Assembly (NCBI RefSeq): GCF_013076305.1
Contig: NW_027019640.1
Location: 4,938,378-5,002,377, forward strand
From: Rhopilema esculentum
Lineage: Eukaryota
Direction of reading: 5' to 3'
Length of the DNA: 64,000 bases
Shown: positions 1 to 64,000 of the stretch, piece by piece
How positions within the stretch are numbered: position 1 is the first letter of the stretch
Layout of the letters: each line of letters starts with the position of its first letter
The notes under the pieces: generated by a model
Told to the model about the DNA's origin: nothing
Databases searched by the model: none
Seen by the model: the letters and a program-made list of their open reading frames with translations, nothing else
Translations under genes and position numbers: made by a program

Positions 1-2616
1 TGTTGTAAGTTTAGTGATGGTAACAAAGGTTCACCAAGATTTGTTACATAATTATATGCCTGATGTGCATTTAGATACATTTTCAATCACTTTTTCACTT
101 ATCAAACAATATACAATGATACATTTGATAATTTTTTTTAAAAAAGTGAAAGTCATGAGCCACCGTGGCTTCTTTTTCTTTTCTGTCCAATGTTTCAGTT
201 TTTACCCTCATTGCATTCTCCAATATAATTTTTTGCGTTAGACATCTTATTTAGAAAATTTTGATCATTATACCAATCAAAAATTTGATTTATTGAGACT
301 GATGAAAATTTATAACTGGTAAACAATAATGCCATGAAAGATAACGATTCCTTTTGTTCAGTCAAGCATGATTTAAGAAACCATAATCCTTTCTACCCTT
401 TTTGTTCTTTGTTAACAGCCCTAGCTCTAACAAGTTTTTAAGACCATACTAAGTAACTTGGCATTGGGTTATGCTCAAGAGCATTGAATCCAAGTGCTAG
501 TTTTCAAAGCCATGTAATTGTATGGTTTGCTTAAATGTAAAATTTTAATTGTGACATGTAAATTTTTATATTATAAATATCTCCACTTTAAATCTTATTG
601 CTATAATTTCTAAGTTTCGTGTATATGTTTAAATTCATTTTCTCGTTATTATGTAAGAACCAGCCACCTTCACCAGTTTTATTTGAACTTTTGTTTTGGC
701 TACTTGTACCTGGTGGTTAGGCATAATATATAAAGCAGCTGGAATTATACCCTTCGAATATTTTTTATGGCATCCCCCCCTGTTCAATCCATTTCTTGTA
801 AAGCTAGGGGCTTTGCCACCTGGGTTCTAGAGCCATATCAGCGTCTACATGCTTAGAATCAATCTGGCTCAGTATTAATGGTCACTTAAGTTCTTGATCT
901 TTATAGGGTAGCTCTCTCCACTGCTCTGTTTCTTTGGGGTTTTAAGCAATATTATATTAATGCTTAAAGACGCATATGTCTTCTTCTTGTGATAACCGAA
1001 TCTGCTCAAGATCGACTTTTCGTCTACGTGATTAACATTAATCATGCTAGGATCACTAAAAAATTTCTTTCAACGATATTGAATAAGTAGGAGATCATTT
1101 TATAGATATTCTTAGAGTCATCTTTATTAATCAAATTCCTCGAATTAAGTGTACTATGCATTCCACACACTATGCTAGAAAGAATAGCTTTACTAACCAG
1201 AGGCACTGTAAAGACTCACTAGAGTGTTAAAATATATGTGTAAGGTTTACAATATATGTATATAAGGGACACTGTGACCTTCTTGTAGCCTTTGGGTACA
1301 GAGCTGCTGTTTGTTACTGGGGAGGAGGTGTCAGTTGACTTAAGGTCTCATCTATAGAGCTTTAGTCCGGTGAAAATATTCATTGGTATCATTTCGCTGT
1401 TAGGAAGTGTCTGTTGATTATAGTTTCAGATGAAGAGGTACTAGGTGAATACTTTCAAAGGGTTTAACTCGCCTAGTCTGCTTTGACATCATGCTGCATT
1501 TGAATGGCTTTATTGTTTTTGTTTTTCGCAATTGTTTGGTGTATAATGGCGTAGCCTTGTAGAAGCTGGTTCCGTAAAGATAAACGAGCCTTCGTTAAAG
1601 AATTTCAACGTGGAAGACTGCTGATTGACCCACTTGAAAGGTTTCATGCCCGTCTCCTGCTTTTCCACGTGATAAAGACCAGGAATCTGATTGGTTAGTA
1701 TAGTATCAATCAGCGATTACCAAGACCAGAATAAGAATTCCTTTAAATTTCAGCATTGATTTCGACTTTTTCTTTGTGACGCCGTTTACGGTCAAACATG
1801 GTTTTACTTAAAACTCGAGAATATACGGCATTAACCTGAGCTGCATTTGATAATCACCCGAATAAACCAAAACGTTCTTGATGGGTTTATTTTAACTTGA
1901 ATGTCTTAATGGGTCTTTATTACTTGGTATCTCATGGTGAATGTTTCTCAATCCATATGTCTGTATGGGTTTGTTTTCAGTCTACCGCTATAGTTTTTCC
2001 TAAACACTGAGATCATCGATTTGAGTTCAGTAATTGGATGTTTGTCAATAATTTAGCAGAGAAAGAAAGTTTTATAATTTCTCATGAATGTATTCATCTT
2101 TAGGTTTAATCTGAGCCTAACCATGCTAATGAAACTCAAAAGTTCATTACGAATAATTCTGCAACTAGACCCATCTTTAAAATGAATCGCAGAAGGTACA
2201 TATACCATTTCTCTCCAGTATCATTTGTAATATAGACGAGTAAGGCAAAGTTGTTTGGTGTTAATCTTCATTCTTTCTTGATCAGTTTTTCTCAACAACT
2301 AGCTGATCTTCTCTTAGAGTATTTTCCGTACGGCTTTGAACCTCAGGCACTATTAAATCGCTTTTTTCACTTAACCTGTCTCTTCCTCATTGCATATTGT
2401 ATATCAATGAGAAATAAAAATGTCTTCAAAATGCAGGCTTGTTTGACTGCAAGTCACGTTTCCTATGCCGATCGCTTCCCATTTCTATATAACCGTTACC
2501 AAATTTTTGTTGCAGAATGGCTTTCAATGCATCGATTGAACATAGACTGCACTTAGAATTGTTTACCTAAACTTATTTTAAATTTCATGTAACTTTGTAC
2601 CATTTTTGAGACCAAA

Positions 2617-2695
2617 TTTCATTTCGTTACCCATCTTCTCCGTAACCCATCTTCTCCATCATTTCGGTAACTCATTTCGTTACCCATCTTCTCCT
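2617..2695. repeat. Short tandem-like repeat of GTTACCCATCTTCTCC (3 copies)
   Basis: catttcgttacccatcttctccgtaacccatcttctccatcatttcggtaactcatttcgttacccatcttctcc. Confidence 0.6.
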
Positions 2696-4806
2696 GCGAA
2701 GTAGATCTCTGCTCTATTCAGAGGCATTAGTTAATGCTACCATGCAAATTCAAGATAGCTTGTTGATCTTCGCTGAATTTTCACCTGATAATTTTTATCC
2801 TCCTTTGCCATTCAAGGATGTTCCATCTACGCGATCTGCCTTTTTGAAAGGAAAGCTTCTAAAATTTAGATTATTGTTGGCGAATAAGTATTTCCTTTTT
2901 AGAACATTCTGCTAGCGTAATGCACGGTGAACGAAGATGCTCGAAGATGTTGGGCTTTCTTGTGCGTTTGTGTCTTTCTGATACAGGAGCAACCGTTGAT
3001 AGATCAGGTATTTTGGGTTCTGGAGAGAGAAAATGGGTGAAAAGAATTGCTCTTCTATCTTCCGTGAAAAGAAGATGCTTTGTTTTCGATTCCTGTCCAA
3101 TTCAATCTCCATTAATTTTGGTTAAATGTATTTCTATAGCATTGTGACTTTATGCCCTTGTTCATAAAAACGATGAAAATGCTGAAACGTCTGGAAGTGG
3201 CTCGAAAATTTACCTTAAAACTGTATGCCTACGCCGGTAATAATGCGCTTTAGTACTAGTTTTGTTGACGAATCCAAGTACTGGAAGCTTAAATCATTTC
3301 ATTTTCTTCCGTGAACATATTTACTTTGACCTTCAGTGGTGAAAAGCTCAGAAGTGTTTGGCAATCAAATTTGTTATCATATTGAATGTAGTTTCTGGAA
3401 GAGTGACCGTAAAAACTCATCATAGTGAAAATTAGATCTCAAAGCTTAATGAGCAAGGAAATGCAATAGATGAAGTTATTAGTATATCGCTTCGCCTAGT
3501 CGGTTTCATCATTTAATTAAGTAGTTAAAGCTCGAAGTCGAATGAAGAAGTGCGACAAAAAATTGTATTTGTTTTGTTAGAAGCATGGTTATCAGCTGTA
3601 TTTGTCTATTATTTTAAATAATTAATAGTTAGTATATAGAAATCATGCAGTTGTCAGACATAACTGCCATGAGTAAGTCTGCGGCCATGCATTATGATTG
3701 TCTTATCTGCATTTTAAAATTTGCTTTATCGTTGAGACCCTCTTTGTAGAATTACTGTAAATATATGTCGATATGAAATGATCTCTTCATCTTTACATAT
3801 AGACCATTCCACAGCAAATTACCAACTAAAAATGGATGAGTAAAGTATTCAGATATTACAATACATTGTGTTTTTCCTAATTTGCTCAAATTAAACTGAC
3901 CACAAAAACTAGATAAAACCAATCTCTGATGCAACAACCATGCCTGTTACATGCCACTGCATAAGGCAGAAATACTCACAATGCAGGGATAATAAGTGCT
4001 AAAACATGGTTATTCTAAGTTGCTTCTCCGAGATACACACTTAATGCGATCATCAGGCTAAAATAAGTAAACTAAGGGACAAAATTTGATTTCATAACGA
4101 ACATTGGCAGATTTTAAGTTTCCAGATTCTTTTTCAAATTACATTATGCGGAGAGGGTTTCTTGATGCATTAATGAAAAAAATTTATATGCTTGCTCATT
4201 TCTGCGTCATATGGTTGGATTTACAATATGTGGGATTTCATGGCACGAATTGGTTTTGGGATTTTGTTGTAGAAGACATTCATGTTCACTAAAAGTTTAT
4301 TGGGGAAGCTCCTTGTTTTTTACGAATGTTATATAATTATAGATGTGATTACAATATATTCTTAACTCTGTCTTAGACCTACAAGCCTGTGCACGCTGCC
4401 AAGACAAATCATAAACACATACCAGCTAGTATGCTTTTTTTGTCCAACATCTACCCCAGGGACCGTGGAAGCAGGGGGCTGAGGGGGCATTAGTCTCCTA
4501 AATAATTTTCAAAATGTACTTAAAACCATACAAAAAGTTGCCTTGCTTTTGGTTTTCAGCATGTTCAGCCCCTCAAAACGTTTTGGCCCCCCTCACTCTG
4601 TAAGATGCTCTGCGTCCCTTGTCCCCCTCACTCCTCAAGCTCAGTTGGTACATGTGTACTGTTGATAGTAGAGATGTCAATACTAAAATGGGAGCACGCA
4701 ATGCAGAATCTTATCACTGTCTGTTCTGGGCTTTAGATATGCACAGAAAAAATCATTATGCGTGTGGCGATTTTGATTTTGCAAAAGAATTGTGCCGCCA
4801 GTAAAT

Positions 4807-4955
4807 GGATTTTTCCGAGGGGCAATCACTCCAAAAAATATCGTACATCTTTGGTGGAAAACCTATTGTTTTATCTGGAAATCCCCAAAAATCCTTTTGT
4901 TTTAGAGAAAATCTCGTACGCTATTTGAAAGAGTGAATTGCCCCTCGGATTTTTC
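4807..4955. repeat. MITE-like unit bounded by ~18-bp inverted repeats
   Basis: ccgaggggcaatcactc (4816–4832) versus gagtgaattgcccctcgg (4931–4948), imperfect reverse complements. A secondary internal inverted pair atcgtacatct / tctcgtacgctat. Confidence 0.4.
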
Positions 4956-7900
4956 TTGCCCTCTGTGAATTAACCATATTAGCCAGCAAATCCAATGCAT
5001 ACAGTATCAATATTCTTTCTGGTAACATTCTGTATAACAACAGCTTTGGAAAGCATTAACCGTGAGTCCTTTATTCCAACCACATACTAACACATCTGGA
5101 TCGCGTATTTTGATCACGGGTATCATGATATCGCGGATTCATCTTAATGCTGAACACGTCTTAATTTTTAGACAAGCAAATCTTTGTGCACCATATCGAC
5201 ATTTGTCTGTGTTTTTTATCATATACGGTGATAAAAAAGAATTTCATTTGATAAGGGCTCAAAGCATTGGGAATATTTGGGTGATTGGCTAAATGAGTCT
5301 GCCCATCAAAGCCAGCCACATTTAAATAGCTTTGTGACTGAAGGAGGAACGCCATTGCAAAATGCATTATTGAGGCATTTCTTTGTCATTAATAGGAAAA
5401 CGGAGAAAGGCTTTTTCATTCTCTTTTCTCTCACGAAACTACATTAAATTGTGCTTTATACAATAGTTGTCCAGTGATTCCAATGGTGTTCGTTAACTTC
5501 CATTGATTTCCAGAGAACGCACGAAGACTGGATTTTTTTCAGCTAGTTTGTGAGTATGTTTTTCACTTTGAATGGATGAAGAAAACCAAGCCATTCACGC
5601 GTGATTTGCCATTCTGTTTACCACGCGCTTTAACGAAAGAAACAGTCTATGCTGATTGTATTAGAAATTTGCGTAACTGTGTGATAAATATGCCGCGTTT
5701 GTGCGATTTCTTATTCATTAATCGCATAAAAAACTTACAGCGTTAGGTTCCAGAATAATGCAATTTTCCTAGCTGGGATTGTAGTTTAGGAGTTCATGAT
5801 TGCCTGTTGCTTTCTTGGAAGGACGTGTTGTCATATATCAGCGCACTGTGCGATGTATAACATGAATAATTATATATTTTAGTTCGTTCCAGTATGGTGG
5901 GGTGTTACGAAAGACTCCTTTACAAATATGACATTAATAGGTAAGGCTGCTGCATCAGGCTCTGTTTTTGCATTTCTGTTTTAGACTCACACTACTCTAG
6001 TTCAATTTAATCTTCTAATTCTATTTGACAGATTCAATGGCTCGGCGTACTTAAATTTTGCTTTTTTTATCTGTTACAAACAGCAAATTGGACTTAACTG
6101 TGTATTTGATTTCTATTACCTACTGTTTATTTGTCTATCATATGCCCAACCAAACCCATTCTCTTTACTTCTCTTTAAAACAGGGTATACATTCATTCAT
6201 ACCTTCCCTTATTCAATGGAATATTTTCACAGTTTTTTCATACTTTTGTTGCTAAAGCTCAACGTAATTAGCTGTTTATGGCATCAATCTCACAGAACAC
6301 AGCTTCAATTGAGTGAAAAGTTCTAATTGGAGTTCAATTATGGTGTCATCAACATATAAGTCTTACATATGCTTTGTGATGATTCTCATTATTAAAGTGG
6401 TTGCCGGCTTCCAAAATTTGATCAAAGTACCACATGATTGCTTTAGTATATGCATGTAACTTGTTAAGTGTATGATAAAGAGAAACTTTTCCCAATGTGA
6501 GCAAAATTACTTTTAAGTTGTGTGTAATGACCCTACAAAAACCCAGAAACTTTAATATGCCTCTTGTATGTCTAGACTTATTATGTTTTGTCAGAGACAC
6601 CTCCAGTACCTTCATATTTCAAGCCGATGAATTTGTCTAAATACATTTCTACGTGGTCTAAATACTTTCTAATTACAACCCAGGGTCAGTCACAGGTTTC
6701 TCATTGCCATGTTGACGGTGGAAATAACGAAAGGGAATGGCCGTACTTATATTTGAAATTGTCTTCGTGTGGATGGGACCTTATCAAACGGAATGTAGGC
6801 GTCTCCGGTTTTAGCGATAATGTGAAAATCCCTTTTCATTATTATTCATCAACAAGTCAAGAACATTGCACGTCTTATTGATTTGCCTTTCATTTATGAA
6901 TAGAGGTTTTTGAATGGTGCATTATGCTTTTATCAACATTTTTATCTCCTGTGATGATTTTAGCCATGTAAATTCTTTATGCACACTTAGCCGTATGTTC
7001 GCTGACACTGAAAAGAGATAAAACGCACTAAAAAGCTTTTCGTTGTTTCAGTTTCCATTTAATTACAATACCAAACGGCGCGCTTTAATAAATCCTGTAG
7101 TCAGTTATGGGAGTTTTCCCTTGTATATGGCTTTTCTATTCTTTTTGTATATTCTTAAAAGATAGTTTAGAATGATGCTCATAGCTTTTATTTAAAAGGA
7201 TTTTTTGTTGGATTTTGGATTGATCCTGCTTAGCTTAGCCAACAGCAGTTTTGATGCACCAAGCATACCTTGAATGCTCAGGCTAGAAAGACCATAAAGT
7301 ATATGGGTGATTTATTCACATTTATTTCCCAGTTAACGTGGCACAGCTCTGCCACTGACCTACAGCTGCCCGTAAAAGGATTATGTAATGGACAAAAATG
7401 TTTTTCATTTTGAGGTGCCAAAATACAGAAAAGCCTCCCAACCGAATGTAAACAAGCGACAACTTTTCATATGAATTTTGCACTTTTGATTAAAATTGTA
7501 TTAAGTAATATGTTATCCTTTTAATTTTGTTTTGTAATTTTGTATTAGTTGAAGTTTTATTCTTTGTATTAATTTATTGTAATTTTGTAACTTGGTAACT
7601 CCAGTGTCTCTTACAAATCAGCAACGCTAAAGGGCAACCCTCCCTATATATTTAAAATCAAACCAATAGAATCAATTGAATTTGTAACAATTCATGTTTG
7701 CTGTTTATAAATGATGTTGTGTTAAACTTGCAGCTACCACATTTACAGTTTTCCTAATGAGCATCAATAGGGCTTGTATGTTGACGACATCATTACTATT
7801 TTGACTCAATTGAAACTGTATTTTGCGAAACTTTCATTAAATTGAATAGGAAGATTTATACAGCTGTTAAACTTCCAGTACATTATTTTGTTGCCTAATT

Positions 7901-9116
7901 GATTACATTTTGTAAAATAATTTTTCGCAGGTGAAGAATAGCAAATTATATTTTGATTCATAATTTGTGTTCTATAGAAACTTACATTAACCTATTAGAA
8001 ACCAAGAATAGCTCGACTACAAAGTATGTGTTCTAAAGAAAACAATCCTTGTTTTATCAGCTTAAAAACTTCACGAAATTGACTGTTTGCAAGTCCTTTG
8101 AAATTTTCTCTGCCTACCCAAAATATGTTTCGAAGGAAGATTCTTTTAAGCTATAACATCGACATCCACTATTCCAAATTTATCATCCCTAAATAATTAA
8201 TTATTTGCTTGATTTAAGATTTTTCTACACATTGGGAAGCAACAGGCATCAAAGCACCTGACTACTTTTGAGAAGTGATAAAGCATCTCAATATGCCGGT
8301 ATTTAGAGGGACTGTTTCTCACAGGTATGGGTATTTTGCTCTCACTGTTTCGAAGTCTTCAGCTTAGCGATTTGTTTAACATGGCTTAGAAAGCTCTAGA
8401 AATGTTTGCTATTTGCAAAATGTCGACTAAAAAAGTGTAGTATTGTGGTGTGAATTAGATGCACAAACATAAGAGGCGTTTTGATCAAAGTGCCTCTACG
8501 AAAATCTACGAAACAAATGAAAACTTTTTTTGTAAATACGAGCAATTTTTGGTTTTAAGAGGAATGTGACCACATTAATGAAGTCACGTATATGATGTTT
8601 CTTTATAGAGAGGCTACCATTACTTGATCTATACTGACAAATTTAAGTTTAATAAACACTTTTGGCGATTAAACCTTTATTTTCCTGTATAGTGGAAAAC
8701 TGATGAATGTCATACTTATCGACTTGTGAAATGAGTTGATTCTGGTTCTGAAATATTTTGAAAATGTCTTCAAAGTTGGATTTAAGTGTGCCTCTTGAAT
8801 ATTTTTAGGTCAGCCAATATTGATGATAAAATAATTGCATTTATAACAATGTCAAAACCGTTTTGTGCTTCCAGCTAACTAAGAGATTAGGTTTTTGTCA
8901 CTGATATCACTGACCGGGTTAATGACTTGCTTATGTTCCTTAATTAATGAAAACATATGAAACACCTCAGCTTCTACCATATTTAAAAACATTGTTTTGC
9001 ATGTTGTCTCAGCAAAATTACTTATCACCATTATCAACCAGAATTTATTGTAATACTTGATAATTTAGACTTAGTTATCTTGTCAGGTGGTAAAATAGCC
9101 CCTTTTCTGAAATGCA

Positions 9117-9220
9117 GATATCTTAAGGGGCGAATTAAGATATTGAGACATCAGTTTTTGAGAGATCATGAAGTCCCGTTTTTTAATTGTTTTCATCCCG
9201 ACTGATGTCTCAATATTTTA
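9117..9220. repeat. Nested inverted repeats / hairpin: 20-bp arms taagatattgagacatcagt … actgatgtctcaatatttta (19/20), plus a proximal 9-bp palindrome atatcttaa…ttaagatat
   Basis: Read directly; spacer ~46 bp. Confidence 0.5.
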
Positions 9221-12200
9221 AGTTAGTTTTCATAAAGCCAAGCGCCTGGAGAAGCTTTAGTTTCAACGTATAGTAAGTTCAAAATTGTCAAGCATCAGTC
9301 AAATTTTTCTGTCCTATCAAGCTGCACTTACTCGAACGCAAATTACGTTTGACATCATCTAAACACCTTACTAATTTGTCATTATAAGCAAGAAAACATT
9401 TTCAAAACTATAGCAAATAGCAGTTTTGCGTTTTTTTAAATATACGGTATGAATAAGTAATATTAATCAATAAATGAATAATCACTGAATAGTACTAATT
9501 GTTTTCTTTTAAAAAGTAAATGAAATTTTTTCTTTAGAATTAATTTTTTATAAGACTGTCATATTGAAATCCGACCTGTTCCACCTCATTCTGCATGGCA
9601 TGCAGCTGCATTTCTGCTGGTTTCTTGTTGATCAGAAGTGATGTTTGTCATAGTTTGTTGCTTAAAAAGACAATAGTATAAAGATTTTTCACTTACAGTC
9701 GAATCTCTTTAAGTTGTACCCTGGATAGCTCAGGCTGTCACTAAGTCAGACTGACTTTCTTTTTCTATTGGGTCTTTCTACCTTATTCAAGTCAAAGTCA
9801 TACAACGGACAAGCCGGATGTTCGCCAAGTATGACCGTTTTTATTACCCCTTGACGGTTTGACTTAACGGGATTCGACTGTATATCTCTTTCTTATATCT
9901 AAAACACACCTTTGCTCAAAATATTCTCTGCTATCTAATTAAAGAGTGTCGTAAAACTGGTACTACACCCCTTTGTAACAAGCTCGGCGAGCCTGTCTTC
10001 ACGGGAGATAGCAGGTAAATATGGCAGGGGACGCAAAATTTGTCTCGGACTAGCAGGGGATGGGAAGTTGTGCCGAGGATGGAGCTCAACACTGACTGGG
10101 ACAAAAATCTCAGCTTTGTCGGGAACATTGGTAACGAACAAATGCTTGAGTCATTCAATTTTTTGAAAATGGACTCCCCGGTTGGGAAATTTTCACCGGC
10201 GATGGTTTTTGCCGGGTTTGTCACATAGGGATGTGGTTTTATCTCTGTAAGTCGGTAAAAAGGGGGATCTGAATAGATGACTGGTATGGATTAGACACTG
10301 AAGATGTAAGGCAAACAGTTGATGGTATCATAACTTTTCTGCGATTGTTACAAGCAAAAAAGAATTCAGTATAGAGACTGAAGGCATTAGCTTAGAAATT
10401 TTTATGTAAATATGCAAACACACATTTTTGGGAAAGAGTGATGAACAGTTTTATTTCTTTCATAAGTTAATTCTCCCCCCTCCCCCCCCCCCTGTAACTT
10501 AATGGTTAACCTAGAAAATTATGATAAAAAACTTTTGTATTGATATGATGACGATATTAGTAACGAGGGTAGACGTAGTTTCAACTACTGCATTTTTCAT
10601 CATCCCCCTTTCATCATCCACCTAGCCTTAATGCTAAAAGCCTTGAACATGTGCAATAGAAAACTAGCAGCTAGAAGCTCAACTGAATGAGATGAGATGC
10701 AGCTTATAAAATATGCTTGTTAAGTATCTTCTCCTTTCAGTTTTTCATGATGTTGATCTCGCTATTTGCTTACGTTGTTTACATAATTCAGCAGCCAGCG
10801 ATAATGTCTTGCTGAGGTACAATGAAACAAAACGGCGGCCTTCTATGTGGTTGCTGATACTTGCTATGACTATAAACATTTTGTTAGTGTAAGAATTTGT
10901 TTCTATTCACATTGGTGATCTTTTTTTGTCAAAGCTGATGTCTTCTCAGCCTAAGATTGCCGCCTTAAGTTAGCAAATCGACAACTATTGAAAATGCCGC
11001 CCATCGCTAGATGAATTTAGAAGGAGGGTCTGCGAGAAACACAAATTGACTATAAGAGTCTACTTATTGAAGAACTCCTCATGGAAATGATTAAAATCAT
11101 CTTCTTAGTGTGGCTTACATCTCACCTTGGATAGACAAAATTAATTCCATTACATTTTGTGCAATCTATGCTTGACTGTACTGCTTGACGTTACTGTCAC
11201 ATCAGCATAACTACAATTCCTGCTAAAATTCTCTAAACTCTATCGTCAGTACTCAAGTTCGAATTTTGTCAACCATTCCTTCCCCCACCCCCCTCCCCCC
11301 CGAAAACAAATTTGGTTTGCTATCACACGATGAAAGAGATAAGGGAGTACGTTTTTTATTGTGACTTGCATGATATTTGCATAAACTATCAATATTGTTT
11401 TTGATAGAAGTGGTTTGGTAGTGTTCAGAACAGATGTGATCAGTATAAAAACTCCACTAAAGCTGATGGGGGTGTCAAGTAATTTTTCTGGTATCACTTT
11501 CAACATTAAACGTATTTTTTCAACCGTGGCTGATGCTTCCTCGAATTCATTCCCTTTCAATGTTAATTTATCCCGACACTATCTATAGCACTACTTCACG
11601 CCATGTCTTTGGGGGAGGGGTGGGGGTTTCATATTAAAGGTACTTAGGGGTATGCCGCGAGCAATGTTATACTTTTGTGGACTTCTAGTCTAGCTAAGGG
11701 AATACTTTTTGCAATTTTTGTCAAGCCAAGGTTTAGCCAAGTGTATCATATTTAGAGTATCGGTCTAGAGAACTGTCTGTGAAAGTAAATCTCTTTCTGA
11801 CAACATATTTTGTTAATGATAAACTAGTAATTAAAATGAATCGACATTTTACATTCCCGAGTTCAACCAACAATTTTGCGATTATATGCTAACTCGAATG
11901 GATTGGAAATGAATCTAAGGGTATTGTTGTTCAATATAAAACTATGCCAAAGAAATCATTCTCTTTGTGGAAATTGGTCTAGCCAAGAATACAATTTTCT
12001 TAAAATAAATCTAGCTAACGGTACTATTTTGAATGTTCTCGTGGCAGACCCCTATTTAACATGTAGCCAGAATCCCCCTTGCCAATATCTGAGCTATGTT
12101 TAGTTGCTTGTATTGCATCCTCCAAAAACGTACTCATGCTATACCTGTTTGCCTATTAAATTACCTTATTTTAATACCTTTCGTTCATTTCAAATGCAAT

Positions 12201-12612
12201 TTTTTATACAGCCACGAAATTCAAATAATCATGTCAAAAATCAACATAAACTTTATAAAGATGGGTATGTTACTTGATAGGTTTTTTGCAAAAGTTATTT
12301 TTAAGGCGGGGCTTCTTCGAGGGGAGAGCTTATTCAAGGAGGGGTGTATCTCAAATTTTGTTACTTTTCTGAAAGGTTAACAAAAAACCATAATAATTTT
12401 GTTGAAATCTGACAAAACTTGTGATATGACAAAGCTCGTTTTTGCTTTTTTGTCATCAGCTAAAGATGTAATACTATATAGCTATTGTAGCTGAGTGTGA
12501 TTTAGAATAAGCTTTGTAGGGAGAAGCTAGTTAGCTGCTAATGCTTCCCGCGAAAAAGGGCTCATGAGGGCTTATTCGAGGGGGGCTAACTTTCGAAAAT
12601 AAATTTTTTTTA

Positions 12613-12867
12613 GGTGGGGGCTTGTTTGAGTGGGAGGTTTATACGGAGGTGGCTGGGGGCTAATTCGAGGATTTATGGTATATAACTTCGATTTCTGCAA
12701 GAAATCATAATTATTCATCATATGAGCCTCACTGAATTTTTAAGGTGGGGGCTTGTTCGAGTGGAAGGTTTATACGGAGGTGGCTGGGGGGCTAACTCGA
12801 GTATTTACGGCATATAACTTCGATTTCTGCAAGAAATCATAATTATTCATGATATGAGCCTCACTGA
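12613..12867. repeat. ~131-bp tandem repeat ×2, member of the dispersed GGGGGCTTATTCGAGG-containing family
   Basis: ggtgggggcttgtt(t/c)gagtgg(g/a)aggtttatacggaggtggctggggg(g)cta(a/c)(t)tcgag…tcataattattcat…atgagcctcactga, repeated. Related motifs at 12290–12360, 12530–12600, 32520–32600 (inverted, in a KCNQ intron) and 54270–54300. Confidence 0.7.
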
Positions 12868-13026
12868 TGTTGAATATATACCACATCATGTCATGCTAAG
12901 AATGAGTAAATTAAACAATACAAATTTCAATTTTCCCCGAAAAAATATGAAGCATTCTCTGTAATGATTGTATAATAACATTAAAACAAACATAAACACA
13001 AACTTGAACGCAAACATAAACGCCAC

Positions 13027-13137
13027 ATAACATAAATAACATAACATAACATAACATAACATAACATACATAACATAACATAACATAACATAACATAACA
13101 TAACATAACATAACATAACATAACATAACATAACATA
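13027..13137. repeat. (CATAA)n minisatellite (~20 units) embedded in AACATAAACRC 11-mer repeats
   Basis: cataacataacataac... uninterrupted except for one acata variant. It generates the spurious MLCYVMLCYV ORFs on the minus strand. Confidence 0.9.
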
Positions 13138-13209
13138 AACACGAACATAAACACAAACATAAACGCCAACATAAACGCCAAGAGATGCGTCAATCCTACG
13201 AAATAATGA

Positions 13210-13331
13210 GTACGCATACCCCCGTCAAATCGAAAGCCACATTACGATAATGTTTATGACTCACGTTGGAGTACGCATACCCCCGTCAAATCGAAAGCCA
13301 CATTACGATAATGTTTATGACTCACGTTGGA
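13210..13331. repeat. 61-bp tandem repeat, 2 exact copies
   Basis: gtacgcatacccccgtcaaatcgaaagccacattacgataatgtttatgactcacgttgga ×2. Confidence 0.85.
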
Positions 13332-16300
13332 CAAGCTTGCAAGATGTTCTTTCCTGTCTTAAAGTCGTCATTTTCGACAGAATAGAATTAAGTTAGTGAA
13401 AAAATGCAAGGATCTGGATGAGTCTTGTTTGGAACTGTTTCATTCTTTGAAATGCTAGATACGGAGTCGCAATTTGACAAACCAAGGTGAGTGAAGTACA
13501 AAAAAAGTTCGAGAAGCTACCTTTCAATTTTTTCAACTGTCCAGTCTTTTGTTCAGAAAATGAATCTTCAACAAGAGCAAATCTTCTTCCCTGCAACAGA
13601 ACAAATCTTCTTCCAGGCGACAATGGTGCAAGTTGAGTATGAAAACAATTTATAAGAAAATAATTAATAAAAGTTAAATCGTCTTGACACATTTCTTCAC
13701 GTAGTGAACGTAGCATTTTCTTTCATTGTACATTTGAATTTATACTCTTGTTTCCTTGCAAAAATATGGTCTTGGCTCAAATTGTTTGAGATGTTTAAAC
13801 GTGAGATGCTTGAGATGACTGCATAAACTTAGATTCTGAAGAGCAAAATAAACGATTGCAGCTCCCCAGCTTGCCAAAAGGACTTGATATTTAAACGTGT
13901 GACTTAATCTCATAAATGTTTTTTGCACCAGGCAAGATGCTGGCATAAACTTGATGCGGCATCTCGTTTCGGTCCTAGGCGCTTCTGTAAACTCTTTGCA
14001 GTACTCCTTGAGATAAACAATTACAGCTAAACCAAGAATTAATAACGAAGCCGTTTCATATTTCTCTACACTTGGAAGAATTTCCTTTGTATAATTAAAT
14101 TTACTTTCATAAATCCATTAAAATCTTTTGTTTAATTAAACAGTTTTTCTAAAAAACATACAGAATTAATAAGCACATAAGCTTTATCTCCATTGATATC
14201 TGTTTTGAACTGTTAATTAGAAAGTTATTCTAGGCAATGTTGGCAATCAAATTTTTCGAATTTTTCAAAGCCGTAAGACTTTAGTACAAAAATATCGACA
14301 AAGGCTTGTTCATTCAACAACCAAGCAAAAAAACTTGGGTTTTTTACGAAAATTTTAAATCTAGCTCTTTTAAAATGTTTTGCAATTATAACAGAAATCG
14401 TTCTACAACACACAATACCTTAATAGGTTTTTGACAAAAAGTCTTCGCAAATTGTGAGAAGACCTAGGTATTATCTTTGCAATTCTTTAAACATCGAATC
14501 AAACTTTAAAGGAGATTAATGTTTATTTAGAAATAGATTTGTAATATTTTCAAACTAGGAAATAATCTTGAGCCAGCGAAAGTATTACGATTTCATTAGA
14601 TTTGATATGTAAACAGGTATGGGTGTTGATAAAATCCCATTAACTTCTTTTTGTTAAAGAATTTTCGGCCATCACACACAGTTTACTATTTTCTGCATAT
14701 TATAATTATATGACTTAGCGTTTTTAAAAGGAAACTAGACTCTGATCTCGATAATGTTCTGATTAAATTTTCAGATAAACTTAATCAGTATAGATAGCCT
14801 CATGTTCAACTAATTCTAGAACTTACGTCTAACACTCAATTCTTCTTTAAACAATGAACGACCGGCTAATAGCAGCTTCAAGTTTAAATATATCAGTTAA
14901 GCGTCTAAATTGATATTGATTATTGCATTGTATATAAGGGAACTCTGGATGGTGCTGAAGAGGGGGGGTGAGGGACTGAGAGTGCTGCCTCCCCTTCCGC
15001 ACCCCGAGATCCCTGATGTATATACTAGGAATTGAGTTTAATGTGGTATCACAACCTTTCGAAATGGAATCAACAAGGGCATTTCTACTGATCTCTCTTC
15101 GACTATCTACAGAAACATTTTTGCAAAATAATTAAGTAGGGGCGATTGCAACTTTACCCTTTTGTTTATCGAAACTCTAGTTATTTCATTTTAAATTTAG
15201 GGTAAAGGGATCTTGCGTAGAAGCTAAAAAAAGGGAGCCATGATCTGATTATGTAGTTATTACCTTGAGTTCTCGTACAGGCAACAAAATTGAATGCGTG
15301 GTCTTGATTACCTGTTTGGCTGTCTAGCTTTATCTGCATCAACGATAAAAGTTTAAATGATTCTATTTTCCAAAGATATTTAAGATAAAAGTTGCGATAT
15401 CTTTAAAACTCCCCTACACGAATGCCTGGTCATGCCAAAGTTCAGAATTTGATCAGTCTTGCTACAATCAATTAAATGTCTTGATCGGGGCATTTGTGAT
15501 ACCAGTATGATATTTTGGATTTTCACTGATGTTAACTGTGTAAAAATATTTGTTCTTCAAAACAAAATATTTGTTCTTCATATATTATTTTCCGCAGTGA
15601 ACATTAAGTTCCTTTCATTTGTAGTTGCTCACTACATTCTGGCATAAGTATTTGTGTTTCTTGTTTCTTTTTTCTATTTTGAGAAAATAACATTGAGATA
15701 ACTTCCTTGTGGTAAGCCCGACTTTGCTCGTTCTATTGCTAACCCTAACTTTTCGAAACATTTCAGGTTCGTTTCTAGAGGTTTTCAGATTTCGGGTTCG
15801 CAATTAAAAGCCTTGGCATATAAAAATGTTTTCTGTCTGATACATTTCAAGTTATATTTCGTAAGAATGATGCTCGCTGAAGGTTAAATACTCCAACTGG
15901 TATCCAAGTGTTCGTCGGAAATGAAGCCAGTTACACGAGAAGGGTAGCGAAGCATCTCTCTATTCAATGGATTGCAATTGCGAGTGTTTGAGTGGATATT
16001 TTTCGGAAAATTCTCTAAAAGAAAACCATCCTTGATTGCTTCATCTACTTTCTTAGGTCTCCTCAGTAAACTTAGTAATCCTTCCTTCATCGAACTGGGC
16101 TTTTCGTATTCTAAGGAGTGCCCAGGGCCAACGCCAGGCTGGACTGCCCCAGGAGCAAAAGCCTTGGCGGCTCCCCAAATTGTTTTCGGTCCTGGTAACG
16201 CCCTTTCTCTGAAGTTGAAGGCTAAAATGAGCTTTATACCTTGCTTCGTAATTGTTAAAAAAATATGCCTTAATTTTGAGCATGGGCCATTCTTGGAGCC

Positions 16301-17559
16301 CAGGCCCCGGGGCATTGCTCCGACTGAACCCTTTTTGGCGCTACTTGGAGTGTCAAATGATTGCTATTTTTGGTGCTGTAATGCTGAAGCTTTCTTCTGC
16401 CAGAAAATTGACTTTCTATTTGAAGCAAATGATTTACTTCTGGTTTATGTTGATGCTGAAAAACCCTTCCACAAACTTATCACAATCCATTTCGCTTCTT
16501 CTTTTTTAATCCCTCTAATTTTTTTATCATTTTCTGCCTGTTCTCGTTAGTCTAGCTTTTATCTTTCTTTTACTTCTTGCTGTATTAGTTGATTTTCTAT
16601 GCTCCATACTTTATTCTTCAATGTGCAAGTATTCTTTTTTGTTTATTTTGCTCTATCTCCCACTCTTTCCTTCATTCATTTGCCTTCATTCATTCTCGTT
16701 TTTACCTCTCCGCTTTTTTAAACCGTTGTCTTTCTCTTCCACCCTCCCTTCCATTCTATCCTGCACCTTGTTTTCTTACCATAAATCATTCCTCCTTTAT
16801 AGTTTGTTTCTACCGTTCAAAAGAAACTCGAGGTGGTAAATCCTGACAATATTACGTGACACCGTTCTATTAATTCTGTTAGCTACCACGACTAAAACCA
16901 TTTTTTCCCTTATGAACTTACTTTGTGATATTGAATTATACAGAATTCATGATGAATTTCAAATAATGAGGACTATTTTCGCAAAACGCATTGTCCAAAA
17001 AAACAAGCAACTGTTTCATCATTTTGAAACCAGCAACATGCATTTTACTGGCCACACGTCCACGAAACATGAAATATTCTTTGTTTTAAACGGGCAGCCA
17101 AAAATTGAGGTATTCGTTTCATTGAAAACATGTAATCCACGTTGAAAGAAGGATATCGTGTGGTCTGCTCTCGACTTTCGCGTTGTTAAAATTTGGGAAT
17201 AGTGTATATTTCAACCCAAAACTGTTAATCTTTGAAGCAAGAGATTCTAATTTTATTAAGTATCAGGTGAGTAGGATAAAGATTACTCAAGACGCACGAG
17301 ATTCGAATAAAGAGTATATCAGATCTCCGCATGATAAATTTTTCATCAAAGTGTTTCAACTCATATATTAATGTAATTCTCTGATGCTCGTAGCAGCTTT
17401 TGATATCCGGGAAACTATCTTATTATCGGCATCACGATATAACACAGACAGAGACCTTGCTTTTACCTCGAATTAACTTTTCAACAACATCTAGAACAAC
17501 TCTCGTTCAATTCAACTGAACTCATAAAAAGCGAATGTTTTTAACGTGAATGACAATAA

Positions 17560-17640
17560 GGGGGAGAAGGGGGAGTGAGGGGGAGGTACAGAGGAGGGAA
17601 GGGGATTTGGGGAGGGAGGGAGGAAGGAGGGTCGAGTTCA
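17560..17640. repeat. Purine-rich (GGGAGG/GGGGA) low-complexity tract, potential G-quadruplex former
   Basis: gggggagaagggggagtgagggggaggtacagaggagggaaggggatttggggagggagggaggaaggaggg. Confidence 0.6.
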
Positions 17641-20600
17641 CAATAACAGAAACTATTCATAATCTGAGCTGTGTCAGTGAGACGAACCTGTAGTATTTTC
17701 GAAAAAGGTAACTTTCCATTCATGTTTAAGTAAAAAAAGTACAAAATTTTCACAAAAATTGAACTTAATTTTATCTTACACTTGCTGACATTCTATATAC
17801 GTGATTTTGTTTTATTCAAGATATTGTTTACACAAACAACAACAGTCTATTTAGTCTTCAGGGTTAGTAGAACAAGTCTCTACTTTAGCTAAAGAGGATT
17901 CTAAAAGGATCTTTAGTGCTTAATTGACTTTTCTTGCCCATAATCTTTCCCATGCCATTCCCCCTTTTTATTTTGAATTGTATGCTTGCTTCAAAAAGTG
18001 CAGAGTATAAACATGCTGGTTTTTATAAAGGTTTCATGGAGTAAACTTGCTGGGGTGACGAACCAGCAATGTCTGAAGGTCCGATGGATTTTAAAGTTTT
18101 GCACCACATGCATCCTACTTTGTGGTAGGGACATTAATGGCGCTTATGCTAGTTAATCAGGACTCTGATCTTCTATGAATCATCGTGTCGTGCAATCAGT
18201 GATTTCGCTATTGTTTGTTGATGTGTGTTTGGTGGCGAAACTTTTCCTGTCTCCTTTTTGGATCTATTTTGTTAGCCTTCTCCCATATTTTGAATTGGCA
18301 AGGCTTTAATTTTTAGAATTGTTAGGGAAGTAGCTCATTAAGTAATTAAGGCAAATTTGGTAACAGGGCCTTATCTGAAAGTAGACTTTTTTATTCGCAT
18401 TAGAATATGCAACTCCAATATGCCTTTTGTGTGGACCGATCTTATGATATTTAATTTCCCTATGCGTTATTGAAAAATTTAACTATATTGTCGAATAGGT
18501 TGAATTAGTAAGGATCAGGCTGTAAATACCGTTAGTCTTCTAAATGCTCTCGAGATGAAACGTAGCGATATTTTGATTTTAGCTGTCCCATACAAGAAAC
18601 GAAAAGCAATGAAAGTCTTAATGAATTTCTTCATGGATCGAGATCATCAGGATGTTTCGAATGTATTGATTTGCATGTCCATTTCCTGGTTGAAAATTTA
18701 ATTCATGAACTAATTCTATTGGTGTCTTTTAGAGGTCTTTCATATCTTACGAAACTGGAAGTTTTTGATTCGTTTATATGCTTTTTAAAGCATTTGCGCC
18801 TTATGCCACCCAGAGCTAGGCCCTGCTTGTCCGCCATTACACTGCTACTCGTTATTTGCATAAGCGTCCCAGCCCTTGCACAGACGCATGCTTATGCAGA
18901 AACGCATATGACACCGGTTGGCCTTGGCTCACTCAACTCTTGTTGCTATCTTGTTGTGCTATTCTTGAGTCAATCGTCATGCGGTATTTTCCAGTACCTC
19001 GAATCCTATTATCATACCGTATAATGCGGTTCATTTAAGAGAAAAGGAGAGTCAGGCACCTACAAGAAATATCAAAGAATAAAGATACATACGAAATTTT
19101 AAAAGAAACCTTTTAAAAACAGGTAAAAACGACAAGAAAAAAGAAGAAAAAATATAAATTTTGCAAACACGCAGAAATTTTTTTTATACATTTTGGCCGT
19201 CAACAGTTTTCTAGAAAACTTCAGTCTTAAAATTGAAATTGAAAATACCCCACATAATGATAGCTGTAAGTAATAAAGAAGGTATAGAGAAGTTAATTAG
19301 GAGCGAAGCCTGTTTATTGATTTAGCTGGTGTTTTCTCTGCGTATTGTTACAACAGACCGGTACGAGATCAAACAAAAGTTTATCACCAAGGCAGTAGAA
19401 ATATTTTACTAAAAATTTTCCTCCTATTCGTCATAACAGAATCGGAATGGACGCTCCATTACAATCATATCAATGTCAGAATTTAGCAAGTTGAAGCCTA
19501 AGCGTGTTATGACTTGTATTACGAATCAGAATTGTGTGTTTAGAACTGGATGATAAACGGGAGTTGATGCGGAGTTGCGGGAAGCGTAAATCCAAAAGGA
19601 ACTCATCTTACGGCTCAATGTCGTCGATGTCTTATCAACGGTTTGCAGAGAGCGGTTATAATCTTGGAAGAAAATTGGGGTATAAACTTTGTGTTTTTTA
19701 ATCATAAGAATGGCATTACGTAATATTGCGTACGAGTGACGCTATATTGTCACGTTAAAGCGCTGTTTTACGTGACTTTGTTTCTTACATTGCACTTTTC
19801 CATTGATGTTATTCCTGCGATAAAACGCGATCAGATCAAAGTAAATCGCGATCGAAATATCTGTGTCATGTTCGGAAGCACTGTGAAACCTCAAACATGC
19901 CAAGTAACTTGTTCTCCAAACTTTTTTGGCTGCGGGTAGAGACTTGGCAAGTAACTACTGAACAAATGAGTGCTATACAGGCTCTGCTAACGCCCAGTAC
20001 ATTGATACTTTATCGTATCCTGCTTTGCTTGATTGTTGTCCAACTTAATTAAGCCTAGTAAATACACGTACTAGCTTGTAAATTGAATTTTAAGAATGCT
20101 TGTTTAGGGAAAGCCCAAGAACGCCTTTTCGCAGTACAGTATGAGCAAGAAAGAGGGTGAAACATCGACTAAAAGGCAAATGAAGCAAAGTGAAAAAATG
20201 AATTAAATTCGTCAGAGCGGTGTGGTCATTGCCCTACCCACCAATTCTGCCAATTTCCTTATCTAGAATTACGGGCCTCTTTATGACTTTTGGTCTAACA
20301 TGTTCTGATAAATTTTTCATGCTGTGGGATAGACATTTTCGAAACAGTGGATTCATTCTAAAGTCAATGAATGAACGGGAGTTCTCTATATGGCGGAATC
20401 GCAACTTTTTGAAGAGACCGAACCATTATTACGTACCAGGTGATTCCAAAATTTTTTTGTGGAATAAAGTTCATTCTTGATAGAAGAAGAAATGCTTTTA
20501 GGAGTTTTTGTATTTGAGTTTTTAAAATAGCCACTGCAAATTCTTTCGACTTGATCAAGAGCAGCTGCATTATTTTTTGGCAAGAGTAGCTATAGGAATT

Positions 20601-21123
20601 TCATAAGAAGTGTTACTTCCATAAGGTAGTTTCATCTTAGCATGAATTTTTGAATCTAGAAACAGCCCTAAGACGATTGTGGATAACAGCCTTGAAGAAG
20701 ACACTGTATCGGTGAATATGGTATTATCAATCTTGTTTACAATTGGAATAACATATGTTTCCAGATGGTGGTCGAATCTTAGACATCGGGGCGATAAGAA
20801 TGTATCAGTCGTTCTTACGCTTGTCCGCAATACTATTTTGATTTCATGCTTTTTGCGTAAAATTCCTGCGAGCAGGGGGTAGCTTCAGCGAAATTGAAAT
20901 ATTTATTAACACTGCTAATAAAAACGTTGTAAAACAGAAATAAAAACCAAATAACTAAATATGCATAGAGGTTTATCAAAGAATAGAAGCAGATACGCTG
21001 GAAGGTTTTTTTCTCTTTATTTGATTGTATAAATAAGATATATTTAGTGCTTCTATACCAAGATTGAAGCTAGGAATGCGCTCTTCTTGAGGCAGTCAGG
21101 CGTGTTCAAATAGTCGAAACAAG

Positions 21124-21146
21124 ATTATTATTATTATTATTATTAA
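21124..21146. repeat. (ATT)n microsatellite, ~8 units
   Basis: attattattattattattattaa. Confidence 0.8.
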
Positions 21147-24100
21147 CTCTTTATTTACAATGTTGGCATAAAAAAAGATATAAAATAGCTATATATGTAT
21201 AAGAAAAAATATTTATAAGCATAGCTTATAAAAGCCAACTAAAAGAACCGTACATTCAATGAGTCGCCATAAGATTTTCTCCTTTTGTTTTAAGATTCCG
21301 ACGTGCGAAATATTATAAAGCTAGGGAATCTATGGTTCTTTTTACGATAAGGGGTTCTATATGAAACACTTAAGCAAACAAATAGCTAAAAATGCTGTTT
21401 TCTTTTTACCTAGCCCGGGTAAATGCAGTTATACAACGAAAAAGGCCTATATTATTCAATATTCACATTTTCTTTACATGTCATGTTTTTATAATTATTT
21501 CATTTTTGCTTAAAACAACTGAAAGATATTTTGAATATTTTCAGGGGTAGAATGACTTCCCAGAATGGCAAGAGCATACCTCTCCTCACGCACAACAGAG
21601 AAAGATCGCTGAGCTACAAGGAGCGACAGATGTTAACTTCGGAATCCAGTAATTACTTTCCAACGGAAATCAGAAGCTTACGCATGCTAAAGTCTGCCAT
21701 ATTTACATTCCTAGAACACCCCAATCGACCAGTTAGCCGGTTGTACCATTCTCTCGTGTAAGTTGATGGTTTGCCTGTCGTATTTAACTAGTATTTACCC
21801 CTTGCTTGGCACCTGGATAATGGAAACACAATTAAGACTGATAATATGAACACGTTTTTACGGGGAAACCACAAGATGTTTCTATACGTGCTGACTATCA
21901 AGTGTGTGTTCCTTTAACATCTGCCCTTTGTTTATACGAAGCTTTTTGGAAAAATTTTCACAATAGATTTGCTTTGAGCGAAAATCTTTCTAAACAGTTT
22001 GATGGCAAAATACTTGACAAAAGTTGTTCCAAAACAAGACCATTGAATTTATGCACTCGCACAGTCGAGTCCAAAAACACTTCGCCTATAGTGCCCTCAA
22101 CGGACATACAAATACACGTTTCTAAATTCAAGATAGTTTAATGGACACTACTTCTTTCTCTAAAACGGTTTCATTTTTGGACAGCCTTGAACACAGTAAA
22201 CAGAAAGCCTCAGAACATAAAATTTGATCATAAAAATCATTTTGACTCATTTAGAATGCTTATGAAATTTTCTATTTTTTCAGTTAGGCATTCATTAAAC
22301 AGGTGTGCTCATTAATTTTCAATTTACTTTTTCATGCCATTACCCTAGATACAAGTGCCTAAGAAATTGGGAGGGGAAAATTATTTCTCATCTCGGTTTC
22401 CTGCCTATTTATTAGACTCTGGTACCAAGTGGCCAGATTGCATGTAACAGAGACAATAAAAGCTGTTTAAAAATCAGTTTGATCTAAGATTTTGAATAGT
22501 AAATCGTGATTTTTCTTCTCGCAGTCAATGTGAATTGTTTTTTGGCAAATAAGAAACATTTCGTAGAATTTAGCCCTTGGTTTTTTTACTTCTGTTTTTC
22601 TTTATCCCCAAGTCTATTTATTTTCTCGTGAACTTCCTCAATTTTTTTGTAGAATCTTCCTAATTCTGATTAGCCTTGGACTTGCCATTTACCTGACCGT
22701 TCGGAAAACATTGCATTTGGATCATCATATCGTCTACCACTATCTTGCACTACTGGTATGTTTGCGATATAGCAATATAGTTTATTAGATTTTCCTTACA
22801 GTATTGCTACTTTTTTCTTATACTATTACGAACTCTCCTGGAGTACCAGGATGATAAAAACAGAGGTAAACGGGGGAACGTTTGAGAGAAAGGCAAACCG
22901 CTCCGTTTTCCCCTACTGCTTCCGCATCGCAATTCTTCTGTTTCTTGTAACCATATTACTACTAGTGCGGATGTCACAAAGCTTTTTAGCTGAATAGCAC
23001 GCAAAAACTTATTTCCAGGAAGAAAGCACGTTGATGGGTTACTGGTTACTGGTTGGTGGATAAAATTTTGGAATCTCACACTTTAAGATATTTTATAGAA
23101 ATGCTTACCGCTAGAGGTTTGGAGTGAAAAAGGACATATCCAGTTTCCAATGAGTTCTTAAAACACACATATTTTGAACAGCATGCAATTTATAATTTTA
23201 TTGATTTTATTTTTTGTTCATTCCTTAGAATATTGTATATACAACTCTATTAAACAGACACGAATACGACTAGAACTGTTAAATTACACGACGCAAGTTA
23301 AATAGGACACTAAAAATATTTAGTTAAACAGGAATACTAAAGCAAAGGTTTAATCTTATTTCTGAAATTTTTGAAAAGGTTTAACCTTTGAGAATAATCT
23401 AAGAATTTATTTAAGTTCAATATCAATTGTTTTAAGCATATCAAGGATAAACAAAATGAACGTATTTTCATGGGAAAATAGTATGCATGTCTGGAAATAC
23501 GTTAATAAAGCTTGCAGGAGTGGTCCACCGGGCACCGGATATTGCAATTTTTTCTTGAGAGTTATTATCCAATAAATTTGCGTTGTTTTATTTTTATGCA
23601 GGCTGCTCTTTGATAAACTATCACCACAGCTTATCAGAGCATGCCTGAATGGAACTATAACTTATTTTTATCATAGACCTTTTAGCCCAGGCGATTTACT
23701 TCAATCGCTAAGTCAAGGCTTTAAAATTTAATTGCTAAGTCCAGCTATCTAAGAAAATAATTAAGTGAATTTTGGTCGTGATCCCGCTTCAGCTGCACAA
23801 CGCCATCGCCTACTGTTTCCATTGTTATTTGAAATTGTTACAAAGCTTTGCAGCAAAGCTGTTTGGCCTAATGCCATTCAGCTGGACTTAATATGCCAGG
23901 ATATTTCTAAGAATAAACCCGCTATCAATTAATCTTTTAAGCAATACCATCACTAAGAATACAGCCGCTAAGAAATAAAAAGATGATAGAAGTTACATAT
24001 GAAAAAAGAAGTTGATAGATCTCACTAGACGGATAATCCATTAACTAAGGTAGCGTCTGTCAACAACAAATGCAATACATAAATTCGTTAGTTGTTCCTA

Positions 24101-24749
24101 AAATATATGTTTTTCTATAAAACGGATAGTGCAGTTTGCATGTCTCACATGATTGCTAACATTACCATTTCTTCCGTCGCTAACTGTCGAAAGAGACTTC
24201 AGGTTTAAAAATGTAGCATTAAAAGCTTTTAAAGTCAAAATATCTCTTTGAATTGCAAGTGTTCCCAAATCCTCTATCAAGGAACAACTCTTTAATTTAG
24301 TTAGAAATATTTAATCTGCAAATTCCATTCTCCTTTGCTTGCTGTTAATTCTTTGCCACAATCACCACATTAAATACAAACTTTGTCACAAGTTTTCCCA
24401 ACTGACAAATTTTGTAATTCCTTTATTATACTTATTTTGCTTACTGGAATATAACTCTTCCTACATTTTTGAAAGACCAACTTTTGCTGCTTGTTTAGAA
24501 CCATATAAATCTATGCAAAATTCAGCATTACAATCTTTTCCACAATTGACTATTCGTGATCCAAGAATTGAAGAAGGCAAAAAAACTGGAAATGTTTGAC
24601 TGCGGATGAAGTTTATAGATAGAAAAACCCGATGGTTTCTTTTTTTCTACAATCTTGATCATTTTGAAATTATTGTCGCCGATATACTAAGCAAAGAAGC
24701 AGATGATTGCAAGAATGATTTTTTGCTCTAATTGTCGTTCACTTTCTAG

Positions 24750-24876
24750 GAATGCGGTCTAGCTGCCATCTTTATTATCGAATATTTGCTGAGAATCTGG
24801 TCATGCAGCATAAAAGGGATATATAAAGGCTTTAGGGGAACTCTAAGGTTCATGTGGAAGCCACATATGATTCTTG
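24750..24876 (+). CDS. KCNQ: KCNQ-type K+ channel exon (S2 end and S2–S3 linker)
   Basis: ECGLAAIFIIEYLLRIWSCSIKGIYKGFRGTLRFMWKPHMIL resembles KCNQ1 [42 protein letters not shown]. An in-frame stop lies immediately upstream; acceptor tttctag; donor GTGAGT at 24877. Confidence 0.8.
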
Positions 24877-25346
24877 GTGAGTGCGTTGCTAAAAGGTACT
24901 AGTGAATCGTTTGATGCTTTGTTTGAAAATCTTTGTTGCTTTTAGATGCTTGCAAGGCTTGAGCTATAAACATTTAAAAACCTTTTCACGCAAACAGTAG
25001 AACTATTTTTCATTGAAGATGTCTGTGTATCTTTTGATGGACTAGAGAGTGACCTCGGTTTTTGATCGGATGCTGTAATAAAAGAATAGGACTCAAATTT
25101 GATACTTTTAAGAAAAAACAGCCTCTTGAAGGTGGTATCCGCTCTTTCAGTCCAACAAATAGGATGTATTTATACAAATATGATGGCGGACTGTAGTTTA
25201 GTCTATTTCAATATCAGAACCGATCTTTAGAAATTATGAGTACTACAACCCCAGCCTTTCCCACCTCCTTCTTGCTCTGTATTTATTGCATTTATGAAGA
25301 CGGAAAATCATCGGATCCCTTTTAAATGCTGCACTTTCCTTTGCAG

Positions 25347-25422
25347 ATTTCTTCGCTATATTAGCATCTCTTACTCTTGCTATTCTTATGAATAAATTTC
25401 GTTTTGACTGGGCCCATATGAG
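25347..25422 (+). CDS. KCNQ: KCNQ exon (S3)
   Basis: DFFAILASLTLAILMNKFRFDWAHM(R) resembles DLIVVVASMVVL...; acceptor ttgcag; donor GTATGT; phase 1 in, phase 2 out. Confidence 0.8.
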
Positions 25423-25788
25423 GTATGTTTAGTTCTTCCAAAACTTCTTTTTGATTCATACAAATGTAAGAAAGTAGATTTGATCGTGGCGTTTTTAAAA
25501 ATGTCATCGTAGAAACAATTTGGTTATCTATTATTAGAGATTAAATTGCACAAAAATATATTGGCATTATAAGACTGTATATAGAATAATTACATAGATT
25601 GCTGTGTATGCTCTGGAGAACAGTTTCTCATCAGAGGTCCCCAGACTAGATGGAGTGAATTTCAGTGTCCAATTTCAATCCAATTTACTACCTCTCTAAT
25701 GTAAGGTCAGAGCATCTAACATCCAAAGTGTTTGATCGTATGCGCATTTCTGTATAAGTCCTAAACTTTTATACTATCCGTTTTATAG

Positions 25789-25885
25789 GTATGCTATGCC
25801 ACTCCAGCTTATAAGAATACTTAGAATTGATCGAGAACGTGGTGCCTTTAAGACGTTCCATGCAGTCATTAAGAACCACTTCAAG
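25789..25885 (+). CDS. KCNQ: KCNQ exon (S4 voltage sensor)
   Basis: RYAMPLQLIRILRIDRERGAFKTFHAVIKNHFK resembles ...[29 protein letters not shown], with arginines at every third position. Confidence 0.8.
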
Positions 25886-26684
25886 GTAATAACATTACAA
25901 CCATACACAGTGCTCTATGTGTTATCTGATGTGTACATATAAACCCTTTGTGCAAGATGATACATGTTTAATAAATGTTAAGGACGACTATCACTACTTT
26001 TGCTCAAATTAATTAGATCAGCAGCTCGCTTTTGTCTATGTACCGTATGCAACAGATAGAATTTTGAACCTTCTCCATTAGTACTTTGCCTCAAATTTCT
26101 CATTAAGTAAATACTTTTGCTATTCCTATTTTTGGACAGTCCTATTTTTTAAAATGATAGGTTAGCGGCAAAATGGTTTCGAATGATCTCGAAATTTCTA
26201 CAAGGTTTTTCTTTTTCATACGAAAAAAGTAAAATATGTTTAAAAAATATTGTTACTTTGCACTACTGCATCATACACAGGCTTAGAAATCTAGAAGAGG
26301 CTACATAAGGTTTGAAAATTTATGTCATAGAGCTCTGATGTTTTCGCAGACTTTTTAGCTTCTCTTTGTTCGTAAATTTATTTAACTTTTTAGTCATGAT
26401 TTTTGTGTTTGTTTCCTATAAATTTATTCAGCTCAGAAATGAAATCTCGAGATCTTTGTAAAAGTATAAGGCATAAGAATAAGGAGAAAAGTAAGTGCTA
26501 AATGAATTGGCGAAGGCTATAAAAAGCAAAGCAGTAAATCGATCAATTCAAAAGTGCATTGAAAATATATAAAATCTTTAAAAAATTACAAAACCATGTC
26601 CCTCTACAATTTGCCCCTTGATCTTTTTTATTTCCGCGCTAAAAGCACAGCTCCTTGAACTAATTGTGTCCTTGCCTTTTTCAG

Positions 26685-26822
26685 GAACTACTCACATGCT
26701 GGTATATGGGTTTTATCGTGGTCTTGTTCCTAAGCTATCTGGCATATGCTGAGCCTGTGATAATCGGTGGCAAACAGAACAGAACCGTTGATGACTTAGC
26801 AAATGGAGTCTACTGGGCCATC
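26685..26822 (+). CDS. KCNQ: KCNQ exon (S5 and turret)
   Basis: ELLTCWYMGFIVVLFLSYLAYAEPVIIGGKQNRTVDDLANGVYWAI resembles [26 protein letters not shown]...YADALWWGV. Confidence 0.8.
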
Positions 26823-27794
26823 GTATGTATCAGTATTTTAAGTCAAAATAACCCTTACCCTGATCATTCTTAGAATGGTTCTGGGTGGAGCCTCTTTACC
26901 TAGTGTAAACTTAATATTTCACATGCATCTCCAACTTGCGTTCCCTGCCAATCCTTAGAAAATCCTTTTCTAGAATATAACCAGTTTCTTGTAGTAAAAT
27001 CGAGAAATATTCACCCGTCCACACAAAATCAATATTAATTGATAACTCTGCTAAATAGACTTTCTCTAGTCAAAATTGTTCATGGGGGGTGGTGCAAATT
27101 TAGGGCACTAAAAGTAATTCTGACGAAACAAAGTTTCGCTTGGGTCAACAATTGATACCCAACTTGTACTTGAATTTGGTATGGTTAAATTGAAGTTATT
27201 TTTGCGGTAAAAGCGCATACATCCTACCTAGAATGAGGTGTTTAATATTGATTTGTTTCGATATCTTTTGATTATTGTGTTTGTAAGATATTTAGAATCA
27301 AAGAGAGCATTGAAAGGTTCAAATAGCTCATTTGTACAGATCAGCCTTCAGACATTAATCTTGCTTGCGCTGTTACTCCGTTACCCAAAGACTGTTTGTA
27401 GTTCAGTTAACAGAATGTCTACCAAATATTTTCAAATATGATCGATAAAAAGTTTGTATTTCTAAACTTAATTTTGACAAAACATTAGGCGTTCGATCGA
27501 TCCAGGCCGTAGTTCTCTTTAGACTCCTGTGGAGGCGCTTGAGCGACCTGGAGCGCCTGTCCACGTAGGGATTGAAATGTAGCCTGCGCGCAGTACTAGA
27601 ACATAGAGTCTGCGTACAGGCTACTGAAATGTGGTTTTTGCAATTATTTCACCTTTTTATGAGAAAAAGATAGTTGAATGAACTGTTTACAGTTAGAAGG
27701 CATTTGACCAAATCTTATATTTATATTTACTTACTTCGGTCTAACACAATCTTTCTTTCTTTATGGTGCTATGCTACAGTAGAATATTTCGTCG

Positions 27795-27914
27795 CTTTTG
27801 CAGGTTTCCATGACAACTATTGGATACGGCGATATCTATCCCCGCACTGTAACATCCAAAGTTCTTCTCTGTATCTTCGGCGTTGTTGGCACAGGGTTTA
27901 TTGCATTGCCAGCG
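27795..27914 (+). CDS. KCNQ: KCNQ exon (pore helix, selectivity filter TIGYGD, S6 start)
   Basis: VSMTTIGYGDIYPRTVTSKVLLCIFGVVGTGFIALPA resembles [37 protein letters not shown]. Confidence 0.85.
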
Positions 27915-29370
27915 GTATGCATGTTTTAAATATTGTTTTTTCATTCATTTACCCTGATAAATTGGGCTTAGATAATGCATCAAAACCATATGTTTGTGAC
28001 ATGAGGCAGTCCGGCAATTTCTCCCCCATGGCATCCTCCTGTTCGAGATAATGTATGTAAGTGGTCGCGGAATGGGTGCTTGTATATACATAGTCAGATA
28101 GGCAAAAATTGCAAAGCCTTAGTTGGATAAGAATAACTTTCTTCAACACGCAACAAAGCCAGTGTCTAATGGTTAGATTTCTGTTTCATTTAGCTGACAA
28201 TTTTTGACTGACAATTGCAAGCAATGAAAAAAATTGCAGATTACAATAGTTAAAGACACGATGCGTGTACAAGATTGACACACAAGGACTTTCCACGCCC
28301 CCCCCCCTTATCTTTTTTAAAAAGGACAGGGTAGGATCTATCAGCTCATGAACCGCGCTGCCAACTACTGTCATTCAAAACTTTTATTTTGTGGCCTTAA
28401 AATGTGTATAGTTGTTGAAAGATCAATGTTGAAATTTGCATGTGTTAAAGGAGTCGCTTCAAGTTTGCTCCACGCACAGTGTACCCTGGATACCAGAGCA
28501 ACATAAATTCGAGCGCGGAAAGAGAAGATAGAAGTGGAGGAGGGTCTAGCTGAGAAGATGGGAAAGTTTTGCTCCTCCGCTTCTCTGCTTGGTTTTCCAT
28601 TTCCGCGCTTGAAGCTATGTGGCTCGGGTATCCAAGGTGTTGTATTTTATATGTTGGCTCATTTTGTAAGATTTTTTCCCACTTCACTAGGGTAGAATAG
28701 AATTCTGGTGATGTCATGGCTTGTATCATTTTGCTATAAAAATGGGATGTTCCATTGTTTCATTATGTCCCAATTATGATGAAAGGATAAAAGATTTTAC
28801 CATAATAGCTTCAGCGATCGGCTGCAAAATACTTCTCTTTAGGTGTTTTCAGATTTTGTCAAGCTCTGTGAAAGCAATTTGTAAATTTGCACATCTTGTC
28901 AGCAGAAAAATGAGTATCAAGCTATGTTGACCTTTATTTGGTCTTAATGCGTTTTTATTTCTTTGCAATATTTGAAAGTGTGAATAAAGAAAAGGTCACG
29001 ATAGCAGGCTGCTCCACGGACTCCGAAGGTGTTATTGCGGTGAAAAATGTAGCAAATAAGAAACACCGCAGTGCGAAGAGAATGGACAACACCCTTTGCT
29101 CTGATGAAGCCCCGTATTCCGGGGCGAAATATTAGCTTTCACTGATTTACGTGTATTTGTTGTTGTTCATTCTCTTCGTATCGCGGTGTTTCTTAGTTGC
29201 TACAATATTTGAAAGTTGTTGCATTTAATTTGCAATCTAAAAATCATCAGCTTAACGATTTCATAAAATGCCTTTACCTGAATATGCATGTGTGTAATGG
29301 TGTAATTTCTCAAACTGGCAAACATTCTTTTGCTAATGAAAATGTCACCTTATTTTTTTTCGTGCTTAAG

Positions 29371-29466
29371 GGAATCATTGGCTCGGGGTTTGCTTTGCAA
29401 GTTATCGAGCAGAAGAAAAAGCAACATAACAGGAAGCGACGACGACCGGCAGCAATGTTGATTCAG
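29371..29466 (+). CDS. KCNQ: KCNQ exon (S6 end and start of helix A / IQ motif)
   Basis: GIIGSGFALQVIEQKKKQHNRKRRRPAAMLIQ resembles [32 protein letters not shown]. Confidence 0.85.
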
Positions 29467-29952
29467 GTAGGCATGTTGTAGCGTGAATTCATTTTCCTTA
29501 TTCTAGTTCTATTCGTGTTGTAATGATCAGGGCCGCCGAGAGGTTTCGGAGGCCCTAGGGCGAAACTGAAAGACGAGGCTCTCTGCAAGCGTACCGAGCA
29601 AAAAAATTATGGGACCACGCCCTTTAGGTTAGCTTTAAAATATCTAGGTTAGCAGTCGAGCTATCCAATAAAACTGCTCTTTCGCTTGCTACCTTACTTA
29701 TGTTGGAATTCTGAGTCTCTTTCCCTTTTTTATTTAGAAATGTTTTATTTGAAATACAATCTTCCAGTTTATCTAATCGATAAACCTTGTTAATTTATAG
29801 TAAGAATGAATTGAAATTTAGATGAATGATGTGGTTTGGGAGACCTAAATGAGAAAGAGGAAATGAATATTTAAAATGAATTCATACTTTTCTCGATGAC
29901 TGATATTTTGGCGGATATAAATCAATTTAACAAGCCTTTGAATTTTCTGTAG

Positions 29953-30112
29953 GCAGCCTGGAAGGTCTGGGCATCCGACCTGAAAAAGAATTTTACTGCG
30001 ACGTGGCTGCCACATACAAAAGTTGTCAAATCGTTCAAGGATAGTGAACTACAGGCTTTGTTTTCCAATCCTACCGAATCATTTATCAATTTACCTGGAA
30101 CCAGTCTGAGAT
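29953..30112 (+). CDS. KCNQ: KCNQ exon (helix A continuation)
   Basis: AAWKVWASDLKKNFTATWLPHTKVVKSFKDSELQALFSNPTESFINLPGTSLR resembles [22 protein letters not shown]...; donor GTAAGT at 30113. Confidence 0.75.
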
Positions 30113-30360
30113 GTAAGTGCCTTTCATGTCATCTATTTGTATCATTCTATTGCGATGCTAAATATTTCTATAATGATTCTATTTTTGTTCATTTTATACG
30201 ACCTTATGTAAGAGATGAATTTCAGGACTTCAAAACCAGTTGGGTAATAACAACCTGAAAGATAGGAATAATGTTTTCATCTAAGTTTGAATTCAAAAGT
30301 TAAAAGGTTTAAATGCGGTTTATTTCAACTGCAAAATTTGTAAGGGCTTTTATTTTGCAG

Positions 30361-30463
30361 ACAAATCTGGTACAAGTATCAGCTCAAAGGGTTCCAACGT
30401 AGAAGGAACGGAAGAGAGCACACTTTCAGCAAAAGTTGAAGGGGCGTATTTGGTGTACAAAGA
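30361..30463 (+). CDS. KCNQ: KCNQ exon (variable linker)
   Basis: (Y)KSGTSISSKGSNVEGTEESTLSAKVEGAYLVYK. Strong acceptor ttttattttgcag and donor GTAAGT. The phase links exon 29953–30112 (phase 1 out) to exon 30819 (phase 2 in). No sequence homology is expected in this linker. Confidence 0.55.
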
Positions 30464-30818
30464 GTAAGTGATTTGCTTGGTTTTGCTTTGGCTCTGAAAT
30501 CCACCAGCTGAACAGGTGGATAGAGAGTATTTGATGCAGATTTTTGCTTTGACACTGAAATTATATTGTAGTGTTGTGTTGTTGTATTTAGATTTTAAGC
30601 TAATTCTTTGTGAGCTGCAATTCTCGCCAAAATTTATTAGACTGGCAGGCAAATTGTAGCTTTTTTGAAACAATTCACTCCCCTCCCCCACAGGCAATTT
30701 TGATATGCTTATTTTGATTGTAGGTACTTTGTAACTTCCAAAAAACCAACATTCCTGCAGGGATGGGAGGTTTTGATACCATGATACCATATAAATTTTT
30801 CTGTCTTTATTTCCACAG

Positions 30819-30894
30819 CTTAACTAAAGGGCAGAAAATTGCTATTGGATTTATAAGGCATTTAAAGTTTATCGTAGCTTTGAAATATTTTCGA
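30819..30894 (+). CDS. KCNQ: KCNQ exon (helix B, calmodulin-binding)
   Basis: (D)LTKGQKIAIGFIRHLKFIVALKYFR resembles [26 protein letters not shown]. Confidence 0.75.
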
Positions 30895-31990
30895 GTAAGT
30901 ATATTCATTTCCTTACTTCTTTTAAAATTCATGTTGAGAGAAAAATTACAAACTTAGAAACTGAACATTCAAGTCATTTATAATTTGAGAATTAATTCAG
31001 ATTGCTGTGACATATCAGATCTAAATGAAAATGTTTAAGGATTTGGTTTTGGTCGTACTTTCGACAGCAATGACGGATATTATGAAAAAATAGGCTTAAA
31101 ATCACATGCATATATAAAATAGGTTTGAGAAGAGAGGTAAGAAAGAGAAGATGCAGTAGACTTGTATTTTGCTTAGAGTCATTGCCTCATCAAACAGCAG
31201 AAGAATTCCTGAAAATTGTTCATTGCTAGAATAGGACAACCTGGAATGTTCTATTCTAATAGTGGCAAAACCTTCATAGCTTGAACAAAATTACTAAACA
31301 ATACAGACAAAACATGATCCAAAAAAATAGCTAAATTATTGTTATTTTAATTAAACAACTCATTTTATGTATTGTTTAAAGAAAGAGGAGAGTTCTCAAA
31401 ACTTGCTGGCCAATCAGCGTATCGAATGGCAATTTAATCTGAGAAAAGGCACCTCAGTGGGGTGAGCGGATGGTTAGCTTTTTTAAATAATCTTTATACA
31501 AGACTTTGGGAAGAGCGTGCGAGAGGATTGAGCTAAAAGAAGTGATCATTGACATCAAACTTACCTTGAGTAGTGGACCCTTTACCTACGTCAAAGGCGA
31601 TGTACTATGGCCACAGTTTGTTTAAAGATATAACAAGATATAACAGACACAACAACAAAATAGAGGTTCAAGGAGCATCTAAATTTGTGCAAAGGCACTC
31701 GATGAATGAACCCATACCCATGTGTTATTCAAGAAATGAACCTAGCTGTTTAATGAAAAGCTCCAAGACTTAATGCACTTCATCAGATATATTTTGTTGC
31801 TGTTCAGTTGGATTATTTTGGTGTTTTTTACATAAAGGCATTTTCTGTTAGTGTTTACAGTTATGATTTTTTGCCAACATTTTTCATTAATCTTGTAACA
31901 GAATTCATGATTAATTACGAAAATGCAAAGTTTTGTTGTTAGTTGTCAACAATTTATCAATTTGCACATTGTTGTTATATTTTTTTATAG

Positions 31991-32085
31991 CGAACACGTA
32001 AGCCTTATGATGAAAAAGACATCATGGATCAGTTTGCAGGAGGTCAGGTCGAAATCTATGGCCAACTAAAATTAATTCAAAGACA
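31991..32085 (+). CDS. KCNQ: KCNQ exon (post-helix-B / helix C)
   Basis: RTRKPYDEKDIMDQFAGGQVEIYGQLKLIQR resembles [31 protein letters not shown]. Confidence 0.8.
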
Positions 32086-32371
32086 GTAAGAAAATGATTC
32101 TTTACTCTTTCTACCTTCGTTTTCGATTCATTCCAGTTCTGCTTGCAACTTATTTCAAGACTTTTTAGCGTTTCAATCTTTAAGTATGCTTTGACATGAA
32201 GTTTAAGTATTCTAAGCAACTAATTAGTATAAGTATAAGTATTCTTGTTGTTGATCCCAAGTGAAAGTCAAGGCTTGTCCGAACCATTAAAAAATTCTAT
32301 AAAGATTACTTCAGTGTTACTGAGTTATTGCAAACGATAATTTTCAGAAACATTTTCTTTAATTTCCGCAG

Positions 32372-32397
32372 AATTGACACCATGAATGAAAGAAGAG
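32372..32397 (+). CDS. KCNQ: KCNQ 26-nt micro-exon
   Basis: (Q)IDTMNERR resembles LDQSIGK. Acceptor tttccgcag, donor GTTAGT, and phases match both neighbours. Confidence 0.5.
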
Positions 32398-33205
32398 GTT
32401 AGTTGCTTTCGTTACCTTCTTCTGTCAAATATAAGTGACATTATGAAATACAATGCTGTCGATAGTGACTGTTTGTTCTTCTGACACTGTCTTGTTACAC
32501 TTTTTTCATATCGTGATTTTTTTATTGTAAGTCCTCGAATACGCCCCCCCCCCTTGAATAAGCCCCCAACCTAAAGTAATTTTTGTGAAATAAGCCCCCG
32601 CCTTCTAATACGGTACCGCTGAGGTATTGCCTCGACAGCAATACGTTTATCCAAATATACCTGCATTTTAAAGCATACTGACCATCCACAAAAAGAGCAA
32701 GATATTTTTCCTCATATTATTTTTGGTCGCTGCTAAATAAGCCCCAACTTAACGAGGACTTACGTTAATCAAATTATGATTCAAGATGACACACGAAAAT
32801 AATGTTATTGAAATAAACAAATTTGATATTAGAGCAAAGTGTGAATTCCAGACAATTGTCAACGGAGGTGTTTTCACTGAGAAAGTTATTGTACAACCAT
32901 TGCTCACTATTTATTCAAAGATTGATAAAGTCCTGCACCACATCCCGCACCATTTTATGTGGAATTTACCCCCCCCCCTGGGACACTAACTAACCCACCC
33001 AAGAATCATGGATCTGAAGCATATTAATGGATTTAGCAAATGGACTTGAATACAGCAATCTTTTGAGGAGAAAATGAAACGATGTATTTAATCATTTGGG
33101 CTGGAGTATGGAATCTTCGGTTCATCCTTTTGTCTTGCATTTTTGTGGATGTTGACATGCATCTATTTTTTGTACTAGTAAATATATTTTTTATTTTTAT
33201 TTTAG

Positions 33206-33243
33206 AGACACTGCAGTCAGAAATGCTCACAATGCAGGCACAG
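33206..33243 (+). CDS. KCNQ: KCNQ exon (helix D coiled coil)
   Basis: (E)TLQSEMLTMQAQ; acceptor ttattttag; donor GTAATA; heptad-like leucine/methionine pattern, as in the KCNQ tetramerisation coil. Confidence 0.5.
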
Positions 33244-34256
33244 GTAATAAGGGTTCCATTTTGTTTAGTTGTTTAGTTGAAAAAAACATAACAGTTAAAT
33301 TGATGACTTGATTATCGATCGGAAATGACATGGCCGATCGATGTGCAAAGAAGTATGACTTTTTGCATATACCGGTATTCACTTTTTGTATATACATTCT
33401 GTTTAAAATATTGCAAGTTCACTCTGATCTAAATGCTTTATTTTTTTTAAAAATGACACTGTTGCATGGTGTTGTTTTACAAATAGGATGGTTTTGGGAA
33501 AATCTGTGTGGTCTTAAAAGTTTTCTCCGTTCTCTCCTATTTTTCAATGGCTGACGCAGCTCCTGCGTGCATTTCAATTAAGACGACATGTTTTATTCAA
33601 ATGCCTATTTGAAAAGTTAGGGGAATAATTAGTGATGAAGAACCTCAGCATCTTGTCTTCAAATGTAAGAGAGAAGAGCCATCTTAACACTGCTGCCTTG
33701 TCTAGTGACTGCGGTATCAAAGAAACTGGATTTTCGGTCTTCTATCTGTCACTATCTCTTTGCAGAGGGTAGTTTTTTGGACAATGAGAAGCTATGTATG
33801 CTTGTCAGGCAGTCTCGTGGTCCTGCATTTCAATGCGACCACAATTGCTGAGTCCCACACCTGGTATTACATAAAGATGGCGTCCCTCGTCAATCAAAGT
33901 GTAATTTTTTTCATGACAGGGATTTGAACCAAACAGACCCTTGAATTTGCAATCCGCAACCCTAACCACTGACCATCATTACACCAAAATCGATCCACTT
34001 TTATGGATGATAAAGTTTTTCTATGTTTTCATGCTTATCACTGGTTATAGCTTAGATACCCTGCTTATTTTCAAAATATTAGAAAATGGCAAAAGCTTGC
34101 ACGATCGATTTATAGCCTCTCGACATCCGGTGACGATTTTTTTCAAAATTATCCTGCATTTGAAACCCAAAGATTGTTATGCATTTATTACGAAGAAATT
34201 ATCGTGAAAGAATAATCTTGTGATCAATTTTTTTGAAAATTTATGTATTCTTACAG

Positions 34257-34365
34257 ATTGCATCCATATCTATGAGACAAGAGGAAATGCTTTCTTTAGT
34301 CAAAGGTATATCAGAATCAATTAAATCATACGAAGAGGGAAGTGAAGGCTCTCACTCGAATTAAG
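34257..34365 (+). CDS. KCNQ: KCNQ terminal coding segment. Either an exon 34257–34305 (donor GTATAT) or read-through to TAA at 34363–34365.
   Basis: IASISMRQEEMLSLVK(GISESIKSYEEGSEGSHSN*). Acceptor ttcttacag; phase 0 from the previous exon. An AATAAA lies at 34813–34818. Confidence 0.45.
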
Positions 34366-35499
34366 AGCAACTGGTGTATATACTTACAAGGCAAAGACGC
34401 CGGTAGACGCCTGTTTCAGTCCATGAACACAACATGCACTGGAAGTGCCAAAATTTACAGAGTTATTTCGCAGATGTGCTGCTTCTAAGATGCCCTGGAG
34501 CAGGAGACGAGTTCTGGATGATTAAAACCTTCCTACAGGAACAAGAATATCGAAATCTGAATGACCTTTTTAGTTTCTCAAATGCTCCAATGATCGTAAG
34601 AAGAACCAGGACTTTATTGTAAATCTTATTATTTTAGAACAATTTCTATTTCTTTTTTCAAGAAAGCAATTCAACATGAATGATTTATCTTTTGGGAGAC
34701 TGGAAATACTGCAAAAATATTGAGGAATGGTTTCACCATATTCTATCTTACTGTCACCTGGCTTTACTCTTGCTCTTTTTAAAATCACGTTTTTCTGCTA
34801 AATTTCAATGAAAATAAAGTGAGATTATAGATACTAGGTTAAAGGTGTGAAAATTTTAGTAAAAAAAGGGGAATTCTTTAGCTGCATGCACGGTGCCACT
34901 TTTCTTGCGATAATTTTGCACCATGTATCACGTCATTCTAGTTGCACATTGCAGTTTCTAGCTTCTAATAAAAACAACGGTTGCAGGCTTGATCGCGGCC
35001 ATTGTACCTTGTAACTGTGCTGGAATCTTTGGTTTGGCTCCAATGTGTAGTATAAAAAATTATCCCCTGTCTCCAACAGCTTCTCCGCGTCTATCTTTGC
35101 AAGTTGCAGAGGTCGTTGCTCGTTGCTGCGTGTAACACGCTGGGTGAAAGTGCTTTTAACCCCCTTCAGTTATAATTCTGAGACCGGTTGTCAAAAGAAT
35201 TTAACCGTGTATCACTAGCTTTAGATCAAGTTAAATGAAAAGTAACATAGATGGTATGAAAATATTTTGTTAATTATTAATTGATGCAAACCGTATACAA
35301 TGTCGTATACAATGTCAAAGAGTTTAGCAACGCAACTTTGGATCCAAGGTCCATCCTCTTCTGTTGGGTTGTATACTGTTGTAAAAATTATTAGACGATT
35401 TGAGATCGTATTCGAATTGGATTAAATTCATTTGAAACACGCGATAATGCGATTATTCGATACGAGATGTTGATTCGACGCAGGCGTTGGCGTTCGAAA

Positions 35500-35706
35500 A
35501 CAGCGAGCATTCTTCTGCTGATAGCATAAGATCTGCGCATGTGCGCATGTCATTCAACCTACCACGAACAGAAAGAGGTTACTAAGAAGAGTTACACAGA
35601 ACCCAAAATTAGAAAACCCAAATATTGGGGTGGGAATGGACAAAGAAAGCACTCTTTCCTCTCTTGTCTCACCAAGCAAATGCGAATGTCTCACCTAAAA
35701 ACACGG
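35500..35706. repeat. Older dispersed repeat, left part, interrupted by the LTR-retrotransposon insertion. It continues at 42026–~42250.
   Basis: ...caacctaccacgaacagaaagaggttactaagaagagttacacagaaccc...attggggtgggaatggacaaagaaagcactctttcc... aligns with 55900–56040. The right flank 42026–42250 (gcctaagggtatgaagagttttcacaaac...aaaagcccctcgaaatttt) aligns with 56040–56280. Confidence 0.5.
35703..35706. other. Target-site duplication ACGG, left copy; right copy at 42026–42029
   Basis: acgg directly precedes the left LTR TG and directly follows the right LTR CA. Confidence 0.5.
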
Positions 35707-36136
35707 TGTGGGGAATCTCGTAAGGTCGTAGTTAAGGCCCTGTTACCTGAATCAAATTCCCAGTGACACTAAAGAAAACTCACTTTCGTTGGTTATGATG
35801 ATTATTATGCTCACAGAATGACATTCTTACGTGAGGCAACCTCAAACCCTCTCTAACTTTTACTGATAGTTGCGCTCAATTTATACAATTTTCTAAATAG
35901 CCCTGGTCATGGAAACCAGGTCAAAACAAAACCAAACATTACGTAATTTTCTAAAGCTAAAATAGATCTAAGTACAAATCAAAACAAAGCAATCGATATT
36001 GCGTCAGACAAGCAATTTGTAGCGTTGGTTGCAAAACAAAGAAACCACGGTTGACGACAGCGTGCGTTAAGTCTAATACTGTCCCTGACGAAATATATCG
36101 TTTTAAGCGATTACCTAACTTTTAAGATTTACCACA
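35707..36136 (-). repeat. 3' LTR in element orientation (430 bp)
   Basis: Direct repeat of 41598–42025; bounded by flank ...aaaacacgg|TGTGGGG and ...TTACCACA|ccctccccc (PPT side). Confidence 0.85.
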
Positions 36137-36149
36137 CCCTCCCCCTATT
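36137..36149 (-). other. Polypurine tract AATAGGGGGAGGG immediately upstream of the 3' LTR
   Basis: Plus strand ccctccccctatt directly abuts the LTR terminus ACCACA at 36136. Confidence 0.55.
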
Positions 36150-36166
36150 AAAATGTGACTACAGTT

Positions 36167-39100
36167 TTAATATCCATCTTCTAAGTCTTCCTGGTCTTCG
36201 TGAATCTTGACAGCAGCCATTTGATTTTTCGCATCATTTCTTGCCTTTCTTGGTAAACTCTCCCTTGGTCTGAACTCTTGAGCCTTCGGATTCAACTGGA
36301 CATCAACGGCACAGTTTTCTCCCCCAACTTCTAAATCGCAAATAAGTTGGAGCGGTCGCTCAACGATGTAACCGTTGCCTAACTTGATCTTTAATCCCCG
36401 TACGACACCATCCCTGCCGATAATTTTTCCAGCAACTCTTCCAATTCTCCACTGGGCTCTGTTTTTTGTGTCTTCTTTCAACAACACTACTTTGCCATTA
36501 TTCGGGATTTCAACGTGACTTCCATTTTGTTTGAGCTTTCTTTCCTCCAGCGCGTACAAGTATTCTCCCAACCACCTCTTTCGTAGCTGCTCCTTGCTTT
36601 TGGCCAGAAATACCATCCTTTTGGGAAGCGTTTCCTCGTCCCCTATTTTGTGCAGATCCTCTTGTAGCATATGTGCTGGTTGCCCTCTGATCAGTATGTT
36701 TGGCGTGATGACTGGGGTCTCGAACTCTTCGCCTTGGTAGCTCAGGGGGCGATTGTTCATTACGCATTCTATGTCCAAAAGTGCTTCTTCCAACTCTGCA
36801 AATTTGAGTATACTTCTACCAATAACCTTTGCGAGACTTCTTTTCATTGTGCCAATCAGCCGCTCAAAAAATCCTCCCCACCATGGGGCTCGTGAGAGGT
36901 TGAACCTCCATTTGATTTTGTCAGTTGCTAAGTAGTTCATCAACTCCTCATTCTTCTTGAGCCTGCTCAGCCACTTCTTGGTTGCAATGAAAGTCTTGCC
37001 ATTATCGCTAACCATTAGTTTTGGTGTGCCTCTTCTTGCGATGAATTCCTTCATTGCTCGCTGGAATTCTTCCGCCGTCAGGTCTCTGCATAATTTTAAA
37101 TGCACGGCTCTGGTTGTGGCGCACGTAAACAAGGCAATGTAAGCCTTCCCAACTGTCTTCTTGCTCACTCGGTACGTGATTGGTCCTGCAAAGTCAACGC
37201 CAGTGCACGCAAATGGATCTGTCATTTGTGACCTGAAACTTGGTAGCTGTGAGTTTGAAGGTGCTGCCAATCCCTGCACTCGAAACCTCTTGCACTTGTC
37301 ACAGTTGTGAATGACCTTTTTCACCAATGTGCGGAGTTTAGGTACCCAAAACCTTTCCCGTATGCAACTCATTGTCACAGATACTCCCCCATGCAACATT
37401 CTTCTATGGCATTGCTCAATTAGTCGTTCCACATAAGTGTTACTTCGTGGCAGAAATATCGGATTGTAGTCAGGCACTCTTCCATGGCATCTCCATATCC
37501 CTAGTGGATCCTTTTTCAGTGGGACATCAGGCCTTATCTCCTTAGCTTGCTGCACCTCCCTGATCCAAAACATCTCTGCTGATTCTATCTCTTCTGCTGT
37601 CAGCATCCCAGTCTGCTTCTCCTGTCTGCGACAGTTGGTTACAAATCGAAGTACCAGTGCTGTTATTCGCAATGTTTTCCAAAGTGTATGCTTTTCTAGA
37701 AGATCTTTTACAGCATTTGTAACAACCTTTTCTTCTTTGGCAAGCATTAGTCGTTCCTTTTTTGGCAACTTTTCAGCTTCTGTTTCTTTACTTTCCCCAA
37801 TTTCTGGTTGAACCGGCCAATCTTCTTTGCTTGATAGCCACTGTGGTCCATGAAACCAAAATGATTCCATTTGTGTTGGCTCAACTCCTCTGCTCCCCAA
37901 GTCGCTTGGGTTCTCACCAGTTGGTACATAGTGCCACTCCTCAATGTCGCTGTCGTTGATGGCCTTGACTCTATTGCGCACAAACTGGCGCCAAGTGCCC
38001 TTTCCTTTCAGCCAGTGCAGTACCGTAGTGCTATCAACCCATCCATGAATCTCTTCGATTTGGTAATCTTCCAGTGCCTTCTTCACACAGGCGACCAGTT
38101 TGCTCAGCGTATGAGCTGCTATAAGCTCTAGTCGTGGGATGGATTTCTCTGGTGCAACCCTTGCTTTTGCAGTGAGCAGGTGCTGGCTTGGTTCTTGATC
38201 GTTGTAATATGCAACCACGTAAACACATGCTGCCACAGCCATTTTACTCGCATCTGCAAAACCATGTAATGTGATGTACGCTACTTTTCCTTGAATGACA
38301 CTTCTAGAGACACTCAGCGATGGCCGCTTGATCAGTTTCTTGATCCAATTCTTCCACAAAGCTGCTACTTTACTCTTTATTTCTTCATCCCATGCCAACT
38401 TCTCCTTGCAAACTTGACTATACAGTAACTTGGCGGTTATAATGACTGCTGAAGCAAGTCCTAACGGGTCGAACACACCATTAATCACTGACAGCATCTT
38501 CCTTTTTGTTAACACACCATCATTTCCCGTCTCTGCACATCTTGACAGGCTAATTGTTAACTCGTCGTTTTTCTTGTTCCATGGAATTCCCAAGATCTTC
38601 GTCTCACATGATTTTGTACCAACTTCTGTCTTTGCATACGTTGTTGAATCTTCTTCTACTGACGTAGACACATTCTTCTCTGGTGTTGGGACTTCTGCTT
38701 CTGGAACATTGCTGTGCCATTTGTGTAGGTCAAATCCACCTTCCTGTAAAATCTGCGTTGCTTCTGCCTTGAACTTGAGCAGATCTTCTTCTTTATGACT
38801 TCCAAACTGTACGTCGTCCACGTAGGTATTCTTTAGCAAAGCCTCAACTGTTTCCGGGAACCTTTTTGTATACTGGCTGAGGTGGTTTTCCAGTGTAGCT
38901 CCGAGGATATATGGGCTTGGTGCTGAGCCGAAGATGACCCTTGTGAATCTGTAAGCAATCATTTTGCGTTCTTCTAGGTTGTTATACCAAACTAAACGTT
39001 GTGAATCGCGGTCAGCAGGGTCCAACTTTATTTGAAGGAATGCCTTCTTGATGTCACCAGTGATGCAGAGAGGTAGCATTCGGTTTCTCAGCAATATATT

Positions 39101-41542
39101 CAGTATCAATGGCTGCAAGGGTGGTCCCTTTTCCAAGCAGTCGTTAAGTGAAGGGTCCTCTGGGCTGGATCTTGCCGAGCAGTCGTACACAATTCGCATT
39201 TTAGTAGACTCAGCATCTTCCCTGATAACTGGTTGGTGGGGCACATAATGGATGATTTTACCACTTGGTTCTTCTGGAATTGATTCCAAAATCCCTTCTT
39301 TGACTTGTGCTTCCATCACCTCGTGGTACTCTTCCAGTTTCCCCAGCTTTTCCAACCGTCTTGTTGTACTGTGCAACCTGGCCACAGCAAGCGTCTTGTT
39401 TGTTGGCAACTGGACATGATCTTCTTTCCACGGCAGTCTAGTAGAATAAGTGCCATCACCTAGTCGTTGTAGGCTTCCTTTGAAGGCTTCATGAAAACCA
39501 TCTCCCGGTCCACTGTCTGTGTCTGCCAACCCTAGAACTTCTATTGAGCACATTTTTTCAAATTCTTCCTTTGGGGATAGCATCAAGAAGATCTTCTCTG
39601 TTCCTCCCTCAGTGTCCACGGTTCTTCCAGTCAGGGTCCATCCAAGCATAGTGAATTCTGCCCCGGGGTCGGCATCAGGATTTGGTCCAAGCACTGGAGG
39701 CTCTGTAGTCTTGATTCGTTGAAAATCTGCAGCACCCAAGATGATATGGATCGGTAGCCTATCTTCTTCCATATTTTCATCACCGAAAGTCAAACCTCTG
39801 AATCTGCTATACTTTGCCTTCAATGCCTTGATTCTTGGGTTGGGCAAGTATGTTAGAGTATCCTTCTCTCCGTTGATACACTTTAGGTCCAAGCAGAAAC
39901 CATCAACCACATTGGACTGTACCGTGACCTTGAATATTTGCACTCTTCTTTTTACGGTGCCATACATCTGCTCAATGTTCTTTGTCTCAACACCCACTGG
40001 CTTCAACCGTAGCTGCGTTATGAGGCTGGTGCAGATATACGAACTGCTTGATCCACTGTCCACCATAATACGTGCTGGTATTCCATTTACTTTGGCCAAA
40101 ATTGTCGCATGAAGGGTAGTTGTGACATCTAGTGCTCTCTTGCCCATCTCAGATTGCTGGTTCGCATTTTCTTCTCTACTCAGCGTCGTCGCATCGCATA
40201 AGGAGGTGTGGTGTCGCCTATCGCACTTTCTACACCCTCTGGATCTGCACTTGGAAGCTGTGTGCCCATAGCCAGTGCAATTAAAACAGAGCCTTTTGTT
40301 CTTCACAATCTCTCGCCTTCGAGCCAAATCAAGTACCTTCTGACAGTCTGAACTTTTGTGATTGTTGTAGTCGCAGTAGACACAACTGTTTTGTTTTCCC
40401 TTTGCTCTGTCCATTGTGTTTGCTAACATCATTTTGTCTCGTGGCTTCCACTCTGCTTGGTAGTCGCTAGACCTCTTCTTGGTACCACCAATTTCACTAA
40501 CTGGTAACGGATGTCTGTCGATGTATTTCTCCAGATTTTCCACAAGTTCCTGTAGGTCCCAATTTTCCCAGTCATCATCCTTCTGAATCAAAGATTCTTT
40601 CACCGATCCAAGCTTATCAACTAGCGTGTAGACATAGCTTTGGGCGCTATCCAGCTTCTTCATGGTCACCAGAGTGCGGACAATCCTTGCCAATTTGTTG
40701 TAGAAATCGTGGATCTTCGCAGTGTTGTGAATGCTTGAAATTGATTCCAGCCCTTCAAGCTCCTTGATTAAAGCTTTGTGTATTTTGATGTCCTTGCCAT
40801 AGGTCTTTTGCAGGATCCTTTTAGCTTCCTCGTAGCCATCTGCAGTGTGGGGTAGGCCCAGGATGTCCTCTTTAGGTTTCCCGTCTAGCAATTCTAGCAA
40901 GTAATTAAACTTACTGATTTCTGCAATGCATGATGCATCCACTTCTACCATAAACTGATTCCAAAATCGGAGCCAGTCCTTGTAATCTCCCTTGAATGGA
41001 GTGATCGTGTACTTCTGAAGTTTCACCGACTGCTGCTGCGGCTTGACATGTACATCTTCCTCTTTTCGCTTCTTTGCCAGTTCCATCTCCATTTCCAATT
41101 TTTTATTGTACCATCGCTCCTCTCGTTCTTGTTCACGGATTTTTGCCTCTTCCTTTTCTTGTTCCCGTCTTCTGTCAATTGATGCTTTTTCTTCTATAAG
41201 TCGCCGTTGGTGCTTCAGCTCGTCTTCTTTCTTCTGTTCTGTCTCTCTTCGTCTAAAGCCATCCAGCTCTTCTTTTAGCCTTTTCCTCATGTTTCGGAAT
41301 TCTTTGATTTTTTCCTTCTGCTCTTTGTTCCATTCCCGTACTTGATCGATTGTCCTCTCCTCAGCAAGCATTTCCTCTGTGATTTTGTCTTTTGAGATTT
41401 CCAGTTTTCTTGTGATTTCGCAGACTCTTTCATAGGCCACCTCTATTTCCTCCTTTTCTCCTGACTCCAAAGCCTCTTGAACGTCTTCCAACACGATTTT
41501 ACCAGTTGTTAGTTCTTGGTTGTATTTTTCCTCAGCTGCCAT
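36167..41542 (-). CDS. Gag-Pol polyprotein, 1791 aa, no internal stops or frameshifts
   Basis: Longest ORF in the ORF track. Domains in order: N-terminal charged coiled-coil; three CCHC zinc knuckles (CVYCDYNNHKSSDC, CFNCTGYGHTASKC, CRKCDRRHHTSLC); aspartic protease MVDSGSS; RT with YVDD; RNase H (FADASK); integrase HHCC (H..H...C..C) and DDE residues (GVDFAG, VSDNG, FFERLIG). Confidence 0.9.
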   Translation of the reverse strand: MAAEEKYNQELTTGKIVLEDVQEALESGEKEEIEVAYERVCEITRKLEISKDKITEEMLAEERTIDQVREWNKEQKEKIKEFRNMRKRLKEELDGFRRRETEQKKEDELKHQRRLIEEKASIDRRREQEKEEAKIREQEREERWYNKKLEMEMELAKKRKEEDVHVKPQQQSVKLQKYTITPFKGDYKDWLRFWNQFMVEVDASCIAEISKFNYLLELLDGKPKEDILGLPHTADGYEEAKRILQKTYGKDIKIHKALIKELEGLESISSIHNTAKIHDFYNKLARIVRTLVTMKKLDSAQSYVYTLVDKLGSVKESLIQKDDDWENWDLQELVENLEKYIDRHPLPVSEIGGTKKRSSDYQAEWKPRDKMMLANTMDRAKGKQNSCVYCDYNNHKSSDCQKVLDLARRREIVKNKRLCFNCTGYGHTASKCRSRGCRKCDRRHHTSLCDATTLSREENANQQSEMGKRALDVTTTLHATILAKVNGIPARIMVDSGSSSSYICTSLITQLRLKPVGVETKNIEQMYGTVKRRVQIFKVTVQSNVVDGFCLDLKCINGEKDTLTYLPNPRIKALKAKYSRFRGLTFGDENMEEDRLPIHIILGAADFQRIKTTEPPVLGPNPDADPGAEFTMLGWTLTGRTVDTEGGTEKIFLMLSPKEEFEKMCSIEVLGLADTDSGPGDGFHEAFKGSLQRLGDGTYSTRLPWKEDHVQLPTNKTLAVARLHSTTRRLEKLGKLEEYHEVMEAQVKEGILESIPEEPSGKIIHYVPHQPVIREDAESTKMRIVYDCSARSSPEDPSLNDCLEKGPPLQPLILNILLRNRMLPLCITGDIKKAFLQIKLDPADRDSQRLVWYNNLEERKMIAYRFTRVIFGSAPSPYILGATLENHLSQYTKRFPETVEALLKNTYVDDVQFGSHKEEDLLKFKAEATQILQEGGFDLHKWHSNVPEAEVPTPEKNVSTSVEEDSTTYAKTEVGTKSCETKILGIPWNKKNDELTISLSRCAETGNDGVLTKRKMLSVINGVFDPLGLASAVIITAKLLYSQVCKEKLAWDEEIKSKVAALWKNWIKKLIKRPSLSVSRSVIQGKVAYITLHGFADASKMAVAACVYVVAYYNDQEPSQHLLTAKARVAPEKSIPRLELIAAHTLSKLVACVKKALEDYQIEEIHGWVDSTTVLHWLKGKGTWRQFVRNRVKAINDSDIEEWHYVPTGENPSDLGSRGVEPTQMESFWFHGPQWLSSKEDWPVQPEIGESKETEAEKLPKKERLMLAKEEKVVTNAVKDLLEKHTLWKTLRITALVLRFVTNCRRQEKQTGMLTAEEIESAEMFWIREVQQAKEIRPDVPLKKDPLGIWRCHGRVPDYNPIFLPRSNTYVERLIEQCHRRMLHGGVSVTMSCIRERFWVPKLRTLVKKVIHNCDKCKRFRVQGLAAPSNSQLPSFRSQMTDPFACTGVDFAGPITYRVSKKTVGKAYIALFTCATTRAVHLKLCRDLTAEEFQRAMKEFIARRGTPKLMVSDNGKTFIATKKWLSRLKKNEELMNYLATDKIKWRFNLSRAPWWGGFFERLIGTMKRSLAKVIGRSILKFAELEEALLDIECVMNNRPLSYQGEEFETPVITPNILIRGQPAHMLQEDLHKIGDEETLPKRMVFLAKSKEQLRKRWLGEYLYALEERKLKQNGSHVEIPNNGKVVLLKEDTKNRAQWRIGRVAGKIIGRDGVVRGLKIKLGNGYIVERPLQLICDLEVGGENCAVDVQLNPKAQEFRPRESLPRKARNDAKNQMAAVKIHEDQEDLEDGY
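36443..37420 (-). other. Integrase (aa ~1375–1700): HHCC zinc finger plus DDE catalytic core
   Basis: CHRRMLHGG...HNCDKCKRF (HHCC); D in TGVDFAGP, D in MVSDNGKTF, E in GGFFERLIG. Confidence 0.65.
37913..38305 (-). other. RNase H region (aa ~1080–1210)
   Basis: GFADASKMAVAACVY ... LELIAAHTL ... positioned between RT and IN; assignment by position and motif pattern only. Confidence 0.5.
38663..39265 (-). other. Reverse transcriptase core (aa ~760–960); YVDD at nt 38813–38824
   Basis: Motifs LPLCITGDIKKAFLQI, YRFTRVIFGSAPSP and NTYVDDVQFG match RT boxes. Confidence 0.7.
39743..40105 (-). other. Aspartic protease region (aa ~480–600), catalytic D495-S-G
   Basis: Motif IMVDSGSSSSYI upstream of RT; the retropepsin-like DSG motif. 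Confidence 0.6.
40196..40384 (-). other. Gag nucleocapsid region: three CCHC zinc knuckles (aa 387–449)
   Basis: C-X2-C-X4-H-X4-C spacing, three copies; coordinates derived from aa index. Confidence 0.7.
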
Positions 41543-41570
41543 TTTGCCCTTGATATCCTTGTCTTTGATG

Positions 41571-41590
41571 TGGTCCTGGCAGGGTCGCCA
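41571..41590 (-). other. Primer-binding site candidate: TGGCGACCCTGCCAGGACCA in element orientation, 7 nt from the 5' LTR
   Basis: Reverse complement of tggtcctggcagggtcgcca. It begins with TGG and is complementary to a tRNA-like 3' end ...GTCCTGGCAGGGTCGCCA, lying between the LTR end and the Gag ATG at 41542. Confidence 0.5.
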
Positions 41591-41597
41591 CTTTTAG

Positions 41598-42025
41598 TGT
41601 GGGGAATCTCGTAAGGTCGTAGTTAAGGCCCTGTTACCTGAATCAAATTCCCAGTGACACTAAAGAAAACTCACTTTCGTTGGTTATGATGATTATTATG
41701 CTCACAGAATGACATTCTTACGTGAGGCAACCTCAAACCCTCTCTCTTTTACTGATAGTTGCGCTCAATTTATACAATTTTCTAAATAGCCCTGGTCATG
41801 GAAACCAGGTCAAAACAAAACCAAACATTACGTAATTTTCTAAAGCTAAAATAGATCTAAGTACAAATCAAAACAAAGCAATCGATATTGCGTCAGACAA
41901 GCAATTTGTAGCGTTGGTTGCAAAACAAAGAAACCACGGTTGACGACAGCGTGCGTTAAGTCTAATACTGTCCCTGACGAAATATATCGTTTTAAGCGAT
42001 TACCTAACTTTTAAGATTTACCACA
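41598..42025 (-). repeat. 5' LTR in element orientation (428 bp), TGTGGGG...TTACCACA
   Basis: Direct repeat of 35707–36136, differing by a 2-bp indel (ctctctaactttt vs ctctctctttt); TG...CA termini. Confidence 0.85.
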
Positions 42026-43599
42026 ACGGAAAGGTCAAATAGCACACAAGTTGCCTAAGGGTATGAAGAGTTTTCACAAACAAAAGCCCCTGAAGGACAA
42101 AATTTCAGTAACATTGGTTATATTCTTGTAGAATGGAAATATGCAAAACGTAAGGAAGGTGGCCATAACGAATAGCTAACAATATAAATTCAGGGCGAAT
42201 AATAAATAGTACAAAAGCCCCTCGAAATTTTAACTCTGATTAACTTTGAGTTGATAATAATTTTTCTCCAGTTACTCCAATAATGCTGTTTCTGCTATTC
42301 CACAAATTGATTTTCGTAATGCTAGACATTTGTTGCCATTACAGACAGTAGGTATGCTTTTGTGCTTCGCTCGTATCTTGTTTTTTCTGAACAGAGAGTT
42401 TCCGAGTAGTGCAATTTTTTTAGAGGAAATTGCTAGTTAAAACAGTTACTAATCTGAGTAATTTTAGCTGTTATTGCAGGCTAATTGTAGCTGATAAGAT
42501 AAGAGACAGATAGCCAATGACCTCCCATCTGTACTTCAATTTACAACTTTCAACCGGCTTGCGAGACCTAGAAGTGTTTGTAAATGTAAAAGACCATTGT
42601 AAATGTTTTCTGGTCGCAGACGTGTAGCCAAATAATCGATTATGCAACGTACTTGGGTTCTTCTTAGGAAAGTTGATTTCGATAAGTCAGTAAATGGGTG
42701 GGCTAGGCTGATGGGCCTAAACCCCGAATAAGTAGCACGCAATAGCTACTCCTTTCTTGATGTTATCGCTATAGAGTGGCGGAGTGCGACGTCATCTATT
42801 TTTAAATTTAAGAATTCTGACTCTATATCCTAAAAGAACACCACGAAATACCTCTTAATGTGCAAAATCAGTTGACAGAGTACAGAAAACATGACGGTTC
42901 TACGGCTGTGAAGAAGGCCATGTCATGTATAACCTCAAAAGAGTGATAAAAGTGAGAAGAATTTACTGTTGCCCTGGAAAATTTTTAGGAAGGTATAAAG
43001 TGCAAAAGAATCTTCCGCGGGGAGGTTGAGGTATTTTCTGAACTCTGACAGTTGAATCTGTTTGGAATCCACTGCGCTATTGGCACATGTGCACGTGCCC
43101 TTTCCCCAGGTTTTAATATCTATGAACCAGACAAAAAACAGTGTGCATGTTATGTGTAATTATGTTTTCAAGTTCTAAAGTTCATAATCTACCCTTCAGT
43201 GTTGACCGTCGCAACTAACATCGTATGATATCGCTCTTAGTATAGATTATTTTAATTACGAATTCTGTCTAGGTATTTTCGTGTTCTGCAATTAAATCAA
43301 ACTGTAAACCCCTTGCTCTTTGTGGGCAAAAGGTCGGCAGCAGTTACCCCCCTTCCACTTTCAAATCAAGATGTTTCGTTGGGCTAGATTTATACCATAC
43401 GCATTCAATTGATTCAAAAATTTCCATATTTATCCCAATCCCAAGCTAACTGAATGTTATCAAATGCGACAATGCGGTGGAAATCGACAGAGAACAGAAA
43501 TTTCGTGGTATTTTTTCCATTGATTTGAAAGCCTATAATGCGTACGGTACACAAGCATCGTTAAAAACAATGGTTTGTATTTTATTTGCATGGGGCAAG

Positions 43600-43830
43600 T
43601 GTTCCCCGTGGGAGCTTCACCTATACTCGTTACCAGGCCTCTGTGGCCTCGTTGGATCCACTCTGTCGGTGCCTTTCGCATGCGCAGACGCTACCCACGT
43701 TCTCTTCATCATTCGCCATACTTGTTCGTTGAACTACAGTGTGGGATTTGGTGTCAGTCGTCTTTTTGACGCTCACTCCAAATTGTTCAATAAAAAGCTA
43801 TAAAAAGTACAAAAAAAGTTTAAAATTTAA
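43600..43830 (+). promoter_or_regulatory. PABPC: Candidate PABPC promoter: CpG-containing island with a GCATGCGCA (NRF1-half-like) motif and a TATAAAAAG box at ~43799
   Basis: Local CpG enrichment (cgttggatccactctgtcggtgcctttcgcatgcgcagacgctacccacg) in an otherwise CpG-poor region, then gctataaaaagtacaaaaaaagtttaaaatttaaaaa (A-rich). Confidence 0.3.
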
Positions 43831-43953
43831 AAACTCGTTATAAAAATACGCTTATCGACAAGGAGTCGACTGAAACAAAAGGAAACTCGGAGTAAAGCAG
43901 AACAACCCCGGACCACATCAACGCGCTCACGGCCTAACATACTGCTTGAACAG
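43830..43953 (+). other. PABPC: Candidate non-coding first exon (5' UTR) of PABPC with A-rich tracts, ending at donor CAG|GTATCT at 43954
   Basis: aaacaaaaggaaactcggagtaaagcagaacaacc...cttgaacag|gtatcta. The PABP 5' UTR is known to carry A-rich autoregulatory sequence. An alternative first exon 44005–44098 carries a long pyrimidine tract (ctctttattttttcttgtttg, TOP-like) and donor cgcag|gtttaa. Inference only. Confidence 0.25.
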
Positions 43954-44434
43954 GTATCTATCTTTTAACACTAAACTTACATTAAGCGCTTAACTACTTG
44001 TTTTTGCTCTTTATTTTTTCTTGTTTGATCAAAGCTCGTGTTGTTGGCTTTTTAGTTTCTTCACGTTTGTAGCCGCCAAGTAACAGGAAGAATCGCAGGT
44101 TTAATTTCAGAACGAACGAAACTGAACAGGGAACGGCTTATTCATATTCATCTAATTTGTTACGAAAGTGTTAAAATATTCCTACTGTATATTCGAGTCT
44201 AGGTTTTTTATGTTACAAAATAACTGACACTTTGTTAAGGATGTTTTGTCTTGTGTTGAATGATTTGTCTTGACATCAAGCAACAGTAAGGAAAAGTTTT
44301 CAAATTGGCGACAAAAAAGCGTGTGAAGCCATCACAGTTAAACTTTTGGTGTCTGCCATCATGTGCAACGACTCTAATTAACATTTTCTTCGTAGTATCT
44401 AATTTTAAGGGATTTTAAGAAAGAAAGCTAAACT

Positions 44435-46047
44435 AATTCTTGTCAATTTACACAGATTCTTCATTTTTCACGAATAAGGCTATATTCCTATAGATGTTAA
44501 TGCATCTAGTCATTGTATGCATTTCTTAGGCTTTCAAATATAGGTGTTTAAGTTTTAAAAGGGACTCTTAGACCAAATCAATAAAGGATTACCCCAGTGG
44601 CAATCAACTCAAGATCCAAAAATCATTGCCAAAATTACTTGGAACATCCAACACTTTGTCCTGTGCTTTTCTATTTTTCATTTGTTTTCCTGAATACTAC
44701 TACTTCAGCCTCCCCTTCCCCCAAAAATCAAACTAGCCACAAGAAAAAACACACTCCATAACCCCTTTTTTCTATCGTATATCAACATTGTTCCTAAGAG
44801 AGAGGGTGATGGCTGAATTTGCCTTTGAAAACTGATGTTAGTGTTCCAAGATGATCTATGCCCTTAAGACTCAAAATGAACTATATATAGTTGTAAACGC
44901 AAAATAGGTCCTCTTCCCCCCAGAGATGAGCACTGATGTAGTCAGAAATGATATATTTGTGTTGCTCAGTGCCATGTCCCAAAAGTAAGAATGCACTAAC
45001 TGGGTGCCAGAACCCTTGCAAACATAAAAAAATATTCTGGTGTCTAAATTATCTAAGGCTCTGCCTGTCACAAATCTGTGGTGTTAGAGGCCTCAATCCC
45101 TGTTAATTCCATCTTTCAGATTTCAGAATAATTTTTCTTTGAAATATTTGCATGATAAAATGGTATATATATATACATGTTAATCTTTATATATATAATT
45201 GAAAAAGGTTAATTTAGACAGCATACATTTTGTTTAGCTGTCTGTTAAATAAGTGTTTTTAGTTTGTCAATTCTTGTCAATTTACACAGATTCTTCATTT
45301 TTCACGAATAAGGCTATATTCCTATAGATGTTAATGCATCTAGTCATTGTATGCATTTCTTAGGCTTTCAAATATAGGTGTTTAAGTTTTAAAAGGGACT
45401 CTTAGACCAAATCAATAAAGGATTACCCCAGTGGCAATCAACTCAAGATCCAAAAATCATTGCCAAAATTACTTGGAACATCCAACACTTTGTCCTGTGC
45501 TTTTCTATTTTTCATTTGTTTTCCTGAATACTACTACTTCAGCCTCCCCTTCCCCCAAAAATCAAACTAGCCACAAGAAAAAACACACTCCATAACCCCT
45601 TTTTTCTATCGTATATCAACATTGTTCCTAAGAGAGAGGGTGATGGCTGAATTTGCCTTTGAAAACTGATGTTAGTGTTCCAAGATGATCTATGCCCTTA
45701 AGACTCAAAATGAACTATATATAGTTGTAAACGCAAAATAGGTCCTCTTCCCCCCAGAGATGAGCACTGATGTAGTCAGAAATGATATATTTGTGTTGCT
45801 CAGTGCCATGTCCCAAAAGTAAGAATGCACTAACTGGGTGCCAGAACCCTTGCAAACATAAAAAAATATTCTGGTGTCTAAATTATCTAAGGCTCTGCCT
45901 GTCACAAATCTGTGGTGTTAGAGGCCTCAATCCCTGTTAATTCCATCTTTCAGATTTCAGAATAATTTTTCTTTGAAATATTTGCATGATAAAATGGTAT
46001 ATATATATACATGTTAATCTTTATATATATAATTGAAAAAGGTTAAT
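44435..46047. repeat. Tandem duplication (~1.93 copies of an 834-bp unit: 779-bp block, 53-bp element, 779-bp block) in the presumed PABPC 5' intron
   Basis: Blocks 44435–45213 and 45269–46047 appear identical. The identical minus-strand ORFs 44871–45071 and 45705–45905 are 834 bp apart. The 53-bp separator also occurs at 51264–51316. Confidence 0.8.
45216..45268. repeat. 53-bp element agacagcatacattttgtttagctgtctgttaaataagtgtttttagtttgtc; second copy at 51264–51316 (PABPC intron 5)
   Basis: Exact or near-exact duplicate; contains a hairpin agacagc…gctgtct. Confidence 0.6.
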
Positions 46048-46563
46048 CTTGTTATCAGTTGCTTTTGAACAATATTAGCTATATATATGTTAGTTGAAGA
46101 TAGTTCCTATAAATGTGATTTTAAAAGATATTGAGTCAAATATGCTAAGAGATGTCTTATAAAAAACTACCCTATACATAAAGTTTCTTATGTAAAAGCA
46201 GACATTCATTGTTAAGAAAACCTTGATAAATTTTCTGTACTTATAATTTGTGCTAAGGCACATTCAGAAGTGGTAAAACATTATTTGTGCCTTGCGGTTT
46301 TGTCAGCTTTTGGTCTCTGTTTATATTGCTGGAAGGCTGGTTACGATTTCAAGCTTTACCATGTAAGCTTTTAACCAAATTTGAATAAATGACAGTGCTT
46401 TTACTCATTAGCCCTTTTTGTAATTGTATGAGAAAAATCAGACAATAATCTTTTAGGATATGATGTTAGTTTGACTCAAGTTAAACATGCAATTTATGTT
46501 AACTTTAAATTATGTTTGTGATCTTTCTTTTCAGTATCACATAGCAAAGTCAAGTTCCTGTAA

Positions 46564-46854
<291 letters not shown>

Positions 46855-47253
46855 TGAAAATTTTTCAATTTGTTTTGCACTGGATGAAAAAATGTTATGT
46901 ATATGAACATATATTTATTACCATTGCATTGTCAATGCTGAATTAACAGTACTTGATGTTCAGTAGCACAGAGGAATTGATATAGTAGAAGTTAGGCTAA
47001 AAATAAATAATTAAAACTAAATATGTTTGCTGTTACTCAGAGTTTTGTGCTTGTGCACTCATCAGGCAGGCTTCAATACTAATAGGCTGCCTGTTTGATA
47101 TATATATAAGACTAGTTATTATTGCTCTTTATAGTAAATGTAGTTGTCTTGATTGTCTCTAGGTTTACAGGTATCTTTTGCAATGCTTTTATTATATACC
47201 ATTATTTGTGCAAAAATTGCCCTACAGAGTTAATTTACACGTAACTTAAATGA

Positions 47254-47607
<354 letters not shown>

Positions 47608-47678
47608 TAAGTTATGCTGATATTCATGGCTAATTGAGCATACTCTCTATCACTTAAGGCTCTCATTTTTGTCAAATA

Positions 47679-48139
47679 CAGTAGAAACCCGCATTAAAGA
47701 ACCTGTCTTTATAAGAACCTTGAGTCTGAAATTTAATCAATTTTAAAAACCCCCAAGAGGCTGAAGTTTGGAAAGGTTCTCAAATATATATATATATAAG
47801 AAAAAGGGTTTTTAGAATTGTATTTTTACACCCTATTCACACTGGCAAATTGAACCAGCTAAGAGTAAATTAGATTATGGTATGTTACATTCTAATTAGA
47901 CAATCTAACAACACAAATTCATTTTATTGGCTTGAAATTTAACATAAAAACAAAGCTGGTTCAAGTGTTTCTGTTGGAATTCTTGCTGTGGAAAACATTG
48001 TTAATGTGTTCAAGGCCTTTACATATACAAGAACCTTGTTAAGAACCTTCAGACTAGAATTAAGAATAGCAGCCTATTAATTAAGAACCTATTCAGGCTG
48101 TCAGAAAAAACATATGTTCTTTTATGCGGGTTTCTACTG
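47679..48139. mobile_element. Tc1/mariner-like MITE (461 bp) in PABPC intron 2, with 26-bp TIRs and TA target-site duplication
   Basis: TIRs CAGTAGAAACCCGCATTAAAGAAC (47679–) and GTTCTTTTATGCGGGTTTCTACTG (–48139), one mismatch. Flanked by TA (47677–47678 and 48140–48141). Internal subterminal AAGAACCT repeats. No ORF. Confidence 0.6.
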
Positions 48140-48320
48140 TAAATATTTTGTCAAACACACTACCTTGGGAATGTTTTCCAAAAAAATTATCATCAATGAA
48201 ACGGCAGTAATTTTAATGCCAAGTACTTTATAACTTATTCTTGTAGAGATGATATATATATGCATAATGCACTTATTGTAAGAGTCTACAATGTTGCGAA
48301 CCTAAACATTTTTTTTCTAG

Positions 48321-48555
48321 GTTTGTGGGCCCTTTCATCTCAAAAAAGGAGCGAATGGAAAAATTTGGTGATATGCCTAAGAGATTTAAGAATGTTTTCG
48401 TCAAGAACTTTGGTGAGATGGTTGATCACGAAGAATTAAAAGAAATTTTTTCACAGTTTGGAGCTATCACAAGTTGTATAGTTATGACTGATGAAACTGG
48501 AAAGAGTCGGGGTTTTGGTTTTGCTGCTTATGAAGATCATGAATCTGCTGAAAGA
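48321..48555 (+). CDS. PABPC: PABPC exon 3 (RRM2/RRM3 region)
   Basis: (V)FVGPFISKKERMEKFGDMPKRFKNVFVKNFGEMVDHEELKEIFSQFGAITSCIVMTDETGKSRGFGFAAYEDHESAER. Acceptor tttctag; donor GTAAGT at 48556. Confidence 0.9.
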
Positions 48556-49300
48556 GTAAGTTTTGGCTAAATGCAGTTCATGCATTTGTTATATCCTCTT
48601 TGTTGATATGCTTTGTGCAATTCTCAAATATAAAAGTTATATATATATATATATTGTACAGTTGAAAAGACGTGTACACTAGTAAAAATGCAAATTTTGC
48701 CGACTAGTTTCGACTTTCTGTCGTATTCATGGCAATCAACTGATTCCAATTACATAAAGCATATCTAAATATAGGCTATTCTAATGTGACGTTTCATTGT
48801 TTATTAATATGATGTAAGACCTCACCCCAGAAATAAAGTCTGTTGTTTGACAAAATGCACGAATGAATTGGGAAAACGAGGTTATGAAATGTATTGCCCT
48901 ATATAGGGCTATTGAGTTCCATGTTTAACCCAAGCGGACTTAGGGTTTTCAGTTTTTTTATCCAAAAGTCTTCTCGTCGTTGCAATCGAGATCTTAAGAG
49001 TTCCTTGTCGCCTTCAAGAGACTTAAGCTGTTCAATTATATATTATAAATTTCGCGTCATTATTGAAGTTGTGGGAAGTGTTGTTAAAATGTTGGCAAAC
49101 TGGTATTGATGCTGATTTACTTGAGTCTTTTCGGTGGTTGTTTATTCGTAGATTAACTTGTGTTTCTGATTAACCAATGTATTGTAAACCGCATTTTATA
49201 CATTCTAGTAGATAGATCACAAAGTTACTTTTGCAGTTAACCTTATGTCGGATCACAAAATCTATATATATATATATATATATATATTAATATTATATAA

Positions 49301-49369
49301 GATACTTGCAATATAGATTTAATCGCAGAAAAATCATTTTTCTGCGATTAAATCTATATTGCAAGTATC
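49301..49369. repeat. Perfect 69-bp palindrome flanked on both sides by (TA)n tracts, in PABPC intron 3
   Basis: gatacttgcaatatagatttaatcgcagaaaaat c atttttctgcgattaaatctatattgcaagtatc; flanks tctatatatatatatatatatatatattaatatt… and …aaatctatatatatatatatttctatatac. Confidence 0.7.
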
Positions 49370-49725
49370 TATCAACTGCTTTTTGCGGAATATCAACATA
49401 AATCTATATATATATATATTTCTATATACAGTATACCTACCTTATTAGAACTTATATTCTCCCGAAGAGTGAGTTATTCATGAAATATGCTTGTTACATG
49501 TAGTTTGATTTTCTTCTACTCTAAATTTTATATACCTTAATATTTATGTAAACCTGGAATCAGGCTACAAACAGAATATTGTTGATTTTGAGTTAATTTG
49601 TATATATTTGATACAATTCTAAATGAGCAACATAGACAATATCTATGTGGTGTCAATATATATGTCTCCTTGACAATTTCGTGGTTCTATATTTGTATAA
49701 AAGGGGGCGCTGTCTTTCCTTCTAG

Positions 49726-49990
49726 GCTGTCAATGAAATGAACAATAAAGAAATCAAAGGAAGGAAAATAACAGTTTGTCCTGCACAGAAAAAGGCTGAA
49801 CGAAGCAATGAATTGAAAATGAGGTTTGAGATACAAAAGCAAGAGAGAATCAATCGTTACCAAGGTGTGAACTTGTTTATCAAGAACCTTGAGGACACAA
49901 TTGATGACGAGAGACTGAGAAAAGAGTTCACCCCTTACGGCACTATCACCAGTGCCAAAGTAATGAGAGATGAGAAGAATGACTCCAAAG
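49726..49990 (+). CDS. PABPC: PABPC exon 4 (RRM3/RRM4)
   Basis: [88 protein letters not shown](G). Acceptor ttccttctag; donor GTATCC at 49991. Confidence 0.9.
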
Positions 49991-50241
49991 GTATCCTGTT
50001 TTGATCTTGTTAGAACATTCTGTTTAGATTTGATGGAATAGGCCTCTGCTCTGAAGAAGTCTTCCTGTTTCCCTCCAAGTTGTCAAACCAATGGAAGTAG
50101 TTAAGAGTAACAGAAATATATGTATATATTTGGCCTAAGCTATAAATTTTTTTTTATATTTATATATTCCAGATTGCGTTGTCTATTCTGACGTGACAGT
50201 GCTCGATTTGCAAAAGCACAGAGCAATAGATATAATAAAAT

Positions 50242-50367
50242 AGAAGATAGGCTAGAAATGAGACATGTTCTCTGTTACTCTGAGTTTCGTGCTTGCACAC
50301 TCATCATACAGCGCAAGCACGAAACTCAGAGTAACAGAGAACATGTCTCATTTCTAGCCTATCTTCT
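50242..50367. repeat. Perfect hairpin / inverted repeat: 55-bp arms and 16-nt loop, in PABPC intron 4
   Basis: agaagataggctagaaatgagacatgttctctgttactctgagtttcgtgcttgc – acactcatcatacagc – exact reverse complement. A non-palindromic paralogue lies at ~46962–47080 in intron 1 (…ctgttactcagagttttgtgcttgtgcactcatca…). Confidence 0.7.
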
Positions 50368-50911
50368 TTTTTTATATTTATTTATATATATATATATATA
50401 CTTATTTAATGCTAGTGATCTTCTGTTTCATTCATTGTGAAGCAAAGCATTTGATGATAGCTGAAATTATGACTCAAAGGGAAATAATAATAAGTTAATT
50501 GATTGACCAGAAACAAAGACACCATATAAATATCATTTTATTTCTGGTGTGCTACTTGCATCATTTAATTAGTGGGCCTTGTGTAGCCATATGATATTTT
50601 CTTATATAAGTCCTTAGATGTACCCATTTTTTTATAAGTTATTGTTGTTATGACTTTGAAAGGTAAAAAGATGTTCTAATAATTTACATTTCTTTAAGTT
50701 TTTGTCGCTTTTAGTACAAAAGTTCCTAGGGAGATTAAAGTGGTAACAAACATTTCCAAAGTAGAGGTCCTTATCCATTCAGTAGAAATAAGAAAAGGTT
50801 GTTTTTTGTTTGCCAAGTGAAATCTCCTAATTTGAAAGTGGGCAGTGATTGCGAGTGAAATGACAATTCAGCTTTGCATTGCTTGTATCAATCTGTATTT
50901 TTTTGTTCTGA

Positions 50912-51211
<300 letters not shown>

Positions 51212-51467
51212 TGATATTTCTCAAACGCTTTACAGTCAATGTGCACAAAGATGGAGCTGCTCAAGACAGCATACATTTTGTTTAGCTGTCTGTTAAATAA
51301 GTGTTTTTAGTTTGTCCTGTTCCCTTTGAAAAAATTTCTCTTAAGATTTGAGCATTTATATACATATATTTGATTGTGAGTCGTTTTGGAAAAGATACAA
51401 GTATTTAATTTCGAAGCGAGCGATTTTTTTAAACTGGTGACTCTAAATTTCCATTTTTCAAACTCAG

Positions 51468-51794
51468 AGGGCCATTGCTTTGCAACAAGCGCAAGTTCCA
51501 ATGCAAGGCAGACCGAGATGGGCAGCCCCAAATCAAAATCAAATACGATCAAATGTGTCATACATCCAGACTAACGTTCAGAGGCAGCCGAGACCACGTC
51601 AGTCGATGGGGGCTAGAGGAGTCAACCCACAGGCTTTGGCTGGACGAGGTGCTATGCCCCAGCCTAGACCATCTGTGGCACAACCAAGACCTCCAGCATA
51701 TAAGATCACTGCCACTGTTCGTAATCAGCCAGCACAGGGCAATGTTATGAGCCAGCCAGCCGTCCCACAAGCAGACCCAGGAATGTCAGTGCAG
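51468..51794 (+). CDS. PABPC: PABPC exon 6 (Pro/Gln/Ala-rich linker)
   Basis: RAIALQQAQVPMQGRPRWAAPNQNQ...PRPPAYKITATVRNQPAQGNVMSQPAVPQADPGMSVQ. Acceptor aactcag; donor GTAAGC at 51795; phase 0 on both sides. Confidence 0.85.
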
Positions 51795-52751
51795 GTAAGC
51801 CGCTGTCACTTCAATATACGTTGGTGTAGCGAAACTTTGAGGCATAGTTTTACAATGACAAAGATTTGCGTTTGTGCAAGGAAAGGTTTAATGAATTATC
51901 CAGGAAAGAAATTGGACCGTTTAGGATTTTGCTATCATTTTCTAATTCTGTATAGAGTTTAAGCTTCTGGAGGCACTTTTTGCTTTCTGTTTTTGTTTCA
52001 TCATAAACCTGAAAGCAGGTGTAATGCCAAAGTTTTGAGTTTTGACGTGGTATCCCTAGGCAATGGTGTTGCCAAATGAAACATGGTAACCATCATGTTC
52101 TAATGACTGACTTTGTCAATTCATTTCACTGCAAACAAAAGTTTGTCAAGCAGTAGAAATGTCAATGTTTATCACCATAAATGTCTGTCCATTGCGTCCA
52201 AAAATACTTAAAAAAATTATCCGCTAAAAACTTCTCTCTCTGACAAGGACTCACACATTGCGGAAGTTAAAGAGATTGCTAGCACAACAAAGACAAACAA
52301 TTTTAAGGTTAAACATTAATGTTGCAGGGTTTTTTATATGTGACAAAAATGAAGCGGAATATATTATCCTCCCTAATTTTTCCTTTCCATTTGATTCCAA
52401 TAATTTTTTGGTCATCTCTTGCTTAAATGTCATCGCTGTATTTTTCACTAAAGCATCAAATTTCGCATTACAAACTAGTCTTTCTCGCTTGTGATTGCCA
52501 GTAGTGTATCCGTCCGCTTCCATAAAACTCATGCCTCCATGACACACATGATGACCTTAGAACAAAGTGAAATATTTTTCGTTTCACTCAGTGTGAAGTT
52601 TGGGCATTTTTTTCAAGACCAAGTAGATGAAATGTGAGAATTTTCCAGTGTGCACCAGTGAAAAAGTATATGTGTGAACTAGAACTTATGTAGATTTTTT
52701 CAGTTATCTTAAATAGAAATTTGGTAAAGGATATAATTTTAAATTTTGAAG

Positions 52752-53024
52752 GATCCATTGACTGCATCATCTCTTGCCAATGCAACACCCCAAGAGCAAA
52801 AGCAAATGATTGGTGAACGACTGTTCCCTATGGTGCAAGAATTTGAACACCATCTTGCTGGAAAGATCACTGGTATGTTACTGGAAATTGACAATACTGA
52901 GTTGCTGCATATGTTGGAATCACGCGAGTCGTTGCACACCAAGGTTGAGGAAGCCGTACAAGTGCTGAAAGCTCATCAAGCCAAGGAAGCCGCTACTGCC
53001 GCCTCTGCGCCCGAGGGTGTTTGA
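52752..53024 (+). CDS. PABPC: PABPC exon 7 (PABC/MLLE domain and stop)
   Basis: [90 protein letters not shown]. Nearly identical to the vertebrate PABC region ([24 protein letters not shown]). The start coordinate is taken from the ORF-track frame; my own base count gives 52751, so ±1. Confidence 0.88.
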
Positions 53025-53120
53025 GCGGGCGGAAAGCGTATCAAAGCAACAACAGTGACTACAATATTTCATTAATTGGCGCCAATTTATTGGTTTACAG
53101 GATGTGACGTTTATGGTTTG

Positions 53121-53126
53121 AATAAA
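53121..53126 (+). terminator. PABPC: AATAAA polyadenylation signal, ~100 nt after the PABPC stop
   Basis: gtttgAATAAAtcaag; first canonical hexamer downstream of TGA at 53022–53024. Confidence 0.5.
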
Positions 53127-55899
53127 TCAAGATTGAAGAAACATGAGTTGTAGTCAATGATTATAGATAAAAGCTGATTCCTTGTCTACATGACCTTAAA
53201 ATCTTTTTTATGTCTTGCTCGTTATGCACCAGACCTTCTCGAAGTTTAAGGAGACACAATGCAACTGGTATTAAAGCCACCGCTTGCAACTATCTTATGA
53301 TTAAATAGCATCAACTTAACTTAAACTTATATCTCTTACGAACGGCATCCCTTTGATTTTTTCTTTTTTTCTTAACCAATCCTTTCACATAGAGCCACTA
53401 CTTTTTAGTTTGTTTTGTTATCCATGTTCGGTAAGTTTTTGTTGTTGTTTTCATATGCAAAAATGTCTATTTTTACAAGTTAATAGGGTAAAAAGGAAAT
53501 AGGGACAATAATATTCTTCCTACTAGATGTTTTCAAATACTTATAACTGGAATTTTCATCAATTTTTCCCTGATGCTGTGATAATTCCTATTGCCTTTTT
53601 CGATCGTCTCCTTCCTTGGCCATTTGCAGCTCGTCTAGGCCTGCCATTTCGTGCAACTGTTATTGCAATAAGTTGAATTTTCCCCTATTCTTCCATATGA
53701 TCCTAGTTTTCAAAATATTCTCGGTATCCTCTTTTGTTTCTTCAGCACTTGTTTAGGAATTTCCTTCGTCGTCTCTTACATTCCTTGTTTGCAATCTTTC
53801 CGTTCTCTTGCCACCTAAAACTTCCTACTTAATTTCAATATTTATCTTCCGTTTCTTCTTTTTAAGAATGAGCATCTAGACTTTAATGGCCAATATTTTT
53901 TGGTTGTATCTTTTCTACTGAACATTGCATCTTTGATACTTGTAAAGGTTGCTTAACTGAATTGAATAAGATTCTTTGTAAATGCTTTCCTGAAGCTTCC
54001 AATCAGCTCATCTTGATTTTCTTCCAATTTTTTGATCATATGGTGATATAACGATCATATGTTCAATCTGCCAAATGAAAACGTTTTGATGCCTACTCCC
54101 AGCACCATACTGCTCTCTCGCTCATTTCATTTGTCATATGATCTCAGTACACTTTCAGTCAACGTTGCTACATTCCAGGTCGCTAGATTTTGATTGTTGA
54201 CTTAGTCTTTGCCTGAAAAGTCATACTGCAGTCTCCTTACAACGAGCACCAGGGGTAAATTTTCAACGTTTTATGTAGGGTTGCTTATTCGAAGGGGGTT
54301 ATCGATTAGATTTTACAATATCGCATGGACCAAAAGTATTACTGGTTTGGTTCAAATTCTGTTCGATGTACTCTATATTGAAAATTATCATTATTTCTCT
54401 TCTCGGTATCATTATAAATATCCACTTCTTCGTCATAACCATCCCCTTCAGAAACAAAGAACTGATACACATATGAGGGTACAAGTGCTTGATGGAAAAG
54501 GCGTTTAAGGATACAGGCGCTCGTTCTAAGGGGGCACTTAATTGTAGATTGACGGTAAAATCCCACGCAGCAAATTGTTGTCTATTTTCTTCTATGTTGT
54601 GTGTTGACAAGGCTTGCATCTCAAGAAGTGCTACAACGGCCTGATCAACCATGAAGGACATGATCTTCAGCACAGGGTCCTGTGCTTATGTAAACTTCAC
54701 CTATTTTACAGTTCTTAGCATTCCCAGGATCCACTGCGCGGACTACGTAGCCTCCACAATGGTTTAAAGCTGGAAACAATACTCGTCCCATAACATTCAT
54801 TTTTCTTCTTTGCGGTCTGAATAAATGATACTTAACGGACTTTTTACTGTTATCAGTGTACTAAATCTAATACAAAAAAAACCTGTTTCTTTCCTTCAAC
54901 AGCTTTTATCGTTCTCAATCAGCGATAAACTCAAACATAAGACAGTTCTCAGACTGTGCTGAACATTCTTATCGCAACAGTTAATGCATTTTCTCCTTCA
55001 TTCGTTTGAGCTTCGATCTGTAAGCAGAGTTTTGCTTGCAACTAAAAAAGTATCTCTTCTGATTGCTGTTGCGTCAAATGTCCTGCTCTCACGATAGCGC
55101 TTCATCCAGATTTGCATCTTATTGCAAGGCAAACCGACAAACCAAGCTTCTCGTAGAGCGATAAACCATGCAAAGATGCCGATGCCTTTCATTTGCCTTG
55201 CAATTTTCAAAAATTCTACTTTTCTCTCTATAATCTGTCTACTGCCATGCTTTGGTTTTCAGCATTCAAATGAACGTACATGAAGGTTGTTTCACAAAGT
55301 CGTTTAATGGTCATCTTCATTCAAATTCATTTTTATTGTGTCTATGCTACGTAGAGGAGATGAAAAAGAAAAAAGTTTTGATTGTTTTCTTTCTGGTAAT
55401 CTTCGAGGCACGTCTCACTTCTCGGAAGGAACTAATTTATTATAAAAATTGGGGGAGGGGTAACACTTTGGCAAAATATATTTTGTGACTTGACTCTGGC
55501 TTTATGCAACGAAACGTCATGTACGTACGCAATTTGTAAATTTAGCGTGGAGAAACCTTGTTGGAAAAAAGGTTTTCCAGACATAAGAAAGAGAGTGGCC
55601 TAGTTTTTTTAGCGGGCTCTGTTTGTGGATATTTAAGGGGCGCAAAATTCAAAGTCTGACTGTTAGATTGAGCATGTCAGTCATGGTTAAAACTTGACAA
55701 TTTTGCTTTTACTAATTTCTCGAGGCATCCCAATCACAGGAAGGCTGGTAACTGGAAAATTTTAATTAAATTTTTCTTACATTAATTTACTAACTCGGGA
55801 ATGAAATACCAATGCAATATAAAGGGCATAAAGCTCCCTCAGAAAAACTGCCATAGACATCAGAAGGTCAGTCATGAGGCTACGTTCCCACATCGGGAG

Positions 55900-56300
55900 C
55901 GAGTTGGACTGTTGGTGTATCGGCGCAAATCGCTCAACCTACCATATAGGGGTTACTAAGGGAAGTTACACAATAACTCCCAAATATGATTGATAATTGG
56001 GAGGGAATGAACTGGAAAAGCCTCTTTTCCCCACTAATAGCCGATGTACCAGTCCTACCTAATAGCACCAGAAAACGCTAAAAAGCATAAAAGATGCCTA
56101 AAGGCATGAGAGCTTTTAACGATGCCATAAAAAAACTCAACACGCAAAGCTATACTAAAAAGGTATTTTGGGAAAAAACACATTAAACAGCCTAGTTGTA
56201 TTGTGGCTTCACCAAGCAAGATGAAACTCACGCTATGCCAAAAAACCCTCAAATACCCCTAGATTAACCAAGAGAATAAAAACGCTACGAAACACAAATC
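55900..56300. repeat. Second, uninterrupted copy of the repeat family that hosts the LTR element
   Basis: Diverged (~70% by eye) but colinear similarity to 35500–35706 plus 42026–42250. Confidence 0.45.
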
Positions 56301-59300
56301 TAACCCTAGTTTAACAAATCAACTTCTCAGGCCGAAAAACCCCCCGCATTGCCCCTAAACTAGCAGAGCAGGTACAAGGAAAAACGCGAGGAAGCGTGGC
56401 ACAAGAAAACATAACGAATAAGCAATAACACTAATCTCAAGCGATTTAGTTAACGCTCAAAAGCCCCTTGTGAAATTCACTCTGATTAAATTTCATTTAA
56501 TCATCATTTCTTGCGTCCTTAAAGTTAGGTGGAAGATTTGCGGAAATTTATTAAAACAGATGAAAAAGATTCTTGCAAACGTTACAGCACAGTATCTCGG
56601 GAAAGAAAAACGACAGAGATTATGTATGATCTCATACATTATCCTGACGCATCGGTGTATCGAATGCATAGGTGAATAAAATCATATATCGTTGAATTTA
56701 ATTTATTTTGAAAATCTCATTTCATTGGATTCTCGTCGTTTTATTGCTATTTTCCTGTTCATCTTTGGTATTGAAAGATAGCTGTACTGTCGGACACACT
56801 TCAAGACATTTGTTTAAAATATTCAATTACATTTTTTTAGCCATTATTTTTTAACTTTACTGACAATTCACATGAGTTAACAGTTAACAAATCTGTATCA
56901 AATCTAACTGATTTTGCACATGTAGAAGTATTTGATCGTGTCCTTTACGGTTATGCGTTGTAGGTAAAAACATTAATATTTATGACGTCATCACTTTGGC
57001 ACTCTAATGCTTTTGGTCTCGGTGTTCTCATAACATTTCCTGTGATTGATGATGATTGCTAGAACTTCTTGACTCGTAGGCGATGGTTGCTGATGGTCAA
57101 CGATGCGAGAAAGCTGCTGCTCTTATATCATCAGCATTGCAAGATATTGATTTGTGACCATTGTTGTGAAGGAGCAGCACGCGGTTAATCCTTCACTCGT
57201 TCCTAGACCTCGAAGTTGCATTAAGTTGCGAAGTTGCTCGAAGTCAGTTGTTCACGCCACGTTGTAATGAAAAAGTTGTTCACGTTGGATCATGTTTATT
57301 GTAAATAGTTTATTATGTTCCTGTTGATGTTATGAAATGTTTAAATACCCCAATGATGTCTTCTTCAAATGTCCTGACCTAAATCTCTAAAACAACCATC
57401 ACCAATGGTCTGCAATGTATGAGAACCAGGTTGAAGTCTCGTATTGCCTCCTATCTATTGATTGATTAATGTTTAGACAACCTTTCACCAATTACCCCAC
57501 TGCACTTATGTCTAGATATAGATGCCTTCGCCTCAAATGCAGTGCGCCCTTGCCTTCAAATGCTGTGCACATTCAACTGATTTTTTGTCGCAGAAGACGA
57601 AGATTTTCGCCCCCTACAAACAACACGACTGTTTTGGGATTCCACCTTTTGTTGTTATCATTTTCCAGTGAACAATGTTCTATCCTTTCTGGCGGGAGAG
57701 AGTTCAAGGTAAGTCACATGATCCAAAAATGTACGTTTGATTGGTTTAAGAATGGAAAACCTGTCTTTCGACTCCGTACACTGCTCGATTGTTGTCTTTG
57801 GTCGCAAATGAACTCCTTGATTTCAAAGTTAATCGTAAAAGATAAAAATCTTCGTCTTTTGGGATAAGAATCGGCTCTGTGTGCGCTAGGCTTTAGTGGG
57901 GGTATACACGCTTTAAATTTTATTATTAAAAGCTACAGAACTAGAATTATGTAAAGTAAAATTTTCTTCTTGTGTTCTTTGTAAAGAGATATTTTCTAGA
58001 TACGATAATGCATGAATAATTTGTAAGCACATCAATAAGAGTTTGCCTATCTTTTAGGGAGACGTGTGGTTCCTTTCCATCCGCCCTACAAAGTGTGAAG
58101 ATCATGAGGAAGGAAACATGCCACAAAAGCGTTTTTATATGATAAGCATAGTCATGAATTTCACTCATAAATGTCAACAGAACACGTTGGAGCATGTGTT
58201 TTTAACGCGCTAAGGGTTCTATGCATATTTACAGCAAGCACAACAGATCTATCTCCAGTTCAAGGTTTTCTGAGGATTGGCGTTTGTCATTCGAGTTAAT
58301 CAATCTTGTTTATCGAAATTGCTGTAAGCTACCACAGAACAGCACGCTTCGTTGTTGACTTTAAGCAACCTTGGGACAGTTCCAATCGCACTCCTAGCAA
58401 GTACGCCTGATAAGTGATATCTGCACCGTTGATTTGGTTGGAATTGAAGAACTGTAGCTGCATTTGGATAGAGGTAATTCGAATAATGTATTTCTTTATC
58501 ATGATTATGAATTTTACTGAAACCTCAAATTTCCTGTGAATTGTTCAAGGCATTACGCAACCAAATAGAAGGAAGATCACTTGTCGGATCTACTGGATCC
58601 AGATAAAGGGGATTCTTTAATCTTAGCTTGAAGGCCCCTGATAACGTGTTGTCCACTAACGTTCGCTATAAAAACAAAACTGTTTGCTCCACGATGTGTC
58701 CCTAATGTTGAAACACATCTTATTCTTATAATTCATGAGCAAATTTGATCTTAAAGTTCATGTTCAGTCACTTCGCGTTCTTTTTCGTGACATATTTCAA
58801 CAATAACATACACAAATATATGCAATGTCTTGCTATCAAAAACTTATTCTATTTCATCCCCTATTGTCGCTAACCCTCATTCATAATATCAGCTTCTTTC
58901 TGTGTTTGTCTTAAAACTGTTCATTGATAATTCTTTTTGCTGTTCTAAGTGTTGGTTTTTCTTCCTATTCATAACTTTTTGCTGACTGTTCTTTTTCTCT
59001 GCATTTTCCTTTCGTTTTTTTCCTTTTTTATATTTTTGCTGTTTTTGTCAATTTGTTTTTCTTCTTCTTTGCCGTTTTAAAAAGTTTCTATCTTTTCTAT
59101 CTTGAATCTTTCTACCTTTTCGTTTCATTTATTTGTTGGCCTTTCATTACACAGAGCATGTTGTGTTCTTCCCTATTTTGCTGACTTTTCCTATCTTTTT
59201 ATTGTCGCTCTTCTAGAATAAAAGGACATTTGTCCCAGAATATGGATAAATGAGTGAATATCTCATGTTACTTTTATTGCGAGAGAATAAAAAACATTAA

Positions 59301-62300
59301 GTAAAGAGAGTTGAAACATTATAAATAAAAGTCTAATTGTATAATTATTCAAAGCTTTTGACATTATTTGATAACTAGTATGAAGGGAGACAAAGAATAA
59401 GGAAGGCTATAAGAGCAGGGATACGGCTAGAGCAAAAACAACTAGTTCACATGAGAAATTCGACGGATGATGCAGTATTGTGCAATCACCACCAGCTTGT
59501 AATCGAGTCCAAATTGAGCACTTTGGTGTTAATCATCTCCTATAGCAGGTGTTTCTGATGCATTAGGCTTCACTGTAACTTGCTTTCACGCAAGGCTCTC
59601 TGTTTTTGTCGTCATTTTCGCTTGATTTAAACACATTAACACTGTTCAAATATCAAGATCAATGCCGGCCGTGAACTTCGCAAAATATGAACTTTGCTAA
59701 TGCGCTTTCAATCACAAATTAAAACTTTTTGCAGTTACTTAGTTAGTTAAAATTGGTCAATTTTACGATTCGCGTATTTTATGATTCGTATGCTGATATA
59801 TTTTCGATAATACAAACGTTACTCAAGAACAATAGGAACTAAGCCTTGTATGAATTTCGAAGCTAAATTTATTCATCTTCGATGACATTTTGACAATCGT
59901 TACTTCCTAGCCAGAGCTGAAAAAAAGTTTTTTAATGTGTTTTTATACTCATTAGAAACAACTAATTTTGCTATATTTTATTACCTATCAAATTTGGAAT
60001 GTTACAGGCCATACTAAAACCGGTCGAGATGAGACAGGATCAATCCTGGATCTGTTGAAGTTTTTTTGAAAGCTTTACCATTGGTCTAGCGTGGGGCCAA
60101 ATTTCAAACTGGTTTGCTTAAAAAATGTTCAAGAAAAGTTCGGTTAGAAGACCCGAATGAATCTCGTTCGCCCGGCCCTGCATAAACGCAGCACGGGTGT
60201 GCATTAATTTGGATTCCATCTTTATTATAAAGACCGAACTGTACTGTACCAGATCTAAATTGGTCTGTTTCAAAAGCGATTTCAAGAGAGTAACGGTCGT
60301 TACTAGACCTATCGTTACTAGTTTTGAATCAATCTTAGCGCTAAAACTAGACCTTAAAAGAACCTGGTCTAAATCGGTCCGCTTCAAAGCGATTCAAAAA
60401 TTCTACAGTCGCAGACCCGAATGAATCAGAACCATCAGGTTCAGTGTAAACGCAACATTGTACCTTGCTAGTTTCTGAAGTTTGAGAACGAATGGAGCTT
60501 TTTTATGAATGGGCTGTTAGCATGGCAACTTTAATGCTATTACTGGAGCAAGAATCAGTAGTTGTGAGGAGAATGGAAGACATTACCAATGCTTTCCCTT
60601 CATAGTCGTTATTTGGATGCTATCGAGATAAAAATAACACCATGGCTATCAATCTAGAAATTTTCAGATCTACAATAAGCAAGAAACATTTAAGGAGCCT
60701 TGCAATTCTTTTCCATCGATATCAATAAAATGATCTGGTATTTAACTGGTGTTGTTTTTACAATTTTCTTAATCGCATGCAGACCTGCAGTTTTTGAAGA
60801 TCAAATTAATTGTGGTTTTTTGTTTGATTGTTCCTGTAGAAGTCCGTTCCAATAGTTTATCTTGTTTAAATACAGGTTTATTGGTTTTGATATTCACCGC
60901 AGCGCCTTTGCTTATTAATCGGTTTTGAAAGCTTTTGGGCTCAAAAAAATATTTAAGTATTTATAAAGTTGCGCAAATATTTCATTCAAAGGAGCCATTT
61001 TGTAGTCCAACAGCCGGGTAGCAGAAAATTTATTTCTTTCAAGTCATCTTTAGCTGTTTTGCATCACCAGATTGATTATTTGCTTTCTTCTTGCTCGTTT
61101 TTATGCAAATATGAATCTTGAATGATTTCAGTAAAGAGAAATCATTGATGCATTTACCTAAGCAACGATTTCACAAAGCAACCAATTCCATTGTCATGAG
61201 AAGTAAGCAAATGTTAAGATCAATGAAGCTTTGAGTTTTTGTGCAGGTCTTAAAAGCATCCCTGTTAGCTACCTTTTTCTTTCTCTTGCCTCACGTCTCT
61301 TACGCACCTTGTCATTCTTTTCCAATTGATTATGCGATTACCTTTCGCAAATACAAACACCCCTACATAATCAACTTCGTATCGGTAGCCAGCATTATGG
61401 TGCATCTGAAAATGTCCCAAATTGCGATTTACCTGCATAAACATTATGGAAACCTCCGTTTATATTAGTTTGTTTTAGTTCTTCTCCATTCTAGATATTT
61501 CTCGTTGAATTAATTTATAGTCTTTGCTGGAGTGCAAATATTATGGTCCAGTCTTCCTTACATATAAGCTCTATAGAAGCAACTTTTATCTATCCTTTTA
61601 CGCACATAGGTTTGGCCTGATTTTTTTGTTTTTCAAGGAATTTGTTTTGTGAATAGTACAGAATTGAAGGCATCAGCTCTTCACCGGCGTAGCTCCTCGT
61701 AGCATTTCCGTTGCAGCCCTAAGCTTTAAACTTTCACTCATTTAACGTAGCCCATTATCAGCTATTGATATTCATAATTTATATTCATGTTAATAGATCT
61801 CGACAACAATTCCAACAAATATGCATAAACAGAGTATCAAATAGTGCGATGTGTCCAGAAAAATGATGTTATTTTGTTTTTCTTTTGATGAAAGAATATC
61901 AAATAGATCTTGAAAATTTTCAGGTATTTCAGGTATTCCATCGAATGCTTCCTTTTAACTTTTTCGAGTCAATCTTTAACTTTAACTATTCCTCAACTAT
62001 TGCTAACATCTAACTTAATCTAACTTAATAGAATGCTTACCAGGATAGATAGATTTTTTTTACAAAGTATACATAACCAGTAACAGCGTTAGCAGCCTAT
62101 CAGCTCAATAGTCTGCAGTCTATTTGTGGGAATCCTGTATTTTATTAAACAAGCTGCAATTCCTGTTAAAGAAAGGCTGTTCCTGTTTATATCAATAATT
62201 AAACGCCTATTCCAATCGTTAGAATAAAAATTTCTATTGCAAGCTCGATGGCGACATCGAACTATCATTGAATAAGCGTCTTGATTGCTTCCTCTCAGAA

Positions 62301-62848
62301 TAGTATGATCAACTTTTGAAATTTGTGGGAGAACAACCTTCTGTTTTTTATTATGCATCCTCAAACAACGTGTTCTCTTAGGATTACTGATAGAGGTCTT
62401 TGAGCCTAAACTTGCCTGGGAAATTCCTACAGGACTAGAACCCTTTGGCAGTTCCGATGTCCTGCTAGCGATTTCTTTAAATATTGCTATATGCCGGGAT
62501 GATTATACCTGCTTGTTTGGCAGTAAGGGCCGGATCAATGCAAAGACAAACTAGGCCATGGCCAAGGGCCCCCATAGTTTTGAGGCCTAGTGCTAAACAA
62601 AAAAATAAAAGTGCTGCCCATAATGACAGAATCACTGCAATTGAGAAGGGGCACAAGGCTGGAACCTTTGTACTGCGCAATCAATGGATATGTGCAATGT
62701 GCGAAAAATTCAATTGTTTCAAGCACCTTACTTTGTCTTGTGCTCAACATATTTTTTCGCTTGTGTTAACAAAATAATCCAAAAGGCAAAAGAATTGAAA
62801 GGTTATTCCTTCCACTGTTGAGCGGTTTGCCTTTGCGGTTAGCAAACC

Positions 62849-62935
62849 TTAGCAACAACAACAGCAATGATAACAGTAACAGTAGAACAGCAACAACAAA
62901 ACAACAACAAGAACAACAACAGCACCAAATTGAAA
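62849..62935. repeat. CAA/CAG/AAC-rich trinucleotide low-complexity tract
   Basis: caacaacaacagcaatgataacagtaacagtagaacagcaacaacaaaacaacaacaagaacaacaacagcaccaa. It produces poly-Q/N in one frame and poly-V/L/C (ORF 62849–63076) on the opposite strand. Confidence 0.7.
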
Positions 62936-63345
62936 ATCAGCTGCGCCAACATTTGCTATTTTAGGTGCGCAAATTTCAGCAAAAAAGTATTCTATGTCCA
63001 GAAAAAAGTTTTTTACCTGGAAGCGATATAAGTATTGAAATAGACAAAATACAGAAATAGATGGTGCACAAAACAACCTTAACCAAACGTTTTTGCTTAC
63101 CTTACTGAAGCATTGGAATCTTCTATTCTAATTAGTATGTACATTATTTATCTAAAACCATCTACATATAGAAAGAGGCATTCTTTATATAAAAAGAGGA
63201 CAGTTTTGTTGTGAATTTCTTGTAAAGTATGATGAATTTTAAACCAGGGTTAATTACATATGTGCATTTTGGCCCACAGAATGTTTTTGGGTCCCACAAA
63301 ACCTTTATCCGGGCCTGTTGGCAGTTCATCTAAAAGACTACTGTG

Positions 63346-63635
63346 CTGGTCCGGCAATTTTAGTTTGAAGACCAAAATCCTTCAGCATTTCCAACGTCCT
63401 GGTCCGGAAAATAGCGCTATCAAAGAAATTGATAGATGGTAGGCAGTTTACCTTAAGGGCTAGAATCTTCAGGTGGATCCAACGTTCTGGTCTGGTCTTC
63501 ACGTGGAGCCAAAGTATTTCTTGAAAAATTGTCATCAGGATAATTGATAGATGCTGGTCCGGCAATTTTATTTTGAACCCCAGAGTCCTTCAGAGGTCCC
63601 AATGTCCAGGTCCGGCATTTCTTTGAAATAGCTCT
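63346..63635. repeat. Satellite-like tandem array: ~1.4 copies of a ~208-bp higher-order unit built from CTGGTCCGGCAATTTTAGTTTGAA…TCCTTCAG… subunits
   Basis: ctggtccggcaattt recurs at 63346 and 63554; degenerate variants ctggtccggaaaat (63402) and ctggtctggtcttc (63487); an attgatagatg motif recurs at 63428 and 63545. Confidence 0.6.
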
Positions 63636-64000
63636 ATTCATAGCAGGTATTTTAGCTACTGAGTCATTAACAGACTCTCATTTTGCCTTTGTTTGTATAG
63701 CTCTAGCCTCAGAACTGAATAATTAATGATTAGGCTTGGCATATGAATACCATGCCATGAGATAAGTGATATCTTACCATCACTCTGCTTCACGTTGTTA
63801 TCAAGAAGTCAAGCGAAAAATCTCTTAAACTTGACATAAGCCCTTGACACCGCTATAGTTTCTTTAGCTCAATCAAACTATTTGGTTATTATTAACATGA
63901 TACCTTAATAGCATGCTAAATTGACGGACGAAATCGTACAACAGTTATTTTGCCATCCAGCAACCTGCTTTGCGGTGTACAAGTTTGATGGCTTTTTCAA

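Follow-up and report, generated by a model that had tools for sequence, protein, structure and literature searches.

A full-length BEL/Pao retrotransposon of the Tas clade, very probably intact and recently integrated, on the upstream side of a PABP gene in Rhopilema esculentum

Does the interval 35707-42025 of the R. esculentum DNA analysed here (the whole 64-kb stretch, hereafter the window) hold a single complete LTR retrotransposon, to which family does it belong, and how recently did it arrive? We found that a full-length LTR retrotransposon of 6319 bp occupies this interval on the minus strand, and we consider it very probable that it is one structurally intact, recently integrated and autonomous BEL/Pao copy of the Tas clade. 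A PABP gene, whose exons match the R. esculentum protein at NCBI with 100% identity, lies ∼4.6 kb away on the opposite strand, with the element on its upstream side. Neither further copies nor solo LTRs were found inside the 64-kb window, a Pfam scan of its five other long ORFs gave no match, and no tRNA or RNA family was detected in it by ARAGORN or Rfam.

Boundaries and priming sites of the element

The ends of the element and the sites expected to prime its replication are as follows.

42026-42029, minus strand: TSD flanking the 5' LTR, read directly as CCGT in the orientation of the element (plus strand: ACGG)
41598-42025, minus strand: 5' LTR, 428 bp, TGTGG...CCACA
41591-41597, minus strand: 7-nt linker CTAAAAG between LTR and PBS
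41573-41590, minus strand: PBS, TGGCGACCCTGCCAGGAC, 18 nt, beginning 7 nt after the 5' LTR
36137-36146, minus strand: PPT, AGGGGGAGGG, 10 nt, abutting the 3' LTR
35707-36136, minus strand: 3' LTR, 430 bp
35703-35706, minus strand: TSD flanking the 3' LTR, CCGT (plus strand: ACGG), identical to the other copy

The first-pass annotation had reported TG..CA termini, a 4-bp ACGG TSD, a PBS, a PPT and LTRs that differ by a 2-bp indel only, and each of these was recovered, the termini and the TSD at the exact ends of the element. The linker was absent from that annotation; like the PPT, it is identical in 4/4 related elements. The two LTRs are identical at 428/428 aligned positions, with 0 substitutions and a single indel, an additional TT that the 3' LTR carries at window 35855-35856 (LTR position 281), 29 nt downstream of TATAAA. 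The 5' LTR contains a single TATAAA (LTR position 252, window 41769-41774), and no canonical AATAAA was found in the LTR.

The 18 nt of the PBS are complementary, without mismatch, to the 3' end of tRNA-Arg(ACG) plus CCA, as matched on metagenome contigs. For this identification we used as a pattern the PBS complement together with an inferred T-loop; 28 independent metagenome contigs matched, and in 26 of the 28 the matched stretch closes a tRNA-Arg(ACG) gene at its 3' end.

The Gag-Pol polyprotein

Between the PBS and the PPT lies a single Gag-Pol ORF, whose ATG stands 30 nt after the PBS in the context CAAAATGG. It is the only ORF of ≥100 aa on the element strand within the element. The ORF and the domains that we assigned to it from Pfam matches and motif positions are listed below in the order of translation.

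36167-41542, minus strand: single Gag-Pol ORF, 1791 aa, no internal stop, TAA stop at 36167-36169
40604-40996, minus strand: Gag core, DUF1759, aa 183-313 (Pfam E=4.3e-19, 69.4 bits, cut-off 25.4)
40196-40384, minus strand: nucleocapsid triple Cys-His box, aa 387-449 (CX2CX4HX4C, CX2CX4HX4C, CX2CX3HHX3C)
39626-40096, minus strand: aspartic protease, aa 483-639 (Asp_protease_2, 24.5 bits, cut-off 24.3)
38546-39253, minus strand: reverse transcriptase, aa 764-999 (RVT_1, 34.6 bits)
37901-38509, minus strand: RNase H region, aa 1012-1171 by Pfam, extended to D1214 (Peptidase_A17, E=7.7e-42, 143.4 bits, cut-off 22.3)
37280-37435, minus strand: integrase HHCC zinc-binding domain, aa 1370-1421 (Integrase_H2C2, 46.3 bits)
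36857-37201, minus strand: integrase catalytic core, aa 1448-1562 (D1450, D1513 and E1560, forming DD(47)E)
36332-36607, minus strand: DUF5641, C-terminal integrase-associated domain, aa 1646-1737 (Pfam E=3.3e-12, 46.9 bits, cut-off 23.1)

The domain order is thus Gag followed by PR-RT-RH-IN. The name Peptidase_A17 is a misnomer, since the Pfam model covers RNase H.

All catalytic residues are present, and their conservation was read from a family alignment of 56 sequences, comprising the window polyprotein and 55 homologues. In Gag, FKGDYKDW and FWNQF lie at aa 183-197, and their residues are shared by 45-53 of the 56 sequences. The three Cys-His knuckles lie at aa 387 (CVYCDYNNHKSSDC), 419 (CFNCTGYGHTASKC) and 437 (CRKCDRRHHTSLC), the third containing an HH doublet; the Cys and His residues of the first two are invariant in the alignment, and H445 and C449 of the third are found in 49/56. 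The protease has its active site at D495-S-G (D495 in 55/56), followed by ILGAAD (aa 601-607) and GWTLTG (aa 634-639, G634 in 56/56). Motif A of the reverse transcriptase (D787) and its YVDD (aa 907-910) are invariant or nearly so. The RNase H residues D1097 (the DAS of FADAS, aa 1095-1099), E1139, D1170 and D1214 are conserved in 55-56 of 56 sequences, and in the HHCC domain H1379, C1414 and C1417 are invariant, with H1384 in 55/56.

These results bear out the earlier description of a 1791-aa Gag-Pol without stop or frameshift, carrying three CCHC knuckles, an FKGDYKDW..FWNQF motif and a GW.L.G motif. The HMM check that had been proposed with it succeeded in part: RVT_1, Peptidase_A17, DUF1759 and DUF5641 matched, DUF1758 (PF05585) gave no match to the polyprotein at E≤0.01, and rve on the integrase core scored 30.3 bits, below its cut-off of 32.6. 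The homologues for which PF05585 is listed are all distant relatives, and DUF1758 is not strictly a defining feature of BEL/Pao. A PDB sequence search with the polyprotein returned no match at E≤0.01.

Sister elements, selection and the age of the insertion

We compared the element with three related elements from ENA long-read assemblies, L001 (ERZ25066852), L002 (ERZ25067901) and L033 (ERZ25878500), whose polyproteins of 1784-1791 aa are respectively 83%, 81% and 70% identical to that of the window. All three share with it an identical linker, 18-nt tRNA-Arg PBS, PPT and TGTGG..CCACA ends, as well as a TSD of 4 bp, each having its own TSD sequence (TAAT, CTAC and AGAC). Their LTRs differ in length (394, 389 and 570 bp, respectively, versus 428 bp in the window) and their U3 parts cannot be aligned, whereas LTR positions 327-428 are conserved across the sister families. 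Since dS between the sister elements and the window element is ∼0.7-0.95, we regard them as distinct families or subfamilies. Clustering at 90% identity places ∼8 full-length copies in one cluster of sister elements and at least 10 in another, located on different contigs, and the LTR pairs of the three sister elements are 99.7%, 100% and 100% identical.

Selection on the coding sequence appears strongly purifying. Against two sister elements dN/dS is 0.13 and 0.105, and pN/pS stays under 0.4 in all regions. At 119 near-invariant columns of the family the window sequence shows no deviation (0/119); among the homologues the median count is 1 and the highest 21. Synonymous divergence from L001 is very uneven, with pS of ∼0.9 in gag and ∼0.25 in RH-IN; these regional figures are uncorrected p-distances, used because the gag pS exceeds 0.75 and so lies beyond a JC-corrected dS. 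As a smaller side possibility, this unevenness might stem from RNAs of different subfamilies that were co-packaged and recombined.

The first-pass annotation had called the insertion very young, a view that a mismatch count of more than a few percent between the LTRs would oppose; the LTR pair, without a substitution over its 428 sites, supports a very young insertion. The LTR divergence K is <0.007 at 95% confidence, corresponding to an age below ∼0.35-3.5 Myr if the substitution rate is taken as 1e-8 to 1e-9 per site per year. Gene conversion is another way in which LTR identity can persist, and the LTR pair is the only dating evidence for the insertion. The copy could accordingly be intact but old, its LTRs kept identical by inter-LTR gene conversion or strong constraint rather than by recency. 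We consider this very unlikely: the 5.4-kb ORF is open and free of deviations at the near-invariant columns, whereas an old, non-transposing copy would gather stops and replacements under neutrality; the TSD is perfect; and the same young-LTR profile recurs in the three sister elements, which fits ongoing turnover of the family better.

The long open ORF and the strong purifying selection (dN/dS ∼0.1) might also be read as marks of a domesticated host gene, derived from Gag-Pol and co-opted, rather than of a transposon. Such a gene is exceedingly improbable here, since both LTRs, the PBS, the PPT and the TSD are retained, the related elements occupy unrelated loci, differ in their TSDs and are multicopy within an assembly, and a low dN/dS is also the expectation for lineages that survive solely by transposition. 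A recently integrated transposon remains our preferred reading of the copy.

Family placement, proposed cycle and significance

The assignment to BEL/Pao, made in the first-pass annotation, is one on which the Pfam matches, the hallmark motifs and a bootstrapped tree agree. The Pfam set comprises Peptidase_A17/Pao, DUF1759, DUF5641, Integrase_H2C2 and RVT_1, and the Pao-specific models used (Peptidase_A17 PF05380, DUF1759 PF03564 and DUF5641 PF18701) all scored above their curated cut-offs. No Ty3/Gypsy- or Copia-specific Pfam model, such as a chromodomain, was matched. The same domain set occurs in 93/93 homologues, of which the named ones are mostly cnidarian. Published hallmarks of Pao/BEL elements are a triple Cys-His box with HH in the third, YVDD, DAS in RNase H and a DD(∼49)E spacing (PMC554778); all of the published hallmarks were found, including DSG and ILG in the protease.

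For placement within BEL/Pao we built a neighbour-joining tree from BLOSUM62 distances over 366 columns of the RT and RNase H/A17 domains, with 300 bootstraps and, as labelled standards, the consensus domains of 13 references from PMC3118150; this is a distance method only and, having no Ty3/Gypsy or Copia outgroup, the tree supports placement within BEL/Pao only. The window element grouped with four Tas references, constituting the Tas clade, in 294/300 bootstraps and with Hydra NC-73 in 300/300. The best three RT matches were cnidarian Tas families (263, 147 and 145 bits), with any non-Tas family scoring ≤134 bits. These results support assignment of the element to BEL/Pao, Tas superfamily in the sense of PMC3118150.

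That the element is instead Ty3/Gypsy or retrovirus-like and env-bearing can be set aside with near certainty: the PR-RT-RH-IN order is also that of Ty3/Gypsy (PMC3118150) and the generic Asp_protease_2, gag-asp_proteas, RVT_1 and rve models were matched, but the strongest Pfam matches are Pao-specific (Peptidase_A17 at 7.7e-42, DUF1759 and DUF5641), the domain set is common to all the homologues and the tree position is inside BEL/Pao-Tas. An env-bearing retrovirus was rejected as there is no third ORF between pol and the 3' LTR, and the TAA stop lies only 20 nt from the PPT and 30 nt from the 3' LTR, leaving no room for env.

The closest labelled reference is NC-73 of Hydra magnipapillata (Tas; PMC3118150 Additional files 4 and 6; de la Chaux & Wagner 2011), a comparison made on its consensus domains only. 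The RT is 57% identical (263 bits) and RNase H/A17 47% (130 bits), and the two elements, both from cnidarian hosts, have in common the motifs PSLNDCLE.GP, DIKKAFLQI, RFTRVIFGS and APWWGG.FERLIG. They differ in host, Hydrozoa versus Scyphozoa, and are ∼45-50% divergent in their most conserved domains. Sinbad of Schistosoma mansoni, also BEL/Pao (PMC554778), is similar in size (6287 bp, with identical LTRs of 386 bp) and shares with the window element the Gag-Pol domain order, the lack of env, a triple Cys-His box, DSG, YVDD and DAS. Both have a long integrase spacing, DD(49)E in Sinbad and DD(47)E in the window. However, Sinbad belongs to the Sinbad superfamily rather than Tas, the RT identity of its clade to the window is ∼28-29%, and it lacks the HH doublet present in the third knuckle of the window element. 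Under the PMC3118150 classification the superfamily of the window element is that of Tas from Ascaris lumbricoides, the founder of the Tas clade, and the nematode Tas-clade reference NC-72 groups with the window element within that clade in those 294/300 bootstraps. Tas, known here by description rather than sequence, is without a triple Cys-His box (PMC554778), whereas the window element has one.

The cycle proposed for the element is modelled on the established LTR-retrotransposon cycle, each activity being predicted from the sequence features described above. RNA polymerase II would start in the 5' LTR, ∼30 nt downstream of TATAAA, and terminate in the 3' LTR, and the RNA would be translated without frameshift into one Gag-Pol polyprotein, to be cut by the DSG aspartic protease. 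Gag, with its DUF1759 core and three-zinc-knuckle nucleocapsid, would package the RNA, and the YVDD reverse transcriptase would make the minus DNA strand from a host tRNA-Arg(ACG) primer bound to the 18-nt PBS. RNase H (DEDD) would presumably leave the AGGGGGAGGG tract uncut as the plus-strand primer, after which two strand transfers would regenerate identical LTRs. The HHCC / DD(47)E integrase would then join the TG..CA ends over a 4-bp staggered cut, giving the ACGG duplication.

No observation spoke against the structural reading. Judged from its sequence, the element may be active and still mobile. No protein at least 90% identical to the ORF was found in a collection of 5.8 billion clusters, and look-ups in the contig index for the exact polyprotein and for the R. 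esculentum PABP protein gave no match, the host genome lying outside the searchable DNA collections; the copy number in the host could be one. Whether the family is still transposing in R. esculentum, with the insertion upstream of PABP polymorphic among individuals, we can propose only tentatively, at a little under even chances.

LTR elements make up 2.6% of the R. esculentum genome (bioRxiv 10.64898/2026.04.17.719288), and scyphozoan LTR elements have so far been annotated only in bulk. The present copy is an ordinary BEL/Pao element of the Tas clade, complete and undamaged, and is no new kind of element; it leaves knowledge of how BEL/Pao elements work unchanged. Annotated base by base for its LTR boundaries, primer tRNA, PPT, TSD and domain map, it offers a clean reference for annotating a Tas-clade BEL/Pao family in scyphozoans, a value that is practical rather than conceptual. 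If the tentative proposal of continued transposition and polymorphism is true, the element would join a small number of scyphozoan LTR retrotransposons that have been characterised one by one as candidate live elements; it could then act as a marker in population studies, or as a model of somatic/germline piRNA control in jellyfish. Were the family live, the small-RNA libraries published for R. esculentum (PMC7305137) could be mapped to a concrete target, which surveys of insertion polymorphism could use as well.

Structure of the element and its primer

The element on the minus strand at 35707-42025 (6319 bp) had been described in a first-pass annotation made without database searches; these boundaries proved to be exact, and all of the structural details were borne out. 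Direct repeats lie on both sides of a 1791-aa ORF, free of internal stops as claimed. The main features, in window coordinates, are as follows.

41598-42025, minus strand, 5' LTR, 428 bp
36167-41542, minus strand, 1791-aa ORF
35707-36136, minus strand, 3' LTR, 430 bp
35855-35856, extra TT of the 3' LTR (counterpart site in the 5' LTR, 41745/41746)
42026-42029 and 35703-35706, target-site duplication (TSD), CCGT on the element strand and ACGG on the plus strand

Each LTR starts with TGTGG and ends with CCACA. When the pair was aligned on the element strand, all 428 shared positions matched and the sole difference was the TT found only in the 3' LTR, the 2-bp indel seen at first reading. The reported primer-binding site (PBS), polypurine tract (PPT), TG..CA ends and 4-bp ACGG TSD were likewise all found. 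The 5' LTR is followed immediately by a 7-nt linker (CTAAAAG) that had gone unmentioned, and then by the PBS (TGGCGACCCTGCCAGGAC); the PPT (AGGGGGAGGG) stands immediately before the 3' LTR. The G+C content of the element is 0.43-0.45, compared with ∼0.35 in its surroundings, and no second copy or solo LTR was found within the 64-kb window.

The reverse complement of the PBS, extended into the inferred T-loop, was used as a query pattern against metagenome contigs and matched 28 of them. In 26 the match was the 3' end of a tRNA-Arg(ACG) gene (...GGTTCGAGTCCTGGCAGGGTCG), which with a CCA tail forms the exact complement of the 18-nt PBS. On these sequence grounds the PBS is genuine. No tRNA genes were found in the window. 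We noted that PBS-matching tRNA-Arg(ACG) genes occur in dense tRNA clusters in three of the metagenome contigs (L005, L018 and L024), with up to 15 tRNA genes per 3 kb, and that several other contigs share a recurring arrangement with tRNA-Arg(ACG) ∼0.5-0.6 kb from tRNA-Asn(GTT).

Protein domains, superfamily and selection

The polyprotein gave the following Pfam matches.

aa 183-313, DUF1759, E=4e-19
aa 483-543, Asp_protease_2, barely over the cut-off
aa 817-940, RVT_1, 34.6 bits
aa 1012-1171, Peptidase_A17 ("Pao retrotransposon peptidase"), E=7.7e-42
aa 1370-1421, Integrase_H2C2, 46.3 bits
aa 1455-1528, rve, under the cut-off
aa 1646-1737, DUF5641, E=3.3e-12

Of the domains named for checking at first reading, DUF1759, RVT_1, Peptidase_A17 and DUF5641 were thus found, rve scored below the cut-off and DUF1758 was not detected. 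The hallmarks listed for Pao/BEL elements in the Sinbad paper (PMC554778) comprise a triple Cys-His box whose third box has an HH doublet, a protease with DSG and an LIG-type second motif, YVDD in reverse transcriptase (RT), DAS in RNase H, and an integrase whose DD(49)E spacing is unusually long. All are present here: Gag carries the three CCHC knuckles originally noted (CVYCDYNNHKSSDC, CFNCTGYGHTASKC and CRKCDRRHHTSLC), the protease VDSGS and ILGAAD, the RT YVDD, the RNase H FADAS, and the integrase D1450, D1513 and E1560, for a DD(47)E spacing. When the window protein is aligned with 55 full-length homologues, nearly all hallmark residues are invariant or almost so across the 56 sequences, the least conserved being D606 of the ILG motif (34/56) and H445 and C449 of the third box (49/56).

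The BEL/Pao call is therefore supported by the Pfam set and the hallmark motifs, and could be narrowed further. Seven superfamilies are recognized in BEL/Pao (De la Chaux & Wagner, PMC3118150), and cnidarian members are reported in Tas, Sinbad and Flow (PMC3118150). As references we used the labelled consensus RT and "protease" (actually RNase H) domains from the supplementary files of that study. The best three RT matches were all cnidarian Tas families, namely Hydra NC-73 (263 bits, 57% identity), Hydra NC-53 (147 bits) and Nematostella NC-175 (145 bits), with the top non-Tas family at 134 bits. In a neighbor-joining tree of 366 concatenated columns, built from few references, all of them BEL/Pao and with no outgroup from beyond it, the window element grouped with NC-73 in 300/300 bootstraps and shared a single clade with all four Tas references in 294/300. 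The RT matches and the tree together narrow the original "BEL/Pao-like" to the Tas superfamily.

The other 55 sequences share 119 columns with ≥95% conservation; the window protein deviates at none of them, and the homologues at a median of 1 and a maximum of 21. The closest database relatives are polyproteins 83% and 81% identical from ENA long-read assemblies (L001 and L002). Nei-Gojobori dN/dS against these two was 0.13 and 0.105, and pN/pS was 0.08-0.36 across every protein region, indicating continuous purifying selection on the lineage leading to this copy, the pattern expected of elements that persist by transposing.

Synonymous divergence from L001 and L002 is strongly uneven along the ORF (36167-41542, minus strand). 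Relative to L001, pS reaches 0.87 in the part of gag with DUF1759 and 0.69-0.76 across the knuckles and the protease, and just 0.23-0.28 from RNase H through the linker to integrase. The pattern suggests either that the history is mosaic or recombinant, with template switching among subfamilies, or that constraint on codons or composition varies strongly by region.

The Gag N-terminus preceding DUF1759 (aa 1-180; 41003-41542, minus strand) is highly charged, with 49 D/E and 45 K/R residues. It is alignable in most close homologues (median 159/180 residues) and under purifying selection (pN/pS 0.16-0.18); alignments to distant insect relatives span just ∼87-88% of the query polyprotein. The region may be a clade-specific coiled-coil extension.

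Insertion age and related elements

Zero substitutions over 428 LTR sites place a 95% upper bound on K of 0.007, or <0.35-3.5 Myr if neutral substitution is assumed to run at 1e-8 to 1e-9 per site per year, a range not specific to this species. The proposal of a recent insertion holds up, the LTR mismatch being far from the few-percent level taken to argue against youth. The extra TT falls 29 nt 3' of the sole TATAAA in the LTR, roughly at the predicted transcription start and putative U3/R boundary; it may have arisen by post-insertion mutation, reverse-transcription error or assembly error. No protein ≥90% identical to the 1791-aa ORF was present in the protein collection, and neither the polyprotein nor the poly(A)-binding protein (PABP) encoded nearby had an exact match in the contig index, which does not cover the host genome.

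Three relatives (L001, L002 and L033; 83%, 81% and 70% amino acid identity) were compared with the window element at the DNA level.

LTRs and TSDs of the window element and its relatives
Window element: LTRs 428/430 bp; 0 substitutions, one 2-bp indel; TSD CCGT
L001: LTR 394 bp; pair identity 99.7%; TSD TAAT
L002: LTR 389 bp; pair identity 100%; TSD CTAC
L033: LTR 570 bp; pair identity 100%; TSD AGAC

The TGTGG..CCACA ends, CTAAAAG linker, 18-nt PBS and PPT are common to all four. Between families the LTRs are alignable over the final ∼100 nt only (positions 327-428 of the LTR), a stretch that probably corresponds to part of R together with U5. At 90% identity, the two closest relatives belong to clusters with ∼8 and at least 10 full-length members encoded on different contigs; with the near-identical LTR pairs, this indicates that the sister families are multicopy with young insertions in their hosts.

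The window protein shares 35% identity with a separate BEL/Pao family, whose members, at ≥90% identity, occur in both NCBI R. esculentum and ENA sample ERZ25067906. The two copies of this family (L031 and L032) encode identical 1723-aa polyproteins, and each has a 100% identical 220-bp LTR pair (702-921 and 6214-6433). L031 also has a 219-bp repeat pair outside its LTRs (255-473 and 6954-7172), suggesting a nested or tandem arrangement.

Genomic context and proposed cycle

By tblastn with human PABPC1, we located a cytoplasmic PABP gene on the plus strand, with at least six coding exons spanning 46609-52979, as follows.

46609-46791, plus strand, PABP coding exon
47293-47613, plus strand, PABP coding exon
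48322-48558, plus strand, PABP coding exon
49726-50001, plus strand, PABP coding exon
50966-51211, plus strand, PABP coding exon
52749-52979, plus strand, PABP coding exon

Joined together, the exons match the NCBI protein "polyadenylate-binding protein 4-like [Rhopilema esculentum]" at 100% identity, which identifies this scyphozoan jellyfish as the source of the window. The element lies upstream on the opposite strand, ∼4.6 kb from the first coding exon, in what may be either intergenic DNA or a 5'-UTR intron. LTR elements make up 2.60% of the R. esculentum genome (bioRxiv 10.64898/2026.04.17.719288); the genome paper annotated them in bulk only, with LTRharvest and LTRdigest, and provides small-RNA libraries, piRNAs included (PMC7305137).

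Elsewhere in the window, a tandem-repeat cluster at 12606-13331 comprises two 132-bp units (12606-12867, 93% match), (ACATA)n x23 (13025-13138) and two 61-bp units (13208-13331, 100% match), and may be part of another repeat element. Overlapping opposite-strand ORFs at 15884-16550 (143 aa, minus; 192 aa, plus) had no match in a Pfam scan; they probably arose by chance or are what is left of an unclassified repeat.

The sequence features observed here identify the element as an intact Tas-clade BEL/Pao LTR retrotransposon that inserted recently into the R. esculentum genome, and the steps of its cycle can be proposed from the established LTR-retrotransposon cycle. Transcription would run from a promoter in the 5' LTR to the 3' LTR, and a single Gag-Pol polyprotein would be translated and then cut by its own protease. 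Gag would package the RNA via its three-knuckle nucleocapsid, tRNA-Arg(ACG) would prime minus-strand DNA at the PBS and the PPT the plus strand, and integrase would join the TG..CA ends across a 4-bp staggered cut. Elements of this kind are already well known; the present copy can serve as a reference and is a candidate live element.
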